Shown here: piece by piece, positions 1 to 64,000 of the stretch | Layout of the letters: each line of letters begins with the position of its first letter | How positions within the stretch are numbered: position 1 is the stretch's first letter | Origin: a virus | Strand: one strand, 5' to 3' | Virus record (IMG/VR): IMGVR_UViG_3300001796_000002 | DNA: 64,000 nt | The notes under the pieces: model-generated | The model's input: the letters and a program-made list of their open reading frames with translations, nothing else | Told to the model about the DNA's origin: nothing | Database searches by the model: none | Program-made: the position numbers and the translations under genes

Positions 1-2
1 CT

Positions 3-611
3 ACAGCCGCAGCTTTAACAAACGCAGCCACAAAAGCCGGTACGGATATATTCAATTCCATCTTATCAAAAAATGGAGTATCTCCATCTTTTTTTTCTAC
101 GTTCAAATTGTTGTCTTTTTTAGATAACAGTACATCACAGTGGAAAAGTAGACTTGCGAAACTTCGTGAGTTTACACCTGAAGGACGCATTTTATTCTAC
201 ATTGATAAGATGCAGAATAACCAACCGTTTCATGGTTCCTGTGTTCAATATGCAGAACTGTTCGGCACTTCGTATGACGGTAAATCCGGTTTGGATGATC
301 GAGGTAAGGTATCGGTTGAACTATTAGAAGTGTTTAACCTACTTGCAGACGAAAAATATTTTCGTGGCAAAGAAACTGCTACGGATGGTCATACTTATCA
401 GCGTGCTAGAATTTTGAATCGCTTGGACATTGCTCCTGACTATGCTGCTGTTGTGCAAAAGAGACAAGCAGCATCGAGGTCTAACCTGGAAATTGCCAAA
501 ATAACCCCGGAAGGTGTTCCCGATAGCAATAGCAACATGATCTATATTCTTGTCGCCCTGGTTGTTATAGGTATCATCGCTTTTATTGTTTCAAAATCAA
601 AAAAGGCATAA
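3..611 (+). CDS. Putative virion membrane protein with C-terminal TM anchor (5' truncated by the window edge)
   Basis: Ends MIYILVALVVIGIIAFIVSKSKKA; full copy at 19442..20071. Confidence 0.75.
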   Translation, partial: TAAALTNAATKAGTDIFNSILSKNGVSPSFFSTFKLLSFLDNSTSQWKSRLAKLREFTPEGRILFYIDKMQNNQPFHGSCVQYAELFGTSYDGKSGLDDRGKVSVELLEVFNLLADEKYFRGKETATDGHTYQRARILNRLDIAPDYAAVVQKRQAASRSNLEIAKITPEGVPDSNSNMIYILVALVVIGIIAFIVSKSKKA

Positions 612-612
612 G

Positions 613-1245
613 ATGAATTTGATTAAAGGACTTGCAACGCTTACTGATCTGCTGCGCAATGAATACATTAGTTTGTTCAACAGAGCGCAAGTAAAGCCTA
701 CGAGTATTTCAAAGGTAGAAACGGCTTACAGACAACTTGTATCCAATAAAGCACGCTATGAAGCTGTTGCCAATGCTTTTAAACTGCCTGGTGTACCCTG
801 GTATCTTATTGGTTGTATTCATATGCGTGAATCTTCATTTCGTTTTACCGGTCATCTTCACAATGGTGATCCGCTTACAGCGAAGACAAAAAATGTTCCA
901 TCAGGTAGACCATTGAACAGTCCTAAAGCAGGTATTGGTAAGCCATATACCTGGGAAGAATCTGCAATTGATGCTATTAGTTTAAAGTTATCCGGATCAC
1001 CTTCATGGTACAATTATAAAAATGATAAAAGCACCGCAAGCCTGTTGAATAAATTAGAGGCTTTCAACGGTGCCGGTTATCGTAATAAAAATATTCCTTC
1101 CCCTTATCTGTGGGCAGATAGTACCATTCAAGTGCCTGGAAAGTTTGTAGCAGATGGACAATTTAATCCGTCTGTAGTTGATCAGCAGTTAGGAGCCGGT
1201 ACGCTACTTAAATACTTCCTAGAACAGGAAGCAAAAAAAAAATAG
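613..1245 (+). CDS. Lysozyme-family peptidoglycan hydrolase (COG5526-like)
   Basis: Motifs IHMRES, HLHNGDPL, WEESAIDA, LEAFNGAGY, SPYLWA, GKFVADG. ATG 613 follows the upstream TAA at 609-611. A -1 frame TM extension runs to 1328. Confidence 0.8.
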   Translation: MNLIKGLATLTDLLRNEYISLFNRAQVKPTSISKVETAYRQLVSNKARYEAVANAFKLPGVPWYLIGCIHMRESSFRFTGHLHNGDPLTAKTKNVPSGRPLNSPKAGIGKPYTWEESAIDAISLKLSGSPSWYNYKNDKSTASLLNKLEAFNGAGYRNKNIPSPYLWADSTIQVPGKFVADGQFNPSVVDQQLGAGTLLKYFLEQEAKKK

Positions 1246-1327
1246 CAGCCCCGTGGCTTGGCTTCTTAATTATGGCTATGCTGTTTCTGATCGTGTTTCT
1301 TTTTTTATCACGGGTCAATAAAAAGTA

Positions 1328-1717
1328 ATGGCAGATGTACATCAAATATTCAACGACACCACAAAAGACCTGCTGTTTGCAATCCTGACAGCATTAGGAG
1401 GCTCTATGATTGACGTTAAAGGAATTTATCATGATTCGAGAGATGACCTCTTATACGCGATACTAGAGCGTTTGGACGGTACCGCAGGACTGGTAAAAAA
1501 GGTTGCTGTATTTACAGTGATTTCTAATATTGAAAACCGGTTTGTTTCAAACTACCAAAATATTGTAGGTGCTAACGGTGTACTGATTAATATCGGTAGC
1601 CAATTTGTTGATACCTCTATAACAGACAACCGTTACGCTTTACCTAACCTGGAAACCGGTGATATTGATTTCCCGCCCTTGTATCAAGGTGAACAAGTAA
1701 TCATTTTAAAATACTGA
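1328..1717 (+). CDS. Hypothetical structural protein (possible spike base/penton)
   Basis: 129 aa directly upstream of the spike gene, with duplicated DLL(F/Y)AIL helices and a beta-rich C-terminus. Confidence 0.6.
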   Translation: MADVHQIFNDTTKDLLFAILTALGGSMIDVKGIYHDSRDDLLYAILERLDGTAGLVKKVAVFTVISNIENRFVSNYQNIVGANGVLINIGSQFVDTSITDNRYALPNLETGDIDFPPLYQGEQVIILKY

Positions 1718-1719
1718 TC

Positions 1720-4700
1720 ATGAAAAGAATTTTGTTGATCCTAACCATGGCTATCAACGCATTTTTTTGCGTTATGGTCCATGGACAAACTGTACCTACT
1801 GAGCAACCGCAACGTGTACAGCATCCATACTACCAGTATGATGGATTTATTGAAGCAAAAAAAGGGATTTTGTTACCACGTAGGATAGCAAACTTTACAC
1901 CTAAATCACCGGTGCTTATTTATGATACGGTGTCGGGAAAAGTGTCTGTTTACTTTGGTGGGTGGAAGTCATTCCAGAATGTGGCATATACATCGGACTA
2001 CAACGATCTTATCAACCGTCCTGATCTTACTCAGTATGTTCCTACGAGTAGAACAATCAACGGTTATTCACTAACAAGCAATATCACCATAAACAAAGTG
2101 GATATTGGCTTAGGTAATGTTCAGAATGTTGATGTAACAAATGCAGGTAACATTACATCAGGCACTTTGTCCGATGCTAGGCTATCAGCCAATGTTACAT
2201 TACAAGGGAATACATTCAACGGTGCAAATCAGTTGTTACAATTGGATGCCGGTGGTAAGGTCGCTTACGCTAACTTACCGGCTTCACTGATGATCTATAA
2301 GGGTGTTTGGGATGCTTCAACAAATACACCAACGCTTGCAGATGGATCAGGAGTGAATGGATGGGTGTATCGTGTGCATCCGGGGGGTACTGTAAATTTT
2401 GGTTCCGGTAACATCACATTTTTATCAGGGGACTATGTTATTTATAATGGATCAGTTTGGCAGAAAAGTGCCGGTGGTGATGCTGTAACATCTGTCAATG
2501 GTCAACAAGGTGTAGTTGTGTTAACTACTGCAAATATTGCGGAAGGTGGAACAAACTACTACTATACAAACACACGGGTACAAACATTTGGTGATACTAG
2601 GTATAGTCTGCTCAATCATGAACACGTCTATTCTGATATTGCTAATCTCAGCAGTTACACGGGTTTTGATGTTAGATACAAACCTATCAGTTATGTTCCT
2701 GCATGGTCTGAAATCACAGGTAAGCCATCATTTGCGACAGTAGCAATAAGTGGATCTTATACTGATTTAAGCGGAACGCCCACACTTGGTTCATTATCTG
2801 CACTCAGTAGTATTGGCAACACATATATCACAGATGTAGCCTGGTCAAAAGTAACCGGTGCTCCATCTTTTTTAACTACTGAAAATGATCCTGTTTATAC
2901 TGCATCATCATGGTATAGCACTACTAATAATGCAAGCAACTGGAATACAGCTTATGCATGGGGCAACTATGCGAATCGTACACTTACAATCAATGGCACA
3001 ACCTATGATCTTTCAACCAACAGATCGTGGTCTGTTGGAACTGTAACAGGAACAGGTACTTCTGGTAATATACCTCTTTGGAATAATGCTAGTGATATTG
3101 GAAATAGTGTAATGGTACAAAGTGGTGGGGCTATCTATAATTACGGAAGATTTCATGGACATACTGGAAATACTGGAACATCATATAGTAATATGCAGAT
3201 AGAAGCATATAGCTCATCAGGCGCTACTGGTGTAGCAGGTTATTCGTTTCATATTGGAGGCTTTACTGCACAATCTTTGTATCTAACAGCAAGTGGAAAT
3301 GTAACTTTAAGCACTGGTTTAAATATACAAGGTGCTGCATCTATCTCTGGTTCAACTTCAATATCTGGTCCTGCAAATATTACTGGAACTATACATGCTA
3401 ATCAGGCGGGTGCAAATATTCGTCTTTACTCGGATGGCACAACAGCAAACGATGGTTTTGTGGGGGTTTCTGGTAGCAATATATACTTAACAAATTGGAA
3501 TGGAACAAGGGGGGTTACTATTGGAGCTGATAACGCAGGTTTTACTCATTCTGTAACAGCTGCAAACTTAGTAAACTCAAAAGGCTTTAGCGCATTAAAT
3601 AAATCATCAAGTTCAGCAAATGATGTTGTTACAGTTTATGCTCCAACAGGTGCAAGTTATTCTGATGATGGTAGTACGGGCGCAATTAAAATAAGACTTC
3701 CATTTAAGGCAGCGAACCCTATGTGGACAATGAAAGTCAGAATTTACAACTATTCTACTCACCAAACTTCTGAATATCTTTTAGGAAACTATTCTTATTC
3801 TGATGGCGGTTATAATTATTCCGCTTCATTTTCTGGTGGTTCTAATGCCTCTCCACTAACTGTAAGATTTGGTAATGATGGAACGTATGATTGCGTATGG
3901 ATTGGTGAAACAAATACTGTTTGGACATATCCAGTAATTAGTGTTGTTGATTACACTGCTGGATTTAGATCAGCTGGTGTATTTCAAGCTAAAGATTGGA
4001 ATATATCCATAGTAACATCTTTTGGCACTGTGGCAGTTGCCACAAGTCCAGCCATTCGATTCTCAGATGTATATGCTTCATCGTTTAATGGTTCTGCATC
4101 AGGTTTAACAGGTACAGCTAGTAGTTTGACTGCTGGTAATAGTAACGGGTTAGGAGGATACTCTGTTAACTTAACTTCAAACGGAACAACTATTTCAAAC
4201 ACATTAATAGGTTTTGAAAGCGGTGTTATAAAACCATTTGCTTCTGGAGCAGTACAATCATTCTTAGGTCTTGGTTCTGCTGCATATACTGCAAGTTCTG
4301 CATATGAAGTACCTCTATCATTTTCAACTGGACTTAACAGAAGTGGCAACACTATCACAAATACGGGTGTAACTTCTTTAACTGGAACATCGAACCAAAT
4401 TGCGGTATCAGCTGCTACAGGATCAGTTACAGTAAGTCTTACCAACAATGTTGTAATACCAGGCACAATCACATCATCTGCTAGTTATGAAAGTTCAGAC
4501 CGTAGGTTAAAACGAGCATTATCCGGAACAAGGTTAATTGGTCAAATTGAATCGCTCCAGGCTCGGTTATATGTAAAGGATGGAAGGGATGAGTACGGAT
4601 ATTACGCTCAGGATGCACTGAAAATTATCCCTACAGCCGTAAAGCAGAGAGCAGATGGCTATTATGATCTGTCCTACACTCAGGTGTTCGTTGTAAAAAT

Positions 4701-4764
4701 TGCATCACTTGAAAAACGTGTAGCGGAACTGGAAACATTACTTAAAAAAATCTACGGAAAATGA
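1720..4764 (+). CDS. Fibre/spike (receptor-binding) protein with N-terminal signal peptide and C-terminal peptidase S74-type intramolecular chaperone
   Basis: 1014 aa, G/S/T/N-rich. Fibre repeats WSEITGKPSF/WSKVTGAPSF and YNDLINRP/YTDLSGTP. C-terminal SDRRLK...GYYAQD...LSY...LEKRVAELE. Confidence 0.85.
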   Translation: MKRILLILTMAINAFFCVMVHGQTVPTEQPQRVQHPYYQYDGFIEAKKGILLPRRIANFTPKSPVLIYDTVSGKVSVYFGGWKSFQNVAYTSDYNDLINRPDLTQYVPTSRTINGYSLTSNITINKVDIGLGNVQNVDVTNAGNITSGTLSDARLSANVTLQGNTFNGANQLLQLDAGGKVAYANLPASLMIYKGVWDASTNTPTLADGSGVNGWVYRVHPGGTVNFGSGNITFLSGDYVIYNGSVWQKSAGGDAVTSVNGQQGVVVLTTANIAEGGTNYYYTNTRVQTFGDTRYSLLNHEHVYSDIANLSSYTGFDVRYKPISYVPAWSEITGKPSFATVAISGSYTDLSGTPTLGSLSALSSIGNTYITDVAWSKVTGAPSFLTTENDPVYTASSWYSTTNNASNWNTAYAWGNYANRTLTINGTTYDLSTNRSWSVGTVTGTGTSGNIPLWNNASDIGNSVMVQSGGAIYNYGRFHGHTGNTGTSYSNMQIEAYSSSGATGVAGYSFHIGGFTAQSLYLTASGNVTLSTGLNIQGAASISGSTSISGPANITGTIHANQAGANIRLYSDGTTANDGFVGVSGSNIYLTNWNGTRGVTIGADNAGFTHSVTAANLVNSKGFSALNKSSSSANDVVTVYAPTGASYSDDGSTGAIKIRLPFKAANPMWTMKVRIYNYSTHQTSEYLLGNYSYSDGGYNYSASFSGGSNASPLTVRFGNDGTYDCVWIGETNTVWTYPVISVVDYTAGFRSAGVFQAKDWNISIVTSFGTVAVATSPAIRFSDVYASSFNGSASGLTGTASSLTAGNSNGLGGYSVNLTSNGTTISNTLIGFESGVIKPFASGAVQSFLGLGSAAYTASSAYEVPLSFSTGLNRSGNTITNTGVTSLTGTSNQIAVSAATGSVTVSLTNNVVIPGTITSSASYESSDRRLKRALSGTRLIGQIESLQARLYVKDGRDEYGYYAQDALKIIPTAVKQRADGYYDLSYTQVFVVKIASLEKRVAELETLLKKIYGK

Positions 4765-5435
4765 AAAAGCTAATCACGATCTGTGCGCTGATCCTGATCA
4801 CTGCACTATGTTCATTCACCACTCACTTTTTCTCCTGGGCATCACTTGCAAGCAATCAACATATTTCGCTGAATAACTTGAAGGATGCAGTAGACAATGG
4901 CGTATTCAACTTAAAAAATGCGATACCTGCCGGCACGAAGCTGATTACAAAAAATGATGCAGTGTACTACGTGTACCTGAATGAATCCTATTCCCCATAT
5001 GCAGGTAAAGCAAGCAATCAGCATGTAACAAAATCTGATCTGCAAGCAAATACAACTTATACACTTCATGTCTACGGTGTACCTGGTGTTGGTTGTCAAG
5101 ATGCTGTATTATGGCTAGTGGCTAACACTACCGTTCCATGCGATGCATCATTACAGTTTGATTGGTGTGCAGATAATGGTTCAACAGGTACACATACACT
5201 TACGATCCCATCCGGACAAACATCTGTAAGCCTTAACGTGAATACCGGTGATTATGGCGGTACCGGTTGCGTTGGTACGGATGTTCGCATCAAACCCAAC
5301 AGTTTATCATTTAGCAATACCTGTAGTCCCGATCCACACACTTGGCGTGTTACATCGGATACATGGGATAATGGATGTAACTATTCGCTACCGGCAAGTA
5401 CACAAGTGATCTGTGTAAAAGGTTGCCCTATTTAA
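4761..5435 (+). CDS. Secreted fibre-associated protein with Cys-rich C-terminal domain
   Basis: Signal-like MKKLITICALILITALCSF; duplicated ASNQH motif; 8 Cys in the C-terminal half; ATGA overlap with the spike stop. Confidence 0.7.
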   Translation: MKKLITICALILITALCSFTTHFFSWASLASNQHISLNNLKDAVDNGVFNLKNAIPAGTKLITKNDAVYYVYLNESYSPYAGKASNQHVTKSDLQANTTYTLHVYGVPGVGCQDAVLWLVANTTVPCDASLQFDWCADNGSTGTHTLTIPSGQTSVSLNVNTGDYGGTGCVGTDVRIKPNSLSFSNTCSPDPHTWRVTSDTWDNGCNYSLPASTQVICVKGCPI

Positions 5436-5459
5436 TGTAAATTTTAAAACCATCATAAC

Positions 5460-5843
5460 ATGAAAAGAACAATTTTATTGACAGCATTAGCAAGCGTTTC
5501 ACTGGCCACAATCGCACAAAAAGTAGAGCCTGTAAAATCTGCACCAGCAACGGCTGTACAGGCTGCAAAAACCAACACAACAGATACTTTGGTGATCGAG
5601 AAAGTGAAGTTTATCAAAATCGGTGAAAAGGTATTTTCAGTTGCAGACCTGGGCAATCCTGGCAACGTTGCACTGATTGTACCCATCGAGTGGATCGCAG
5701 AAAATTATGAGTACCTGGATAATTCCAGTGGTGGCTATTCAAAGAAGCAATTAGAGCAGCTACAGAAGCCATTGGCACCATGGTACCGGTATTATGTTGA
5801 CTGGCTACAGCAGCAAAGACAACAAGCGAAAAAGCAGGAGTGA
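5460..5843 (+). CDS. Secreted hypothetical protein
   Basis: Signal-like MKRTILLTALASVSLATIAQ; last gene before a terminator. Confidence 0.7.
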   Translation: MKRTILLTALASVSLATIAQKVEPVKSAPATAVQAAKTNTTDTLVIEKVKFIKIGEKVFSVADLGNPGNVALIVPIEWIAENYEYLDNSSGGYSKKQLEQLQKPLAPWYRYYVDWLQQQRQQAKKQE

Positions 5844-5866
5844 GTTCAGTTGGTTTCTCACCTGCG

Positions 5867-5895
5867 GCGGTGCTACCCGGTAGTACCGCTTTTTT
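5867..5895 (+). terminator. Rho-independent terminator of the structural operon
   Basis: gcggtgcta-cccgg-tagtaccgc followed by T6. Confidence 0.75.
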
Positions 5896-6071
5896 ATTTG
5901 ATAGGATCCTGAATGTAACCACTAATTGTGCGTTGCTGCAGCAACATAAAAAAAGCAGATGCGGGATCCCAAATTTGGAAGTTTCAGAATTATCACTACT
6001 TTTATACCGCAACAGAATACTCAAGGGTGGTAACGCCCGATTTTGTGGGCTTTTTTTATGCCCTCACCCAT

Positions 6072-6158
6072 AAGCGGTGTCATACCCCCGTTAACCGGTT
6101 GTAATGACCGGTTTCAGCCCTTGAGTGGACTGTTGCAACGGGAAAGGTGGCACCGCTT
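6072..6158 (+). ncRNA. Candidate structured regulatory RNA (architecture like C4/CI antisense RNAs)
   Basis: Outer stem aagcggtgtca/tggcaccgctt, inner cccgtt/aacggg, and two hairpins (aaccggt/accggtt; cagccc/ggactg). Confidence 0.45.
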
Positions 6159-6193
6159 TTAATTCGCCCCTATAAGCAAAAAAACACTCATTT

Positions 6194-6445
6194 ATGAACA
6201 ACCCACAAAGAAACCTGAGTACAAAGGAAAATTCCTTACAGGTATTGACACCCGAAATGCAACGTCTTGTCAAGGGTCTTGACCTGATGCCGCTCGAAGA
6301 TTTACCTTTTCATTTACGTGCTGTGCATGATCATGTGGTTCACCATTCGACCACAGATTTGGATGAAAATCTACGCACATCATTGTATCACTTAAACTGG
6401 CTTGCTATGGAACTACATGGAGCGCATGTAATGGCAGGTAAGTAA
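6194..6445 (+). CDS. Small hypothetical protein downstream of the structured RNA (possible antirepressor-module gene)
   Basis: 83 aa with an A-rich leader and a terminator downstream. Confidence 0.6.
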   Translation: MNNPQRNLSTKENSLQVLTPEMQRLVKGLDLMPLEDLPFHLRAVHDHVVHHSTTDLDENLRTSLYHLNWLAMELHGAHVMAGK

Positions 6446-6472
6446 TTTTTTATTTACTTATCCCCCCAAAGT

Positions 6473-6499
6473 AAAGCCCTACCCCAAAGGGCTTTTTTT
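6473..6499 (+). terminator. Intrinsic terminator between convergent genes
   Basis: aaagccct-accccaa-agggcttt plus T-run. Confidence 0.7.
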
Positions 6500-6504
6500 A
6501 TGCC

Positions 6505-7575
6505 CTATATCACTGGAAAATTATTGATCAATTGTACACAATCTTCCACCCCTAAACTTTTTAAATATTCATCGAAGACTTTTAAGTCACTATGCCCTTT
6601 CTGCAACTGTAGCTGTTTATGTGGTATGCCACTCATAGCGCTTTCCCTGATACCGGTGTGAACCCATGAATAAAATCCATACCGATTTGAAATATTGAGT
6701 TGGTCTAATATTTTACGATGCCGCTTTGTAAGGTTATTCATAGATAACATTTGTGAACCAGGTTGACCGTGTTTTGAAAATATAAACCATTCAGATGGAT
6801 AGCCCCTGAACTTATTTATAATGTCTTGCATCGGTACCGGTATTGCTTTACGCAAAACATCATCATCCTTTGTTATGCGCACACCGGCTTCAACTCTCAT
6901 TTCATCGAACAGAATATTTTCGATCCTTAACTGTCTGATCTCAGCAGGTCGGAAAAAAAGATAATACTGAAACAATATCGCATCCCATAACTGCGGGTCT
7001 TGTTCGATTACTTTTTCTTTGATGGTTGCAACCTGATTAGGGTGGAAGGGTAGTAGACTCTGAGATTTTAATTTCTTCACCTTTATTCCCTCGAACGGAT
7101 TGTGTGGGTATCTCAGTTGTTTGACAAGGTCTTTAAACAAACAGCCTAAAAATATTTTTGCTTTCAGAATATAATTATTGTGATAATCCTGCTCATACAT
7201 GAATCGAATGTACTCAGCCGGTGATATATCCGGTTTTTTTGCCTTTGCCGGTCTATACCATTCAGAGAACTTTTTCAAGTGAGAAAAATAGCATTGGTAC
7301 GATTTTTTGGCTAGGGATGGTCGTTTGTATTCCAATGCTGCATCGAGATTACCAATCAGGTCGGTTCGTTGCCTGATTTCTACTCTCTGTGGGTCTGTTA
7401 ACTTTTTAATCAATTTGCGAGCTTCCCGCATCCGTTCGGCAACGGTAGAAAGTTTGTTCAACTTTCCATAAACTTTTTGTGGTCTTCCGGCTTTGTCCTG
7501 GTATTGAACAAACCAAGTTTTAGAAATGTCCCGACTTAGCGGATACAGTTTTGGAAAAAAATTTTTTTTATCCAT
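6505..7575 (-). CDS. int: Tyrosine recombinase / phage integrase
   Basis: FFRPAEI (Arg I), YSWVHTG box, GHS and C-terminal Tyr (DEYL); N-terminal arm-binding-like KTWFVQY; likely start ATG 7575. Confidence 0.9.
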   Translation of the reverse strand: MDKKNFFPKLYPLSRDISKTWFVQYQDKAGRPQKVYGKLNKLSTVAERMREARKLIKKLTDPQRVEIRQRTDLIGNLDAALEYKRPSLAKKSYQCYFSHLKKFSEWYRPAKAKKPDISPAEYIRFMYEQDYHNNYILKAKIFLGCLFKDLVKQLRYPHNPFEGIKVKKLKSQSLLPFHPNQVATIKEKVIEQDPQLWDAILFQYYLFFRPAEIRQLRIENILFDEMRVEAGVRITKDDDVLRKAIPVPMQDIINKFRGYPSEWFIFSKHGQPGSQMLSMNNLTKRHRKILDQLNISNRYGFYSWVHTGIRESAMSGIPHKQLQLQKGHSDLKVFDEYLKSLGVEDCVQLINNFPVI

Positions 7576-7672
7576 GATGAAAATTTCTGTGTGAAGCCCC
7601 TGCGAGCTGTACAGATAATCACGGACGGTTAACAATTAGTCTATGCCGTTCTATTCATAGACTTTCGGAAAT

Positions 7673-7701
7673 CTGAAACCCTTGCGAGACAAGGGTTTCA
7701 G
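7673..7701. terminator. Perfect 12-bp hairpin next to the att core
   Basis: ctgaaacccttg-cgaga-caagggtttcag, downstream of the tmRNA-like fragment on the minus strand. Confidence 0.65.
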
Positions 7702-7709
7702 CCGTTTCA

Positions 7710-7725
7710 GTGGAGTCGAGGGGAG
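7710..7725 (-). other. Putative attP core resembling the 3' end of tmRNA (ssrA)
   Basis: Minus strand CT-CCCCT-CGACTCC-A-C fits T-loop end, T-stem 3' strand, acceptor 3' strand with U70, and discriminator A. It lies between int and the repressor. Confidence 0.65.
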
Positions 7726-7790
7726 AACCACGACCCTGTGATTACCAACACCTTGCACATTCTATAGAATGATACAGAGCAAAATTTGTT

Positions 7791-8102
7791 CTACTTACTT
7801 TTTTCTGTTTTTAACTGCTGTTTCAGTTTCAATATTTCCTCCATTCGTTTGTGATCCTTTTCCAGTAATTCATAATACTTTTCTTTAAAGCCATCATCAG
7901 TGGAGTTTGTACCGGTACACTGAAAGAAGTCACATATTGTGCAACCCAATACAACAGCACATTTTTCTAATTTCTTGACGGACATAGTATCGTTCTTAAT
8001 TGCGGCAAAAAATCCCGTCTCAGTCATATCTATCAATACAGCTAATTTTTTGAGTGAAACCCTTTTGGAAGCTGCTATTTTCTTGAGTAAAGAATAATCC
8101 AT
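7791..8102 (-). CDS. XRE-family HTH repressor (CI-like, no peptidase domain)
   Basis: SLKKLAVLIDMTETGFFAAIKNDTMSVKKLEKCAVVLGCTICDFF plus a C-terminal coiled coil; divergent from the early operon. Confidence 0.8.
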   Translation of the reverse strand: MDYSLLKKIAASKRVSLKKLAVLIDMTETGFFAAIKNDTMSVKKLEKCAVVLGCTICDFFQCTGTNSTDDGFKEKYYELLEKDHKRMEEILKLKQQLKTEKSK

Positions 8103-8112
8103 AAAAAATAAT

Positions 8113-8146
8113 TGGTGCAATATTTTGTAGTCTGGTGCAAAATATT
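8113..8146. promoter_or_regulatory. Putative operator sites in the divergent repressor/early promoter region
   Basis: tggtgcaatatt (8113) and tggtgcaaaatatt (8133); 8113-8131 is the exact reverse complement of 13593-13611. Confidence 0.6.
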
Positions 8147-8221
8147 ATACCTTGTGGTGGAATCAATTTTGTACCCGACCGCAAAAATGCGGTTAACGGA
8201 AAAATAAAACTATTAAACTAC

Positions 8222-8512
8222 ATGGACAACAAAACACCTATCCACCCAAAGTACCGGGTAGCGGAATTACTGCGTAAGAAGTACGGAGAATTGAACACAA
8301 GGCAAGGGATTAGCGATCTGACAAAACACTGTAATCTTCGTAGTGAACGAACGGTGCAAGAATGGATGAAGGCAGAGGCTGGGTCTACATTTGAAATCAG
8401 TCATTTCGTGATTAAACAAGTCCTAACATTCTTCGAGTTACAAAAGGCAAGCCAACTGATTACTACGCAGCACAAGGAACTGTTAAAGCGTGATGAAAAA
8501 ACCATTATATGA
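8222..8512 (+). CDS. Cro-like DNA-binding protein, paralog A
   Basis: First gene divergent from the repressor; HTH-like ISDLTKHCNLRSERTVQEW; ATG 8222. Confidence 0.6.
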   Translation: MDNKTPIHPKYRVAELLRKKYGELNTRQGISDLTKHCNLRSERTVQEWMKAEAGSTFEISHFVIKQVLTFFELQKASQLITTQHKELLKRDEKTII

Positions 8513-8802
8513 GTGTTACATCACCCATGCCATTATACCGACTCAGGCAGTTGATATATGGTAAGTATGGCGAAGAAAAGTTTGCATTGGGATGTGAAAT
8601 AACAGCCCGATGGATAGCTTTTGAAACACGCAAACCTTGCACGATGGAAGATGTACAGTTTTGGTGTAATGTGCTTACAGAAGAAATGACTACCGATAAT
8701 AGCCTACCCATCACCATACCGCAAATGAAAGCCATCATGCAACTTTTCGGTGTAACAAACGAAATGGAAATTTTCAATAACTATTCAATTGAAATTTTAT
8801 GA
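8509..8802 (+). CDS. Cro-like DNA-binding protein, paralog B
   Basis: Aligns by eye with paralog A (PLYRLRQLIYGKYGE vs PKYRVAELLRKKYGE); ATGA overlap. Confidence 0.55.
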   Translation: MSVTSPMPLYRLRQLIYGKYGEEKFALGCEITARWIAFETRKPCTMEDVQFWCNVLTEEMTTDNSLPITIPQMKAIMQLFGVTNEMEIFNNYSIEIL

Positions 8803-8993
8803 GCTATTCAATTCAGTATTACGATAATGTTTTAAAGGAAACTAGAACTGTATGGTTTGCGGAGAAAACAAACCTAGTTGACGTTTCTTCCATATGCGAG
8901 TGCATGTCTTCATCTGTCTTTATGTATACAGAAATAACACTCTTAGAAATTGACCACAACAATCAACAAAAAATAGTTCATAAATACAATTAA
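8799..8993 (+). CDS. Hypothetical protein
   Basis: Translationally coupled in the early operon. Confidence 0.55.
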   Translation: MSYSIQYYDNVLKETRTVWFAEKTNLVDVSSICECMSSSVFMYTEITLLEIDHNNQQKIVHKYN

Positions 8994-8999
8994 CCTACC

Positions 9000-9272
9000 A
9001 TGAATACAAAAATTCAACATCAGGATGAACTTGCCATCGAGGCAATGAGTGACGAACTTCGATCACTTATCTATTATGGACTTTGCGCTCTCAGGGTCGA
9101 TCTTGACCGTACAGAAATATCAGCTTCACTATACAGCATTGATTCTAATGTAAAATGCTTTCGTAACAACGTGAAGGTTGCAACTGATAATCACATCGAA
9201 TACATGAAGAGCCTATCTGAACGAATTAAGCAACCTCTTTCACTTGTTAACTCATTTGCAGAAAGAAGTTAA
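9000..9272 (+). CDS. Hypothetical protein
   Basis: Operon position; TAATG coupling to the next gene. Confidence 0.6.
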   Translation: MNTKIQHQDELAIEAMSDELRSLIYYGLCALRVDLDRTEISASLYSIDSNVKCFRNNVKVATDNHIEYMKSLSERIKQPLSLVNSFAERS

Positions 9273-9670
9273 TGCACTATCAAGCCGAAAAATATAATTC
9301 TGAATTGCTTAACCTGCAATCGCTTATTAACGATTGGCGAAGTGATGCAGATGCCTATGAATTAAAAATAGAGCAAGCTGCTAAAGAAGGTAAGCCCGTT
9401 GCAGGTATGGAAACCTATCACACTAAGCAGCTACAGAAAATTAATCGAATAGAATCATTTGCAAGTGCAGCACATACATTCATATCCGCAATGCAGTCAC
9501 ATATTAACCTGATGAAGGTTAACAGCCTGGAACATCAATATAATACCAAATTATCAACCAACCGTACCCGAATATGTGACCTTCCGGACGGTCCAAATAC
9601 CATGCACCTAGAGGTCATGGAAACCCTCACGGAAATTCTTTATAGAATGGACAAAAAAACTATCTACTAA
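9272..9670 (+). CDS. Hypothetical coiled-coil protein
   Basis: TAATG coupling on both sides; upstream of the helicase. Confidence 0.65.
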   Translation: MHYQAEKYNSELLNLQSLINDWRSDADAYELKIEQAAKEGKPVAGMETYHTKQLQKINRIESFASAAHTFISAMQSHINLMKVNSLEHQYNTKLSTNRTRICDLPDGPNTMHLEVMETLTEILYRMDKKTIY

Positions 9671-10908
9671 TGGCTAAAGAAAAAGTTGAAATAAAAACTC
9701 CCTTCAAACAAATGATGGATTGGCTTTTTAGTCAATATGACTTCAAGCGTGATCTATTAAAAAATGCTGTTCATTTCAAGCCCACCGGTGATAAAGAATT
9801 TAAAGAGTTAACTGATGATGATATCAATACGATATCCATCACAATGGAACTGAAAGGATTGAAAAAATTTGCTGAGAAAGACATTTGCCGCGCTATATAT
9901 AGCAGCTTTAATCCTGGTAACTATGATCCGCTAAAAACATACTTCAATCGAATTTCAAAGAAAAATCCCAAAGGTGCCATTGATAAGCTAGCCGCTACGA
10001 TTAAGACCACAAATACCGAATTGTGGAATAAGTACCTAAAAAAATGGTTAGTCGCATGTGTTGCTAATTACATGGAAATAAAGGGGTGTCAAAATCACAC
10101 TTGCCTTGTCCTTACCGGTGGACAGGGTAAGGGTAAAACAACCTGGTTAAATGGTATATGCCCTCCTGAACTAAACCCTGCATACATCTACACCGGTCGC
10201 CTCGATCTGAGCAAGCAATCAGATACAAATTTCAAACTAGCGGACTACTGGTTTATCAATATTGAGGAACAAATGAAAAACCTTAATAGGCAAGATGCGA
10301 ACGCTGTAAAGGCACTTATAACCCTTTCTGATATCAAAGGTCGTAAGCCTTACGGTCGTATAGAAGTTTCAGCCAGAAGACTTGCAAATTTTATGGGTAG
10401 TACCAATGATGATGATTTTATTACTGATGAAACCGGAAGCCGCCGTTTTCTTCCTTTCAAAGTAACAGATATCAACTTACCTGGCTTTAAAAAAATTGAT
10501 ATAGATGAAGTATGGTCGGAAGCCTTTCGATTATACGAAAGTGGTTTTGTTTACTGGATCACTCAGGATGATCAGATTGAATTGGAAGCAAATAACAAGG
10601 AATACATTAACCATACTCAGGAACATGAATATGTGAATATTTATTGCTCAGTTCCAAAGGATGAAACTGATGCAACTCATGTTGTACCTGCAAGTGTGCT
10701 GCGTGATTTTATACAATTTGAAACAACCAATAAGAACCTACGTGATAGAAACATTGGTGTAGCACTTTCACAGATAGGATTTAAACAGGTTACACACCGT
10801 TTCCACTGGATCACCTACCCAATGAAAGCATGGTTAATAAAACTCAATGAACCTACAGGCAATGCGAGCCTGAATAAATATTTAATTGAACCACAACAAA
10901 AATCCTAA
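9670..10908 (+). CDS. VapE/VirE-family (SF3-like) replicative helicase/NTPase
   Basis: LVLTGGQGKGKTTW (Walker A), INIEE, KPYGR...NFMGSTND...DETGSRRF family motifs. Confidence 0.9.
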   Translation: MAKEKVEIKTPFKQMMDWLFSQYDFKRDLLKNAVHFKPTGDKEFKELTDDDINTISITMELKGLKKFAEKDICRAIYSSFNPGNYDPLKTYFNRISKKNPKGAIDKLAATIKTTNTELWNKYLKKWLVACVANYMEIKGCQNHTCLVLTGGQGKGKTTWLNGICPPELNPAYIYTGRLDLSKQSDTNFKLADYWFINIEEQMKNLNRQDANAVKALITLSDIKGRKPYGRIEVSARRLANFMGSTNDDDFITDETGSRRFLPFKVTDINLPGFKKIDIDEVWSEAFRLYESGFVYWITQDDQIELEANNKEYINHTQEHEYVNIYCSVPKDETDATHVVPASVLRDFIQFETTNKNLRDRNIGVALSQIGFKQVTHRFHWITYPMKAWLIKLNEPTGNASLNKYLIEPQQKS

Positions 10909-10910
10909 TC

Positions 10911-11180
10911 ATGAACAAAAAATTGAATCCCACACCACCAATTAGTCCCATTGCTTTGGAAATCGAAAATGAACTTTCAAGACTGATTACGAAAGCGAAT
11001 AACAACGACATTACACTCATTGCCTGTATCTCTATCTCTGATCCTGATAACAAGGGTTATCAATTTAACCATGCAAAGTTTACGGGCGAATCCGAAGAGG
11101 TATTAAACAGCATAAATTATCTAATGCAAGAAATTCTTATTGATATAGCAAAAGCTGAAAATAACTACTCTCAAAATTAA
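10911..11180 (+). CDS. Hypothetical protein
   Basis: Operon position after the helicase. Confidence 0.6.
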   Translation: MNKKLNPTPPISPIALEIENELSRLITKANNNDITLIACISISDPDNKGYQFNHAKFTGESEEVLNSINYLMQEILIDIAKAENNYSQN

Positions 11181-11187
11181 CCAACCA

Positions 11188-11298
11188 ATGAAACCAAAGC
11201 AAACACTAAGAAGTAGAATCACAACCCTACTACGAAACTTGACTACTAAGAAGAAAAAGCCAAAAAGTAGGGAAACAATTATTTCAATCAGACGATAA
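11188..11298 (+). CDS. Small basic protein (36 aa, absent from the ORF track)
   Basis: MKPKQTLRSRITTLLRNLTTKKKKPKSRETIISIRR fills the operon gap. Confidence 0.35.
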   Translation: MKPKQTLRSRITTLLRNLTTKKKKPKSRETIISIRR

Positions 11299-11316
11299 CA
11301 ATAAAAATCAAAAAAT

Positions 11317-11748
11317 ATGTTGTTAGGATTTAAAAACCAATTTGTCACCCCGATACTTCAAGACACAAAGTTGCATACAATTCGTGACGATATTCACAAT
11401 AGATGGCAACCAGGTAAGACGATACAAATGTGTACAGGATTGAGAACAAAAGACCTGAATATTTTTAATACCAAGACTTGTATTTCGACACAATCCATCA
11501 TCATTAACGCGAAGAAACGAACAGTTGATATAATCGTACCATTTAGAATTAGAGAAGAAAGAGTTGAGTTGTCTGATGGAAATATTTATTGGTTAGCAAT
11601 TAACGATGGCTTTACCAATGAAGGAGAATTCTGGAGTTGGTTTTACTTAGACCTCAAAGATAAACCAGGTTTAGAGGGCAAAAAGAAACTGATCCATTGG
11701 ACACATCTAACCTACCCAATTGAAGGTATTTCAGATTTACCATTTTAA
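11317..11748 (+). CDS. ASCH/PUA-like domain protein
   Basis: MLLGFKNQFVTPILQDTKLHTIR...WQPGKTIQM fits the ASCH xKxxTxR signature. Confidence 0.7.
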   Translation: MLLGFKNQFVTPILQDTKLHTIRDDIHNRWQPGKTIQMCTGLRTKDLNIFNTKTCISTQSIIINAKKRTVDIIVPFRIREERVELSDGNIYWLAINDGFTNEGEFWSWFYLDLKDKPGLEGKKKLIHWTHLTYPIEGISDLPF

Positions 11749-11750
11749 CT

Positions 11751-12065
11751 ATGCCAATCAACTACAAGGAATATCATCCAAAGTGGACACTTATCAGAAG
11801 ATTAATTCTGCAACGTGCAGACAATTGTTGTGAAGGTTCTCCAAAATTTCATTTGTGCAGAGCTGCGAATAATCAACCGCATCCTGAAACCGGAAGTAAA
11901 GTGATACTGACTATTGCACACTTGAATCATGATAAGAATGATAACAGGTTTTCTAACCTCAAAGCATTGTGCCAACGATGCCATTTACATCATGATATAG
12001 GGAATCACATATTCAATCGAAAGTATGGTCGGGATACCAAGAGATTAAACGGAAAATTATTTTAA
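11751..12065 (+). CDS. HNH endonuclease
   Basis: CCE...C; LTIAHLNHDKNDNRFSNLKALCQRCHLHHD. Confidence 0.85.
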   Translation: MPINYKEYHPKWTLIRRLILQRADNCCEGSPKFHLCRAANNQPHPETGSKVILTIAHLNHDKNDNRFSNLKALCQRCHLHHDIGNHIFNRKYGRDTKRLNGKLF

Positions 12066-12780
12066 TGAAGAAACCCTATAAAACATATAATGGAGGGAAA
12101 AACGGATCAGGAGTATATCAGCAAATAATTAACCAGATTCCACAGCACAAGATATTCATAAGTGGCTTTTGCGGCAATTGTGGTGTCCTGGCTCATAAGC
12201 TGCCGGCTTCCATGGCCAACATCGCAATCGATCTTGATAATGCAGTAACTCAAAAATGGTCGATAATTCCAGGAATATCTTCCATTAATGCAGATTGTAT
12301 CAGCTTTATTTCAAATTGCCTACAATTCATACAAATTGCTTCCCCCAACCTAATTGATGAAATTGTTATTTACCTCGATCCTCCTTACCTACAGGAAACC
12401 AGAAAAGGAAATAAAGCCTTATATAAACATGAAATGAATGATATCGCATCTCACAAAATATGCTGCTCGATATTATGTGTTGGCCTGTTAAAGTCATACT
12501 AAGCCATTATCCTTGTGATTTATACAATACCTTACTTAAGGATTGGAGAATTCATGATTTTGAAGCTATGACCAGAAACGGAAAAAGAACAGAAAGGCTT
12601 TACATGAACTATCCTGAACCTGATCAGCTACATGACTACAGGTACTTAGGAAAAGATTTTCGTGAAAGAGAACTATACAAAAAGATGCGTTCTAATGTGG
12701 TTAATAAGTTCAAGCGAATGAATATCCTGGAAAGAAACATGATTCTCGAATCATTAAAAGAGAGCTGGCATCATAAGTAA
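12065..12780 (+). pseudogene. Dam-like N6-adenine DNA methyltransferase split by a frameshift near 12455-12462
   Basis: YNGGK, motif-I-like SGFCG, DPPY and YKHEM in ORF 12065..12502. The conserved continuation (LLD...VILSHY...LYNTLLKDW...TERLYMNY) is in the -1 frame ORF 12460..12780. Confidence 0.75.
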
Positions 12781-12809
12781 GCATGATACAGGCTTACAGC
12801 AAAAATAAA

Positions 12810-12833
12810 TGCGATACAGCCGGCTGTATCGCA
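12810..12833. repeat. Perfect 24-bp palindrome between convergent genes
   Basis: tgcgatacagcc|ggctgtatcgca. Confidence 0.9.
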
Positions 12834-12889
12834 AAATAATATGTTAGCTGCAGACACCACATAAATAAATGATGGCACCAGGTTGTACA

Positions 12890-13243
12890 TTATTCCTTTT
12901 TGGGATCATTAAACTTAATCAGTGTACCCGTTCTGCCATCTTCTGTGATGATAGCATCGTACTCTAATTTTCCTTTCTTTTGTTTCCTGTTGGCATTACT
13001 GATTAAAGCATCAATCATTTGATATAGGTCTTTATTATCATCCTTTCCATTGAGTGCATTCAACCAGGAACCAAGGTCATCTTTAGTAACCTTACCGGTG
13101 ACAGTGTATTCACGAACCGGTTCAGATAGAATGTAAATTTCAATGCCCTGACGCTTATACACTTTTGCAAGACCCTTGTTATCATTTTGCCCGAATAAAG
13201 TAACTGATAGCAATAAAGCTATGCAGGTAATGATCTGTTTCAT
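12890..13243 (-). CDS. Secreted protein (moron-like, oriented against the lytic operons)
   Basis: Signal peptide MKQIITCIALLLSVTLFGQ from ATG 13243. Confidence 0.7.
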   Translation of the reverse strand: MKQIITCIALLLSVTLFGQNDNKGLAKVYKRQGIEIYILSEPVREYTVTGKVTKDDLGSWLNALNGKDDNKDLYQMIDALISNANRKQKKGKLEYDAIITEDGRTGTLIKFNDPKKE

Positions 13244-13333
13244 ACTATACACTTTGATGGTTAATGATGGTGTGGTCGTGGGGGTCAACCTTTACTCTTA
13301 TTATATAAATATATTATTTTCTATAGAATTAAT

Positions 13334-13598
13334 TACTACAGTTACTACAAAGTGTCTCAAATCCTTTATTCACGCTACTTTCATTTGTAGTAGGTGAAAT
13401 TTTAGTGAATCTACTACAAGTTACTACACCTACTATAATTTCTGTAGTAGGAAAAACAGCCTGTAGTACCTGAAATTTTACCACCTACTACACTTCAAAC
13501 GCAATCCCATAAAGGATTTCAGAGGATGTAGTAGGTGAAGTAGGTGAAAATGACAAAAAAACTTTTTCAAAAACATTTTTTCACTGATTTTAACTACA
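13334..13598. repeat. TACTACA/TGTAGTA heptamer cluster, candidate replication origin
   Basis: 9 perfect heptamers in both orientations at 13334, 13343, 13386, 13412, 13422, 13443, 13462, 13486 and 13527 in an AT-rich intergenic region. Confidence 0.7.
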
Positions 13599-13625
13599 AA
13601 ATATTGCACCATAAGGTGTAATATT
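13593..13625. promoter_or_regulatory. Putative operator upstream of the late operon
   Basis: aatattgcacc-ataa-ggtgtaatatt imperfect palindrome, sharing 19 bp with 8113-8131. Confidence 0.6.
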
Positions 13626-13646
13626 GTTGAGTTAAACAGCGAAAAC

Positions 13647-14099
13647 ATGGACAATCCCACTGAATCAAATATCACTACCGGTAGTGCTTCAGACCTTCAA
13701 CCTGAAAGCCAAAACCCTGAACCTACAGTTCAGGATTCGATTATAACCACTGAACCTGAAAGTGGTGGATTTGCAAAGCCTGATCCTGAAAAAAATGGGC
13801 AAAGCATTGTTGTCACAAAACCCTCAGTTGTTCCACCGGTTGAAGTAAAACCAATTTCAAAAGTTGAGCGAACTGGAAGTAAAAGATTAACCATCACGGT
13901 TAACTTTTCACTGGATGAAGTTCCTTACATCAATGAAATTATTCAGGCTCGTATTGACAGTAAACTATCAAAAAATGCAAGCCACTTCATCAGGCAATGT
14001 GTAGACTTTGCAATTCACCATAAGGCAGGTACAAAAATCGCTATACCGGAAATTACACCTGTTGAAATCAAAGACGGATTTTATCACCCCTCAAAATAA
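13647..14099 (+). CDS. Protein with low-complexity N-terminus and ribbon-helix-helix-like C-terminus
   Basis: KRLTITVNFSLDEVPYINEII...NASHFIRQCVDFAI. Confidence 0.55.
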   Translation: MDNPTESNITTGSASDLQPESQNPEPTVQDSIITTEPESGGFAKPDPEKNGQSIVVTKPSVVPPVEVKPISKVERTGSKRLTITVNFSLDEVPYINEIIQARIDSKLSKNASHFIRQCVDFAIHHKAGTKIAIPEITPVEIKDGFYHPSK

Positions 14100-14102
14100 A
14101 TT

Positions 14103-14411
14103 ATGAAACTGGAAGTACACAGCTTGCCGAATGGATCGTGTTCAGTGAACATGACACCGGAAGAAATGAAAACACTGCTAGAAAATCATCAGGTCATGTT
14201 GAAAGACTTGAAGATGATAAAGGAAAATGTAATGAAGGTGTCTGTTAATCTTGACCTTGTTGATGAAAACGGTGTATTCAGGGAAAAAATATCTATGATC
14301 AAACTTATGCCTAAAATAATGGGCTATATCACGAACACAGATAAGGCATTACTGGATTTCGGTTTTCTTCGTGAATTACTGCCATTGCTTCAACGATATC
14401 AAAACCTTTAA
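14103..14411 (+). CDS. Hypothetical protein
   Basis: Tight operon spacing. Confidence 0.6.
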   Translation: MKLEVHSLPNGSCSVNMTPEEMKTLLENHQVMLKDLKMIKENVMKVSVNLDLVDENGVFREKISMIKLMPKIMGYITNTDKALLDFGFLRELLPLLQRYQNL

Positions 14412-14413
14412 AC

Positions 14414-15016
14414 ATGAGTGAGCCAAGAGTAAGCGATAGCATTAGTAAACTTCTTATTGACGTTACAGTGCCAACAGAAGAAAAACAACCTCAGGTCATT
14501 GTTGCACCTGAAACTATTGTTGTGCCACCTGAAAATGCAAATACTGCATCCAATTCATCACCTGAAACTAATACACTTGTTCAGCAGCCTCAAACTGTGA
14601 AACCTCCTGTTACAGATGAAATGGTTGAAAACGGCGCGGAACTGGTTATAGGTATGTTTGATTTCAGTCAAAACAACTTGTTTAAGTTTTTTGTCAATAG
14701 GAAAAAGAACAATCGTATGGAAGCCTTGTTGGGTGAAAACCACAAGGATAAGTTGGAAACATTGATCAGTAATGTTGAAAGTGGAAAGAAAGCAGAGGAA
14801 TTTAAACCGGAAGATTTGAGTGCTTTGCGATTGGAAAAAGATGTACAGACATTGCTGAAAGACCTGCCTTTGAGTGATCAGGAAAAAGAGTCATTAAAAA
14901 AACCACTGATGGCTATCATGAAAGCCAAAGGCGGTGTTATTCCGCCGGAATATTTACTCATACTTGCCATACTTCAAATAGCCGGTGGACGCACTGCTGA
15001 AACTGTTATGTTATGA
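14414..15016 (+). CDS. Putative membrane-associated protein upstream of the packaging ATPase
   Basis: C-terminal hydrophobic PPEYLLILAILQIAGG; ATGA overlap with the ATPase. Confidence 0.65.
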   Translation: MSEPRVSDSISKLLIDVTVPTEEKQPQVIVAPETIVVPPENANTASNSSPETNTLVQQPQTVKPPVTDEMVENGAELVIGMFDFSQNNLFKFFVNRKKNNRMEALLGENHKDKLETLISNVESGKKAEEFKPEDLSALRLEKDVQTLLKDLPLSDQEKESLKKPLMAIMKAKGGVIPPEYLLILAILQIAGGRTAETVML

Positions 15017-15567
15017 CCAAAAGACTGAATAAATGTTTTCTGTTTATCGGTCGACGTGGTACCGGTAAAACAACTCTTGCGCGAAAGATGGCAAAGGCAA
15101 TGGGTAGAAAGCTGATCATCATTGATACGGATGATCATCCGTCTTATTTAGATATTCCTGTGATCAGCCTTGAAAGACTAAAAACATTCACCGGTGAAGC
15201 GTGCCGCGTGATCGAAAGTGATATTGATCATGTATTCGTAATCTTGAATCAGTACCAAAGTAATGCAGTGGTGATCTGTGAAGATGCCAGTAAGTATATT
15301 ACAGCCAACATCTCAAAAGCTGTTCGATCATTTTTGATCGACATGAGAAAAAGAAATTTTGATGTGATTATCATGTTTCACTTTTTATCTGATGTGCCGC
15401 CATACATCTGCAAGCAATATGATCAGATGGTTCTATTCAAGACTGGTGATAATATCCAGGTAACACAAAACAAGTTTGCAAACTGGCATACCATCGTTAC
15501 TAAGTTGAAGCGTATCCTTAAACACAAAGATTTTAACTACTGTGAGACTATTGCAATTGATGAGTGA
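15013..15567 (+). CDS. FtsK/HerA/A32-like genome-packaging ATPase
   Basis: Stand-alone 184 aa with GRRGTGKTT (Walker A), VVICEDA (Walker B) and DMRKRNFDVIIMFH (Arg-finger/sensor strand); no nuclease domain. Confidence 0.8.
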   Translation: MTKRLNKCFLFIGRRGTGKTTLARKMAKAMGRKLIIIDTDDHPSYLDIPVISLERLKTFTGEACRVIESDIDHVFVILNQYQSNAVVICEDASKYITANISKAVRSFLIDMRKRNFDVIIMFHFLSDVPPYICKQYDQMVLFKTGDNIQVTQNKFANWHTIVTKLKRILKHKDFNYCETIAIDE

Positions 15568-15763
15568 TCGACAGCACATACAACCAAATACACTTGGTGC
15601 CATAGCTAAACGCTATGGAATGGACACTCGTACACTGAAAGGAATGATAAGGTTACATCCTGAATTATTACTAAAAGTTCAACCTTATTTTGACGCAAAA
15701 AAAAATCTGTTACCACCGATCATTGTTGAACTGATTTATACAACACTTGGAACACCTGAGTAG
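15560..15763 (+). CDS. DUF4248-like small HTH protein
   Basis: IAKRYGMDTRTL...PPIIVELIYTTLGTP resembles the DUF4248 pattern (LA..Y...TL...V..I...LGEP). Confidence 0.6.
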   Translation: MSDRQHIQPNTLGAIAKRYGMDTRTLKGMIRLHPELLLKVQPYFDAKKNLLPPIIVELIYTTLGTPE

Positions 15764-15800
15764 GTGTTTTAATTTTTCGCGTTACCAATCCCCCAATCAT

Positions 15801-15829
15801 GCAGCCCTGTTTAAGGGCTGCTTTTTTTT
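15801..15829 (+). terminator. Rho-independent terminator
   Basis: gcagccct-gttta-agggctgc plus T8. Confidence 0.8.
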
Positions 15830-15957
15830 GCATTGTTATGTACCTGTAAACATTCTGAAACATAATACAGCAAAGGGATACATAATGATGAGCATGAATG
15901 AAACATAACAATCATTTTCACACTGCATAATCATTCAATCACTAAAAATTTTTAACC

Positions 15958-16128
15958 ATGTTTGTTTCAAACTCCACCAAAGGTTCAGGGTTCATGAATG
16001 CCGGGATTCTTTTGCTGTTGGTTTTTGTAGCTGTACTGATCGCTCTGATGATCGTTAAGCTGAAAAAAGACCCGAAAGATGCAGAGGCGCAACGCTTCAC
16101 CCTGGGATTGAAAAAGAAATCAGCATAA
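15958..16128 (+). CDS. Small single-pass membrane protein (56 aa, absent from the ORF track)
   Basis: MFVSNSTKGSGFMNAGILLLLVFVAVLIALMIVKLKKDPK...; TM followed by a basic cluster. Confidence 0.7.
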   Translation: MFVSNSTKGSGFMNAGILLLLVFVAVLIALMIVKLKKDPKDAEAQRFTLGLKKKSA

Positions 16129-16176
16129 GCCCATCCCATCAGTAAACCTCATTAACCTAACAAAAAAATTTTCGAC

Positions 16177-16827
16177 ATGGAACCAAGACCATACACAGGG
16201 AAAGGTGATGCCTTTCTCGATTTCAAAGGAAACGGTGTAGACTTTGGCAGTGAGTTGAACCTCGACAAAGTTTTCGCGTTCACCATTACCAACGCATCAG
16301 CAAACCCACAGGTTGTATTGCTGAACCCATCTTATTCACCCTCTGTTGTTGCCAGGGTAATTAAAACAGGTGCTATTCCTTATGCGGGCGGCGCAACTGA
16401 TTTGACTGCTTTGGGATCACCTACAAGTATTGAAGAATTTTTGGCGTTCATCAAAGCAAACCCTACAGTGGTAGTAAAAACAATGATTAAGAGTAATAAC
16501 TCTGATCAGTTGGCGAAAGCATTGATTTTCGCAAAAAAATCTCCTTTCAAACTGCCTGATAGTGATCGTATCAATCTGTCATCATTCCTGAGTGAGTTCG
16601 CGTCCAATGATAAATTGGCGACTGTAAAGCGTGAATATCAGTTGGATGATCAAACAGAACTTTCACTCGAGATTCCACCGGCTGTAGGTGCGGTTGCAAC
16701 TGTAACCACAATCACATTCTATTGCGGCGCATCTCTGAACACGGCAAATGCTTTGGCTCAGAAGAAAGCACAGGCAATGTTGAATCCGGAAGTACAGACA
16801 ACAAAAAGTGTAATCGCTGGACGATAG
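16177..16827 (+). CDS. Candidate major capsid protein (jelly-roll type by inference)
   Basis: Soluble, beta-rich 216 aa (VFAFTITN, LSLEIPP, TTITFY), downstream of the ATPase, with its own A-rich leader and a strong terminator directly after. Confidence 0.55.
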   Translation: MEPRPYTGKGDAFLDFKGNGVDFGSELNLDKVFAFTITNASANPQVVLLNPSYSPSVVARVIKTGAIPYAGGATDLTALGSPTSIEEFLAFIKANPTVVVKTMIKSNNSDQLAKALIFAKKSPFKLPDSDRINLSSFLSEFASNDKLATVKREYQLDDQTELSLEIPPAVGAVATVTTITFYCGASLNTANALAQKKAQAMLNPEVQTTKSVIAGR

Positions 16828-16845
16828 TCCAAACAATTCATAATT

Positions 16846-16883
16846 AAAAGGGCAATGCCATCAGTGCCATTGCCCTTTTTTTT
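16846..16883 (+). terminator. Rho-independent terminator after the candidate capsid gene
   Basis: aaaagggcaatg...cattgccctttt plus T-run. Confidence 0.8.
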
Positions 16884-16895
16884 AAAACTGATCCA

Positions 16896-17087
16896 ATGGC
16901 CAACGAAGCTGTAGAGGTTGGCATAGAAAAGATGATGTTTTTTTTCGGCACTGTCATCACTTTTCTGTTATCTATCATCACTTTTTTTCTCATTCGATTC
17001 ATCAATAACAGTGATGCTCAAATGAAGGAACTAAGAGACATGACATCCGACCACGAAACAAGAATTACAGTGCTAGAAAAAGAATAA
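16896..17087 (+). CDS. Small TM plus coiled-coil protein (holin-like/XhlA-like)
   Basis: One TM then ...HETRITVLEKE. Confidence 0.55.
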   Translation: MANEAVEVGIEKMMFFFGTVITFLLSIITFFLIRFINNSDAQMKELRDMTSDHETRITVLEKE

Positions 17088-17113
17088 TTATTCACTCCAA
17101 AAAATCAAAAACG

Positions 17114-17788
17114 ATGAAACGTTTTTTCAGAAAAATATTAGCCTTTTTGGCTTCATTGTTTACCAACGTAAATGAATGGATTTACGATCATGTTCAGCCA
17201 TCCATTGAAATGGTTCAACGTCTCAAAAAAGCAGTTGAAAGTCCGTACGCAAACCTGATCACAACACTCATTCCAGGCAACTGGGATAATATGTTACAGG
17301 AAGCTGCAATTAAGCTGTTGACAAAAGCTGTAGACAATCTGCGTATTACAGAAGACATCTATTTTGATGGTGACTGGACTAGCAAACTTGCAAAGCTCAC
17401 AGAGTATCTACGTAATTCATCTAAACCGATGAGAGGGGCAATATACCACCAACTAGCAGTTGAACTTTCCAAACAAAGTGCATTCGCAAAAAAGTTACAG
17501 GAAGCTGAAGAAAAAGGCATTCCTGTTGAAGAAGTAAAGTTGGATGTAAAGGGACATAGCATTAGTCTGCTCACGCAAATGCAATACAGCAAGTTGAAGG
17601 AAAAAGTTGAGGCGGCAGACCTTCCCGAAGTGGATCCATTTTTAGAGGCAAAAATCAACAATGGTGTTGATCAGTACAACAAGACTTATGAGCGATACAA
17701 GCAGTTGTATCCGGATCATGATCCAACACAGGTTCACACCCTTGAAGAATTAAACCAACTGATTCAGGACGCGGAAGCGAAAGCCTGA
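17114..17788 (+). CDS. Hypothetical helical protein with amphipathic N-terminus
   Basis: MKRFFRKILAFLASLF; late operon. Confidence 0.65.
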   Translation: MKRFFRKILAFLASLFTNVNEWIYDHVQPSIEMVQRLKKAVESPYANLITTLIPGNWDNMLQEAAIKLLTKAVDNLRITEDIYFDGDWTSKLAKLTEYLRNSSKPMRGAIYHQLAVELSKQSAFAKKLQEAEEKGIPVEEVKLDVKGHSISLLTQMQYSKLKEKVEAADLPEVDPFLEAKINNGVDQYNKTYERYKQLYPDHDPTQVHTLEELNQLIQDAEAKA

Positions 17789-17825
17789 TCCTATCAGTTG
17801 AATTGTCTCACACAAAACAGTTTTT

Positions 17826-18284
17826 ATGTTACCAGTAGAATTACAACTTGAGCGCACTCAGGACGTATACGGCAACGATAACGGTGACGGCTATTATCTT
17901 GGCGAAAACGGAGACGGTACAGGATCACCTTATTATACTATTGATTTTTCAGGTTACGGCAATGAAGGAACAGTTGTAAAAACTGTGAATACAGAAGCGC
18001 AGAGTACACCTGAAATTGTTCAGGCTACCGATTCCGAAAAAAAGAAATGGTATGATGTACTTGAACAGATTGGTGGAACCGCCGCGGGTTTGATCACTGC
18101 GATTAAATCTCCTGGAATGCCAGGTACTACAAGCCCCAACATCAATGGTTCGGTAGACATCACCGGTGATAACAAGTACACACCTTCTGTTGATGATAAG
18201 AAGAAAAATAATACAGTATGGGTCATCCTTGTGATCATTCTGATTGCTGTATTGCTATACTTCGCATTCAAAAAAGATAAATAA
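17826..18284 (+). CDS. Putative virion membrane protein with C-terminal TM anchor
   Basis: Acidic/Gly-rich N-terminus; ends KKKNNTVWVILVIILIAVLLYFAFKKDK. Confidence 0.7.
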   Translation: MLPVELQLERTQDVYGNDNGDGYYLGENGDGTGSPYYTIDFSGYGNEGTVVKTVNTEAQSTPEIVQATDSEKKKWYDVLEQIGGTAAGLITAIKSPGMPGTTSPNINGSVDITGDNKYTPSVDDKKKNNTVWVILVIILIAVLLYFAFKKDK

Positions 18285-18291
18285 CGCAGTC

Positions 18292-18747
18292 ATGGCGAAT
18301 ATTCTTAAAGATACGCTTACACCAGGCAAGGGAAACAAAACGGTGAAAACCATCATCGTGATAGCTATTGTAATTGTGGTAATAGTCATTATCTACCAGA
18401 TTTACAAAGCTATCACAGATAGTGGTAAGGCTTTGGGTGATATCATCGGAATGGAAATCATTGAACAAAAAACCGGTATTGTTCCTGCTCGTCAACGTGT
18501 ATGTAAAGAAGTTGCAGAAAACTGCGAGAGTGCTATCACCCGTCTTTGGATTTTCGGTAACAAGTTATGGGTGAATGATGATGAAATCGTAGACCAGTTG
18601 AACAAATTATTGACACCGGCTGAAGCTGCATTGACATCAGTTTTCTTCAAAGAACAATCAGGAGAAACTTTGAAGTCCATCGTAGAGGGTGGCTATTTCG
18701 TAGAAAAAAACCGTAAACGAATTACCCTTCGTCAATACCTGGCATAA
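18292..18747 (+). CDS. Putative virion membrane protein with N-terminal TM
   Basis: KTIIVIAIVIVVIVIIYQIYK; start ATG 18292. Confidence 0.7.
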   Translation: MANILKDTLTPGKGNKTVKTIIVIAIVIVVIVIIYQIYKAITDSGKALGDIIGMEIIEQKTGIVPARQRVCKEVAENCESAITRLWIFGNKLWVNDDEIVDQLNKLLTPAEAALTSVFFKEQSGETLKSIVEGGYFVEKNRKRITLRQYLA

Positions 18748-18748
18748 T

Positions 18749-19243
18749 ATGAGTCAAAAGAAACTGATCATCATCCTTGTAGTTGTAATCGTGATAGCTG
18801 TGATTACATGGTTTGTGTATAAGCATTACCAAAAACAGTTGCATAAGAAATTTCCGATTCGCAAAGGTAGTAAAGGGAAAGGTGTACAGTTCGTTCAGCT
18901 AACATTTGACGCACCATTAACCGGTGTATGGGATGATACGTTTAACGACCACGTGAAAAATCAAACCGGTAACGATTCACTTGAGTGGTCAAAAAAGGAT
19001 CTGTTTGATTACTGGTTTAAAACAGCACTAACATCTGAAACATTTCCACTGGTGCCGGGTCAATCTAGTGGATGGATTATAGCAGTACAGGTGATGCTTG
19101 GAGCAAATAAGTTTACTGATTACTACGATCAGGATACGGTAACTCTGGTAAAAAAAGCCATCGGAAAGGATACAATATCCCTGATGGATTATCTCACAAT
19201 CGGCGAAGATGTTTTTGGCATTGATGCAGCCGATTACAAATAA
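18749..19243 (+). CDS. Membrane protein with two degenerate peptidoglycan-binding-like repeats
   Basis: N-terminal TM; PIRKGSKGKGVQFVQ..TGVWDDTF and PLVPGQSSGWIIAVQ..TDYYDQDT resemble PG_binding_1. Confidence 0.6.
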   Translation: MSQKKLIIILVVVIVIAVITWFVYKHYQKQLHKKFPIRKGSKGKGVQFVQLTFDAPLTGVWDDTFNDHVKNQTGNDSLEWSKKDLFDYWFKTALTSETFPLVPGQSSGWIIAVQVMLGANKFTDYYDQDTVTLVKKAIGKDTISLMDYLTIGEDVFGIDAADYK

Positions 19244-19248
19244 AAGTT

Positions 19249-19416
19249 ATGGCAACCTTTTTTGATCAATTATTTAATCAGGGTAAGTTACCCGATATCA
19301 ATGTTGAGGTTCAACTTGACAATGCAAGTGTTGTACGGCTTGGCGTTATGATCATGATTGTAATGCTGCTCACTATTCTGCTGTATGTGGTGATCCGCAA
19401 AAAGGCAGGTGTATAA
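19249..19416 (+). CDS. Small single-pass membrane protein (55 aa, absent from the ORF track)
   Basis: ...VRLGVMIMIVMLLTILLYVVIRKKAGV. Confidence 0.7.
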   Translation: MATFFDQLFNQGKLPDINVEVQLDNASVVRLGVMIMIVMLLTILLYVVIRKKAGV

Positions 19417-19441
19417 ATCTATTCACCTAAAAATTTATTTC

Positions 19442-20071
19442 ATGGCTATTTTTGCATTACCTACAGCCGCAGCTTTAACAAACGCAGCCACAAAAGCCGG
19501 TACGGATATATTCAATTCCATCTTATCAAAAAATGGAGTATCTCCATCTTTTTTTTCTACGTTCAAATTGTTGTCTTTTTTAGATAACAGTACATCACAG
19601 TGGAAAAGTAGACTTGCGAAACTTCGTGAGTTTACACCTGAAGGACGCATTTTATTCTACATTGATAAGATGCAGAATAACCAACCGTTTCATGGTTCCT
19701 GTGTTCAATATGCAGAACTGTTCGGCACTTCGTATGACGGTAAATCCGGTTTGGATGATCGAGGTAAGGTATCGGTTGAACTATTAGAAGTGTTTAACCT
19801 ACTTGCAGACGAAAAATATTTTCGTGGCAAAGAAACTGCTACGGATGGTCATACTTATCAGCGTGCTAGAATTTTGAATCGCTTGGACATTGCTCCTGAC
19901 TATGCTGCTGTTGTGCAAAAGAGACAAGCAGCATCGAGGTCTAACCTGGAAATTGCCAAAATAACCCCGGAAGGTGTTCCCGATAGCAATAGCAACATGA
20001 TCTATATTCTTGTCGCCCTGGTTGTTATAGGTATCATCGCTTTTATTGTTTCAAAATCAAAAAAGGCATAA
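19442..20071 (+). CDS. Putative virion membrane protein with C-terminal TM anchor
   Basis: ATG 19442 preferred over GTG 19409; C-terminal TM plus KK. Confidence 0.75.
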   Translation: MAIFALPTAAALTNAATKAGTDIFNSILSKNGVSPSFFSTFKLLSFLDNSTSQWKSRLAKLREFTPEGRILFYIDKMQNNQPFHGSCVQYAELFGTSYDGKSGLDDRGKVSVELLEVFNLLADEKYFRGKETATDGHTYQRARILNRLDIAPDYAAVVQKRQAASRSNLEIAKITPEGVPDSNSNMIYILVALVVIGIIAFIVSKSKKA

Positions 20072-20072
20072 G

Positions 20073-20705
20073 ATGAATTTGATTAAAGGACTTGCAACGC
20101 TTACTGATCTGCTGCGCAATGAATACATTAGTTTGTTCAACAGAGCGCAAGTAAAGCCTACGAGTATTTCAAAGGTAGAAACGGCTTACAGACAACTTGT
20201 ATCCAATAAAGCACGCTATGAAGCTGTTGCCAATGCTTTTAAACTGCCTGGTGTACCCTGGTATCTTATTGGTTGTATTCATATGCGTGAATCTTCATTT
20301 CGTTTTACCGGTCATCTTCACAATGGTGATCCGCTTACAGCGAAGACAAAAAATGTTCCATCAGGTAGACCATTGAACAGTCCTAAAGCAGGTATTGGTA
20401 AGCCATATACCTGGGAAGAATCTGCAATTGATGCTATTAGTTTAAAGTTATCCGGATCACCTTCATGGTACAATTATAAAAATGATAAAAGCACCGCAAG
20501 CCTGTTGAATAAATTAGAGGCTTTCAACGGTGCCGGTTATCGTAATAAAAATATTCCTTCCCCTTATCTGTGGGCAGATAGTACCATTCAAGTGCCTGGA
20601 AAGTTTGTAGCAGATGGACAATTTAATCCGTCTGTAGTTGATCAGCAGTTAGGAGCCGGTACGCTACTTAAATACTTCCTAGAACAGGAAGCAAAAAAAA
20701 AATAG
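20073..20705 (+). CDS. Lysozyme-family hydrolase (copy 2)
   Basis: Copy of 613..1245. Confidence 0.8.
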   Translation: MNLIKGLATLTDLLRNEYISLFNRAQVKPTSISKVETAYRQLVSNKARYEAVANAFKLPGVPWYLIGCIHMRESSFRFTGHLHNGDPLTAKTKNVPSGRPLNSPKAGIGKPYTWEESAIDAISLKLSGSPSWYNYKNDKSTASLLNKLEAFNGAGYRNKNIPSPYLWADSTIQVPGKFVADGQFNPSVVDQQLGAGTLLKYFLEQEAKKK

Positions 20706-20787
20706 CAGCCCCGTGGCTTGGCTTCTTAATTATGGCTATGCTGTTTCTGATCGTGTTTCTTTTTTTATCACGGGTCAATAAAAAGTA

Positions 20788-21177
20788 ATGGCAGATGTAC
20801 ATCAAATATTCAACGACACCACAAAAGACCTGCTGTTTGCAATCCTGACAGCATTAGGAGGCTCTATGATTGACGTTAAAGGAATTTATCATGATTCGAG
20901 AGATGACCTCTTATACGCGATACTAGAGCGTTTGGACGGTACCGCAGGACTGGTAAAAAAGGTTGCTGTATTTACAGTGATTTCTAATATTGAAAACCGG
21001 TTTGTTTCAAACTACCAAAATATTGTAGGTGCTAACGGTGTACTGATTAATATCGGTAGCCAATTTGTTGATACCTCTATAACAGACAACCGTTACGCTT
21101 TACCTAACCTGGAAACCGGTGATATTGATTTCCCGCCCTTGTATCAAGGTGAACAAGTAATCATTTTAAAATACTGA
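20788..21177 (+). CDS. Hypothetical structural protein (copy 2)
   Basis: Copy of 1328..1717. Confidence 0.6.
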   Translation: MADVHQIFNDTTKDLLFAILTALGGSMIDVKGIYHDSRDDLLYAILERLDGTAGLVKKVAVFTVISNIENRFVSNYQNIVGANGVLINIGSQFVDTSITDNRYALPNLETGDIDFPPLYQGEQVIILKY

Positions 21178-21179
21178 TC

Positions 21180-24100
21180 ATGAAAAGAATTTTGTTGATC
21201 CTAACCATGGCTATCAACGCATTTTTTTGCGTTATGGTCCATGGACAAACTGTACCTACTGAGCAACCGCAACGTGTACAGCATCCATACTACCAGTATG
21301 ATGGATTTATTGAAGCAAAAAAAGGGATTTTGTTACCACGTAGGATAGCAAACTTTACACCTAAATCACCGGTGCTTATTTATGATACGGTGTCGGGAAA
21401 AGTGTCTGTTTACTTTGGTGGGTGGAAGTCATTCCAGAATGTGGCATATACATCGGACTACAACGATCTTATCAACCGTCCTGATCTTACTCAGTATGTT
21501 CCTACGAGTAGAACAATCAACGGTTATTCACTAACAAGCAATATCACCATAAACAAAGTGGATATTGGCTTAGGTAATGTTCAGAATGTTGATGTAACAA
21601 ATGCAGGTAACATTACATCAGGCACTTTGTCCGATGCTAGGCTATCAGCCAATGTTACATTACAAGGGAATACATTCAACGGTGCAAATCAGTTGTTACA
21701 ATTGGATGCCGGTGGTAAGGTCGCTTACGCTAACTTACCGGCTTCACTGATGATCTATAAGGGTGTTTGGGATGCTTCAACAAATACACCAACGCTTGCA
21801 GATGGATCAGGAGTGAATGGATGGGTGTATCGTGTGCATCCGGGGGGTACTGTAAATTTTGGTTCCGGTAACATCACATTTTTATCAGGGGACTATGTTA
21901 TTTATAATGGATCAGTTTGGCAGAAAAGTGCCGGTGGTGATGCTGTAACATCTGTCAATGGTCAACAAGGTGTAGTTGTGTTAACTACTGCAAATATTGC
22001 GGAAGGTGGAACAAACTACTACTATACAAACACACGGGTACAAACATTTGGTGATACTAGGTATAGTCTGCTCAATCATGAACACGTCTATTCTGATATT
22101 GCTAATCTCAGCAGTTACACGGGTTTTGATGTTAGATACAAACCTATCAGTTATGTTCCTGCATGGTCTGAAATCACAGGTAAGCCATCATTTGCGACAG
22201 TAGCAATAAGTGGATCTTATACTGATTTAAGCGGAACGCCCACACTTGGTTCATTATCTGCACTCAGTAGTATTGGCAACACATATATCACAGATGTAGC
22301 CTGGTCAAAAGTAACCGGTGCTCCATCTTTTTTAACTACTGAAAATGATCCTGTTTATACTGCATCATCATGGTATAGCACTACTAATAATGCAAGCAAC
22401 TGGAATACAGCTTATGCATGGGGCAACTATGCGAATCGTACACTTACAATCAATGGCACAACCTATGATCTTTCAACCAACAGATCGTGGTCTGTTGGAA
22501 CTGTAACAGGAACAGGTACTTCTGGTAATATACCTCTTTGGAATAATGCTAGTGATATTGGAAATAGTGTAATGGTACAAAGTGGTGGGGCTATCTATAA
22601 TTACGGAAGATTTCATGGACATACTGGAAATACTGGAACATCATATAGTAATATGCAGATAGAAGCATATAGCTCATCAGGCGCTACTGGTGTAGCAGGT
22701 TATTCGTTTCATATTGGAGGCTTTACTGCACAATCTTTGTATCTAACAGCAAGTGGAAATGTAACTTTAAGCACTGGTTTAAATATACAAGGTGCTGCAT
22801 CTATCTCTGGTTCAACTTCAATATCTGGTCCTGCAAATATTACTGGAACTATACATGCTAATCAGGCGGGTGCAAATATTCGTCTTTACTCGGATGGCAC
22901 AACAGCAAACGATGGTTTTGTGGGGGTTTCTGGTAGCAATATATACTTAACAAATTGGAATGGAACAAGGGGGGTTACTATTGGAGCTGATAACGCAGGT
23001 TTTACTCATTCTGTAACAGCTGCAAACTTAGTAAACTCAAAAGGCTTTAGCGCATTAAATAAATCATCAAGTTCAGCAAATGATGTTGTTACAGTTTATG
23101 CTCCAACAGGTGCAAGTTATTCTGATGATGGTAGTACGGGCGCAATTAAAATAAGACTTCCATTTAAGGCAGCGAACCCTATGTGGACAATGAAAGTCAG
23201 AATTTACAACTATTCTACTCACCAAACTTCTGAATATCTTTTAGGAAACTATTCTTATTCTGATGGCGGTTATAATTATTCCGCTTCATTTTCTGGTGGT
23301 TCTAATGCCTCTCCACTAACTGTAAGATTTGGTAATGATGGAACGTATGATTGCGTATGGATTGGTGAAACAAATACTGTTTGGACATATCCAGTAATTA
23401 GTGTTGTTGATTACACTGCTGGATTTAGATCAGCTGGTGTATTTCAAGCTAAAGATTGGAATATATCCATAGTAACATCTTTTGGCACTGTGGCAGTTGC
23501 CACAAGTCCAGCCATTCGATTCTCAGATGTATATGCTTCATCGTTTAATGGTTCTGCATCAGGTTTAACAGGTACAGCTAGTAGTTTGACTGCTGGTAAT
23601 AGTAACGGGTTAGGAGGATACTCTGTTAACTTAACTTCAAACGGAACAACTATTTCAAACACATTAATAGGTTTTGAAAGCGGTGTTATAAAACCATTTG
23701 CTTCTGGAGCAGTACAATCATTCTTAGGTCTTGGTTCTGCTGCATATACTGCAAGTTCTGCATATGAAGTACCTCTATCATTTTCAACTGGACTTAACAG
23801 AAGTGGCAACACTATCACAAATACGGGTGTAACTTCTTTAACTGGAACATCGAACCAAATTGCGGTATCAGCTGCTACAGGATCAGTTACAGTAAGTCTT
23901 ACCAACAATGTTGTAATACCAGGCACAATCACATCATCTGCTAGTTATGAAAGTTCAGACCGTAGGTTAAAACGAGCATTATCCGGAACAAGGTTAATTG
24001 GTCAAATTGAATCGCTCCAGGCTCGGTTATATGTAAAGGATGGAAGGGATGAGTACGGATATTACGCTCAGGATGCACTGAAAATTATCCCTACAGCCGT

Positions 24101-24224
24101 AAAGCAGAGAGCAGATGGCTATTATGATCTGTCCTACACTCAGGTGTTCGTTGTAAAAATTGCATCACTTGAAAAACGTGTAGCGGAACTGGAAACATTA
24201 CTTAAAAAAATCTACGGAAAATGA
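21180..24224 (+). CDS. Fibre/spike protein with S74-type chaperone (copy 2)
   Basis: Copy of 1720..4764. Confidence 0.85.
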   Translation: MKRILLILTMAINAFFCVMVHGQTVPTEQPQRVQHPYYQYDGFIEAKKGILLPRRIANFTPKSPVLIYDTVSGKVSVYFGGWKSFQNVAYTSDYNDLINRPDLTQYVPTSRTINGYSLTSNITINKVDIGLGNVQNVDVTNAGNITSGTLSDARLSANVTLQGNTFNGANQLLQLDAGGKVAYANLPASLMIYKGVWDASTNTPTLADGSGVNGWVYRVHPGGTVNFGSGNITFLSGDYVIYNGSVWQKSAGGDAVTSVNGQQGVVVLTTANIAEGGTNYYYTNTRVQTFGDTRYSLLNHEHVYSDIANLSSYTGFDVRYKPISYVPAWSEITGKPSFATVAISGSYTDLSGTPTLGSLSALSSIGNTYITDVAWSKVTGAPSFLTTENDPVYTASSWYSTTNNASNWNTAYAWGNYANRTLTINGTTYDLSTNRSWSVGTVTGTGTSGNIPLWNNASDIGNSVMVQSGGAIYNYGRFHGHTGNTGTSYSNMQIEAYSSSGATGVAGYSFHIGGFTAQSLYLTASGNVTLSTGLNIQGAASISGSTSISGPANITGTIHANQAGANIRLYSDGTTANDGFVGVSGSNIYLTNWNGTRGVTIGADNAGFTHSVTAANLVNSKGFSALNKSSSSANDVVTVYAPTGASYSDDGSTGAIKIRLPFKAANPMWTMKVRIYNYSTHQTSEYLLGNYSYSDGGYNYSASFSGGSNASPLTVRFGNDGTYDCVWIGETNTVWTYPVISVVDYTAGFRSAGVFQAKDWNISIVTSFGTVAVATSPAIRFSDVYASSFNGSASGLTGTASSLTAGNSNGLGGYSVNLTSNGTTISNTLIGFESGVIKPFASGAVQSFLGLGSAAYTASSAYEVPLSFSTGLNRSGNTITNTGVTSLTGTSNQIAVSAATGSVTVSLTNNVVIPGTITSSASYESSDRRLKRALSGTRLIGQIESLQARLYVKDGRDEYGYYAQDALKIIPTAVKQRADGYYDLSYTQVFVVKIASLEKRVAELETLLKKIYGK

Positions 24225-24895
24225 AAAAGCTAATCACGATCTGTGCGCTGATCCTGATCACTGCACTATGTTCATTCACCACTCACTTTTTCTCCTGGGC
24301 ATCACTTGCAAGCAATCAACATATTTCGCTGAATAACTTGAAGGATGCAGTAGACAATGGCGTATTCAACTTAAAAAATGCGATACCTGCCGGCACGAAG
24401 CTGATTACAAAAAATGATGCAGTGTACTACGTGTACCTGAATGAATCCTATTCCCCATATGCAGGTAAAGCAAGCAATCAGCATGTAACAAAATCTGATC
24501 TGCAAGCAAATACAACTTATACACTTCATGTCTACGGTGTACCTGGTGTTGGTTGTCAAGATGCTGTATTATGGCTAGTGGCTAACACTACCGTTCCATG
24601 CGATGCATCATTACAGTTTGATTGGTGTGCAGATAATGGTTCAACAGGTACACATACACTTACGATCCCATCCGGACAAACATCTGTAAGCCTTAACGTG
24701 AATACCGGTGATTATGGCGGTACCGGTTGCGTTGGTACGGATGTTCGCATCAAACCCAACAGTTTATCATTTAGCAATACCTGTAGTCCCGATCCACACA
24801 CTTGGCGTGTTACATCGGATACATGGGATAATGGATGTAACTATTCGCTACCGGCAAGTACACAAGTGATCTGTGTAAAAGGTTGCCCTATTTAA
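24221..24895 (+). CDS. Secreted Cys-rich protein (copy 2)
   Basis: Copy of 4761..5435. Confidence 0.7.
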   Translation: MKKLITICALILITALCSFTTHFFSWASLASNQHISLNNLKDAVDNGVFNLKNAIPAGTKLITKNDAVYYVYLNESYSPYAGKASNQHVTKSDLQANTTYTLHVYGVPGVGCQDAVLWLVANTTVPCDASLQFDWCADNGSTGTHTLTIPSGQTSVSLNVNTGDYGGTGCVGTDVRIKPNSLSFSNTCSPDPHTWRVTSDTWDNGCNYSLPASTQVICVKGCPI

Positions 24896-24919
24896 TGTAA
24901 ATTTTAAAACCATCATAAC

Positions 24920-25303
24920 ATGAAAAGAACAATTTTATTGACAGCATTAGCAAGCGTTTCACTGGCCACAATCGCACAAAAAGTAGAGCCTGTAAAATCT
25001 GCACCAGCAACGGCTGTACAGGCTGCAAAAACCAACACAACAGATACTTTGGTGATCGAGAAAGTGAAGTTTATCAAAATCGGTGAAAAGGTATTTTCAG
25101 TTGCAGACCTGGGCAATCCTGGCAACGTTGCACTGATTGTACCCATCGAGTGGATCGCAGAAAATTATGAGTACCTGGATAATTCCAGTGGTGGCTATTC
25201 AAAGAAGCAATTAGAGCAGCTACAGAAGCCATTGGCACCATGGTACCGGTATTATGTTGACTGGCTACAGCAGCAAAGACAACAAGCGAAAAAGCAGGAG
25301 TGA
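24920..25303 (+). CDS. Secreted hypothetical protein (copy 2)
   Basis: Copy of 5460..5843. Confidence 0.7.
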   Translation: MKRTILLTALASVSLATIAQKVEPVKSAPATAVQAAKTNTTDTLVIEKVKFIKIGEKVFSVADLGNPGNVALIVPIEWIAENYEYLDNSSGGYSKKQLEQLQKPLAPWYRYYVDWLQQQRQQAKKQE

Positions 25304-25964
25304 GTTCAGTTGGTTTCTCACCTGCGGCGGTGCTACCCGGTAGTACCGCTTTTTTATTTGATAGGATCCTGAATGTAACCACTAATTGTGCGTTGCTGCA
25401 GCAACATAAAAAAAGCAGATGCGGGATCCCAAATTTGGAAGTTTCAGAATTATCACTACTTTTATACCGCAACAGAATACTCAAGGGTGGTAACGCCCGA
25501 TTTTGTGGGCTTTTTTTATGCCCTCACCCATAAGCGGTGTCATACCCCCGTTAACCGGTTGTAATGACCGGTTTCAGCCCTTGAGTGGACTGTTGCAACG
25601 GGAAAGGTGGCACCGCTTTTAATTCGCCCCTATAAGCAAAAAAACACTCATTTATGAACAACCCACAAAGAAACCTGAGTACAAAGGAAAATTCCTTACA
25701 GGTATTGACACCCGAAATGCAACGTCTTGTCAAGGGTCTTGACCTGATGCCGCTCGAAGATTTACCTTTTCATTTACGTGCTGTGCATGATCATGTGGTT
25801 CACCATTCGACCACAGATTTGGATGAAAATCTACGCACATCATTGTATCACTTAAACTGGCTTGCTATGGAACTACATGGAGCGCATGTAATGGCAGGTA
25901 AGTAATTTTTTATTTACTTATCCCCCCAAAGTAAAGCCCTACCCCAAAGGGCTTTTTTTATGCC

Positions 25965-27035
25965 CTATATCACTGGAAAATTATTGATCAATTGTACACA
26001 ATCTTCCACCCCTAAACTTTTTAAATATTCATCGAAGACTTTTAAGTCACTATGCCCTTTCTGCAACTGTAGCTGTTTATGTGGTATGCCACTCATAGCG
26101 CTTTCCCTGATACCGGTGTGAACCCATGAATAAAATCCATACCGATTTGAAATATTGAGTTGGTCTAATATTTTACGATGCCGCTTTGTAAGGTTATTCA
26201 TAGATAACATTTGTGAACCAGGTTGACCGTGTTTTGAAAATATAAACCATTCAGATGGATAGCCCCTGAACTTATTTATAATGTCTTGCATCGGTACCGG
26301 TATTGCTTTACGCAAAACATCATCATCCTTTGTTATGCGCACACCGGCTTCAACTCTCATTTCATCGAACAGAATATTTTCGATCCTTAACTGTCTGATC
26401 TCAGCAGGTCGGAAAAAAAGATAATACTGAAACAATATCGCATCCCATAACTGCGGGTCTTGTTCGATTACTTTTTCTTTGATGGTTGCAACCTGATTAG
26501 GGTGGAAGGGTAGTAGACTCTGAGATTTTAATTTCTTCACCTTTATTCCCTCGAACGGATTGTGTGGGTATCTCAGTTGTTTGACAAGGTCTTTAAACAA
26601 ACAGCCTAAAAATATTTTTGCTTTCAGAATATAATTATTGTGATAATCCTGCTCATACATGAATCGAATGTACTCAGCCGGTGATATATCCGGTTTTTTT
26701 GCCTTTGCCGGTCTATACCATTCAGAGAACTTTTTCAAGTGAGAAAAATAGCATTGGTACGATTTTTTGGCTAGGGATGGTCGTTTGTATTCCAATGCTG
26801 CATCGAGATTACCAATCAGGTCGGTTCGTTGCCTGATTTCTACTCTCTGTGGGTCTGTTAACTTTTTAATCAATTTGCGAGCTTCCCGCATCCGTTCGGC
26901 AACGGTAGAAAGTTTGTTCAACTTTCCATAAACTTTTTGTGGTCTTCCGGCTTTGTCCTGGTATTGAACAAACCAAGTTTTAGAAATGTCCCGACTTAGC
27001 GGATACAGTTTTGGAAAAAAATTTTTTTTATCCAT
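25965..27035 (-). CDS. int: Tyrosine integrase (copy 2)
   Basis: Copy of 6505..7575. Confidence 0.9.
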   Translation of the reverse strand: MDKKNFFPKLYPLSRDISKTWFVQYQDKAGRPQKVYGKLNKLSTVAERMREARKLIKKLTDPQRVEIRQRTDLIGNLDAALEYKRPSLAKKSYQCYFSHLKKFSEWYRPAKAKKPDISPAEYIRFMYEQDYHNNYILKAKIFLGCLFKDLVKQLRYPHNPFEGIKVKKLKSQSLLPFHPNQVATIKEKVIEQDPQLWDAILFQYYLFFRPAEIRQLRIENILFDEMRVEAGVRITKDDDVLRKAIPVPMQDIINKFRGYPSEWFIFSKHGQPGSQMLSMNNLTKRHRKILDQLNISNRYGFYSWVHTGIRESAMSGIPHKQLQLQKGHSDLKVFDEYLKSLGVEDCVQLINNFPVI

Positions 27036-27169
27036 GATGAAAATTTCTGTGTGAAGCCCCTGCGAGCTGTACAGATAATCACGGACGGTTAACAATTAGT
27101 CTATGCCGTTCTATTCATAGACTTTCGGAAATCTGAAACCCTTGCGAGACAAGGGTTTCAGCCGTTTCA

Positions 27170-27185
27170 GTGGAGTCGAGGGGAG
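27170..27185 (-). other. Putative attP core (copy 2)
   Basis: Copy of 7710..7725. Confidence 0.65.
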
Positions 27186-27250
27186 AACCACGACCCTGTG
27201 ATTACCAACACCTTGCACATTCTATAGAATGATACAGAGCAAAATTTGTT

Positions 27251-27562
27251 CTACTTACTTTTTTCTGTTTTTAACTGCTGTTTCAGTTTCAATATTTCCT
27301 CCATTCGTTTGTGATCCTTTTCCAGTAATTCATAATACTTTTCTTTAAAGCCATCATCAGTGGAGTTTGTACCGGTACACTGAAAGAAGTCACATATTGT
27401 GCAACCCAATACAACAGCACATTTTTCTAATTTCTTGACGGACATAGTATCGTTCTTAATTGCGGCAAAAAATCCCGTCTCAGTCATATCTATCAATACA
27501 GCTAATTTTTTGAGTGAAACCCTTTTGGAAGCTGCTATTTTCTTGAGTAAAGAATAATCCAT
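27251..27562 (-). CDS. XRE repressor (copy 2)
   Basis: Copy of 7791..8102. Confidence 0.8.
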   Translation of the reverse strand: MDYSLLKKIAASKRVSLKKLAVLIDMTETGFFAAIKNDTMSVKKLEKCAVVLGCTICDFFQCTGTNSTDDGFKEKYYELLEKDHKRMEEILKLKQQLKTEKSK

Positions 27563-29129
27563 AAAAAATAATTGGTGCAATATTTTGTAGTCTGGTGCAA
27601 AATATTATACCTTGTGGTGGAATCAATTTTGTACCCGACCGCAAAAATGCGGTTAACGGAAAAATAAAACTATTAAACTACATGGACAACAAAACACCTA
27701 TCCACCCAAAGTACCGGGTAGCGGAATTACTGCGTAAGAAGTACGGAGAATTGAACACAAGGCAAGGGATTAGCGATCTGACAAAACACTGTAATCTTCG
27801 TAGTGAACGAACGGTGCAAGAATGGATGAAGGCAGAGGCTGGGTCTACATTTGAAATCAGTCATTTCGTGATTAAACAAGTCCTAACATTCTTCGAGTTA
27901 CAAAAGGCAAGCCAACTGATTACTACGCAGCACAAGGAACTGTTAAAGCGTGATGAAAAAACCATTATATGAGTGTTACATCACCCATGCCATTATACCG
28001 ACTCAGGCAGTTGATATATGGTAAGTATGGCGAAGAAAAGTTTGCATTGGGATGTGAAATAACAGCCCGATGGATAGCTTTTGAAACACGCAAACCTTGC
28101 ACGATGGAAGATGTACAGTTTTGGTGTAATGTGCTTACAGAAGAAATGACTACCGATAATAGCCTACCCATCACCATACCGCAAATGAAAGCCATCATGC
28201 AACTTTTCGGTGTAACAAACGAAATGGAAATTTTCAATAACTATTCAATTGAAATTTTATGAGCTATTCAATTCAGTATTACGATAATGTTTTAAAGGAA
28301 ACTAGAACTGTATGGTTTGCGGAGAAAACAAACCTAGTTGACGTTTCTTCCATATGCGAGTGCATGTCTTCATCTGTCTTTATGTATACAGAAATAACAC
28401 TCTTAGAAATTGACCACAACAATCAACAAAAAATAGTTCATAAATACAATTAACCTACCATGAATACAAAAATTCAACATCAGGATGAACTTGCCATCGA
28501 GGCAATGAGTGACGAACTTCGATCACTTATCTATTATGGACTTTGCGCTCTCAGGGTCGATCTTGACCGTACAGAAATATCAGCTTCACTATACAGCATT
28601 GATTCTAATGTAAAATGCTTTCGTAACAACGTGAAGGTTGCAACTGATAATCACATCGAATACATGAAGAGCCTATCTGAACGAATTAAGCAACCTCTTT
28701 CACTTGTTAACTCATTTGCAGAAAGAAGTTAATGCACTATCAAGCCGAAAAATATAATTCTGAATTGCTTAACCTGCAATCGCTTATTAACGATTGGCGA
28801 AGTGATGCAGATGCCTATGAATTAAAAATAGAGCAAGCTGCTAAAGAAGGTAAGCCCGTTGCAGGTATGGAAACCTATCACACTAAGCAGCTACAGAAAA
28901 TTAATCGAATAGAATCATTTGCAAGTGCAGCACATACATTCATATCCGCAATGCAGTCACATATTAACCTGATGAAGGTTAACAGCCTGGAACATCAATA
29001 TAATACCAAATTATCAACCAACCGTACCCGAATATGTGACCTTCCGGACGGTCCAAATACCATGCACCTAGAGGTCATGGAAACCCTCACGGAAATTCTT
29101 TATAGAATGGACAAAAAAACTATCTACTA

Positions 29130-30368
29130 ATGGCTAAAGAAAAAGTTGAAATAAAAACTCCCTTCAAACAAATGATGGATTGGCTTTTTAGTCAATATGA
29201 CTTCAAGCGTGATCTATTAAAAAATGCTGTTCATTTCAAGCCCACCGGTGATAAAGAATTTAAAGAGTTAACTGATGATGATATCAATACGATATCCATC
29301 ACAATGGAACTGAAAGGATTGAAAAAATTTGCTGAGAAAGACATTTGCCGCGCTATATATAGCAGCTTTAATCCTGGTAACTATGATCCGCTAAAAACAT
29401 ACTTCAATCGAATTTCAAAGAAAAATCCCAAAGGTGCCATTGATAAGCTAGCCGCTACGATTAAGACCACAAATACCGAATTGTGGAATAAGTACCTAAA
29501 AAAATGGTTAGTCGCATGTGTTGCTAATTACATGGAAATAAAGGGGTGTCAAAATCACACTTGCCTTGTCCTTACCGGTGGACAGGGTAAGGGTAAAACA
29601 ACCTGGTTAAATGGTATATGCCCTCCTGAACTAAACCCTGCATACATCTACACCGGTCGCCTCGATCTGAGCAAGCAATCAGATACAAATTTCAAACTAG
29701 CGGACTACTGGTTTATCAATATTGAGGAACAAATGAAAAACCTTAATAGGCAAGATGCGAACGCTGTAAAGGCACTTATAACCCTTTCTGATATCAAAGG
29801 TCGTAAGCCTTACGGTCGTATAGAAGTTTCAGCCAGAAGACTTGCAAATTTTATGGGTAGTACCAATGATGATGATTTTATTACTGATGAAACCGGAAGC
29901 CGCCGTTTTCTTCCTTTCAAAGTAACAGATATCAACTTACCTGGCTTTAAAAAAATTGATATAGATGAAGTATGGTCGGAAGCCTTTCGATTATACGAAA
30001 GTGGTTTTGTTTACTGGATCACTCAGGATGATCAGATTGAATTGGAAGCAAATAACAAGGAATACATTAACCATACTCAGGAACATGAATATGTGAATAT
30101 TTATTGCTCAGTTCCAAAGGATGAAACTGATGCAACTCATGTTGTACCTGCAAGTGTGCTGCGTGATTTTATACAATTTGAAACAACCAATAAGAACCTA
30201 CGTGATAGAAACATTGGTGTAGCACTTTCACAGATAGGATTTAAACAGGTTACACACCGTTTCCACTGGATCACCTACCCAATGAAAGCATGGTTAATAA
30301 AACTCAATGAACCTACAGGCAATGCGAGCCTGAATAAATATTTAATTGAACCACAACAAAAATCCTAA
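29130..30368 (+). CDS. VapE-family helicase (copy 2)
   Basis: Copy of 9670..10908. Confidence 0.9.
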   Translation: MAKEKVEIKTPFKQMMDWLFSQYDFKRDLLKNAVHFKPTGDKEFKELTDDDINTISITMELKGLKKFAEKDICRAIYSSFNPGNYDPLKTYFNRISKKNPKGAIDKLAATIKTTNTELWNKYLKKWLVACVANYMEIKGCQNHTCLVLTGGQGKGKTTWLNGICPPELNPAYIYTGRLDLSKQSDTNFKLADYWFINIEEQMKNLNRQDANAVKALITLSDIKGRKPYGRIEVSARRLANFMGSTNDDDFITDETGSRRFLPFKVTDINLPGFKKIDIDEVWSEAFRLYESGFVYWITQDDQIELEANNKEYINHTQEHEYVNIYCSVPKDETDATHVVPASVLRDFIQFETTNKNLRDRNIGVALSQIGFKQVTHRFHWITYPMKAWLIKLNEPTGNASLNKYLIEPQQKS

Positions 30369-30776
30369 TCATGAACAAAAAATTGAATCCCACACCACCA
30401 ATTAGTCCCATTGCTTTGGAAATCGAAAATGAACTTTCAAGACTGATTACGAAAGCGAATAACAACGACATTACACTCATTGCCTGTATCTCTATCTCTG
30501 ATCCTGATAACAAGGGTTATCAATTTAACCATGCAAAGTTTACGGGCGAATCCGAAGAGGTATTAAACAGCATAAATTATCTAATGCAAGAAATTCTTAT
30601 TGATATAGCAAAAGCTGAAAATAACTACTCTCAAAATTAACCAACCAATGAAACCAAAGCAAACACTAAGAAGTAGAATCACAACCCTACTACGAAACTT
30701 GACTACTAAGAAGAAAAAGCCAAAAAGTAGGGAAACAATTATTTCAATCAGACGATAACAATAAAAATCAAAAAAT

Positions 30777-31208
30777 ATGTTGTTAGGATTTAAAAACCAA
30801 TTTGTCACCCCGATACTTCAAGACACAAAGTTGCATACAATTCGTGACGATATTCACAATAGATGGCAACCAGGTAAGACGATACAAATGTGTACAGGAT
30901 TGAGAACAAAAGACCTGAATATTTTTAATACCAAGACTTGTATTTCGACACAATCCATCATCATTAACGCGAAGAAACGAACAGTTGATATAATCGTACC
31001 ATTTAGAATTAGAGAAGAAAGAGTTGAGTTGTCTGATGGAAATATTTATTGGTTAGCAATTAACGATGGCTTTACCAATGAAGGAGAATTCTGGAGTTGG
31101 TTTTACTTAGACCTCAAAGATAAACCAGGTTTAGAGGGCAAAAAGAAACTGATCCATTGGACACATCTAACCTACCCAATTGAAGGTATTTCAGATTTAC
31201 CATTTTAA
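30777..31208 (+). CDS. ASCH-like protein (copy 2)
   Basis: Copy of 11317..11748. Confidence 0.7.
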   Translation: MLLGFKNQFVTPILQDTKLHTIRDDIHNRWQPGKTIQMCTGLRTKDLNIFNTKTCISTQSIIINAKKRTVDIIVPFRIREERVELSDGNIYWLAINDGFTNEGEFWSWFYLDLKDKPGLEGKKKLIHWTHLTYPIEGISDLPF

Positions 31209-31210
31209 CT

Positions 31211-31525
31211 ATGCCAATCAACTACAAGGAATATCATCCAAAGTGGACACTTATCAGAAGATTAATTCTGCAACGTGCAGACAATTGTTGTGAAGGTTCT
31301 CCAAAATTTCATTTGTGCAGAGCTGCGAATAATCAACCGCATCCTGAAACCGGAAGTAAAGTGATACTGACTATTGCACACTTGAATCATGATAAGAATG
31401 ATAACAGGTTTTCTAACCTCAAAGCATTGTGCCAACGATGCCATTTACATCATGATATAGGGAATCACATATTCAATCGAAAGTATGGTCGGGATACCAA
31501 GAGATTAAACGGAAAATTATTTTAA
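31211..31525 (+). CDS. HNH endonuclease (copy 2)
   Basis: Copy of 11751..12065. Confidence 0.85.
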   Translation: MPINYKEYHPKWTLIRRLILQRADNCCEGSPKFHLCRAANNQPHPETGSKVILTIAHLNHDKNDNRFSNLKALCQRCHLHHDIGNHIFNRKYGRDTKRLNGKLF

Positions 31526-32240
31526 TGAAGAAACCCTATAAAACATATAATGGAGGGAAAAACGGATCAGGAGTATATCAGCAAATAATTAACCAGATTC
31601 CACAGCACAAGATATTCATAAGTGGCTTTTGCGGCAATTGTGGTGTCCTGGCTCATAAGCTGCCGGCTTCCATGGCCAACATCGCAATCGATCTTGATAA
31701 TGCAGTAACTCAAAAATGGTCGATAATTCCAGGAATATCTTCCATTAATGCAGATTGTATCAGCTTTATTTCAAATTGCCTACAATTCATACAAATTGCT
31801 TCCCCCAACCTAATTGATGAAATTGTTATTTACCTCGATCCTCCTTACCTACAGGAAACCAGAAAAGGAAATAAAGCCTTATATAAACATGAAATGAATG
31901 ATATCGCATCTCACAAAATATGCTGCTCGATATTATGTGTTGGCCTGTTAAAGTCATACTAAGCCATTATCCTTGTGATTTATACAATACCTTACTTAAG
32001 GATTGGAGAATTCATGATTTTGAAGCTATGACCAGAAACGGAAAAAGAACAGAAAGGCTTTACATGAACTATCCTGAACCTGATCAGCTACATGACTACA
32101 GGTACTTAGGAAAAGATTTTCGTGAAAGAGAACTATACAAAAAGATGCGTTCTAATGTGGTTAATAAGTTCAAGCGAATGAATATCCTGGAAAGAAACAT
32201 GATTCTCGAATCATTAAAAGAGAGCTGGCATCATAAGTAA
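31525..32240 (+). pseudogene. Frameshifted adenine methyltransferase (copy 2)
   Basis: Copy of 12065..12780. Confidence 0.75.
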
Positions 32241-32349
32241 GCATGATACAGGCTTACAGCAAAAATAAATGCGATACAGCCGGCTGTATCGCAAAATAAT
32301 ATGTTAGCTGCAGACACCACATAAATAAATGATGGCACCAGGTTGTACA

Positions 32350-32703
32350 TTATTCCTTTTTGGGATCATTAAACTTAATCAGTGTACCCGTTCTGCCATC
32401 TTCTGTGATGATAGCATCGTACTCTAATTTTCCTTTCTTTTGTTTCCTGTTGGCATTACTGATTAAAGCATCAATCATTTGATATAGGTCTTTATTATCA
32501 TCCTTTCCATTGAGTGCATTCAACCAGGAACCAAGGTCATCTTTAGTAACCTTACCGGTGACAGTGTATTCACGAACCGGTTCAGATAGAATGTAAATTT
32601 CAATGCCCTGACGCTTATACACTTTTGCAAGACCCTTGTTATCATTTTGCCCGAATAAAGTAACTGATAGCAATAAAGCTATGCAGGTAATGATCTGTTT
32701 CAT
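32350..32703 (-). CDS. Secreted moron-like protein (copy 2)
   Basis: Copy of 12890..13243. Confidence 0.7.
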   Translation of the reverse strand: MKQIITCIALLLSVTLFGQNDNKGLAKVYKRQGIEIYILSEPVREYTVTGKVTKDDLGSWLNALNGKDDNKDLYQMIDALISNANRKQKKGKLEYDAIITEDGRTGTLIKFNDPKKE

Positions 32704-34472
32704 ACTATACACTTTGATGGTTAATGATGGTGTGGTCGTGGGGGTCAACCTTTACTCTTATTATATAAATATATTATTTTCTATAGAATTAATTACTACA
32801 GTTACTACAAAGTGTCTCAAATCCTTTATTCACGCTACTTTCATTTGTAGTAGGTGAAATTTTAGTGAATCTACTACAAGTTACTACACCTACTATAATT
32901 TCTGTAGTAGGAAAAACAGCCTGTAGTACCTGAAATTTTACCACCTACTACACTTCAAACGCAATCCCATAAAGGATTTCAGAGGATGTAGTAGGTGAAG
33001 TAGGTGAAAATGACAAAAAAACTTTTTCAAAAACATTTTTTCACTGATTTTAACTACAAAATATTGCACCATAAGGTGTAATATTGTTGAGTTAAACAGC
33101 GAAAACATGGACAATCCCACTGAATCAAATATCACTACCGGTAGTGCTTCAGACCTTCAACCTGAAAGCCAAAACCCTGAACCTACAGTTCAGGATTCGA
33201 TTATAACCACTGAACCTGAAAGTGGTGGATTTGCAAAGCCTGATCCTGAAAAAAATGGGCAAAGCATTGTTGTCACAAAACCCTCAGTTGTTCCACCGGT
33301 TGAAGTAAAACCAATTTCAAAAGTTGAGCGAACTGGAAGTAAAAGATTAACCATCACGGTTAACTTTTCACTGGATGAAGTTCCTTACATCAATGAAATT
33401 ATTCAGGCTCGTATTGACAGTAAACTATCAAAAAATGCAAGCCACTTCATCAGGCAATGTGTAGACTTTGCAATTCACCATAAGGCAGGTACAAAAATCG
33501 CTATACCGGAAATTACACCTGTTGAAATCAAAGACGGATTTTATCACCCCTCAAAATAAATTATGAAACTGGAAGTACACAGCTTGCCGAATGGATCGTG
33601 TTCAGTGAACATGACACCGGAAGAAATGAAAACACTGCTAGAAAATCATCAGGTCATGTTGAAAGACTTGAAGATGATAAAGGAAAATGTAATGAAGGTG
33701 TCTGTTAATCTTGACCTTGTTGATGAAAACGGTGTATTCAGGGAAAAAATATCTATGATCAAACTTATGCCTAAAATAATGGGCTATATCACGAACACAG
33801 ATAAGGCATTACTGGATTTCGGTTTTCTTCGTGAATTACTGCCATTGCTTCAACGATATCAAAACCTTTAAACATGAGTGAGCCAAGAGTAAGCGATAGC
33901 ATTAGTAAACTTCTTATTGACGTTACAGTGCCAACAGAAGAAAAACAACCTCAGGTCATTGTTGCACCTGAAACTATTGTTGTGCCACCTGAAAATGCAA
34001 ATACTGCATCCAATTCATCACCTGAAACTAATACACTTGTTCAGCAGCCTCAAACTGTGAAACCTCCTGTTACAGATGAAATGGTTGAAAACGGCGCGGA
34101 ACTGGTTATAGGTATGTTTGATTTCAGTCAAAACAACTTGTTTAAGTTTTTTGTCAATAGGAAAAAGAACAATCGTATGGAAGCCTTGTTGGGTGAAAAC
34201 CACAAGGATAAGTTGGAAACATTGATCAGTAATGTTGAAAGTGGAAAGAAAGCAGAGGAATTTAAACCGGAAGATTTGAGTGCTTTGCGATTGGAAAAAG
34301 ATGTACAGACATTGCTGAAAGACCTGCCTTTGAGTGATCAGGAAAAAGAGTCATTAAAAAAACCACTGATGGCTATCATGAAAGCCAAAGGCGGTGTTAT
34401 TCCGCCGGAATATTTACTCATACTTGCCATACTTCAAATAGCCGGTGGACGCACTGCTGAAACTGTTATGTT

Positions 34473-35027
34473 ATGACCAAAAGACTGAATAAATGTTTTC
34501 TGTTTATCGGTCGACGTGGTACCGGTAAAACAACTCTTGCGCGAAAGATGGCAAAGGCAATGGGTAGAAAGCTGATCATCATTGATACGGATGATCATCC
34601 GTCTTATTTAGATATTCCTGTGATCAGCCTTGAAAGACTAAAAACATTCACCGGTGAAGCGTGCCGCGTGATCGAAAGTGATATTGATCATGTATTCGTA
34701 ATCTTGAATCAGTACCAAAGTAATGCAGTGGTGATCTGTGAAGATGCCAGTAAGTATATTACAGCCAACATCTCAAAAGCTGTTCGATCATTTTTGATCG
34801 ACATGAGAAAAAGAAATTTTGATGTGATTATCATGTTTCACTTTTTATCTGATGTGCCGCCATACATCTGCAAGCAATATGATCAGATGGTTCTATTCAA
34901 GACTGGTGATAATATCCAGGTAACACAAAACAAGTTTGCAAACTGGCATACCATCGTTACTAAGTTGAAGCGTATCCTTAAACACAAAGATTTTAACTAC
35001 TGTGAGACTATTGCAATTGATGAGTGA
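34473..35027 (+). CDS. Packaging ATPase (copy 2)
   Basis: Copy of 15013..15567. Confidence 0.8.
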   Translation: MTKRLNKCFLFIGRRGTGKTTLARKMAKAMGRKLIIIDTDDHPSYLDIPVISLERLKTFTGEACRVIESDIDHVFVILNQYQSNAVVICEDASKYITANISKAVRSFLIDMRKRNFDVIIMFHFLSDVPPYICKQYDQMVLFKTGDNIQVTQNKFANWHTIVTKLKRILKHKDFNYCETIAIDE

Positions 35028-35636
35028 TCGACAGCACATACAACCAAATACACTTGGTGCCATAGCTAAACGCTATGGAATGGACACTCGTACACTGAAA
35101 GGAATGATAAGGTTACATCCTGAATTATTACTAAAAGTTCAACCTTATTTTGACGCAAAAAAAAATCTGTTACCACCGATCATTGTTGAACTGATTTATA
35201 CAACACTTGGAACACCTGAGTAGGTGTTTTAATTTTTCGCGTTACCAATCCCCCAATCATGCAGCCCTGTTTAAGGGCTGCTTTTTTTTGCATTGTTATG
35301 TACCTGTAAACATTCTGAAACATAATACAGCAAAGGGATACATAATGATGAGCATGAATGAAACATAACAATCATTTTCACACTGCATAATCATTCAATC
35401 ACTAAAAATTTTTAACCATGTTTGTTTCAAACTCCACCAAAGGTTCAGGGTTCATGAATGCCGGGATTCTTTTGCTGTTGGTTTTTGTAGCTGTACTGAT
35501 CGCTCTGATGATCGTTAAGCTGAAAAAAGACCCGAAAGATGCAGAGGCGCAACGCTTCACCCTGGGATTGAAAAAGAAATCAGCATAAGCCCATCCCATC
35601 AGTAAACCTCATTAACCTAACAAAAAAATTTTCGAC

Positions 35637-36287
35637 ATGGAACCAAGACCATACACAGGGAAAGGTGATGCCTTTCTCGATTTCAAAGGAAACGGTGTAG
35701 ACTTTGGCAGTGAGTTGAACCTCGACAAAGTTTTCGCGTTCACCATTACCAACGCATCAGCAAACCCACAGGTTGTATTGCTGAACCCATCTTATTCACC
35801 CTCTGTTGTTGCCAGGGTAATTAAAACAGGTGCTATTCCTTATGCGGGCGGCGCAACTGATTTGACTGCTTTGGGATCACCTACAAGTATTGAAGAATTT
35901 TTGGCGTTCATCAAAGCAAACCCTACAGTGGTAGTAAAAACAATGATTAAGAGTAATAACTCTGATCAGTTGGCGAAAGCATTGATTTTCGCAAAAAAAT
36001 CTCCTTTCAAACTGCCTGATAGTGATCGTATCAATCTGTCATCATTCCTGAGTGAGTTCGCGTCCAATGATAAATTGGCGACTGTAAAGCGTGAATATCA
36101 GTTGGATGATCAAACAGAACTTTCACTCGAGATTCCACCGGCTGTAGGTGCGGTTGCAACTGTAACCACAATCACATTCTATTGCGGCGCATCTCTGAAC
36201 ACGGCAAATGCTTTGGCTCAGAAGAAAGCACAGGCAATGTTGAATCCGGAAGTACAGACAACAAAAAGTGTAATCGCTGGACGATAG
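35637..36287 (+). CDS. Candidate major capsid protein (copy 2)
   Basis: Copy of 16177..16827. Confidence 0.55.
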   Translation: MEPRPYTGKGDAFLDFKGNGVDFGSELNLDKVFAFTITNASANPQVVLLNPSYSPSVVARVIKTGAIPYAGGATDLTALGSPTSIEEFLAFIKANPTVVVKTMIKSNNSDQLAKALIFAKKSPFKLPDSDRINLSSFLSEFASNDKLATVKREYQLDDQTELSLEIPPAVGAVATVTTITFYCGASLNTANALAQKKAQAMLNPEVQTTKSVIAGR

Positions 36288-36573
36288 TCCAAACAATTCA
36301 TAATTAAAAGGGCAATGCCATCAGTGCCATTGCCCTTTTTTTTAAAACTGATCCAATGGCCAACGAAGCTGTAGAGGTTGGCATAGAAAAGATGATGTTT
36401 TTTTTCGGCACTGTCATCACTTTTCTGTTATCTATCATCACTTTTTTTCTCATTCGATTCATCAATAACAGTGATGCTCAAATGAAGGAACTAAGAGACA
36501 TGACATCCGACCACGAAACAAGAATTACAGTGCTAGAAAAAGAATAATTATTCACTCCAAAAAATCAAAAACG

Positions 36574-37248
36574 ATGAAACGTTTTTTCAGAAAAATATTA
36601 GCCTTTTTGGCTTCATTGTTTACCAACGTAAATGAATGGATTTACGATCATGTTCAGCCATCCATTGAAATGGTTCAACGTCTCAAAAAAGCAGTTGAAA
36701 GTCCGTACGCAAACCTGATCACAACACTCATTCCAGGCAACTGGGATAATATGTTACAGGAAGCTGCAATTAAGCTGTTGACAAAAGCTGTAGACAATCT
36801 GCGTATTACAGAAGACATCTATTTTGATGGTGACTGGACTAGCAAACTTGCAAAGCTCACAGAGTATCTACGTAATTCATCTAAACCGATGAGAGGGGCA
36901 ATATACCACCAACTAGCAGTTGAACTTTCCAAACAAAGTGCATTCGCAAAAAAGTTACAGGAAGCTGAAGAAAAAGGCATTCCTGTTGAAGAAGTAAAGT
37001 TGGATGTAAAGGGACATAGCATTAGTCTGCTCACGCAAATGCAATACAGCAAGTTGAAGGAAAAAGTTGAGGCGGCAGACCTTCCCGAAGTGGATCCATT
37101 TTTAGAGGCAAAAATCAACAATGGTGTTGATCAGTACAACAAGACTTATGAGCGATACAAGCAGTTGTATCCGGATCATGATCCAACACAGGTTCACACC
37201 CTTGAAGAATTAAACCAACTGATTCAGGACGCGGAAGCGAAAGCCTGA
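36574..37248 (+). CDS. Hypothetical helical protein (copy 2)
   Basis: Copy of 17114..17788. Confidence 0.65.
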   Translation: MKRFFRKILAFLASLFTNVNEWIYDHVQPSIEMVQRLKKAVESPYANLITTLIPGNWDNMLQEAAIKLLTKAVDNLRITEDIYFDGDWTSKLAKLTEYLRNSSKPMRGAIYHQLAVELSKQSAFAKKLQEAEEKGIPVEEVKLDVKGHSISLLTQMQYSKLKEKVEAADLPEVDPFLEAKINNGVDQYNKTYERYKQLYPDHDPTQVHTLEELNQLIQDAEAKA

Positions 37249-38208
37249 TCCTATCAGTTGAATTGTCTCACACAAAACAGTTTTTATGTTACCAGTAGAA
37301 TTACAACTTGAGCGCACTCAGGACGTATACGGCAACGATAACGGTGACGGCTATTATCTTGGCGAAAACGGAGACGGTACAGGATCACCTTATTATACTA
37401 TTGATTTTTCAGGTTACGGCAATGAAGGAACAGTTGTAAAAACTGTGAATACAGAAGCGCAGAGTACACCTGAAATTGTTCAGGCTACCGATTCCGAAAA
37501 AAAGAAATGGTATGATGTACTTGAACAGATTGGTGGAACCGCCGCGGGTTTGATCACTGCGATTAAATCTCCTGGAATGCCAGGTACTACAAGCCCCAAC
37601 ATCAATGGTTCGGTAGACATCACCGGTGATAACAAGTACACACCTTCTGTTGATGATAAGAAGAAAAATAATACAGTATGGGTCATCCTTGTGATCATTC
37701 TGATTGCTGTATTGCTATACTTCGCATTCAAAAAAGATAAATAACGCAGTCATGGCGAATATTCTTAAAGATACGCTTACACCAGGCAAGGGAAACAAAA
37801 CGGTGAAAACCATCATCGTGATAGCTATTGTAATTGTGGTAATAGTCATTATCTACCAGATTTACAAAGCTATCACAGATAGTGGTAAGGCTTTGGGTGA
37901 TATCATCGGAATGGAAATCATTGAACAAAAAACCGGTATTGTTCCTGCTCGTCAACGTGTATGTAAAGAAGTTGCAGAAAACTGCGAGAGTGCTATCACC
38001 CGTCTTTGGATTTTCGGTAACAAGTTATGGGTGAATGATGATGAAATCGTAGACCAGTTGAACAAATTATTGACACCGGCTGAAGCTGCATTGACATCAG
38101 TTTTCTTCAAAGAACAATCAGGAGAAACTTTGAAGTCCATCGTAGAGGGTGGCTATTTCGTAGAAAAAAACCGTAAACGAATTACCCTTCGTCAATACCT
38201 GGCATAAT

Positions 38209-38703
38209 ATGAGTCAAAAGAAACTGATCATCATCCTTGTAGTTGTAATCGTGATAGCTGTGATTACATGGTTTGTGTATAAGCATTACCAAAAACAGTT
38301 GCATAAGAAATTTCCGATTCGCAAAGGTAGTAAAGGGAAAGGTGTACAGTTCGTTCAGCTAACATTTGACGCACCATTAACCGGTGTATGGGATGATACG
38401 TTTAACGACCACGTGAAAAATCAAACCGGTAACGATTCACTTGAGTGGTCAAAAAAGGATCTGTTTGATTACTGGTTTAAAACAGCACTAACATCTGAAA
38501 CATTTCCACTGGTGCCGGGTCAATCTAGTGGATGGATTATAGCAGTACAGGTGATGCTTGGAGCAAATAAGTTTACTGATTACTACGATCAGGATACGGT
38601 AACTCTGGTAAAAAAAGCCATCGGAAAGGATACAATATCCCTGATGGATTATCTCACAATCGGCGAAGATGTTTTTGGCATTGATGCAGCCGATTACAAA
38701 TAA
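38209..38703 (+). CDS. Membrane protein with PG-binding-like repeats (copy 2)
   Basis: Copy of 18749..19243. Confidence 0.6.
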   Translation: MSQKKLIIILVVVIVIAVITWFVYKHYQKQLHKKFPIRKGSKGKGVQFVQLTFDAPLTGVWDDTFNDHVKNQTGNDSLEWSKKDLFDYWFKTALTSETFPLVPGQSSGWIIAVQVMLGANKFTDYYDQDTVTLVKKAIGKDTISLMDYLTIGEDVFGIDAADYK

Positions 38704-38901
38704 AAGTTATGGCAACCTTTTTTGATCAATTATTTAATCAGGGTAAGTTACCCGATATCAATGTTGAGGTTCAACTTGACAATGCAAGTGTTGTACGGCT
38801 TGGCGTTATGATCATGATTGTAATGCTGCTCACTATTCTGCTGTATGTGGTGATCCGCAAAAAGGCAGGTGTATAAATCTATTCACCTAAAAATTTATTT
38901 C

Positions 38902-39531
38902 ATGGCTATTTTTGCATTACCTACAGCCGCAGCTTTAACAAACGCAGCCACAAAAGCCGGTACGGATATATTCAATTCCATCTTATCAAAAAATGGAGTA
39001 TCTCCATCTTTTTTTTCTACGTTCAAATTGTTGTCTTTTTTAGATAACAGTACATCACAGTGGAAAAGTAGACTTGCGAAACTTCGTGAGTTTACACCTG
39101 AAGGACGCATTTTATTCTACATTGATAAGATGCAGAATAACCAACCGTTTCATGGTTCCTGTGTTCAATATGCAGAACTGTTCGGCACTTCGTATGACGG
39201 TAAATCCGGTTTGGATGATCGAGGTAAGGTATCGGTTGAACTATTAGAAGTGTTTAACCTACTTGCAGACGAAAAATATTTTCGTGGCAAAGAAACTGCT
39301 ACGGATGGTCATACTTATCAGCGTGCTAGAATTTTGAATCGCTTGGACATTGCTCCTGACTATGCTGCTGTTGTGCAAAAGAGACAAGCAGCATCGAGGT
39401 CTAACCTGGAAATTGCCAAAATAACCCCGGAAGGTGTTCCCGATAGCAATAGCAACATGATCTATATTCTTGTCGCCCTGGTTGTTATAGGTATCATCGC
39501 TTTTATTGTTTCAAAATCAAAAAAGGCATAA
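38902..39531 (+). CDS. C-terminally anchored membrane protein (next copy)
   Basis: Copy of 19442..20071. Confidence 0.75.
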   Translation: MAIFALPTAAALTNAATKAGTDIFNSILSKNGVSPSFFSTFKLLSFLDNSTSQWKSRLAKLREFTPEGRILFYIDKMQNNQPFHGSCVQYAELFGTSYDGKSGLDDRGKVSVELLEVFNLLADEKYFRGKETATDGHTYQRARILNRLDIAPDYAAVVQKRQAASRSNLEIAKITPEGVPDSNSNMIYILVALVVIGIIAFIVSKSKKA

Positions 39532-39532
39532 G

Positions 39533-40165
39533 ATGAATTTGATTAAAGGACTTGCAACGCTTACTGATCTGCTGCGCAATGAATACATTAGTTTGTTCAA
39601 CAGAGCGCAAGTAAAGCCTACGAGTATTTCAAAGGTAGAAACGGCTTACAGACAACTTGTATCCAATAAAGCACGCTATGAAGCTGTTGCCAATGCTTTT
39701 AAACTGCCTGGTGTACCCTGGTATCTTATTGGTTGTATTCATATGCGTGAATCTTCATTTCGTTTTACCGGTCATCTTCACAATGGTGATCCGCTTACAG
39801 CGAAGACAAAAAATGTTCCATCAGGTAGACCATTGAACAGTCCTAAAGCAGGTATTGGTAAGCCATATACCTGGGAAGAATCTGCAATTGATGCTATTAG
39901 TTTAAAGTTATCCGGATCACCTTCATGGTACAATTATAAAAATGATAAAAGCACCGCAAGCCTGTTGAATAAATTAGAGGCTTTCAACGGTGCCGGTTAT
40001 CGTAATAAAAATATTCCTTCCCCTTATCTGTGGGCAGATAGTACCATTCAAGTGCCTGGAAAGTTTGTAGCAGATGGACAATTTAATCCGTCTGTAGTTG
40101 ATCAGCAGTTAGGAGCCGGTACGCTACTTAAATACTTCCTAGAACAGGAAGCAAAAAAAAAATAG
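39533..40165 (+). CDS. Lysozyme-family hydrolase (copy 3)
   Basis: Copy of 613..1245. Confidence 0.8.
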   Translation: MNLIKGLATLTDLLRNEYISLFNRAQVKPTSISKVETAYRQLVSNKARYEAVANAFKLPGVPWYLIGCIHMRESSFRFTGHLHNGDPLTAKTKNVPSGRPLNSPKAGIGKPYTWEESAIDAISLKLSGSPSWYNYKNDKSTASLLNKLEAFNGAGYRNKNIPSPYLWADSTIQVPGKFVADGQFNPSVVDQQLGAGTLLKYFLEQEAKKK

Positions 40166-40247
40166 CAGCCCCGTGGCTTGGCTTCTTAATTATGGCTATG
40201 CTGTTTCTGATCGTGTTTCTTTTTTTATCACGGGTCAATAAAAAGTA

Positions 40248-40637
40248 ATGGCAGATGTACATCAAATATTCAACGACACCACAAAAGACCTGCTGTTTGC
40301 AATCCTGACAGCATTAGGAGGCTCTATGATTGACGTTAAAGGAATTTATCATGATTCGAGAGATGACCTCTTATACGCGATACTAGAGCGTTTGGACGGT
40401 ACCGCAGGACTGGTAAAAAAGGTTGCTGTATTTACAGTGATTTCTAATATTGAAAACCGGTTTGTTTCAAACTACCAAAATATTGTAGGTGCTAACGGTG
40501 TACTGATTAATATCGGTAGCCAATTTGTTGATACCTCTATAACAGACAACCGTTACGCTTTACCTAACCTGGAAACCGGTGATATTGATTTCCCGCCCTT
40601 GTATCAAGGTGAACAAGTAATCATTTTAAAATACTGA
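40248..40637 (+). CDS. Hypothetical structural protein (copy 3)
   Basis: Copy of 1328..1717. Confidence 0.6.
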   Translation: MADVHQIFNDTTKDLLFAILTALGGSMIDVKGIYHDSRDDLLYAILERLDGTAGLVKKVAVFTVISNIENRFVSNYQNIVGANGVLINIGSQFVDTSITDNRYALPNLETGDIDFPPLYQGEQVIILKY

Positions 40638-40639
40638 TC

Positions 40640-43600
40640 ATGAAAAGAATTTTGTTGATCCTAACCATGGCTATCAACGCATTTTTTTGCGTTATGGTCC
40701 ATGGACAAACTGTACCTACTGAGCAACCGCAACGTGTACAGCATCCATACTACCAGTATGATGGATTTATTGAAGCAAAAAAAGGGATTTTGTTACCACG
40801 TAGGATAGCAAACTTTACACCTAAATCACCGGTGCTTATTTATGATACGGTGTCGGGAAAAGTGTCTGTTTACTTTGGTGGGTGGAAGTCATTCCAGAAT
40901 GTGGCATATACATCGGACTACAACGATCTTATCAACCGTCCTGATCTTACTCAGTATGTTCCTACGAGTAGAACAATCAACGGTTATTCACTAACAAGCA
41001 ATATCACCATAAACAAAGTGGATATTGGCTTAGGTAATGTTCAGAATGTTGATGTAACAAATGCAGGTAACATTACATCAGGCACTTTGTCCGATGCTAG
41101 GCTATCAGCCAATGTTACATTACAAGGGAATACATTCAACGGTGCAAATCAGTTGTTACAATTGGATGCCGGTGGTAAGGTCGCTTACGCTAACTTACCG
41201 GCTTCACTGATGATCTATAAGGGTGTTTGGGATGCTTCAACAAATACACCAACGCTTGCAGATGGATCAGGAGTGAATGGATGGGTGTATCGTGTGCATC
41301 CGGGGGGTACTGTAAATTTTGGTTCCGGTAACATCACATTTTTATCAGGGGACTATGTTATTTATAATGGATCAGTTTGGCAGAAAAGTGCCGGTGGTGA
41401 TGCTGTAACATCTGTCAATGGTCAACAAGGTGTAGTTGTGTTAACTACTGCAAATATTGCGGAAGGTGGAACAAACTACTACTATACAAACACACGGGTA
41501 CAAACATTTGGTGATACTAGGTATAGTCTGCTCAATCATGAACACGTCTATTCTGATATTGCTAATCTCAGCAGTTACACGGGTTTTGATGTTAGATACA
41601 AACCTATCAGTTATGTTCCTGCATGGTCTGAAATCACAGGTAAGCCATCATTTGCGACAGTAGCAATAAGTGGATCTTATACTGATTTAAGCGGAACGCC
41701 CACACTTGGTTCATTATCTGCACTCAGTAGTATTGGCAACACATATATCACAGATGTAGCCTGGTCAAAAGTAACCGGTGCTCCATCTTTTTTAACTACT
41801 GAAAATGATCCTGTTTATACTGCATCATCATGGTATAGCACTACTAATAATGCAAGCAACTGGAATACAGCTTATGCATGGGGCAACTATGCGAATCGTA
41901 CACTTACAATCAATGGCACAACCTATGATCTTTCAACCAACAGATCGTGGTCTGTTGGAACTGTAACAGGAACAGGTACTTCTGGTAATATACCTCTTTG
42001 GAATAATGCTAGTGATATTGGAAATAGTGTAATGGTACAAAGTGGTGGGGCTATCTATAATTACGGAAGATTTCATGGACATACTGGAAATACTGGAACA
42101 TCATATAGTAATATGCAGATAGAAGCATATAGCTCATCAGGCGCTACTGGTGTAGCAGGTTATTCGTTTCATATTGGAGGCTTTACTGCACAATCTTTGT
42201 ATCTAACAGCAAGTGGAAATGTAACTTTAAGCACTGGTTTAAATATACAAGGTGCTGCATCTATCTCTGGTTCAACTTCAATATCTGGTCCTGCAAATAT
42301 TACTGGAACTATACATGCTAATCAGGCGGGTGCAAATATTCGTCTTTACTCGGATGGCACAACAGCAAACGATGGTTTTGTGGGGGTTTCTGGTAGCAAT
42401 ATATACTTAACAAATTGGAATGGAACAAGGGGGGTTACTATTGGAGCTGATAACGCAGGTTTTACTCATTCTGTAACAGCTGCAAACTTAGTAAACTCAA
42501 AAGGCTTTAGCGCATTAAATAAATCATCAAGTTCAGCAAATGATGTTGTTACAGTTTATGCTCCAACAGGTGCAAGTTATTCTGATGATGGTAGTACGGG
42601 CGCAATTAAAATAAGACTTCCATTTAAGGCAGCGAACCCTATGTGGACAATGAAAGTCAGAATTTACAACTATTCTACTCACCAAACTTCTGAATATCTT
42701 TTAGGAAACTATTCTTATTCTGATGGCGGTTATAATTATTCCGCTTCATTTTCTGGTGGTTCTAATGCCTCTCCACTAACTGTAAGATTTGGTAATGATG
42801 GAACGTATGATTGCGTATGGATTGGTGAAACAAATACTGTTTGGACATATCCAGTAATTAGTGTTGTTGATTACACTGCTGGATTTAGATCAGCTGGTGT
42901 ATTTCAAGCTAAAGATTGGAATATATCCATAGTAACATCTTTTGGCACTGTGGCAGTTGCCACAAGTCCAGCCATTCGATTCTCAGATGTATATGCTTCA
43001 TCGTTTAATGGTTCTGCATCAGGTTTAACAGGTACAGCTAGTAGTTTGACTGCTGGTAATAGTAACGGGTTAGGAGGATACTCTGTTAACTTAACTTCAA
43101 ACGGAACAACTATTTCAAACACATTAATAGGTTTTGAAAGCGGTGTTATAAAACCATTTGCTTCTGGAGCAGTACAATCATTCTTAGGTCTTGGTTCTGC
43201 TGCATATACTGCAAGTTCTGCATATGAAGTACCTCTATCATTTTCAACTGGACTTAACAGAAGTGGCAACACTATCACAAATACGGGTGTAACTTCTTTA
43301 ACTGGAACATCGAACCAAATTGCGGTATCAGCTGCTACAGGATCAGTTACAGTAAGTCTTACCAACAATGTTGTAATACCAGGCACAATCACATCATCTG
43401 CTAGTTATGAAAGTTCAGACCGTAGGTTAAAACGAGCATTATCCGGAACAAGGTTAATTGGTCAAATTGAATCGCTCCAGGCTCGGTTATATGTAAAGGA
43501 TGGAAGGGATGAGTACGGATATTACGCTCAGGATGCACTGAAAATTATCCCTACAGCCGTAAAGCAGAGAGCAGATGGCTATTATGATCTGTCCTACACT

Positions 43601-43684
43601 CAGGTGTTCGTTGTAAAAATTGCATCACTTGAAAAACGTGTAGCGGAACTGGAAACATTACTTAAAAAAATCTACGGAAAATGA
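40640..43684 (+). CDS. Fibre/spike protein with S74-type chaperone (copy 3)
   Basis: Copy of 1720..4764. Confidence 0.85.
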   Translation: MKRILLILTMAINAFFCVMVHGQTVPTEQPQRVQHPYYQYDGFIEAKKGILLPRRIANFTPKSPVLIYDTVSGKVSVYFGGWKSFQNVAYTSDYNDLINRPDLTQYVPTSRTINGYSLTSNITINKVDIGLGNVQNVDVTNAGNITSGTLSDARLSANVTLQGNTFNGANQLLQLDAGGKVAYANLPASLMIYKGVWDASTNTPTLADGSGVNGWVYRVHPGGTVNFGSGNITFLSGDYVIYNGSVWQKSAGGDAVTSVNGQQGVVVLTTANIAEGGTNYYYTNTRVQTFGDTRYSLLNHEHVYSDIANLSSYTGFDVRYKPISYVPAWSEITGKPSFATVAISGSYTDLSGTPTLGSLSALSSIGNTYITDVAWSKVTGAPSFLTTENDPVYTASSWYSTTNNASNWNTAYAWGNYANRTLTINGTTYDLSTNRSWSVGTVTGTGTSGNIPLWNNASDIGNSVMVQSGGAIYNYGRFHGHTGNTGTSYSNMQIEAYSSSGATGVAGYSFHIGGFTAQSLYLTASGNVTLSTGLNIQGAASISGSTSISGPANITGTIHANQAGANIRLYSDGTTANDGFVGVSGSNIYLTNWNGTRGVTIGADNAGFTHSVTAANLVNSKGFSALNKSSSSANDVVTVYAPTGASYSDDGSTGAIKIRLPFKAANPMWTMKVRIYNYSTHQTSEYLLGNYSYSDGGYNYSASFSGGSNASPLTVRFGNDGTYDCVWIGETNTVWTYPVISVVDYTAGFRSAGVFQAKDWNISIVTSFGTVAVATSPAIRFSDVYASSFNGSASGLTGTASSLTAGNSNGLGGYSVNLTSNGTTISNTLIGFESGVIKPFASGAVQSFLGLGSAAYTASSAYEVPLSFSTGLNRSGNTITNTGVTSLTGTSNQIAVSAATGSVTVSLTNNVVIPGTITSSASYESSDRRLKRALSGTRLIGQIESLQARLYVKDGRDEYGYYAQDALKIIPTAVKQRADGYYDLSYTQVFVVKIASLEKRVAELETLLKKIYGK

Positions 43685-44355
43685 AAAAGCTAATCACGAT
43701 CTGTGCGCTGATCCTGATCACTGCACTATGTTCATTCACCACTCACTTTTTCTCCTGGGCATCACTTGCAAGCAATCAACATATTTCGCTGAATAACTTG
43801 AAGGATGCAGTAGACAATGGCGTATTCAACTTAAAAAATGCGATACCTGCCGGCACGAAGCTGATTACAAAAAATGATGCAGTGTACTACGTGTACCTGA
43901 ATGAATCCTATTCCCCATATGCAGGTAAAGCAAGCAATCAGCATGTAACAAAATCTGATCTGCAAGCAAATACAACTTATACACTTCATGTCTACGGTGT
44001 ACCTGGTGTTGGTTGTCAAGATGCTGTATTATGGCTAGTGGCTAACACTACCGTTCCATGCGATGCATCATTACAGTTTGATTGGTGTGCAGATAATGGT
44101 TCAACAGGTACACATACACTTACGATCCCATCCGGACAAACATCTGTAAGCCTTAACGTGAATACCGGTGATTATGGCGGTACCGGTTGCGTTGGTACGG
44201 ATGTTCGCATCAAACCCAACAGTTTATCATTTAGCAATACCTGTAGTCCCGATCCACACACTTGGCGTGTTACATCGGATACATGGGATAATGGATGTAA
44301 CTATTCGCTACCGGCAAGTACACAAGTGATCTGTGTAAAAGGTTGCCCTATTTAA
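43681..44355 (+). CDS. Secreted Cys-rich protein (copy 3)
   Basis: Copy of 4761..5435. Confidence 0.7.
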   Translation: MKKLITICALILITALCSFTTHFFSWASLASNQHISLNNLKDAVDNGVFNLKNAIPAGTKLITKNDAVYYVYLNESYSPYAGKASNQHVTKSDLQANTTYTLHVYGVPGVGCQDAVLWLVANTTVPCDASLQFDWCADNGSTGTHTLTIPSGQTSVSLNVNTGDYGGTGCVGTDVRIKPNSLSFSNTCSPDPHTWRVTSDTWDNGCNYSLPASTQVICVKGCPI

Positions 44356-44379
44356 TGTAAATTTTAAAACCATCATAAC

Positions 44380-44763
44380 ATGAAAAGAACAATTTTATTG
44401 ACAGCATTAGCAAGCGTTTCACTGGCCACAATCGCACAAAAAGTAGAGCCTGTAAAATCTGCACCAGCAACGGCTGTACAGGCTGCAAAAACCAACACAA
44501 CAGATACTTTGGTGATCGAGAAAGTGAAGTTTATCAAAATCGGTGAAAAGGTATTTTCAGTTGCAGACCTGGGCAATCCTGGCAACGTTGCACTGATTGT
44601 ACCCATCGAGTGGATCGCAGAAAATTATGAGTACCTGGATAATTCCAGTGGTGGCTATTCAAAGAAGCAATTAGAGCAGCTACAGAAGCCATTGGCACCA
44701 TGGTACCGGTATTATGTTGACTGGCTACAGCAGCAAAGACAACAAGCGAAAAAGCAGGAGTGA
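44380..44763 (+). CDS. Secreted hypothetical protein (copy 3)
   Basis: Copy of 5460..5843. Confidence 0.7.
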   Translation: MKRTILLTALASVSLATIAQKVEPVKSAPATAVQAAKTNTTDTLVIEKVKFIKIGEKVFSVADLGNPGNVALIVPIEWIAENYEYLDNSSGGYSKKQLEQLQKPLAPWYRYYVDWLQQQRQQAKKQE

Positions 44764-45424
44764 GTTCAGTTGGTTTCTCACCTGCGGCGGTGCTACCCGG
44801 TAGTACCGCTTTTTTATTTGATAGGATCCTGAATGTAACCACTAATTGTGCGTTGCTGCAGCAACATAAAAAAAGCAGATGCGGGATCCCAAATTTGGAA
44901 GTTTCAGAATTATCACTACTTTTATACCGCAACAGAATACTCAAGGGTGGTAACGCCCGATTTTGTGGGCTTTTTTTATGCCCTCACCCATAAGCGGTGT
45001 CATACCCCCGTTAACCGGTTGTAATGACCGGTTTCAGCCCTTGAGTGGACTGTTGCAACGGGAAAGGTGGCACCGCTTTTAATTCGCCCCTATAAGCAAA
45101 AAAACACTCATTTATGAACAACCCACAAAGAAACCTGAGTACAAAGGAAAATTCCTTACAGGTATTGACACCCGAAATGCAACGTCTTGTCAAGGGTCTT
45201 GACCTGATGCCGCTCGAAGATTTACCTTTTCATTTACGTGCTGTGCATGATCATGTGGTTCACCATTCGACCACAGATTTGGATGAAAATCTACGCACAT
45301 CATTGTATCACTTAAACTGGCTTGCTATGGAACTACATGGAGCGCATGTAATGGCAGGTAAGTAATTTTTTATTTACTTATCCCCCCAAAGTAAAGCCCT
45401 ACCCCAAAGGGCTTTTTTTATGCC

Positions 45425-46495
45425 CTATATCACTGGAAAATTATTGATCAATTGTACACAATCTTCCACCCCTAAACTTTTTAAATATTCATCGAAGACT
45501 TTTAAGTCACTATGCCCTTTCTGCAACTGTAGCTGTTTATGTGGTATGCCACTCATAGCGCTTTCCCTGATACCGGTGTGAACCCATGAATAAAATCCAT
45601 ACCGATTTGAAATATTGAGTTGGTCTAATATTTTACGATGCCGCTTTGTAAGGTTATTCATAGATAACATTTGTGAACCAGGTTGACCGTGTTTTGAAAA
45701 TATAAACCATTCAGATGGATAGCCCCTGAACTTATTTATAATGTCTTGCATCGGTACCGGTATTGCTTTACGCAAAACATCATCATCCTTTGTTATGCGC
45801 ACACCGGCTTCAACTCTCATTTCATCGAACAGAATATTTTCGATCCTTAACTGTCTGATCTCAGCAGGTCGGAAAAAAAGATAATACTGAAACAATATCG
45901 CATCCCATAACTGCGGGTCTTGTTCGATTACTTTTTCTTTGATGGTTGCAACCTGATTAGGGTGGAAGGGTAGTAGACTCTGAGATTTTAATTTCTTCAC
46001 CTTTATTCCCTCGAACGGATTGTGTGGGTATCTCAGTTGTTTGACAAGGTCTTTAAACAAACAGCCTAAAAATATTTTTGCTTTCAGAATATAATTATTG
46101 TGATAATCCTGCTCATACATGAATCGAATGTACTCAGCCGGTGATATATCCGGTTTTTTTGCCTTTGCCGGTCTATACCATTCAGAGAACTTTTTCAAGT
46201 GAGAAAAATAGCATTGGTACGATTTTTTGGCTAGGGATGGTCGTTTGTATTCCAATGCTGCATCGAGATTACCAATCAGGTCGGTTCGTTGCCTGATTTC
46301 TACTCTCTGTGGGTCTGTTAACTTTTTAATCAATTTGCGAGCTTCCCGCATCCGTTCGGCAACGGTAGAAAGTTTGTTCAACTTTCCATAAACTTTTTGT
46401 GGTCTTCCGGCTTTGTCCTGGTATTGAACAAACCAAGTTTTAGAAATGTCCCGACTTAGCGGATACAGTTTTGGAAAAAAATTTTTTTTATCCAT
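45425..46495 (-). CDS. int: Tyrosine integrase (copy 3)
   Basis: Copy of 6505..7575. Confidence 0.9.
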   Translation of the reverse strand: MDKKNFFPKLYPLSRDISKTWFVQYQDKAGRPQKVYGKLNKLSTVAERMREARKLIKKLTDPQRVEIRQRTDLIGNLDAALEYKRPSLAKKSYQCYFSHLKKFSEWYRPAKAKKPDISPAEYIRFMYEQDYHNNYILKAKIFLGCLFKDLVKQLRYPHNPFEGIKVKKLKSQSLLPFHPNQVATIKEKVIEQDPQLWDAILFQYYLFFRPAEIRQLRIENILFDEMRVEAGVRITKDDDVLRKAIPVPMQDIINKFRGYPSEWFIFSKHGQPGSQMLSMNNLTKRHRKILDQLNISNRYGFYSWVHTGIRESAMSGIPHKQLQLQKGHSDLKVFDEYLKSLGVEDCVQLINNFPVI

Positions 46496-46629
46496 GATGA
46501 AAATTTCTGTGTGAAGCCCCTGCGAGCTGTACAGATAATCACGGACGGTTAACAATTAGTCTATGCCGTTCTATTCATAGACTTTCGGAAATCTGAAACC
46601 CTTGCGAGACAAGGGTTTCAGCCGTTTCA

Positions 46630-46645
46630 GTGGAGTCGAGGGGAG
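46630..46645 (-). other. Putative attP core (copy 3)
   Basis: Copy of 7710..7725. Confidence 0.65.
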
Positions 46646-46710
46646 AACCACGACCCTGTGATTACCAACACCTTGCACATTCTATAGAATGATACAGAGC
46701 AAAATTTGTT

Positions 46711-47022
46711 CTACTTACTTTTTTCTGTTTTTAACTGCTGTTTCAGTTTCAATATTTCCTCCATTCGTTTGTGATCCTTTTCCAGTAATTCATAATACTT
46801 TTCTTTAAAGCCATCATCAGTGGAGTTTGTACCGGTACACTGAAAGAAGTCACATATTGTGCAACCCAATACAACAGCACATTTTTCTAATTTCTTGACG
46901 GACATAGTATCGTTCTTAATTGCGGCAAAAAATCCCGTCTCAGTCATATCTATCAATACAGCTAATTTTTTGAGTGAAACCCTTTTGGAAGCTGCTATTT
47001 TCTTGAGTAAAGAATAATCCAT
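46711..47022 (-). CDS. XRE repressor (copy 3)
   Basis: Copy of 7791..8102. Confidence 0.8.
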   Translation of the reverse strand: MDYSLLKKIAASKRVSLKKLAVLIDMTETGFFAAIKNDTMSVKKLEKCAVVLGCTICDFFQCTGTNSTDDGFKEKYYELLEKDHKRMEEILKLKQQLKTEKSK

Positions 47023-48589
47023 AAAAAATAATTGGTGCAATATTTTGTAGTCTGGTGCAAAATATTATACCTTGTGGTGGAATCAATTTTGTACCCGACC
47101 GCAAAAATGCGGTTAACGGAAAAATAAAACTATTAAACTACATGGACAACAAAACACCTATCCACCCAAAGTACCGGGTAGCGGAATTACTGCGTAAGAA
47201 GTACGGAGAATTGAACACAAGGCAAGGGATTAGCGATCTGACAAAACACTGTAATCTTCGTAGTGAACGAACGGTGCAAGAATGGATGAAGGCAGAGGCT
47301 GGGTCTACATTTGAAATCAGTCATTTCGTGATTAAACAAGTCCTAACATTCTTCGAGTTACAAAAGGCAAGCCAACTGATTACTACGCAGCACAAGGAAC
47401 TGTTAAAGCGTGATGAAAAAACCATTATATGAGTGTTACATCACCCATGCCATTATACCGACTCAGGCAGTTGATATATGGTAAGTATGGCGAAGAAAAG
47501 TTTGCATTGGGATGTGAAATAACAGCCCGATGGATAGCTTTTGAAACACGCAAACCTTGCACGATGGAAGATGTACAGTTTTGGTGTAATGTGCTTACAG
47601 AAGAAATGACTACCGATAATAGCCTACCCATCACCATACCGCAAATGAAAGCCATCATGCAACTTTTCGGTGTAACAAACGAAATGGAAATTTTCAATAA
47701 CTATTCAATTGAAATTTTATGAGCTATTCAATTCAGTATTACGATAATGTTTTAAAGGAAACTAGAACTGTATGGTTTGCGGAGAAAACAAACCTAGTTG
47801 ACGTTTCTTCCATATGCGAGTGCATGTCTTCATCTGTCTTTATGTATACAGAAATAACACTCTTAGAAATTGACCACAACAATCAACAAAAAATAGTTCA
47901 TAAATACAATTAACCTACCATGAATACAAAAATTCAACATCAGGATGAACTTGCCATCGAGGCAATGAGTGACGAACTTCGATCACTTATCTATTATGGA
48001 CTTTGCGCTCTCAGGGTCGATCTTGACCGTACAGAAATATCAGCTTCACTATACAGCATTGATTCTAATGTAAAATGCTTTCGTAACAACGTGAAGGTTG
48101 CAACTGATAATCACATCGAATACATGAAGAGCCTATCTGAACGAATTAAGCAACCTCTTTCACTTGTTAACTCATTTGCAGAAAGAAGTTAATGCACTAT
48201 CAAGCCGAAAAATATAATTCTGAATTGCTTAACCTGCAATCGCTTATTAACGATTGGCGAAGTGATGCAGATGCCTATGAATTAAAAATAGAGCAAGCTG
48301 CTAAAGAAGGTAAGCCCGTTGCAGGTATGGAAACCTATCACACTAAGCAGCTACAGAAAATTAATCGAATAGAATCATTTGCAAGTGCAGCACATACATT
48401 CATATCCGCAATGCAGTCACATATTAACCTGATGAAGGTTAACAGCCTGGAACATCAATATAATACCAAATTATCAACCAACCGTACCCGAATATGTGAC
48501 CTTCCGGACGGTCCAAATACCATGCACCTAGAGGTCATGGAAACCCTCACGGAAATTCTTTATAGAATGGACAAAAAAACTATCTACTA

Positions 48590-49828
48590 ATGGCTAAAGA
48601 AAAAGTTGAAATAAAAACTCCCTTCAAACAAATGATGGATTGGCTTTTTAGTCAATATGACTTCAAGCGTGATCTATTAAAAAATGCTGTTCATTTCAAG
48701 CCCACCGGTGATAAAGAATTTAAAGAGTTAACTGATGATGATATCAATACGATATCCATCACAATGGAACTGAAAGGATTGAAAAAATTTGCTGAGAAAG
48801 ACATTTGCCGCGCTATATATAGCAGCTTTAATCCTGGTAACTATGATCCGCTAAAAACATACTTCAATCGAATTTCAAAGAAAAATCCCAAAGGTGCCAT
48901 TGATAAGCTAGCCGCTACGATTAAGACCACAAATACCGAATTGTGGAATAAGTACCTAAAAAAATGGTTAGTCGCATGTGTTGCTAATTACATGGAAATA
49001 AAGGGGTGTCAAAATCACACTTGCCTTGTCCTTACCGGTGGACAGGGTAAGGGTAAAACAACCTGGTTAAATGGTATATGCCCTCCTGAACTAAACCCTG
49101 CATACATCTACACCGGTCGCCTCGATCTGAGCAAGCAATCAGATACAAATTTCAAACTAGCGGACTACTGGTTTATCAATATTGAGGAACAAATGAAAAA
49201 CCTTAATAGGCAAGATGCGAACGCTGTAAAGGCACTTATAACCCTTTCTGATATCAAAGGTCGTAAGCCTTACGGTCGTATAGAAGTTTCAGCCAGAAGA
49301 CTTGCAAATTTTATGGGTAGTACCAATGATGATGATTTTATTACTGATGAAACCGGAAGCCGCCGTTTTCTTCCTTTCAAAGTAACAGATATCAACTTAC
49401 CTGGCTTTAAAAAAATTGATATAGATGAAGTATGGTCGGAAGCCTTTCGATTATACGAAAGTGGTTTTGTTTACTGGATCACTCAGGATGATCAGATTGA
49501 ATTGGAAGCAAATAACAAGGAATACATTAACCATACTCAGGAACATGAATATGTGAATATTTATTGCTCAGTTCCAAAGGATGAAACTGATGCAACTCAT
49601 GTTGTACCTGCAAGTGTGCTGCGTGATTTTATACAATTTGAAACAACCAATAAGAACCTACGTGATAGAAACATTGGTGTAGCACTTTCACAGATAGGAT
49701 TTAAACAGGTTACACACCGTTTCCACTGGATCACCTACCCAATGAAAGCATGGTTAATAAAACTCAATGAACCTACAGGCAATGCGAGCCTGAATAAATA
49801 TTTAATTGAACCACAACAAAAATCCTAA
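48590..49828 (+). CDS. VapE-family helicase (copy 3)
   Basis: Copy of 9670..10908. Confidence 0.9.
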   Translation: MAKEKVEIKTPFKQMMDWLFSQYDFKRDLLKNAVHFKPTGDKEFKELTDDDINTISITMELKGLKKFAEKDICRAIYSSFNPGNYDPLKTYFNRISKKNPKGAIDKLAATIKTTNTELWNKYLKKWLVACVANYMEIKGCQNHTCLVLTGGQGKGKTTWLNGICPPELNPAYIYTGRLDLSKQSDTNFKLADYWFINIEEQMKNLNRQDANAVKALITLSDIKGRKPYGRIEVSARRLANFMGSTNDDDFITDETGSRRFLPFKVTDINLPGFKKIDIDEVWSEAFRLYESGFVYWITQDDQIELEANNKEYINHTQEHEYVNIYCSVPKDETDATHVVPASVLRDFIQFETTNKNLRDRNIGVALSQIGFKQVTHRFHWITYPMKAWLIKLNEPTGNASLNKYLIEPQQKS

Positions 49829-50236
49829 TCATGAACAAAAAATTGAATCCCACACCACCAATTAGTCCCATTGCTTTGGAAATCGAAAATGAACTTTCAA
49901 GACTGATTACGAAAGCGAATAACAACGACATTACACTCATTGCCTGTATCTCTATCTCTGATCCTGATAACAAGGGTTATCAATTTAACCATGCAAAGTT
50001 TACGGGCGAATCCGAAGAGGTATTAAACAGCATAAATTATCTAATGCAAGAAATTCTTATTGATATAGCAAAAGCTGAAAATAACTACTCTCAAAATTAA
50101 CCAACCAATGAAACCAAAGCAAACACTAAGAAGTAGAATCACAACCCTACTACGAAACTTGACTACTAAGAAGAAAAAGCCAAAAAGTAGGGAAACAATT
50201 ATTTCAATCAGACGATAACAATAAAAATCAAAAAAT

Positions 50237-50668
50237 ATGTTGTTAGGATTTAAAAACCAATTTGTCACCCCGATACTTCAAGACACAAAGTTGCATACAA
50301 TTCGTGACGATATTCACAATAGATGGCAACCAGGTAAGACGATACAAATGTGTACAGGATTGAGAACAAAAGACCTGAATATTTTTAATACCAAGACTTG
50401 TATTTCGACACAATCCATCATCATTAACGCGAAGAAACGAACAGTTGATATAATCGTACCATTTAGAATTAGAGAAGAAAGAGTTGAGTTGTCTGATGGA
50501 AATATTTATTGGTTAGCAATTAACGATGGCTTTACCAATGAAGGAGAATTCTGGAGTTGGTTTTACTTAGACCTCAAAGATAAACCAGGTTTAGAGGGCA
50601 AAAAGAAACTGATCCATTGGACACATCTAACCTACCCAATTGAAGGTATTTCAGATTTACCATTTTAA
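50237..50668 (+). CDS. ASCH-like protein (copy 3)
   Basis: Copy of 11317..11748. Confidence 0.7.
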   Translation: MLLGFKNQFVTPILQDTKLHTIRDDIHNRWQPGKTIQMCTGLRTKDLNIFNTKTCISTQSIIINAKKRTVDIIVPFRIREERVELSDGNIYWLAINDGFTNEGEFWSWFYLDLKDKPGLEGKKKLIHWTHLTYPIEGISDLPF

Positions 50669-50670
50669 CT

Positions 50671-50985
50671 ATGCCAATCAACTACAAGGAATATCATCCA
50701 AAGTGGACACTTATCAGAAGATTAATTCTGCAACGTGCAGACAATTGTTGTGAAGGTTCTCCAAAATTTCATTTGTGCAGAGCTGCGAATAATCAACCGC
50801 ATCCTGAAACCGGAAGTAAAGTGATACTGACTATTGCACACTTGAATCATGATAAGAATGATAACAGGTTTTCTAACCTCAAAGCATTGTGCCAACGATG
50901 CCATTTACATCATGATATAGGGAATCACATATTCAATCGAAAGTATGGTCGGGATACCAAGAGATTAAACGGAAAATTATTTTAA
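50671..50985 (+). CDS. HNH endonuclease (copy 3)
   Basis: Copy of 11751..12065. Confidence 0.85.
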   Translation: MPINYKEYHPKWTLIRRLILQRADNCCEGSPKFHLCRAANNQPHPETGSKVILTIAHLNHDKNDNRFSNLKALCQRCHLHHDIGNHIFNRKYGRDTKRLNGKLF

Positions 50986-51700
50986 TGAAGAAACCCTATA
51001 AAACATATAATGGAGGGAAAAACGGATCAGGAGTATATCAGCAAATAATTAACCAGATTCCACAGCACAAGATATTCATAAGTGGCTTTTGCGGCAATTG
51101 TGGTGTCCTGGCTCATAAGCTGCCGGCTTCCATGGCCAACATCGCAATCGATCTTGATAATGCAGTAACTCAAAAATGGTCGATAATTCCAGGAATATCT
51201 TCCATTAATGCAGATTGTATCAGCTTTATTTCAAATTGCCTACAATTCATACAAATTGCTTCCCCCAACCTAATTGATGAAATTGTTATTTACCTCGATC
51301 CTCCTTACCTACAGGAAACCAGAAAAGGAAATAAAGCCTTATATAAACATGAAATGAATGATATCGCATCTCACAAAATATGCTGCTCGATATTATGTGT
51401 TGGCCTGTTAAAGTCATACTAAGCCATTATCCTTGTGATTTATACAATACCTTACTTAAGGATTGGAGAATTCATGATTTTGAAGCTATGACCAGAAACG
51501 GAAAAAGAACAGAAAGGCTTTACATGAACTATCCTGAACCTGATCAGCTACATGACTACAGGTACTTAGGAAAAGATTTTCGTGAAAGAGAACTATACAA
51601 AAAGATGCGTTCTAATGTGGTTAATAAGTTCAAGCGAATGAATATCCTGGAAAGAAACATGATTCTCGAATCATTAAAAGAGAGCTGGCATCATAAGTAA
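50985..51700 (+). pseudogene. Frameshifted adenine methyltransferase (copy 3)
   Basis: Copy of 12065..12780. Confidence 0.75.
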
Positions 51701-51809
51701 GCATGATACAGGCTTACAGCAAAAATAAATGCGATACAGCCGGCTGTATCGCAAAATAATATGTTAGCTGCAGACACCACATAAATAAATGATGGCACCA
51801 GGTTGTACA

Positions 51810-52163
51810 TTATTCCTTTTTGGGATCATTAAACTTAATCAGTGTACCCGTTCTGCCATCTTCTGTGATGATAGCATCGTACTCTAATTTTCCTTTCTTT
51901 TGTTTCCTGTTGGCATTACTGATTAAAGCATCAATCATTTGATATAGGTCTTTATTATCATCCTTTCCATTGAGTGCATTCAACCAGGAACCAAGGTCAT
52001 CTTTAGTAACCTTACCGGTGACAGTGTATTCACGAACCGGTTCAGATAGAATGTAAATTTCAATGCCCTGACGCTTATACACTTTTGCAAGACCCTTGTT
52101 ATCATTTTGCCCGAATAAAGTAACTGATAGCAATAAAGCTATGCAGGTAATGATCTGTTTCAT
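51810..52163 (-). CDS. Secreted moron-like protein (copy 3)
   Basis: Copy of 12890..13243. Confidence 0.7.
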   Translation of the reverse strand: MKQIITCIALLLSVTLFGQNDNKGLAKVYKRQGIEIYILSEPVREYTVTGKVTKDDLGSWLNALNGKDDNKDLYQMIDALISNANRKQKKGKLEYDAIITEDGRTGTLIKFNDPKKE

Positions 52164-53932
52164 ACTATACACTTTGATGGTTAATGATGGTGTGGTCGTG
52201 GGGGTCAACCTTTACTCTTATTATATAAATATATTATTTTCTATAGAATTAATTACTACAGTTACTACAAAGTGTCTCAAATCCTTTATTCACGCTACTT
52301 TCATTTGTAGTAGGTGAAATTTTAGTGAATCTACTACAAGTTACTACACCTACTATAATTTCTGTAGTAGGAAAAACAGCCTGTAGTACCTGAAATTTTA
52401 CCACCTACTACACTTCAAACGCAATCCCATAAAGGATTTCAGAGGATGTAGTAGGTGAAGTAGGTGAAAATGACAAAAAAACTTTTTCAAAAACATTTTT
52501 TCACTGATTTTAACTACAAAATATTGCACCATAAGGTGTAATATTGTTGAGTTAAACAGCGAAAACATGGACAATCCCACTGAATCAAATATCACTACCG
52601 GTAGTGCTTCAGACCTTCAACCTGAAAGCCAAAACCCTGAACCTACAGTTCAGGATTCGATTATAACCACTGAACCTGAAAGTGGTGGATTTGCAAAGCC
52701 TGATCCTGAAAAAAATGGGCAAAGCATTGTTGTCACAAAACCCTCAGTTGTTCCACCGGTTGAAGTAAAACCAATTTCAAAAGTTGAGCGAACTGGAAGT
52801 AAAAGATTAACCATCACGGTTAACTTTTCACTGGATGAAGTTCCTTACATCAATGAAATTATTCAGGCTCGTATTGACAGTAAACTATCAAAAAATGCAA
52901 GCCACTTCATCAGGCAATGTGTAGACTTTGCAATTCACCATAAGGCAGGTACAAAAATCGCTATACCGGAAATTACACCTGTTGAAATCAAAGACGGATT
53001 TTATCACCCCTCAAAATAAATTATGAAACTGGAAGTACACAGCTTGCCGAATGGATCGTGTTCAGTGAACATGACACCGGAAGAAATGAAAACACTGCTA
53101 GAAAATCATCAGGTCATGTTGAAAGACTTGAAGATGATAAAGGAAAATGTAATGAAGGTGTCTGTTAATCTTGACCTTGTTGATGAAAACGGTGTATTCA
53201 GGGAAAAAATATCTATGATCAAACTTATGCCTAAAATAATGGGCTATATCACGAACACAGATAAGGCATTACTGGATTTCGGTTTTCTTCGTGAATTACT
53301 GCCATTGCTTCAACGATATCAAAACCTTTAAACATGAGTGAGCCAAGAGTAAGCGATAGCATTAGTAAACTTCTTATTGACGTTACAGTGCCAACAGAAG
53401 AAAAACAACCTCAGGTCATTGTTGCACCTGAAACTATTGTTGTGCCACCTGAAAATGCAAATACTGCATCCAATTCATCACCTGAAACTAATACACTTGT
53501 TCAGCAGCCTCAAACTGTGAAACCTCCTGTTACAGATGAAATGGTTGAAAACGGCGCGGAACTGGTTATAGGTATGTTTGATTTCAGTCAAAACAACTTG
53601 TTTAAGTTTTTTGTCAATAGGAAAAAGAACAATCGTATGGAAGCCTTGTTGGGTGAAAACCACAAGGATAAGTTGGAAACATTGATCAGTAATGTTGAAA
53701 GTGGAAAGAAAGCAGAGGAATTTAAACCGGAAGATTTGAGTGCTTTGCGATTGGAAAAAGATGTACAGACATTGCTGAAAGACCTGCCTTTGAGTGATCA
53801 GGAAAAAGAGTCATTAAAAAAACCACTGATGGCTATCATGAAAGCCAAAGGCGGTGTTATTCCGCCGGAATATTTACTCATACTTGCCATACTTCAAATA
53901 GCCGGTGGACGCACTGCTGAAACTGTTATGTT

Positions 53933-54487
53933 ATGACCAAAAGACTGAATAAATGTTTTCTGTTTATCGGTCGACGTGGTACCGGTAAAACAACTCTTGC
54001 GCGAAAGATGGCAAAGGCAATGGGTAGAAAGCTGATCATCATTGATACGGATGATCATCCGTCTTATTTAGATATTCCTGTGATCAGCCTTGAAAGACTA
54101 AAAACATTCACCGGTGAAGCGTGCCGCGTGATCGAAAGTGATATTGATCATGTATTCGTAATCTTGAATCAGTACCAAAGTAATGCAGTGGTGATCTGTG
54201 AAGATGCCAGTAAGTATATTACAGCCAACATCTCAAAAGCTGTTCGATCATTTTTGATCGACATGAGAAAAAGAAATTTTGATGTGATTATCATGTTTCA
54301 CTTTTTATCTGATGTGCCGCCATACATCTGCAAGCAATATGATCAGATGGTTCTATTCAAGACTGGTGATAATATCCAGGTAACACAAAACAAGTTTGCA
54401 AACTGGCATACCATCGTTACTAAGTTGAAGCGTATCCTTAAACACAAAGATTTTAACTACTGTGAGACTATTGCAATTGATGAGTGA
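53933..54487 (+). CDS. Packaging ATPase (copy 3)
   Basis: Copy of 15013..15567. Confidence 0.8.
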   Translation: MTKRLNKCFLFIGRRGTGKTTLARKMAKAMGRKLIIIDTDDHPSYLDIPVISLERLKTFTGEACRVIESDIDHVFVILNQYQSNAVVICEDASKYITANISKAVRSFLIDMRKRNFDVIIMFHFLSDVPPYICKQYDQMVLFKTGDNIQVTQNKFANWHTIVTKLKRILKHKDFNYCETIAIDE

Positions 54488-55096
54488 TCGACAGCACATA
54501 CAACCAAATACACTTGGTGCCATAGCTAAACGCTATGGAATGGACACTCGTACACTGAAAGGAATGATAAGGTTACATCCTGAATTATTACTAAAAGTTC
54601 AACCTTATTTTGACGCAAAAAAAAATCTGTTACCACCGATCATTGTTGAACTGATTTATACAACACTTGGAACACCTGAGTAGGTGTTTTAATTTTTCGC
54701 GTTACCAATCCCCCAATCATGCAGCCCTGTTTAAGGGCTGCTTTTTTTTGCATTGTTATGTACCTGTAAACATTCTGAAACATAATACAGCAAAGGGATA
54801 CATAATGATGAGCATGAATGAAACATAACAATCATTTTCACACTGCATAATCATTCAATCACTAAAAATTTTTAACCATGTTTGTTTCAAACTCCACCAA
54901 AGGTTCAGGGTTCATGAATGCCGGGATTCTTTTGCTGTTGGTTTTTGTAGCTGTACTGATCGCTCTGATGATCGTTAAGCTGAAAAAAGACCCGAAAGAT
55001 GCAGAGGCGCAACGCTTCACCCTGGGATTGAAAAAGAAATCAGCATAAGCCCATCCCATCAGTAAACCTCATTAACCTAACAAAAAAATTTTCGAC

Positions 55097-55747
55097 ATGG
55101 AACCAAGACCATACACAGGGAAAGGTGATGCCTTTCTCGATTTCAAAGGAAACGGTGTAGACTTTGGCAGTGAGTTGAACCTCGACAAAGTTTTCGCGTT
55201 CACCATTACCAACGCATCAGCAAACCCACAGGTTGTATTGCTGAACCCATCTTATTCACCCTCTGTTGTTGCCAGGGTAATTAAAACAGGTGCTATTCCT
55301 TATGCGGGCGGCGCAACTGATTTGACTGCTTTGGGATCACCTACAAGTATTGAAGAATTTTTGGCGTTCATCAAAGCAAACCCTACAGTGGTAGTAAAAA
55401 CAATGATTAAGAGTAATAACTCTGATCAGTTGGCGAAAGCATTGATTTTCGCAAAAAAATCTCCTTTCAAACTGCCTGATAGTGATCGTATCAATCTGTC
55501 ATCATTCCTGAGTGAGTTCGCGTCCAATGATAAATTGGCGACTGTAAAGCGTGAATATCAGTTGGATGATCAAACAGAACTTTCACTCGAGATTCCACCG
55601 GCTGTAGGTGCGGTTGCAACTGTAACCACAATCACATTCTATTGCGGCGCATCTCTGAACACGGCAAATGCTTTGGCTCAGAAGAAAGCACAGGCAATGT
55701 TGAATCCGGAAGTACAGACAACAAAAAGTGTAATCGCTGGACGATAG
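55097..55747 (+). CDS. Candidate major capsid protein (copy 3)
   Basis: Copy of 16177..16827. Confidence 0.55.
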   Translation: MEPRPYTGKGDAFLDFKGNGVDFGSELNLDKVFAFTITNASANPQVVLLNPSYSPSVVARVIKTGAIPYAGGATDLTALGSPTSIEEFLAFIKANPTVVVKTMIKSNNSDQLAKALIFAKKSPFKLPDSDRINLSSFLSEFASNDKLATVKREYQLDDQTELSLEIPPAVGAVATVTTITFYCGASLNTANALAQKKAQAMLNPEVQTTKSVIAGR

Positions 55748-56033
55748 TCCAAACAATTCATAATTAAAAGGGCAATGCCATCAGTGCCATTGCCCTTTTT
55801 TTTAAAACTGATCCAATGGCCAACGAAGCTGTAGAGGTTGGCATAGAAAAGATGATGTTTTTTTTCGGCACTGTCATCACTTTTCTGTTATCTATCATCA
55901 CTTTTTTTCTCATTCGATTCATCAATAACAGTGATGCTCAAATGAAGGAACTAAGAGACATGACATCCGACCACGAAACAAGAATTACAGTGCTAGAAAA
56001 AGAATAATTATTCACTCCAAAAAATCAAAAACG

Positions 56034-56708
56034 ATGAAACGTTTTTTCAGAAAAATATTAGCCTTTTTGGCTTCATTGTTTACCAACGTAAATGAATGGA
56101 TTTACGATCATGTTCAGCCATCCATTGAAATGGTTCAACGTCTCAAAAAAGCAGTTGAAAGTCCGTACGCAAACCTGATCACAACACTCATTCCAGGCAA
56201 CTGGGATAATATGTTACAGGAAGCTGCAATTAAGCTGTTGACAAAAGCTGTAGACAATCTGCGTATTACAGAAGACATCTATTTTGATGGTGACTGGACT
56301 AGCAAACTTGCAAAGCTCACAGAGTATCTACGTAATTCATCTAAACCGATGAGAGGGGCAATATACCACCAACTAGCAGTTGAACTTTCCAAACAAAGTG
56401 CATTCGCAAAAAAGTTACAGGAAGCTGAAGAAAAAGGCATTCCTGTTGAAGAAGTAAAGTTGGATGTAAAGGGACATAGCATTAGTCTGCTCACGCAAAT
56501 GCAATACAGCAAGTTGAAGGAAAAAGTTGAGGCGGCAGACCTTCCCGAAGTGGATCCATTTTTAGAGGCAAAAATCAACAATGGTGTTGATCAGTACAAC
56601 AAGACTTATGAGCGATACAAGCAGTTGTATCCGGATCATGATCCAACACAGGTTCACACCCTTGAAGAATTAAACCAACTGATTCAGGACGCGGAAGCGA
56701 AAGCCTGA
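56034..56708 (+). CDS. Hypothetical helical protein (copy 3)
   Basis: Copy of 17114..17788. Confidence 0.65.
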   Translation: MKRFFRKILAFLASLFTNVNEWIYDHVQPSIEMVQRLKKAVESPYANLITTLIPGNWDNMLQEAAIKLLTKAVDNLRITEDIYFDGDWTSKLAKLTEYLRNSSKPMRGAIYHQLAVELSKQSAFAKKLQEAEEKGIPVEEVKLDVKGHSISLLTQMQYSKLKEKVEAADLPEVDPFLEAKINNGVDQYNKTYERYKQLYPDHDPTQVHTLEELNQLIQDAEAKA

Positions 56709-57668
56709 TCCTATCAGTTGAATTGTCTCACACAAAACAGTTTTTATGTTACCAGTAGAATTACAACTTGAGCGCACTCAGGACGTATACGGCAACGATA
56801 ACGGTGACGGCTATTATCTTGGCGAAAACGGAGACGGTACAGGATCACCTTATTATACTATTGATTTTTCAGGTTACGGCAATGAAGGAACAGTTGTAAA
56901 AACTGTGAATACAGAAGCGCAGAGTACACCTGAAATTGTTCAGGCTACCGATTCCGAAAAAAAGAAATGGTATGATGTACTTGAACAGATTGGTGGAACC
57001 GCCGCGGGTTTGATCACTGCGATTAAATCTCCTGGAATGCCAGGTACTACAAGCCCCAACATCAATGGTTCGGTAGACATCACCGGTGATAACAAGTACA
57101 CACCTTCTGTTGATGATAAGAAGAAAAATAATACAGTATGGGTCATCCTTGTGATCATTCTGATTGCTGTATTGCTATACTTCGCATTCAAAAAAGATAA
57201 ATAACGCAGTCATGGCGAATATTCTTAAAGATACGCTTACACCAGGCAAGGGAAACAAAACGGTGAAAACCATCATCGTGATAGCTATTGTAATTGTGGT
57301 AATAGTCATTATCTACCAGATTTACAAAGCTATCACAGATAGTGGTAAGGCTTTGGGTGATATCATCGGAATGGAAATCATTGAACAAAAAACCGGTATT
57401 GTTCCTGCTCGTCAACGTGTATGTAAAGAAGTTGCAGAAAACTGCGAGAGTGCTATCACCCGTCTTTGGATTTTCGGTAACAAGTTATGGGTGAATGATG
57501 ATGAAATCGTAGACCAGTTGAACAAATTATTGACACCGGCTGAAGCTGCATTGACATCAGTTTTCTTCAAAGAACAATCAGGAGAAACTTTGAAGTCCAT
57601 CGTAGAGGGTGGCTATTTCGTAGAAAAAAACCGTAAACGAATTACCCTTCGTCAATACCTGGCATAAT

Positions 57669-58163
57669 ATGAGTCAAAAGAAACTGATCATCATCCTTGT
57701 AGTTGTAATCGTGATAGCTGTGATTACATGGTTTGTGTATAAGCATTACCAAAAACAGTTGCATAAGAAATTTCCGATTCGCAAAGGTAGTAAAGGGAAA
57801 GGTGTACAGTTCGTTCAGCTAACATTTGACGCACCATTAACCGGTGTATGGGATGATACGTTTAACGACCACGTGAAAAATCAAACCGGTAACGATTCAC
57901 TTGAGTGGTCAAAAAAGGATCTGTTTGATTACTGGTTTAAAACAGCACTAACATCTGAAACATTTCCACTGGTGCCGGGTCAATCTAGTGGATGGATTAT
58001 AGCAGTACAGGTGATGCTTGGAGCAAATAAGTTTACTGATTACTACGATCAGGATACGGTAACTCTGGTAAAAAAAGCCATCGGAAAGGATACAATATCC
58101 CTGATGGATTATCTCACAATCGGCGAAGATGTTTTTGGCATTGATGCAGCCGATTACAAATAA
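57669..58163 (+). CDS. Membrane protein with PG-binding-like repeats (copy 3)
   Basis: Copy of 18749..19243. Confidence 0.6.
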   Translation: MSQKKLIIILVVVIVIAVITWFVYKHYQKQLHKKFPIRKGSKGKGVQFVQLTFDAPLTGVWDDTFNDHVKNQTGNDSLEWSKKDLFDYWFKTALTSETFPLVPGQSSGWIIAVQVMLGANKFTDYYDQDTVTLVKKAIGKDTISLMDYLTIGEDVFGIDAADYK

Positions 58164-58361
58164 AAGTTATGGCAACCTTTTTTGATCAATTATTTAATCA
58201 GGGTAAGTTACCCGATATCAATGTTGAGGTTCAACTTGACAATGCAAGTGTTGTACGGCTTGGCGTTATGATCATGATTGTAATGCTGCTCACTATTCTG
58301 CTGTATGTGGTGATCCGCAAAAAGGCAGGTGTATAAATCTATTCACCTAAAAATTTATTTC

Positions 58362-58991
58362 ATGGCTATTTTTGCATTACCTACAGCCGCAGCTTTAACA
58401 AACGCAGCCACAAAAGCCGGTACGGATATATTCAATTCCATCTTATCAAAAAATGGAGTATCTCCATCTTTTTTTTCTACGTTCAAATTGTTGTCTTTTT
58501 TAGATAACAGTACATCACAGTGGAAAAGTAGACTTGCGAAACTTCGTGAGTTTACACCTGAAGGACGCATTTTATTCTACATTGATAAGATGCAGAATAA
58601 CCAACCGTTTCATGGTTCCTGTGTTCAATATGCAGAACTGTTCGGCACTTCGTATGACGGTAAATCCGGTTTGGATGATCGAGGTAAGGTATCGGTTGAA
58701 CTATTAGAAGTGTTTAACCTACTTGCAGACGAAAAATATTTTCGTGGCAAAGAAACTGCTACGGATGGTCATACTTATCAGCGTGCTAGAATTTTGAATC
58801 GCTTGGACATTGCTCCTGACTATGCTGCTGTTGTGCAAAAGAGACAAGCAGCATCGAGGTCTAACCTGGAAATTGCCAAAATAACCCCGGAAGGTGTTCC
58901 CGATAGCAATAGCAACATGATCTATATTCTTGTCGCCCTGGTTGTTATAGGTATCATCGCTTTTATTGTTTCAAAATCAAAAAAGGCATAA
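58362..58991 (+). CDS. C-terminally anchored membrane protein (last copy)
   Basis: Copy of 19442..20071. Confidence 0.75.
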   Translation: MAIFALPTAAALTNAATKAGTDIFNSILSKNGVSPSFFSTFKLLSFLDNSTSQWKSRLAKLREFTPEGRILFYIDKMQNNQPFHGSCVQYAELFGTSYDGKSGLDDRGKVSVELLEVFNLLADEKYFRGKETATDGHTYQRARILNRLDIAPDYAAVVQKRQAASRSNLEIAKITPEGVPDSNSNMIYILVALVVIGIIAFIVSKSKKA

Positions 58992-58992
58992 G

Positions 58993-59625
58993 ATGAATTT
59001 GATTAAAGGACTTGCAACGCTTACTGATCTGCTGCGCAATGAATACATTAGTTTGTTCAACAGAGCGCAAGTAAAGCCTACGAGTATTTCAAAGGTAGAA
59101 ACGGCTTACAGACAACTTGTATCCAATAAAGCACGCTATGAAGCTGTTGCCAATGCTTTTAAACTGCCTGGTGTACCCTGGTATCTTATTGGTTGTATTC
59201 ATATGCGTGAATCTTCATTTCGTTTTACCGGTCATCTTCACAATGGTGATCCGCTTACAGCGAAGACAAAAAATGTTCCATCAGGTAGACCATTGAACAG
59301 TCCTAAAGCAGGTATTGGTAAGCCATATACCTGGGAAGAATCTGCAATTGATGCTATTAGTTTAAAGTTATCCGGATCACCTTCATGGTACAATTATAAA
59401 AATGATAAAAGCACCGCAAGCCTGTTGAATAAATTAGAGGCTTTCAACGGTGCCGGTTATCGTAATAAAAATATTCCTTCCCCTTATCTGTGGGCAGATA
59501 GTACCATTCAAGTGCCTGGAAAGTTTGTAGCAGATGGACAATTTAATCCGTCTGTAGTTGATCAGCAGTTAGGAGCCGGTACGCTACTTAAATACTTCCT
59601 AGAACAGGAAGCAAAAAAAAAATAG
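58993..59625 (+). CDS. Lysozyme-family hydrolase (copy 4)
   Basis: Copy of 613..1245. Confidence 0.8.
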   Translation: MNLIKGLATLTDLLRNEYISLFNRAQVKPTSISKVETAYRQLVSNKARYEAVANAFKLPGVPWYLIGCIHMRESSFRFTGHLHNGDPLTAKTKNVPSGRPLNSPKAGIGKPYTWEESAIDAISLKLSGSPSWYNYKNDKSTASLLNKLEAFNGAGYRNKNIPSPYLWADSTIQVPGKFVADGQFNPSVVDQQLGAGTLLKYFLEQEAKKK

Positions 59626-59707
59626 CAGCCCCGTGGCTTGGCTTCTTAATTATGGCTATGCTGTTTCTGATCGTGTTTCTTTTTTTATCACGGGTCAATA
59701 AAAAGTA

Positions 59708-60097
59708 ATGGCAGATGTACATCAAATATTCAACGACACCACAAAAGACCTGCTGTTTGCAATCCTGACAGCATTAGGAGGCTCTATGATTGACGTTAAA
59801 GGAATTTATCATGATTCGAGAGATGACCTCTTATACGCGATACTAGAGCGTTTGGACGGTACCGCAGGACTGGTAAAAAAGGTTGCTGTATTTACAGTGA
59901 TTTCTAATATTGAAAACCGGTTTGTTTCAAACTACCAAAATATTGTAGGTGCTAACGGTGTACTGATTAATATCGGTAGCCAATTTGTTGATACCTCTAT
60001 AACAGACAACCGTTACGCTTTACCTAACCTGGAAACCGGTGATATTGATTTCCCGCCCTTGTATCAAGGTGAACAAGTAATCATTTTAAAATACTGA
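59708..60097 (+). CDS. Hypothetical structural protein (copy 4)
   Basis: Copy of 1328..1717. Confidence 0.6.
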   Translation: MADVHQIFNDTTKDLLFAILTALGGSMIDVKGIYHDSRDDLLYAILERLDGTAGLVKKVAVFTVISNIENRFVSNYQNIVGANGVLINIGSQFVDTSITDNRYALPNLETGDIDFPPLYQGEQVIILKY

Positions 60098-60099
60098 TC

Positions 60100-63000
60100 A
60101 TGAAAAGAATTTTGTTGATCCTAACCATGGCTATCAACGCATTTTTTTGCGTTATGGTCCATGGACAAACTGTACCTACTGAGCAACCGCAACGTGTACA
60201 GCATCCATACTACCAGTATGATGGATTTATTGAAGCAAAAAAAGGGATTTTGTTACCACGTAGGATAGCAAACTTTACACCTAAATCACCGGTGCTTATT
60301 TATGATACGGTGTCGGGAAAAGTGTCTGTTTACTTTGGTGGGTGGAAGTCATTCCAGAATGTGGCATATACATCGGACTACAACGATCTTATCAACCGTC
60401 CTGATCTTACTCAGTATGTTCCTACGAGTAGAACAATCAACGGTTATTCACTAACAAGCAATATCACCATAAACAAAGTGGATATTGGCTTAGGTAATGT
60501 TCAGAATGTTGATGTAACAAATGCAGGTAACATTACATCAGGCACTTTGTCCGATGCTAGGCTATCAGCCAATGTTACATTACAAGGGAATACATTCAAC
60601 GGTGCAAATCAGTTGTTACAATTGGATGCCGGTGGTAAGGTCGCTTACGCTAACTTACCGGCTTCACTGATGATCTATAAGGGTGTTTGGGATGCTTCAA
60701 CAAATACACCAACGCTTGCAGATGGATCAGGAGTGAATGGATGGGTGTATCGTGTGCATCCGGGGGGTACTGTAAATTTTGGTTCCGGTAACATCACATT
60801 TTTATCAGGGGACTATGTTATTTATAATGGATCAGTTTGGCAGAAAAGTGCCGGTGGTGATGCTGTAACATCTGTCAATGGTCAACAAGGTGTAGTTGTG
60901 TTAACTACTGCAAATATTGCGGAAGGTGGAACAAACTACTACTATACAAACACACGGGTACAAACATTTGGTGATACTAGGTATAGTCTGCTCAATCATG
61001 AACACGTCTATTCTGATATTGCTAATCTCAGCAGTTACACGGGTTTTGATGTTAGATACAAACCTATCAGTTATGTTCCTGCATGGTCTGAAATCACAGG
61101 TAAGCCATCATTTGCGACAGTAGCAATAAGTGGATCTTATACTGATTTAAGCGGAACGCCCACACTTGGTTCATTATCTGCACTCAGTAGTATTGGCAAC
61201 ACATATATCACAGATGTAGCCTGGTCAAAAGTAACCGGTGCTCCATCTTTTTTAACTACTGAAAATGATCCTGTTTATACTGCATCATCATGGTATAGCA
61301 CTACTAATAATGCAAGCAACTGGAATACAGCTTATGCATGGGGCAACTATGCGAATCGTACACTTACAATCAATGGCACAACCTATGATCTTTCAACCAA
61401 CAGATCGTGGTCTGTTGGAACTGTAACAGGAACAGGTACTTCTGGTAATATACCTCTTTGGAATAATGCTAGTGATATTGGAAATAGTGTAATGGTACAA
61501 AGTGGTGGGGCTATCTATAATTACGGAAGATTTCATGGACATACTGGAAATACTGGAACATCATATAGTAATATGCAGATAGAAGCATATAGCTCATCAG
61601 GCGCTACTGGTGTAGCAGGTTATTCGTTTCATATTGGAGGCTTTACTGCACAATCTTTGTATCTAACAGCAAGTGGAAATGTAACTTTAAGCACTGGTTT
61701 AAATATACAAGGTGCTGCATCTATCTCTGGTTCAACTTCAATATCTGGTCCTGCAAATATTACTGGAACTATACATGCTAATCAGGCGGGTGCAAATATT
61801 CGTCTTTACTCGGATGGCACAACAGCAAACGATGGTTTTGTGGGGGTTTCTGGTAGCAATATATACTTAACAAATTGGAATGGAACAAGGGGGGTTACTA
61901 TTGGAGCTGATAACGCAGGTTTTACTCATTCTGTAACAGCTGCAAACTTAGTAAACTCAAAAGGCTTTAGCGCATTAAATAAATCATCAAGTTCAGCAAA
62001 TGATGTTGTTACAGTTTATGCTCCAACAGGTGCAAGTTATTCTGATGATGGTAGTACGGGCGCAATTAAAATAAGACTTCCATTTAAGGCAGCGAACCCT
62101 ATGTGGACAATGAAAGTCAGAATTTACAACTATTCTACTCACCAAACTTCTGAATATCTTTTAGGAAACTATTCTTATTCTGATGGCGGTTATAATTATT
62201 CCGCTTCATTTTCTGGTGGTTCTAATGCCTCTCCACTAACTGTAAGATTTGGTAATGATGGAACGTATGATTGCGTATGGATTGGTGAAACAAATACTGT
62301 TTGGACATATCCAGTAATTAGTGTTGTTGATTACACTGCTGGATTTAGATCAGCTGGTGTATTTCAAGCTAAAGATTGGAATATATCCATAGTAACATCT
62401 TTTGGCACTGTGGCAGTTGCCACAAGTCCAGCCATTCGATTCTCAGATGTATATGCTTCATCGTTTAATGGTTCTGCATCAGGTTTAACAGGTACAGCTA
62501 GTAGTTTGACTGCTGGTAATAGTAACGGGTTAGGAGGATACTCTGTTAACTTAACTTCAAACGGAACAACTATTTCAAACACATTAATAGGTTTTGAAAG
62601 CGGTGTTATAAAACCATTTGCTTCTGGAGCAGTACAATCATTCTTAGGTCTTGGTTCTGCTGCATATACTGCAAGTTCTGCATATGAAGTACCTCTATCA
62701 TTTTCAACTGGACTTAACAGAAGTGGCAACACTATCACAAATACGGGTGTAACTTCTTTAACTGGAACATCGAACCAAATTGCGGTATCAGCTGCTACAG
62801 GATCAGTTACAGTAAGTCTTACCAACAATGTTGTAATACCAGGCACAATCACATCATCTGCTAGTTATGAAAGTTCAGACCGTAGGTTAAAACGAGCATT
62901 ATCCGGAACAAGGTTAATTGGTCAAATTGAATCGCTCCAGGCTCGGTTATATGTAAAGGATGGAAGGGATGAGTACGGATATTACGCTCAGGATGCACTG

Positions 63001-63144
63001 AAAATTATCCCTACAGCCGTAAAGCAGAGAGCAGATGGCTATTATGATCTGTCCTACACTCAGGTGTTCGTTGTAAAAATTGCATCACTTGAAAAACGTG
63101 TAGCGGAACTGGAAACATTACTTAAAAAAATCTACGGAAAATGA
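60100..63144 (+). CDS. Fibre/spike protein with S74-type chaperone (copy 4)
   Basis: Copy of 1720..4764. Confidence 0.85.
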   Translation: MKRILLILTMAINAFFCVMVHGQTVPTEQPQRVQHPYYQYDGFIEAKKGILLPRRIANFTPKSPVLIYDTVSGKVSVYFGGWKSFQNVAYTSDYNDLINRPDLTQYVPTSRTINGYSLTSNITINKVDIGLGNVQNVDVTNAGNITSGTLSDARLSANVTLQGNTFNGANQLLQLDAGGKVAYANLPASLMIYKGVWDASTNTPTLADGSGVNGWVYRVHPGGTVNFGSGNITFLSGDYVIYNGSVWQKSAGGDAVTSVNGQQGVVVLTTANIAEGGTNYYYTNTRVQTFGDTRYSLLNHEHVYSDIANLSSYTGFDVRYKPISYVPAWSEITGKPSFATVAISGSYTDLSGTPTLGSLSALSSIGNTYITDVAWSKVTGAPSFLTTENDPVYTASSWYSTTNNASNWNTAYAWGNYANRTLTINGTTYDLSTNRSWSVGTVTGTGTSGNIPLWNNASDIGNSVMVQSGGAIYNYGRFHGHTGNTGTSYSNMQIEAYSSSGATGVAGYSFHIGGFTAQSLYLTASGNVTLSTGLNIQGAASISGSTSISGPANITGTIHANQAGANIRLYSDGTTANDGFVGVSGSNIYLTNWNGTRGVTIGADNAGFTHSVTAANLVNSKGFSALNKSSSSANDVVTVYAPTGASYSDDGSTGAIKIRLPFKAANPMWTMKVRIYNYSTHQTSEYLLGNYSYSDGGYNYSASFSGGSNASPLTVRFGNDGTYDCVWIGETNTVWTYPVISVVDYTAGFRSAGVFQAKDWNISIVTSFGTVAVATSPAIRFSDVYASSFNGSASGLTGTASSLTAGNSNGLGGYSVNLTSNGTTISNTLIGFESGVIKPFASGAVQSFLGLGSAAYTASSAYEVPLSFSTGLNRSGNTITNTGVTSLTGTSNQIAVSAATGSVTVSLTNNVVIPGTITSSASYESSDRRLKRALSGTRLIGQIESLQARLYVKDGRDEYGYYAQDALKIIPTAVKQRADGYYDLSYTQVFVVKIASLEKRVAELETLLKKIYGK

Positions 63145-63815
63145 AAAAGCTAATCACGATCTGTGCGCTGATCCTGATCACTGCACTATGTTCATTCACC
63201 ACTCACTTTTTCTCCTGGGCATCACTTGCAAGCAATCAACATATTTCGCTGAATAACTTGAAGGATGCAGTAGACAATGGCGTATTCAACTTAAAAAATG
63301 CGATACCTGCCGGCACGAAGCTGATTACAAAAAATGATGCAGTGTACTACGTGTACCTGAATGAATCCTATTCCCCATATGCAGGTAAAGCAAGCAATCA
63401 GCATGTAACAAAATCTGATCTGCAAGCAAATACAACTTATACACTTCATGTCTACGGTGTACCTGGTGTTGGTTGTCAAGATGCTGTATTATGGCTAGTG
63501 GCTAACACTACCGTTCCATGCGATGCATCATTACAGTTTGATTGGTGTGCAGATAATGGTTCAACAGGTACACATACACTTACGATCCCATCCGGACAAA
63601 CATCTGTAAGCCTTAACGTGAATACCGGTGATTATGGCGGTACCGGTTGCGTTGGTACGGATGTTCGCATCAAACCCAACAGTTTATCATTTAGCAATAC
63701 CTGTAGTCCCGATCCACACACTTGGCGTGTTACATCGGATACATGGGATAATGGATGTAACTATTCGCTACCGGCAAGTACACAAGTGATCTGTGTAAAA
63801 GGTTGCCCTATTTAA
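63141..63815 (+). CDS. Secreted Cys-rich protein (copy 4)
   Basis: Copy of 4761..5435. Confidence 0.7.
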   Translation: MKKLITICALILITALCSFTTHFFSWASLASNQHISLNNLKDAVDNGVFNLKNAIPAGTKLITKNDAVYYVYLNESYSPYAGKASNQHVTKSDLQANTTYTLHVYGVPGVGCQDAVLWLVANTTVPCDASLQFDWCADNGSTGTHTLTIPSGQTSVSLNVNTGDYGGTGCVGTDVRIKPNSLSFSNTCSPDPHTWRVTSDTWDNGCNYSLPASTQVICVKGCPI

Positions 63816-63839
63816 TGTAAATTTTAAAACCATCATAAC

Positions 63840-64000
63840 ATGAAAAGAACAATTTTATTGACAGCATTAGCAAGCGTTTCACTGGCCACAATCGCACAAA
63901 AAGTAGAGCCTGTAAAATCTGCACCAGCAACGGCTGTACAGGCTGCAAAAACCAACACAACAGATACTTTGGTGATCGAGAAAGTGAAGTTTATCAAAAT
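63840..64000 (+). CDS. Secreted hypothetical protein (copy 4, truncated by the window end)
   Basis: 5' part of the copy of 5460..5843. Confidence 0.65.
   Translation, partial: MKRTILLTALASVSLATIAQKVEPVKSAPATAVQAAKTNTTDTLVIEKVKFIK

Follow-up and report, generated by a model that had tools for sequence, protein, structure and literature searches.

A conserved run of ten adenines at the end of a lysozyme-fold gene as a candidate recoding site in a small virus of Bacteroidota

The window, that is, the whole stretch of 64,000 nucleotides analysed here (IMG/VR record IMGVR_UViG_3300001796_000002), consists of a 19,460-bp unit repeated 3.29 times without any mismatch, which makes it a single element, circular or concatemeric. 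The element has a G+C content of 38.7%, and its source is a small temperate virus of Bacteroidota. The features discussed below, together with the recognisable gene content of the element, are collected in Table 1.

Within the late operon, a gene encoding a lysozyme-fold protein ends in GCA AAA AAA AAA TAG. The stop codon in this 0 frame leaves an 82-nt gap before the next late gene, which is the largest junction in the late-operon stretch 18292-25303 (the others range from -4 to 25 nt). This gap is filled exactly by a tail in the -1 frame, the product of which reaches a 17-residue Kyte-Doolittle maximum of 3.08 before a series of basic residues. The -1 frame opens only at position 1212, and between that position and the tail it contains no ATG, GTG or TTG codon. 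The upstream neighbour, which is complete at 19442-20071 (209 aa), is laid out just as the shifted lysozyme product would be. A first-pass annotation, made from the letters of the window, had described the reading frame ending on the adenine run, the -1 tail with its stop codon, the TAATG overlap and the exact filling of the gap; all of these coordinates were confirmed.

Table 1. Features of the 19,460-bp unit and of the lysozyme-fold locus (positions refer to the window).
Feature	Position	Strand	Remarks
Tyrosine integrase	6505-7635	minus	
Cro/CI-type repressor			element gene content
VapE-like primase-helicase			element gene content
Small P-loop ATPase			element gene content
Late operon of orphan proteins			element gene content
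Upstream neighbour	1-611	plus	soluble domain, then C-terminal TM helix and basic end in frame
Lysozyme-fold gene, 0 frame (P0001)	613-1245	plus	210 codons plus stop; 210 aa
Identical copies of the lysozyme-fold gene	20073-20705, 39533-40165, 58993-59625		unit repeat
A10 run	1233-1242	plus	wobble A of GCA and three AAA Lys codons
0-frame TAG	1243-1245	plus	adjoins the A10 run
-1-frame tail (P0002)	1242-1328	plus	28 codons plus TAA; one predicted TM helix, then basic end
TAATG	1326-1330	plus	tail stop TAA (1326-1328) overlaps ATG of the next late gene
Downstream late gene	1328-1717	plus	129 aa
Further copies of the full feature (gene and tail)	20073-20788, 39533-40248, 58993-59708		unit repeat

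The run at this locus is the only one of at least ten adenines in the 19,460-bp unit. Matches to A9 number 11 in the window against 7.9 expected from shuffles, so an adenine run alone is not unusual; based on the comparison of relatives described below, it is conservation of the run, and not its mere presence, that exceeds chance. A run of nine adenines at 15697-15705 was considered as a second site and rejected, as it lies in frame inside a 67-aa ORF and has no continuation in an alternative frame.

Searches with the 210-aa protein found no match by sequence in Pfam, PHROGs, NCBIfam or the PDB. Its homologues form 3,440 clusters at 50% identity (E ≤0.001), and the protein belongs to a large family without a curated model; in JGI annotations, its relatives are labelled “lysozyme family protein.” An AlphaFold2 model built on 69 homologs had a pLDDT of 96.8 and a pTM of 0.92. 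Foldseek returned only weak matches when this model was compared with the PDB (E 0.23 or weaker); in an exhaustive structural comparison, 42 of the 43 top matches were enzymes of the lysozyme superfamily (Z 3.7-7.5), almost all of them peptidoglycan glycosidases or lytic transglycosylases. The best match was MltF (Z 7.5, rmsd 4.2, 131 residues aligned), others were MltE (Z 6.4) and a GH73 glucosaminidase (Z 6.3), and further matches included AtlA, Slt70, the phi29 tail enzyme and goose-type lysozyme. Because these Z scores are middling, they point to a shared fold and not to membership of a specific glycoside hydrolase family.

The model thus predicts a lysozyme-like fold, and the name lysozyme, which the first-pass annotation had given the gene, holds at the level of fold only: it agrees with the model and with the matches at Z 5-7.5 to lytic transglycosylases and glucosaminidases, but it has no counterpart in a curated sequence family. 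In the model, Glu73 ends the helix at residues 63-74, and it is invariant in the 69 sequences, making it the obvious candidate for the catalytic acid. Neither a signal peptide nor an N-terminal transmembrane or hydrophobic segment is present in the protein. A C-terminal transmembrane anchor is encoded in frame in approximately 7-10% of the remote members of the family, which indicates that an anchored architecture is in natural use in this family.

The late module around the gene encodes seven single-pass membrane proteins, three of which have a C-terminal transmembrane helix followed by lysine-rich residues, and a small P-loop ATPase of the packaging type. For a 216-aa protein of the same module, a partly confident model was obtained (pLDDT 75.5), and viral capsid and penton proteins of the jelly-roll type are among its best structural matches (Z 5-6.8); this modelled likeness is suggestive, not decisive. 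Apart from a fibre-like spike, no recognised tail-structure genes were found in the element. The virus is apparently tail-less and membrane-containing, and we infer an internal membrane in its virion.

To describe the relatives of the gene, we distinguish a close clade of 16 loci (51-91% identity) from 176 remote loci (<47% identity), with two further relatives (L196 and L197) at 46-47% identity. At the site equivalent to that of the window, a run of A10 or A11 is present in all 16 loci of the close clade and in both L196 and L197. Among the 176 remote loci, none has a run of nine or more adenines near the gene end. The nearest relatives (51-91% identity) end in Ala/Ser-Lys-Lys-Lys plus zero to four residues. 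Whichever codon precedes the three AAA codons (GCA, TCA, GAA or GGA), its last base is A, which is why the run always comprises 10-11 adenines. The genes surrounding the locus keep the same order in the relatives. The search of INPHARED found no cultured relative, the single match being a Bradyrhizobium phage protein with 37% identity.

An out-of-frame transmembrane tail lacking a start codon is kept in all run-bearing relatives but one, with nine lineages in the -1 layout and two in the +1 layout. The -1 group comprises the window, L001 (91% identity), L004 (80%), L086 (68%; a Sediminibacterium metagenome-assembled genome), L166 and L199 (approximately 65-69%), L192 and L194 (approximately 52%), and L167 (62%), whose tail remains in the -1 frame although its run is A11. 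The +1 layout is found in L191 (58%) and in L196 (47%, A10). The exception is L197, which keeps A10 and has no transmembrane tail in any frame; retention of the run may therefore also have some other cause. Taken together, the run is present throughout the close clade and the shifted tail recurs in about eleven diverged lineages (47-91% identity).

Divergence among several of these tails is so great that they cannot be aligned with one another, yet each is still an open frame encoding a hydrophobic helix with a basic end. In dinucleotide-preserving shuffles of each lineage's segment, only 0.7-10.7% yielded a frame that was open and encoded a similarly hydrophobic stretch. When the tail frame was read from the last upstream stop, no start codon (ATG, GTG or TTG) was found upstream of the tail in any of nine lineages. 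The first such codon lies at tail codon 6-15 in eight of the nine and at codon 3 in L166, and initiation there would cut into the helix. The stop codon of the tail falls between about 14 nt before and 7 nt after the start of the next gene in the relatives, mostly as a TAATG, TGATG or ATGA overlap. For four tails of equal length, counts by codon position and of synonymous and nonsynonymous changes showed no clear synonymous excess; the coding status of the tail therefore rests on its openness, hydrophobicity and position. The tail changes its amino acids fast, as transmembrane helices under compositional constraint do.

Based on this comparison, we consider the A10 run to be a conserved site of programmed recoding, acting most likely through slippage of RNA polymerase and yielding a major soluble protein of 210 aa and a minor tail-anchored protein of 238 aa; we put the probability of this reading at roughly two in three. 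Most transcripts would carry A10 and direct synthesis of the soluble enzyme, which stops at the TAG adjoining the run. On a minority of transcripts, the host RNA polymerase would slip on the ten-base rA:dT hybrid and add one A, and ordinary translation of the resulting A11 transcript would continue into the -1 frame, adding a 28-residue transmembrane tail. The stop codon of the resulting tail-anchored enzyme would then be coupled to the ATG of the next gene. A slip by -1, or sliding of ribosomes on A AAA AAA, may contribute. Both the occurrence and the rate of slippage we infer from the comparison of genomes, and we know of no measurement of slippage by a Bacteroidota RNA polymerase on A10. 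The central proposal of the first-pass annotation, that a shift on the adenine run lets one gene give a 210-aa soluble form and a 238-aa anchored form, is strongly supported by the same comparison in about eleven lineages.

Several other explanations of the locus were weighed against transcriptional slippage. If the true genome carried A11, the gene would simply encode an anchored lysozyme and the frameshift would be a sequencing or assembly error, an alternative that the first-pass annotation had itself raised. Homopolymers are error-prone, and in two lineages, contigs differ by a single A: L170 (A10) equals L167 (A11) over 965 nt except for one A, and L198 (A9) equals L199 (A10) over 1,300 nt except for one A. 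Run length does vary, then, or is sometimes under-called. However, the out-of-frame state recurs in every lineage, across dozens of independent assemblies from NCBI, JGI, ENA and Logan. These sources yielded 38 distinct protein variants, representing the nine clusters into which the close clade falls at 90% identity. The short form is encoded by 36 of the 38 and a third, non-transmembrane frame is read in the remaining two (P0294 and P0297), which come from the two contigs that lack one A; none of the 38 has the transmembrane tail in frame, which indicates that the out-of-frame state is maintained. Moreover, the tail of L167 is still in the -1 frame behind a run of A11. An error in the consensus is thus contradicted by the variants and is almost certainly not the explanation. 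The same pairs of contigs could instead reflect a DNA-level phase switch, in which replication slippage alters the run, so that some sub-populations of the virus would have the gene in its soluble version and others in its anchored version. Under such a switch, approximately one-third of the variants would be expected in the anchored in-frame state if the three states were equally likely, whereas the count is 0 of 38. Two proteins that might be taken for in-frame fused forms, those of L170 (237 aa) and P0294 (239 aa), were rejected as such, as their runs are one A shorter and they read the third, non-transmembrane frame; the one-A deletions may also be assembly under-calls. The option of phase variation, which the first-pass annotation had left beside its main proposal, is thereby weakened to something quite improbable, although the one-A difference between contigs in two lineages agrees with it. 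Even less credence, by a little, is given to a tail separate from the lysozyme, either as the decaying remnant of an in-frame anchor or as a mini-protein made from an internal or non-canonical start, with the run serving as lysine codons or as an A-rich leader. Initiation regions in Bacteroidota are A-rich, L197 keeps the run without a shifted transmembrane tail, and the tail has no clear codon-level signal of purifying selection. Against this, the frames stay open and hydrophobic even where the tails no longer align, and an independent start for the tail was rejected because no lineage has an upstream start and none is conserved internally, the first available codons mostly cutting the helix. 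Nor is there a conserved re-initiation codon, and the stop of the tail is coupled to the start of the next gene.

The remaining question concerns which machinery slips, as the same two products would arise from a homogeneous A10 mRNA if ribosomes shifted by -1 or slid on A AAA AAA. A classic X XXY YYZ heptamer does lie in the right phase within GCA AAA AAA AAA, and frameshifting and sliding on A-runs are documented, but in Escherichia coli, A AAA AAG is far more prone to shifting than A AAA AAA is (PMC5009743). A ribosomal slip site spans 7 nt, whereas the RNA-DNA hybrid spans 9-10 bp, and stretches of at least nine A or T allow efficient slippage of bacterial RNA polymerase (PMC5009743). With the preceding wobble base included, the run has a conserved length of 10-11 adenines, which exceeds what a heptamer needs, matches the hybrid and favours RNA polymerase over the ribosome. 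Codon usage points the same way: 68% of lysine codons in the genome are AAA, all three other Lys-Lys-Lys tripeptides are interrupted by AAG, and the probability of a pure adenine run is approximately 0.15 per lineage, so its purity is unlikely to follow from codon usage. Nine lineages need exactly -1, as a ribosomal shift would predict, but this relation is not constant, as L191 and L196 need +1; the existence of both layouts fits transcripts with varied numbers of adenines and again favours RNA polymerase. In the window, the 0-frame stop directly after the run would help a ribosomal shift, but in the relatives this stop lies 1 to 26 codons past the run. In the 70 nt after the run, predicted folding was no better than that of shuffles in any of nine lineages (z -1.07 to +1.52), a result that may also speak for RNA polymerase. 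No promoter-like or terminator-like site was found in the 82-nt gap, and no Rfam family was found in the 19.5-kb unit. On balance, a purely ribosomal mechanism is unlikely, and slippage of RNA polymerase remains the reading that we prefer.

At the lysozyme-fold locus, a run of at least about nine A or T stands at a frame junction, the shifted module has no start of its own and the layout is kept in relatives; these are three features expected of a programmed slippage site on a poly-A/T run, a class to which mxiE/spa of Shigella also belongs. Poly-A slippage yielding short and extended proteins is established for Thermus dnaX, Shigella mxiE and Citrobacter tssM1 (PMC5009743; PMC4256274). The closest parallel in layout is provided by tssM1 of Citrobacter rodentium and tssM of Yersinia pseudotuberculosis, in both of which a poly-A run brings about transcriptional frameshifting (Gueguen et al. 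2014, PMC4256274). As in the lysin gene, a run of about 11 adenines stands directly before a premature stop in tssM1. The tssM1 mRNA has no stimulators, and because RNA polymerase inserts extra adenines, the gene yields a short protein and one that is extended at its C-terminus; the two forms are both important, as is the proportion between them. The tssM1 transcripts carry 10-15 adenines from an A11 template (PMC4256274). In contrast to the lysin, tssM1 is a bacterial secretion-system gene with a large periplasmic domain as its extension in place of a single transmembrane anchor. Slippage in tssM1 was demonstrated by mass spectrometry of cDNA, whereas in the lysin it is conservation that points to slippage.

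In Thermus thermophilus dnaX, transcriptional slippage on A9 gives tau and gamma (PMC5009743). There, as is proposed for the lysin, a homopolymer as long as the hybrid yields heterogeneous mRNA and, in a set ratio, proteins of two lengths; however, the 0 frame of dnaX encodes the long form, which slippage shortens, whereas slippage would extend the lysin. The Ebola virus GP gene offers a likeness of logic and not of homology: polymerase stuttering on A7 gives soluble and transmembrane-anchored forms at about 70:25:5 (PMC5009743), such that an adenine run toggles a viral protein between the two states. The enzyme in that case is an RNA-dependent RNA polymerase and the product is the glycoprotein of an animal virus.

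Two phage systems resemble the locus in other respects. In the tail assembly chaperone genes of phage lambda, a conserved -1 ribosomal shift between G and GT produces, in a fixed proportion, a minor product with an extended C-terminus, and as in the lysin lineages, the layout is kept while the sequences diverge; unlike the lysin, lambda G/GT uses a heptamer and no long homopolymer, belongs to tailed phages and has another function. SAR endolysins are phage lysozymes held on the membrane by a single N-terminal helix. That helix is in frame and exports the enzyme, whereas the helix of the lysin is C-terminal, is reached through a change of frame and comes with no export signal.

Membrane-associated virion lysins are documented in the internal-membrane phages PRD1 and PM2, and P15 of PRD1 is also the lysis enzyme (PMC5380687). 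By analogy with PRD1 P7/P15 and PM2 P7, the anchored form may reside in the virion membrane and cut peptidoglycan at entry, and the soluble form would serve lysis or be carried free. A virion-membrane entry enzyme like PRD1 P7 had been suggested in the first-pass annotation, and such a role would suit the genes of the late module. One difference is that the enzyme of the window has no Pfam match. PRD1 uses two separate genes, whereas one gene is proposed for both forms here, and no recoding of the PRD1 or PM2 lysins is described in the literature searched. The most economical reading of the locus is that a free enzyme and a membrane-bound copy would come from one gene, with their ratio set by the run. 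Basic residues stand on both flanks of the tail helix and thus favour neither membrane topology. We tentatively extend this reading, with clearly less than even confidence, to an entire lineage of uncultured tail-less, membrane-containing viruses of Bacteroidota: slippage of the host RNA polymerase on A10 may fix how much lysin is made free and how much as a tail-anchored copy placed in the virion membrane for entry, and the run-length variants (A9/A10/A11) together with the -1 and +1 layouts may act as an evolutionary dial.

Full-text literature searches on slippage or frameshifting combined with endolysin brought up no precedent for a phage lysin made by poly-A slippage, and a 2016 review of recoding (PMC5009743) makes no mention of lysozyme or endolysin. 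The locus can therefore be described as a well-supported candidate for a conserved recoding site in a new gene context, by a kind of mechanism that is already known. If the reading is true, this would be the first recoding-controlled phage lysin, and phage lysins would join the few genes that are expressed by way of poly-A slippage. A 19.5-kb virus would then obtain two enzymes, one free and one membrane-bound, from a single gene, and the site would offer a testable handle on how undescribed tail-less viruses of Bacteroidota cross the cell wall.

Automatic annotation records the locus as an ordinary 210-aa protein with an “intergenic” gap of 82 nt behind it, which leaves the putative anchored isoform invisible in every database record of the lineage. 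Conserved homopolymer “frameshifts” of this kind in viral metagenome assemblies should accordingly not be “corrected.”

Across two pairs of close-clade loci, each pair drawn from different samples, the A-run at the end of the lysozyme-fold gene differed in length by a single nucleotide. Locus L167 (A11, 1359-1369) and locus L170 (A10, 3139-3148) are identical over 965 nt save one A in the run, and the same is true over 1,300 nt of L199 (A10, 816-825) and L198 (A9, 2127-2135). In both lineages, the contig that is shorter by one A (L170, L198) reads the third, non-TM frame, and the annotation of these shorter-run versions gives a protein of 237 or 239 aa.

In the more distant relative L197 (1202-1864; 46% identity), the A10 run is kept and is followed by an in-frame, Phe-rich, moderately hydrophobic end of 20 residues; neither of the two other frames encodes a TM tail. 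The C-terminal end of protein P0019 resembles this Phe-rich end. Among remote lysozyme-family members, a C-terminal TM anchor is encoded in frame (proteins P0053, P0080, and P0122; loci L017, L021, L043, L065, and L068), and in several viral contigs a Glu-Gly-Arg-Tyr-x-Pro-Ser motif is conserved after the C-terminal TM helix.

Over its full length (1-64000), the window repeats a 19,460-bp unit exactly, 3.29 times, with zero mismatches at that period; it is a single temperate element, circular or concatemeric, and its unique sequence is not 64 kb. A search for an alternative-frame continuation at the second-longest A-run found none, and a terminator-like hairpin plus T8 lies 3' of the ORF containing this run. 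In the methyltransferase-like gene, the frame switches near 12450-12465, immediately past the DPPY motif, and no long homopolymer is present at the switch; the gene may have become a pseudogene, or this may be a second site at which the frame changes.

Other features in the window
Feature	Position	Description
A9, second-longest A-run	15697-15705	In frame within 67-aa ORF (15560-15763)
D12-class adenine methyltransferase-like gene	12065-12780	Apparently split; overlapping ORFs 12065-12502 and 12460-12780
216-aa late protein	16177-16827	Candidate short capsid protein; beta-sandwich fold
1,014-aa protein	1720-4764	Fibre-like; N-terminal hydrophobic leader

Viral jelly-roll capsid and penton proteins are among the best structural matches of the 216-aa beta-sandwich protein (Z 5-6.8), which makes it a candidate short capsid protein based on the predicted fold; its 15 homologs occur only in the same virus lineage. 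The 1,014-aa protein, besides which the virus has no recognised tail genes, is likely the receptor-binding spike: residues 130-280 have tail-fibre-like PHROG matches, and C-terminal residues 884-1011 match fibre or chaperone-type families.

Follow-up and report, generated by a model that had tools for sequence, protein, structure and literature searches.

We describe a small, tail-less virus of Bacteroidota that, as read from its sequence, appears to carry a secretion signal on a protein resembling a tail fibre and on the two partners encoded after it. Because the fibre and both partners bear this host secretion signal, the host-recognition gear of the virus is probably made outside the cytoplasm. 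Such particles form in the cytoplasm around an internal membrane, and the exported proteins would therefore be on the wrong side until lysis. The best explanation that we can offer is an exported fibre module that docks on the particle at lysis, which we hold at a little short of an even chance. The window (the whole stretch of DNA analysed, 64,000 nucleotides) consists of a 19,460-bp unit repeated 3.29 times, so that the three-gene block recurs at +19,460, +38,920 and +58,380, with ORF3 cut by the window end in the last copy. The viral genome is 19.5 kb in size, and the fibre gene sits inside its late operon, in which the following features are found:

613..1245, + strand: lysozyme gene, no signal peptide, upstream of the fibre block in the same operon
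1328..1717, + strand: p129, a leaderless protein of 129 aa, directly upstream of the fibre
1720..1785, + strand: fibre leader, residues 1-22, predicted signal-peptidase-I cut G22/Q23
1786..2892, + strand: fibre shaft with the conserved N-terminal part before it, residues 23 to ~391, dense in invariant columns
2893..4323, + strand: hypervariable centre of the fibre, residues ~392-868, hardly any invariant columns, flanks conserved
4324..4764, + strand: C-terminal S74-type intramolecular chaperone region of the fibre, SDxxxK at residues 926-931 (nt 4495-4512)
4761..5435, + strand: ORF2, 224 aa, its start overlapping the fibre stop (ATGA)
5460..5843, + strand: ORF3, 127 aa, leader 1-19, predicted cut A19/Q20
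5866..5900, + strand: intrinsic terminator that shuts the late operon, 11-bp stem with 6 G-C pairs, then a T-run

All three genes of the block (1720-4764, 4761-5435 and 5460-5843) open with Sec-type leaders: the 1014-aa fibre begins MKRILLILTMAINAFFCVMVHG/Q, the 224-aa ORF2 MKKLITICALILITALCSF... and the 127-aa ORF3 MKRTILLTALASVSLATIA/Q. The preliminary description had claimed three consecutive leader-bearing genes, and this is borne out by a home-made test of the n-, h- and c-regions and of positions -3/-1 (not SignalP or another trained predictor), with ORF2 lacking a clean site. The fibre leader has an N-flank charge of +2, a 19-residue hydrophobic core with a Kyte-Doolittle value of ~2.2 and a single -3/-1 site with Gln at +1. 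In ORF3 the N-flank is likewise +2, the core has 16 residues at ~2.0, and Gln occupies +1 of the first -3/-1 site. The ORF2 leader passes in its n- and h-regions, and its core is 22 residues long. Fibre Q23 and ORF3 Q20 comply with the Q-rule (Gln at +1) and ORF2 does not; among signal-peptidase-I substrates of Bacteroidetes, Gln is found at +1 in 71% on average (PMC5837995). The anatomy of a signal peptide sets the leaders apart from the virus's own anchors in hydrophobicity, flank charges and cleavage site, as is seen in contrast with an ordinary membrane protein of the virus (18749-19243), which has a core at 3.2 on the Kyte-Doolittle scale, a C-flank of +6 and no site. With ~4 leader-bearing genes among ~40, three in a row are expected by chance with p ~0.015.

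The leaders are kept in full-length homologues of the fibre, ORF2 and ORF3, and they are conserved in kind, not in sequence. The fibre leader is present in 11 full-length homologues and Gln23 is invariant (10 aligned), while leader identity drops to 18-55% and residues 23-130 stay 84-85% identical; in two of these fibres (P0010 and P0013) the hydrophobic core has just 14 residues and is followed by Asp. For ORF3, the entire leader is kept in 10 of 11 homologues, the eleventh (P0025) having been called from a shorter N-terminus, and Ala19 and Gln20 are invariant in all 11. The 6 close homologues of ORF2 retain its leader as well. On these features, the leaders have the appearance of true Sec/signal-peptidase-I signals that have been conserved.

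Behind its leader, the fibre resembles the receptor-binding fibres of tailed phages. Its shaft matches phrog_13892 'minor tail protein' at 2.6e-35, and a tblastn search with the shaft returned minor tail proteins and long tail fibres of ~100 cultured tailed phages, where the homologues begin without a leader. The hypervariable centre is presumed from its sequence to be the ligand-binding region, and its position between conserved ends counts for the main explanation. The S74-type end reported in the preliminary description stands on the SDxxxK motif (as defined in PMC10769870) and on a match of the C-terminus to phrog_33119 at 1.2e-7, although the Pfam evidence is weaker than had been implied, since the score against PF13884 (S74) is E 0.03 and 15 bits, under the cut-off of 22. 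Within the motif S926-D-R-R-L-K931, residues S926, D927, R929, L930 and K931 show no variation and R928 almost none. With phmmer, the C-terminus also matches chromosomal S74 ORFs, up to 8.7e-8. No C-terminal membrane anchor was found in the fibre.

In ORF2, a hydrophobic leader or anchor (1-24) precedes an alpha/beta N-domain that is conserved (25-95), and residues 99-219 form an 8-Cys beta-sandwich; the AlphaFold2 model of ORF2 has a pLDDT of 82.7. In ~78 of 80 IMG/VR loci with homologues of this domain, the domain starts directly with the initiator Met, closely preceded by a stop, and ORF2 has no start codon at the point where these leaderless relatives begin. The ORF2-type gene of tailed phages is located just after the tail-fibre genes, and phages with a large terminase subunit and portal carry leaderless S74-type fibre genes followed by a leaderless ORF2-type gene. 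This agrees with the earlier statement that tailed-phage fibres have no signal peptides, and because the tailed-phage relatives of both the shaft and ORF2 start without a leader, the leaders would have been added in this lineage. Cutting ORF2 at either of its two good sites would remove the nearly invariant Trp26, and to judge from its sequence ORF2 may be an uncleaved anchor.

In ORF3 the leader is followed by a variable linker and then by a conserved domain from ~residue 42; its AlphaFold2 model is poor (pLDDT 45.8). Comparable exported proteins are found at the place of ORF3 in two other genomes of the comparison (L193 and L128), and a conserved one of 139-150 aa in a sister family. A spanin identity was rejected for ORF3, which has no leader Cys or lipobox and no C-terminal membrane segment, and for ORF2, whose domain occurs leaderless in tailed phages. 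A 168-aa protein of L128 carries both features of unimolecular spanins, a lipobox and a C-terminal membrane segment. For the C-terminal sorting domain of type IX secretion (PF18962 and relatives), there was no Pfam hit up to E 0.1 in any of the three proteins of the block.

The gene directly upstream bears on whether the fibre is the regular spike of the virus. Proteins of the p129 type, which have no leader, share an N-terminal motif and have heads of 129-554 aa, are found in 7 of the 11 sampled lineage members, whereas exported proteins at this position are found in only 3, with large ones in 2. The N-terminal motif of p129 recurs in a 554-aa protein encoded by the final late gene of a Ferruginibacter prophage (L110; phmmer 1.1e-12), and similar motifs occur in L128-L131 and L193; the head of p129 is the shortest within the lineage. 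These counts argue against the fibre as the virus's spike, as it had been called in the preliminary description: the leaderless 129-aa family is the likelier regular vertex spike, the 1014-aa fibre is probably not one, and p129 is, from its sequence, a probable regular vertex protein or docking partner. The low frequency of exported proteins at this position also counts against the main explanation. In L128, a distant lineage member, a 584-aa protein aligning to the N-terminus of the fibre (E 0.002) has a leader with Gln, and a 423-aa Beta_helix protein is leader-bearing as well.

The gene junctions in the block are overlapping or of 2 nt, with a single strong terminator downstream of ORF3. 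On the + strand from the lysozyme gene to ORF3, we found neither a comparably strong terminator nor a Bacteroidetes-type -7 box, i.e. no internal promoter box. The gene layout shows, or at least makes likely, that the block is co-transcribed with the late genes and forms the end of the late operon. The lysozyme has a homologue in L189 (7.4e-44). The integrase adjoins the fibre block, a position usual for cargo genes, and this neighbourhood counts against the main explanation.

Under the explanation that we favour, the fibre and ORF2 would be a host-recognition module descended from leaderless tailed-phage modules, in which a tail fibre with a self-cleaving S74 chaperone would have been followed by a partner sharing the ORF2 N-domain. 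The block would be produced late, at the end of the operon that also encodes capsid, membrane and lysis proteins, and its three products would exit the cytoplasm through the host Sec system. Their sequences suggest that the fibre and ORF3 would be cut by signal peptidase I before Gln, and the Gln at +1 would be cyclised to pyroglutamate, as is normal in Bacteroidota, while ORF2 would be either cleaved or held at the inner membrane by the helix at its N-terminus. In the periplasm, the S74 domain may aid trimerisation of the fibre and then cut itself at Ser926, and ORF2 may bind the fibre. The fibre would meet the cytoplasmic particle only once lysis breaches the inner membrane, docking, as an extra receptor-binding fibre, on the leaderless vertex protein of the p129 type; we consider this step nearly as likely to be right as wrong. 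ORF3 would be a small exported helper, for which receptor masking is one plausible role, as in Llp/Cor-like proteins.

It is quite possible, if not what we would expect, that the proteins are exported and never enter the virion, the block being accessory cargo. The fibre and ORF2 could then either sit on the infected cell or be shed from it, like cellular adhesive fibres of the MAT (mosaic adhesive trimer) type, or the fibre could work as a free helper, binding or cutting glycans so that receptors near the lysing cell are cleared or masked, and ORF3 could be a receptor-masking or exclusion factor. Of 201 Bacteroidia genomes, 140 encode the S74 domain, at most 19 times each, and a leader is present in 34 of the 36 sampled S74 ORFs with complete N-termini, 31 of these with Gln at +1. 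The chromosomal genes lie in housekeeping contexts without a capsid gene and are often paired with small neighbours bearing a type IX secretion tail. A signal peptide joined to an S74 fibre is the default design in this huge chromosomal family, and the existence of non-viral fibres of the same design counts against the main explanation; MAT fibres, which have this design and sit on the cell surface (PMC10769870), favour the cargo reading. The sporadic occurrence of exported proteins at this position, beside an integrase, also suits cargo; the exported Beta_helix protein of L128 could be a soluble depolymerase, and Q-rule genes of Porphyromonas phages have been read as host-surface modifiers (PMC10367356). 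However, the closest similarity of the fibre shaft is with tail proteins of phages and not with the chromosomal fibres, and the homology of the fibre N-domain with the chromosomal family is limited to a KGxLxPR-type motif of 5.1 bits. The p129 head is so short that no other obvious long receptor-binding protein remains, and Cellulophaga phage phi18:3, discussed below, indicates that leader-bearing fibres can occur in virions. As to the suggestion in the preliminary description that the proteins decorate the lysogen surface, no separate promoter was found and the tight coupling to the late operon argues against expression in a lysogen.

We consider it improbable that the leaders are uncleaved anchors instead of export signals, holding the fibre and ORF2 at the vertices in the internal membrane of the virus. 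Single-pass membrane proteins are numerous in this virus, and the long core of ORF2, its unclear site and the fate of Trp26 would fit an anchor. However, the charge sits on the N-flank and not on the C-flank, so the bulk of the protein would face the periplasm, and the periplasmic side becomes the lumen when a vesicle pinches off towards the cytoplasm. The short cores followed by Asp in two fibre homologues and the invariant +1 Gln of the fibre and ORF3 also speak against anchors, and the true anchors of the virus look different.

An enveloped particle, in which the capsid buds via the inner membrane into the periplasm and gains exported spikes like plasmaviruses or pleolipoviruses, is very unlikely. 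Exported spikes with a possible type II anchor (ORF2) would be the design of a budding virus, and cytoplasm-facing tail-anchored proteins fit the budding and internal-membrane models alike, but the fibre would have no membrane anchor after cleavage and most lineage members are without any exported spike. The gene set (a small packaging ATPase, one capsid protein family and a lysozyme) matches internal-membrane icosahedral viruses, and membrane budding as earlier proposed is left unsupported. Chance resemblance or wrong start codons can practically be dismissed, for although a start at M10, from which two database homologues are called, or at M19 would shorten or abolish the fibre leader, neither Met is conserved, the mature part has no Met before M191, three unrelated proteins keep their leaders and form an improbable run, and ORF2 could not start where its leaderless relatives do.

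The preliminary description had proposed maturation in the periplasm as an unusual route. The Sec leaders and the phi18:3 precedent speak for export, whereas the combination of a leader with S74 is common in Bacteroidia. Extended to this tail-less, membrane-containing virus and many tailed Bacteroidota phages together, the reading that their fibres fold, self-cleave and gain pyroglutamate in the periplasm, and are fitted to particles built in the cytoplasm only during the brief period after lysis breaches the inner membrane, seems to us doubtful. If true, it would be a two-compartment assembly route, which has not been described for any phage; other Bacteroidota phages and cellular surface fibres likewise bear host secretion signals on such parts.

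An experimental precedent for leader-bearing fibres in purified virions is gp085-087 of phi18:3 (NC_021794, Pachyviridae, short-tailed). Similar to the block described here, these are three consecutive late fibre-like genes with leaders in a phage of a Bacteroidota host; all start with Q-rule leaders (ending ..GYS/Q, ..VSA/Q and ..LNA/Q), and none of nine other virion proteins checked has one. Unlike our virus, which is known from sequence alone, phi18:3 is a tailed phage whose virion proteins, these three included, are annotated from MS/MS, although MS detection in preparations does not prove attachment to the particle. Sequence similarity between the two blocks is negligible, with one 21-residue motif at E 0.009, and we found no paper that discusses the leaders of gp085-gp087.

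Among tail-less phages, PRD1 (P5/P2 on the penton P31) and PM2 (P1) have vertex spikes without signal peptides that join the particle in the cytoplasm. Our virus is similar in being tail-less with recognition presumably via the fivefold vertices, the small p129 gene here directly preceding the fibre gene. FLiP, a tail-less phage of Bacteroidota, has no leader-bearing gene, which counts against the main explanation. Inovirus pIII and the pleolipovirus spikes are receptor-binding proteins with a cleavable signal peptide that are assembled at or beyond the membrane and keep a C-terminal anchor; those viruses extrude or bud, whereas the fibre here ends in an S74 chaperone. Inovirus-type extrusion was rejected, because the Zot match (E 0.022) is below the cut-off, the packaging ATPase is a 184-aa soluble P-loop protein without a membrane segment, and the fibre lacks a C-terminal anchor. 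T5 Llp and lambdoid Cor are small exported lipoproteins encoded beside receptor-binding genes, and ORF3 is also small, of predicted exported type and beside a receptor-binding-type gene, but has no lipobox.

The S74 subgroup of MAT fibres of Bdellovibrio bacteriovorus, such as Bd3182 (Caulton et al. 2024, PMC10769870), resembles our fibre in layout: a signal peptide and a conserved N-part are followed by a phage-like trimeric shaft, a part that varies and serves in binding, and, at the C-terminus, an S74 domain with SDxxxK. The MAT and Bacteroidia fibres are cellular genes in a non-viral context, whereas the gene described here closes a viral late operon, and its partners, unlike the chromosomal Bacteroidia neighbours, have no type IX secretion tail. 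A MAT-type cellular gene outside a viral context was rejected on the same ground, the fibre gene lying in the late operon of a viral genome. The receptor-binding modules of tailed phages (phrog_13892 and phrog_33119; IMG/VR L033 and L094) have a homologous shaft and S74-type end, a variable binding region and the same order, with the fibre followed by a protein carrying the ORF2 N-domain, and they differ from our block in being leaderless and assembled in the cytoplasm.

Three genes, referred to here as the block, close a long rightward operon in the window, whose 64,000 nucleotides amount to 3.29 passes through one 19,460-bp genome:

1720-4764, + strand: fibre-like protein (the fibre), 1014 aa, among the last three genes of the operon
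4761-5435, + strand: ORF2, 224 aa, among the last three genes, its start overlapping the fibre stop
5460-5843, + strand: ORF3, 127 aa, last of the three operon-end genes

Further upstream, this operon encodes a small P-loop ATPase, a capsid-type protein of 216 aa, several single-pass membrane proteins in a row, a lysozyme and p129, a leaderless 129-aa protein encoded next to the fibre; the integrase gene follows ORF3 on the opposite strand. No family of tail, portal or terminase proteins turned up in scans of the window, and 357 cluster representatives matched its capsid protein at E up to 0.001, all consistent with a tail-less virus with an internal membrane. The wide capsid alignment was too diverse for a locus search, searches of IMG/VR with the capsid protein or ORF3 as single queries gave no matches, and neither did an NCBIfam search. 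A strong terminator closes the block (5866-5890), none as strong precedes it, and no promoter box was recognised for it, the -7 box search being crude and a sigma-70 scan inapplicable to this phylum; together these indicate that the block is made with the particle and lysis genes. A separate cargo-gene promoter was sought for the block and not found. The exact fibre protein is also on record (P0002), there on a contig whose 116,978 bases come near 6 x 19,460, and other assemblies of this virus are probably concatemers as well. The DNA methyltransferase gene (12065-12780, + strand) is broken in the window into two overlapping frames and is a single intact ORF of 239 aa in a Ferruginibacter prophage (L110:5360-6079).

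The preliminary description had assigned Sec-type signal peptides to all three proteins, and we scored these leaders with our own test of classical features (charge of the N-flank, core, and -3/-1 site). The fibre leader combines an N-flank charge of +2, an uncharged 19-residue core of moderate hydrophobicity and a single -3/-1 site followed by Gln; that of ORF3 has the same flank charge, an uncharged 16-residue core, also moderately hydrophobic, and its first -3/-1 site directly after the core, again followed by Gln. In Bacteroidetes, substrates of signal peptidase I carry Gln at +1 in 71% of cases on average, and this residue is later cyclised (PMC5837995). A membrane protein of the window taken for contrast (18749-19243) is far more hydrophobic, has positive charge after its helix and lacks a site. 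The leaders are also conserved, a check that the preliminary description had itself proposed: leader and Gln23 are kept in 11/11 full-length fibre homologues, and the entire leader in 10/11 homologues of ORF3, the remaining one (P0025) being called from a shorter N-terminus, with Ala19 and Gln20 invariant in all 11. Among the fibre homologues leader identity falls to 18-55%, the next 108 residues being 84-85% identical, and in two of them the core, which ends in Asp, is with just 14 residues too short to anchor a protein in a membrane. The homologues share no conserved alternative start. The assignment therefore holds for the fibre and ORF3, and for ORF2 only in part: charge and a 22-residue core are present, but the only good cleavage sites fall inside the conserved domain, where a cut would remove a nearly invariant Trp, so that ORF2 may stay anchored in the membrane. 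Export through the predicted leaders is very probable. A fourth protein with a leader and Gln at +1 (MKQIITCIALLLSVTLFG/Q, 117 aa counted from an internal Met) is encoded at 12890-13243 on the - strand, between the early and late modules and opposite to them, a location where genes active in the lysogen, for instance those of exclusion or conversion factors, are typically found.

At its C-terminus the fibre was described as ending in an S74-type chaperone (PF13884). Its Pfam score lies under the cut-off, but the SDxxxK motif is present, with residues invariant or nearly so, and both a tail-fibre PHROG and chromosomal S74 ORFs match this region; an S74 domain is thus probable, and its self-cleavage putative. 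The fibre has conserved ends and a hypervariable centre, as is typical of receptor-binding proteins. Predicted folds gave no functional lead for the two smaller proteins: the ORF3 model is poor (pLDDT 45.8), that of ORF2 (pLDDT 82.7) matches only generic beta-sandwiches in the PDB, with weak viral matches. Two look-ups in the ESM Atlas stayed under the level at which a match is meaningful. Export for the O-glycosylation known in Bacteroidota was rejected because sequons of the form D-(S/T)-(A/I/L/V/M/T) are scarce, with 1 in the 1014 residues of the fibre against 3.8 expected from shuffles and 0 in ORF2; this scarcity could reflect avoidance by exported proteins and is not significant. Readings as spanin, type IX cargo or inovirus components each failed on their defining features.

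Comparison with other phages bears on the origin of the leaders. Minor tail proteins and long tail fibres from about 100 cultured tailed phages are homologues of the fibre shaft, as are fibre proteins in IMG/VR, and all the IMG/VR fibre ORFs whose N-termini were read start without a leader. The N-domain of ORF2 is present in at least 80 IMG/VR contigs, and in about 78 of those 80 the initiator Met stands exactly where the ORF2 leader ends, with a stop codon just upstream. Two such contigs, with the large terminase subunit or tail-fibre families, carry the leaderless ORF2-type gene right behind leaderless fibre genes with S74-type ends, which indicates that fibre and ORF2 form a conserved two-gene host-recognition module. 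Leaders were thus added in the window lineage, both module members bearing one here. Scans of GTDB and metagenomes with the fibre alignment recovered no true relatives, and a tblastn search of cultured phages with ORF2 had no matches.

We sampled 11 elements of the lineage (the window clade, L110, L128-L131 and L189-L193). Exported proteins lie between lysozyme and integrase in only three of them (the window clade, L128 and L193), whereas seven carry a leaderless protein with the N-terminal motif of p129 (..DLLFAILTALGG..; window 1328-1717, + strand; L110:15963-17627) and heads of 129 to 554 aa, that of the window being the shortest. The motif is probably the part that fixes a spike to the particle, and proteins of the p129 type are a better candidate for the regular vertex spike than the exported fibre. 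In L128, a distant member and a prophage in genome G156, the motif occurs twice in tandem. The same element encodes a 584-aa protein with a leader and Gln whose N-terminus aligns with that of the fibre (E 0.002), and a 423-aa protein (L128:12204-13475, + strand) that combines a hydrophobic leader at the N-terminus with a right-handed Beta_helix domain (PF13229, 4.2e-8), a candidate exported depolymerase. Its last gene before the integrase (L128:13472-13978, + strand) encodes a 168-aa lipoprotein laid out like a unimolecular spanin, having a lipobox (..LFGC) and a membrane segment at its C-terminus; the window virus, in contrast, has no gene of such layout. Two Chitinophagaceae prophages have integrases close to that of the window (L193 in G683, 3.1e-120; L189 in G686, 1.6e-107) and late-end genes that differ from it despite this closeness; the host-recognition end is exchanged faster than the integration module. 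The hosts of the window virus are likewise Chitinophagaceae-like. In a sister family (L132-L138), whose capsid-type protein has about 290 aa, a conserved 139-150-aa leader protein with Gln at +1 (e.g. ..AFS/QNLKPTV) is encoded shortly ahead of a large and variable protein that lacks a leader and starts MSFIGGYQSDVNLN, the two being separated in L132 and L138 by a short ORF of 86-99 aa.

Leaders on such fibres are found outside this lineage, in cells and in virions. PF13884 occurs in 140/201 Bacteroidia genomes sampled (583 matches, up to 19 per genome; 138/199 without the unpublished genomes G095 and G181, from which no sequence was used), and of 36 chromosomal S74 ORFs whose N-termini are complete, 34 carry a leader and 31 show Gln at +1. 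In this phylum, an S74 fibre that bears a signal peptide is nothing unusual. These ORFs stand among housekeeping genes without a capsid gene; the fibres (L139-L188) have collagen repeats, are often in tandem, and have small neighbours with a type IX secretion tail. Homology between the N-domain of the window fibre and this chromosomal family was not established. In Cellulophaga phage phi18:3, gp085, gp086 and gp087 are consecutive and all open with a leader and Gln behind it, and their annotation as virion or tail proteins comes from experimental MS/MS, so leader-bearing fibre proteins do occur in purified particles of a Bacteroidota phage; nine other virion proteins were checked, among them the portal, and none bears a leader.

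For the fate of the fibre we tentatively favour docking on particles, which would take place once the inner membrane is breached at lysis. Ranking second, and still a substantial possibility, is a non-virion role, with the fibre at the cell surface or free: the exported block is no fixture of the lineage, and leaders are commonplace on cellular S74 fibres. Against this role stand the production of the block with particle and lysis genes, the virion annotation of the phi18:3 proteins, the receptor-binding pattern of conserved ends and variable centre, and the head of p129 in the window, the shortest of the lineage. Uncleaved anchoring in the viral membrane has a small share of the probability; under this model most of the protein would end up on the wrong side when a vesicle is pinched off into the cytoplasm. 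Budding and artefact have small shares too.

To our knowledge, the accepted view is that phage particles are completed in the cytoplasm, filamentous and budding viruses excepted. If Bacteroidota phages export their host-recognition fibres as a rule, building a virion would involve two compartments, the fibres would rely on the host Sec system, signal peptidase and glutaminyl cyclase, and predictions of receptor-binding proteins and host range in these abundant bacteria would have to allow for export. The window case extends leader-bearing fibres from tailed phages to a tail-less lineage and ties the pattern to a very large cellular family of exported fibres, which suggests that phages and cells have exchanged fibre modules repeatedly.

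Phage genes with Gln at +1 after the signal are already known (PMC10367356), and our literature search found no paper on signal peptides of spikes in membrane-containing phages, nor on the Cellulophaga leaders. Each element is known already (the signals with Gln, phage genes bearing them, exported phage-like cell fibres and, from a database record, leader-bearing virion proteins); new are their combination in a tail-less, membrane-containing lineage and the clear evidence that leaders were attached to a module of fibre and partner which has none in tailed phages. FLiP, likewise a tail-less Bacteroidota phage, has no such leaders, in contrast to the leader-bearing block of the window virus, and this weakens the preliminary interpretation. 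The mosaic adhesive trimer (MAT) fibres of Bdellovibrio are cell-surface proteins in which a signal peptide is followed by a conserved N-domain, a variable tip and, in many cases, an S74 domain (PMC10769870), a design matched by the chromosomal S74 fibres of Bacteroidia; were the block non-virion cargo, it would be an example of a virus with a MAT-like surface fibre.

Follow-up and report, generated by a model that had tools for sequence, protein, structure and literature searches.

Which kind of virion is encoded by a late gene cluster that combines a stand-alone ATPase, one compact beta-rich protein and a run of small membrane proteins? A sequence-only reading of this locus had seen in it the morphogenesis module of a possibly undescribed tail-less temperate virus of Bacteroidota. 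Overall, this reading is supported, i.e., the fold of the beta-rich protein, the grouping of the ATPase and the comparison with known families all came out in its favour. We consider it probable that this late operon belongs to a circular dsDNA virus of Bacteroidota (19,460 bp) that is temperate and tail-less, builds a single jelly-roll shell and packages its DNA with an ATPase.

A circular element integrating at the tmRNA gene

The window, i.e., the whole stretch of 64,000 nt that was analysed, consists of 3.29 copies of a 19,460 bp unit, and the copies are identical (0 mismatches). The integration site of this element is the 3' end of the host's tmRNA gene (tmRNA located at 20200-20572 of the related locus L002). 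The attP core GTGGAGTCGAGGGGA (7710..7724, plus strand) has the same sequence as this 3' end, and the tyrosine integrase (6505..7635, minus strand; PF00589) is found at the prophage end in L002. Junction unitigs for the excised and the integrated form are both present in run X1 (one sample). The temperate lifestyle is thus borne out directly by the prophage end, the tmRNA site and the coexisting junctions. That is, the 19,460 bp element is circular and integrates. Its replication genes are VapE-type.

The late operon and its packaging ATPase

The features described for 14414-19460 are present, but the operon starts at 13647, not at 14414; it crosses the record origin and ends at about 5843 (all late features below are on the plus strand). 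In line with the earlier reading, in which no tailed-phage genes were recognised, scans of the late genes with Pfam, PHROGs and NCBIfam matched neither a portal or terminase nor an HK97 capsid or tail-tube/sheath protein; a 1014-aa protein is the only late protein that matches phage fibre families. The operon opens with a 150-aa gene (c8, 13647..14099; kept in 6 related loci) and a conserved 102-aa gene (c7, 14103..14411; in 6 loci), both without Pfam, PHROG or NCBIfam match.

The stand-alone P-loop ATPase is confirmed at 15013..15567 (184 aa). A sequence search by itself matched only the Walker A motif, so its class was settled by structure and hhalign. Both group it with the B204/P23-77 packaging ATPases, and the structural grouping rejects an identity as Zot or conjugation ATPase. 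In hhalign, P23-77 ORF13 scores 95.0% (E 3.5e-8, 166 columns), IN93 ORF11 93.9% and SH1 ORF17 48.5%, with weaker likeness elsewhere (PRD1 P9 35%; for PM2 P9, the match is confined to Walker A). The protein is therefore a genome-packaging ATPase of A32/B204 type, as is also found in the prokaryotic families of Bamfordvirae, and it is invariant across the group. Its PHROG match, phrog_2666, is labelled 'terminase large subunit', a label also carried by packaging ATPases of tail-less phages.

Two small genes accompany the ATPase. The 200-aa c0 (14414..15016) lies immediately upstream of it in 10/10 loci, with overlapping stop and start codons. It shows weak profile likeness to the PRD1 assembly protein P10 (62% probability, 68 columns), and its ESM Atlas feature score of 0.95 leads to large unnamed clusters of which more than half of the classified members are viral. 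We thus regard c0 as a candidate assembly factor. The 73-aa c2 (15542..15763) is present in 10/10 loci and adjoins the ATPase in 9 of them. Its helix-turn-helix (HTH) reading is an alignment pattern with no family match, and it is without likeness to same-position genes of the reference viruses; from its sequence, it may be a DNA-binding packaging or late-regulation factor. An intrinsic terminator (15801..15831; 8-bp GC-rich stem, then T8) closes this transcription unit.

One single jelly-roll protein as candidate capsid protein

The 216-aa gene (c3, 16177..16827) is the candidate for the major capsid protein (MCP). Its proposed isolation is seen on both sides: it is preceded by the terminator at 15801-15831 and a 414-nt spacer, and followed by an intrinsic terminator at 16847..16882 (12-bp hairpin, then T8; fold z -3.57, 0/200 shuffles fold as well). 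The spacer contains the ORF of a 56-aa single-pass membrane protein (15958..16128) that shares the transcription unit with the capsid gene and is kept in L002 (74% identity) and L001 (63%).

By sequence, the 216-aa protein has no match in Pfam, PHROGs or NCBIfam, nor did two profiles match PDB sequences. Its jelly-roll fold is borne out by the structure model and by the structural neighbours: the model is one beta-sandwich domain (residues 31-185), which structural alignments treat as a single domain. A double jelly-roll is rejected on these grounds and since the family shows no tandem duplication; the extra length of longer members comes from loop insertions or N-terminal extensions. What had been called an unusually short capsid protein is thus better described as one single jelly-roll where known relatives have a double or two singles. 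VP16, VP17, SH1 VP7 and SH1 VP4 are absent from the top 50 structural neighbours, and SPV1 appears at Foldseek rank 33 only. Self-association is predicted as an open head-to-tail arc (ipSAE 0.87; best control 0.00).

We infer that this protein serves as the MCP and that there is no other capsid protein. It may instead be a penton or minor vertex protein, with the real MCP being another, divergent jelly-roll or other fold, which we judge improbable, if the best of the alternatives. Vertex proteins are among the structural neighbours (a 124-residue PR772 chain, PRD1 P5, the STIV C381 turret), the open arc would also fit a pentamer, and the structure models cover two proteins only. However, the 216-aa protein is the sole beta-rich cytoplasmic protein of the invariant core, its gene sits where PM2, PRD1 and P23-77 have their MCP, and its own strong terminators are expected of the most abundant product. 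By size and composition, none of the other late proteins is a double jelly-roll candidate. Those above 200 aa are helical-looking, TM-bearing or exported, and none looks shell-like.

The jelly-roll family comprises 614 clusters at 50% identity, none of them named, and is absent from PHROGs, Pfam, INPHARED and PDB. With at least 614 clusters lacking a match in PHROGs, Pfam or INPHARED, standard virus detection may miss it. Its habitats are soil, fresh, drinking and sea water, air and subsurface samples. Relatives were not found in IMG/VR by one narrow pattern scan, which supports their absence there only weakly. With the MCP profile, exactly one homologue per locus is found in 9/9 loci, always together with the ATPase. 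This strict co-occurrence is a property of the group.

Membrane proteins, fibre and lysis genes

The run of TM proteins is present as described: the region 15958-20071 encodes seven proteins that carry hydrophobic segments. Besides the 56-aa protein, these are a 63-aa protein (16896..17087; TM residues 10-28; kept in L001 and L002), a tail-anchored 152-aa protein (17826..18284; TM residues 130-148), c9 (18244..18747; TM residues 36-54; in 6 loci), the 164-aa c6 with an N-terminal TM segment (18749..19243; residues 6-24; in 6 loci), the 55-aa c13 (19249..19416; TM residues 31-49) and a 220-aa protein with hydrophobic segments at both termini that spans the record origin (19409..20071). The c9 ORF has 167 aa from a TTG; the true start is likely the ATG codon at 18292, and the resulting 151 aa equal the length of its homologues. 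Among these genes lies c10 (17114..17788; 224 aa; in 5 loci), judged alpha-helical by eye, with no Pfam, PHROG or NCBIfam match and no informative fold.

Beyond the record origin follows a conserved 219-aa protein (586..1245; kept in L001, L002 and L003). Its reading as a lysozyme was not confirmed, as it has no Pfam, PHROG or NCBIfam match; relatives encode recognisable peptidoglycan hydrolases at this position. Next is a 129-aa protein (1328..1717) whose N-terminal 57 aa are common to a 329-aa protein of L001. It lies upstream of the fibre, has weak Atlas structure matches and is a candidate for a vertex or adaptor role. Neither for this protein nor for c0 (200 aa) and c10 (224 aa) did the ESM Atlas provide a usable fold. 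The 1014-aa fibre or spike (1720..4764) has a signal-like N-terminus and matches PHROG tail and fibre families (2.6e-35 and 1.2e-07); the fibre region is swapped out in near-identical variants. Signal peptides are found on the fibre and its two neighbours, and these exported 'spikes' are presumably virion parts.

The membrane proteins also bear on a second alternative, i.e., a non-icosahedral, vesicle-borne or pleomorphic element (pleolipovirus- or plasmavirus-like) whose jelly-roll protein would be anchored in the membrane as a matrix or surface protein and whose fibre would sit on the envelope. The number of small membrane proteins, the three signal peptides and the lack of IMG/VR relatives in the one narrow scan are in line with this. 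So is the fused N-terminal hydrophobic segment that 23/162 (14%) members of the jelly-roll family carry as a membrane anchor, which stands in for the separate 56-aa TM protein. We nevertheless consider it unlikely, because the invariant ATPase has its closest counterparts in icosahedral viruses that contain a membrane, the synteny agrees with PM2, PRD1 and P23-77, and some members of the group lack signal-bearing fibres. Pleomorphic and vesicle-borne elements are not known to carry a B204-type packaging ATPase.

We consider it very unlikely that the element is a satellite or a defective prophage in need of a helper capsid, or a non-viral integrative plasmid with an orphan ATPase. The remnant L007 retains c0, the ATPase and c2 without the jelly-roll gene, and prophages of the group are rare (1/400 other sampled Bacteroidota genomes). 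Against this, hundreds of diverged lineages retain the full module of ATPase, jelly-roll, membrane proteins, lysis enzymes and fibre, and in the source sample the depth of the excised circle exceeds that of the integrated junction.

Comparison with known virus groups

All classified vertical jelly-roll dsDNA viruses with FtsK/HerA ATPases have one double or two single jelly-roll MCPs (PMC8328091, PMC10848233). The nearest ATPases of those tested (95% and 94%, ~165 columns) are from Matshushitaviridae, i.e., the Thermus phages P23-77 and IN93 (Halopanivirales, formerly Helvetiavirae, now Singelaviria). Like the element, these have a bacterial host, circular dsDNA genomes (17-19.6 kb; IN93 with 19.6 kb encodes an integrase) and single jelly-roll capsid proteins, and in both the ATPase is followed by small ORFs, the jelly-roll gene(s), small membrane proteins and then lysis genes. 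In contrast, they have an adjacent MCP gene pair (VP16 and VP17), where the element's lineage has one gene per genome (9/9 loci). Their capsid proteins are without detectable sequence likeness to that of the element, and host phylum, integration site and replication genes are unlike. For Halopanivirales as a whole (Sphaerolipoviridae, Simuloviridae, Matshushitaviridae), the element shares the homologous FtsK/HerA-type packaging ATPase but has neither two adjacent single vertical jelly-roll MCPs nor MCPs homologous to VP16/VP17 (or VP7/VP4); the neighbours of the 216-aa gene are small TM or helical-looking proteins and include no second jelly-roll MCP.

Corticoviridae (PM2) and Tectiviridae (PRD1) of Bamfordvirae are, like the element, tail-less with an FtsK/HerA-type ATPase. 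Their order is much like that of the element (ATPase, tiny TM protein, MCP, membrane proteins, spike, lysis genes), and the PM2 genome is also circular. In PM2 (269 aa) and PRD1 (395 aa), the MCP has a double jelly-roll fold, whereas the 216-aa protein is a single jelly-roll and thus lacks the double jelly-roll of the prokaryotic Bamfordvirae families (Corticoviridae, Tectiviridae, Turriviridae, Autolykiviridae). STIV/STIV2 (Turriviridae), the source of NTPase B204, differ by their archaeal host and double jelly-roll MCP, and B204 has 17% sequence identity to the element's ATPase.

SPV1 of Portogloboviridae has a circular dsDNA genome of ~20 kb and an internal membrane. Portogloboviridae share with the element the one single jelly-roll MCP gene, but they have an archaeal host and no packaging ATPase (PMC8812541), whereas the ATPase of the element is invariant. 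The element has no Zot-type ATPase with membrane domain and small helical coat as Inoviridae and other Zot-encoding filamentous phages do. It has no HK97 capsid, portal, large terminase and tail genes as in Caudoviricetes, with which it has only fibre domains in common. Finnlakeviridae (FLiP, phiCjT23) have ssDNA, a rolling-circle Rep, a double jelly-roll MCP and no packaging ATPase, while the element has an ATPase, a single jelly-roll candidate and VapE-type replication. Archaeal 'Charybdis' elements of 4.3 kb (bioRxiv 2025.08.03.668216) are unrelated, and the Prophage Tracer paper (PMC8682789) contains no similar element.

A diverged member of Matshushitaviridae, Corticoviridae, Tectiviridae or Finnlakeviridae is thus the least probable reading, i.e., the ATPase profile aligns with P23-77 and IN93, and the latter is a 19.6 kb circular genome with integrase, but both a double jelly-roll protein and paired single jelly-roll MCPs are lacking, hhalign with the MCP profile gives a probability <1% against VP16, VP17, SH1 VP4, SH1 VP7, PM2 P2 and PRD1 P3, and INPHARED gave no nucleotide or protein match (tblastn, megablast). 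The suggestion that the genome lies outside described families holds for INPHARED, PHROGs, Pfam and the literature searched, none of which gave a match.

Proposed assembly and implications

Given the preferred reading of a tail-less virus with a single jelly-roll shell, assembly would proceed as follows. The single-pass small proteins would insert into the host's cytoplasmic membrane, and the 216-aa protein would be made abundantly from its own terminator-bounded transcription unit. Its ring-shaped capsomers would assemble on the cytoplasmic side of this membrane and mould it into an icosahedral shell that encloses a vesicle, with c0 possibly assisting. The 184-aa B204/P23-77-type ATPase would then pump the genome in via one vertex, perhaps guided by c2. 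Adsorption would be by the fibre, entry and lysis by peptidoglycan hydrolases. Both the order of these steps and a membrane in the virion are conjectural; the seven small TM proteins and the TM-fused capsid homologues fit an internal membrane.

More tentatively, and with our confidence somewhat short of even, the group may be an unrecognised large bacterial lineage whose membrane-lined icosahedron is built from homo-oligomeric (probably hexameric) vertical single jelly-roll capsomers and filled by an FtsK/HerA-type ATPase. The lineage pairs a DNA-packaging motor of known type with one single jelly-roll capsid gene. A stage with one such MCP gene and a packaging ATPase was proposed in PMC8812541 without an example, and the literature searched contains no description of this arrangement. 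Existing lysogens offer a way into bench work.

If true, the lineage would be at least a new family or order, possibly basal in Singelaviria, and would represent the stage linking a portoglobovirus-like ancestor to the Halopanivirales with their two MCPs. How the double and the paired single jelly-roll MCPs relate has long been disputed, the options being fusion of two single jelly-rolls, independent capture of cellular proteins, or domain loss followed by duplication (PMC8812541, PMC8328091). A bacterial single jelly-roll MCP together with a P23-77-like ATPase would be the missing configuration and would make the question of origin testable.

Genome organization and lysogeny

The window consists of 3.29 tandem copies of a 19,460 bp sequence that fill its 64 kb with 0 mismatches; it is thus a closed circular record. 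Each unit carries three gene blocks. The first holds a leftward integrase (6505-7635) and an HTH repressor (7791-8120). The early block is rightward and encodes a VapE-type primase-helicase (9670-10908), a split Dam methyltransferase (12065-12780) and an HNH protein. The third, a rightward late operon, runs from 13647 across the record origin to near 5843. The sequence-only reading had placed a morphogenesis module at 14414-19460, which does fall within the late operon but covers only its central part. The Dam-type gene is divided into two overlapping ORFs (145 and 106 aa); its counterpart in the related locus L001 is intact (226 aa). Near-identical variants from air and soil runs carry 259 other bases in place of 12066-12888.

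A relative with an 80% identical candidate capsid protein shares the gene order of the window and sits on a contig of 3.63 Mb, flanked by a host rseP-like gene and a tmRNA gene. The attP at 7710-7724 (GTGGAGTCGAGGGGA) equals both the core at the two prophage junctions and the tmRNA 3' end. In what is probably the source run, one contig of 19,476 bp (42.8x) maps round the entire circle, a 44-bp unitig (23x) spans attP exactly and a second unitig (7.9x) joins the phage flank, the core and tmRNA sequence. That is, excised and integrated forms coexist in the probable source sample. Host flanks at the core are also found for the air and soil variants (95-99% identity), which diverge chiefly in the methyltransferase region and the fibre (about 1862-4387). 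The latter is the main hypervariable segment among the variants of runs X4, X6 and X10, with contig breaks or divergence at 3038 and 4387.

Late module

The late-module features noted from the sequence were confirmed. The P-loop ATPase (184 aa, 15013-15567) is indeed stand-alone. The 216-aa gene (16177-16827), said to be isolated by its own leader and terminator, is preceded by a spacer and has terminators on both sides, i.e., a GC hairpin plus T8 at 15801-15831 and a 12-bp hairpin plus T8 at 16847-16882 (z -3.6). A 56-aa membrane ORF (15958-16128) lies in the spacer. The reported run of transmembrane proteins comprises 7 proteins with hydrophobic segments within 15958-20071. Likewise, no terminase, portal, HK97 capsid or tail gene was matched in Pfam, PHROGs or NCBIfam, and in these scans only a 1014-aa protein matched fibre families. 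The 200-aa ATPase partner c0 resembles PRD1 P10 at 62% probability, which is suggestive only. No penton gene was identified in the genome.

The 167-aa ORF at 18244-18747 has a TTG start and overlaps the preceding gene; since its homologues are 151 aa long, the ATG at 18292 is probably the real start. In distant relatives, tail-anchored membrane proteins (L003:11944-13011, L004:6270-7271, L006:12603-13298) have a metalloprotease-like HExxH motif near the N-terminus, in the form HEEGH or HEMGH, which the window equivalent (17826-18284) lacks.

Sec-type signal peptides are present on the 1014-aa fibre and the products of the next two genes (224 and 127 aa; 1720-5843). Such signal peptides are present in 4/7 loci with complete late modules: the large fibre-like proteins of L002, L003 and L008 have a signal peptide, those of L001, L006 and L009 have none. 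These signals do not fit simple cytoplasmic assembly of a virion.

The 216-aa jelly-roll protein as capsid candidate

Structure prediction covered two of the genome's proteins, so another capsid protein may exist among the rest. For three copies of the 216-aa single jelly-roll (SJR) protein, the predicted complex reached an ipSAE of 0.87 (best control 0.00) and a pLDDT of 88, with at least 97% of contacts in common between runs. The ipSAE mark was attained by 20/30 proteins solved as same-chain pairs and 1/23 solved as single chains, in a calibration made with two copies rather than three. One copy uses surface A alone, another surface B alone and the middle copy both, and the interface includes N-arm and C-tail. 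The model describes an open head-to-tail arc, the shape that a segment of a ring with more than three subunits should give.

The gene follows those of the ATPase and of a tiny membrane protein and precedes the membrane-protein run, matching the position of the major capsid gene in PM2, PRD1 and P23-77. Furthermore, an N-terminal hydrophobic segment is fused to the jelly-roll in 23/162 family representatives (e.g., P0206, P0185, P0139 and L006:11515-12372); its counterpart in the window is the separate 56-aa membrane ORF just 5' of the jelly-roll gene. The fused segment reads 'MKK plus hydrophobic' and continues into a short hydrophobic motif rich in Ala, Gly and Pro. The fusion looks like a functional link between the two proteins and suggests that the jelly-roll protein acts at a membrane surface. 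Arc prediction, gene position, own terminators and membrane-segment fusions together strengthen the capsid reading. Tandem duplication was found in 0/162 representatives examined, the longest being one jelly-roll with a loop insertion.

Related loci and hosts

A word-indexed search yielded 15 relatives of the 216-aa protein, an exhaustive profile search 614 clusters at 50% identity (415 with E 1e-10 or better), those listed being mostly 200-340 aa. No cluster of the family has a name, PHROG or PDB match; AlphaFold DB clusters provide four full-length uncharacterised structural relatives.

We compared nine further loci with the window. All complete loci are elements or prophages of 14-21 kb. 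Clustering reveals an invariant core in fixed order, i.e., c0 (~200 aa), ATPase, the HTH-like c2 (~60-75 aa) and the jelly-roll protein, with exactly one jelly-roll homologue per locus except in the remnant L007, where that gene is absent. There (8513-9815), c0, ATPase and c2 are kept and followed by a YafQ-type toxin gene, with host genes upstream; the locus is probably a decayed prophage. Replication modules vary (VapE, Rep_1 plus SSB, or a DUF5906 primase-helicase), which is normal for members of one virus group. L009:3180-5279 has a Rep_1 rolling-circle initiator and SSB in place of the VapE module and keeps the morphogenesis core; some members of the lineage may package or replicate through an ssDNA form.

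The hosts that could be named all belong to Bacteroidota: one is a Sediminibacterium MAG, another a Bacteroidales MAG, and a third locus is flanked by a T9SS-signal gene. For the window, a host among Sediminibacterium relatives is plausible. The prophage form is rare, being present in 1/400 other Bacteroidota species genomes that were sampled. Eleven unrelated studies contain near-identical copies of the unit, their samples coming from soil, air, the subsurface, biofilm and sea, fresh and drinking water; its host may thus be a bacterium common in water systems.

Comparison with known viruses

The element is a member of none of the families tested. Portogloboviridae have a single SJR major capsid protein (MCP) but no ATPase (PMC8812541), in contrast to the lineage studied here. 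Halopanivirales are ruled out by one MCP gene versus two and by lacking similarity to VP16/VP17 or VP7/VP4, double jelly-roll (DJR) families by the absence of a DJR MCP, and Zot-, HK97- and FLiP-type groups by their defining genes. Among the references tested, the ATPase is nearest to its P23-77 counterpart. In the literature searched, viruses with this ATPase type show only one-DJR or two-SJR arrangements (PMC8328091, PMC10848233, PMC5894146, PMC9502842). Our full-text search, of incomplete coverage, found no description of the lineage; an earlier one may exist elsewhere.

The proposal of a new tail-less virus with a single compact capsid protein is supported. We consider it fairly probable that the element belongs to a large undescribed lineage and is a tail-less temperate virus, probably with a membrane, that has one SJR MCP and a B204/P23-77-type packaging ATPase. 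On the evidence, all of it computational, its module would work like those of tail-less icosahedral viruses with an internal membrane. The lineage fits the 'one SJR-MCP gene plus packaging ATPase' stage proposed between a portoglobovirus-like ancestor and the two-MCP Halopanivirales (PMC8812541), or a secondary reduction from it.
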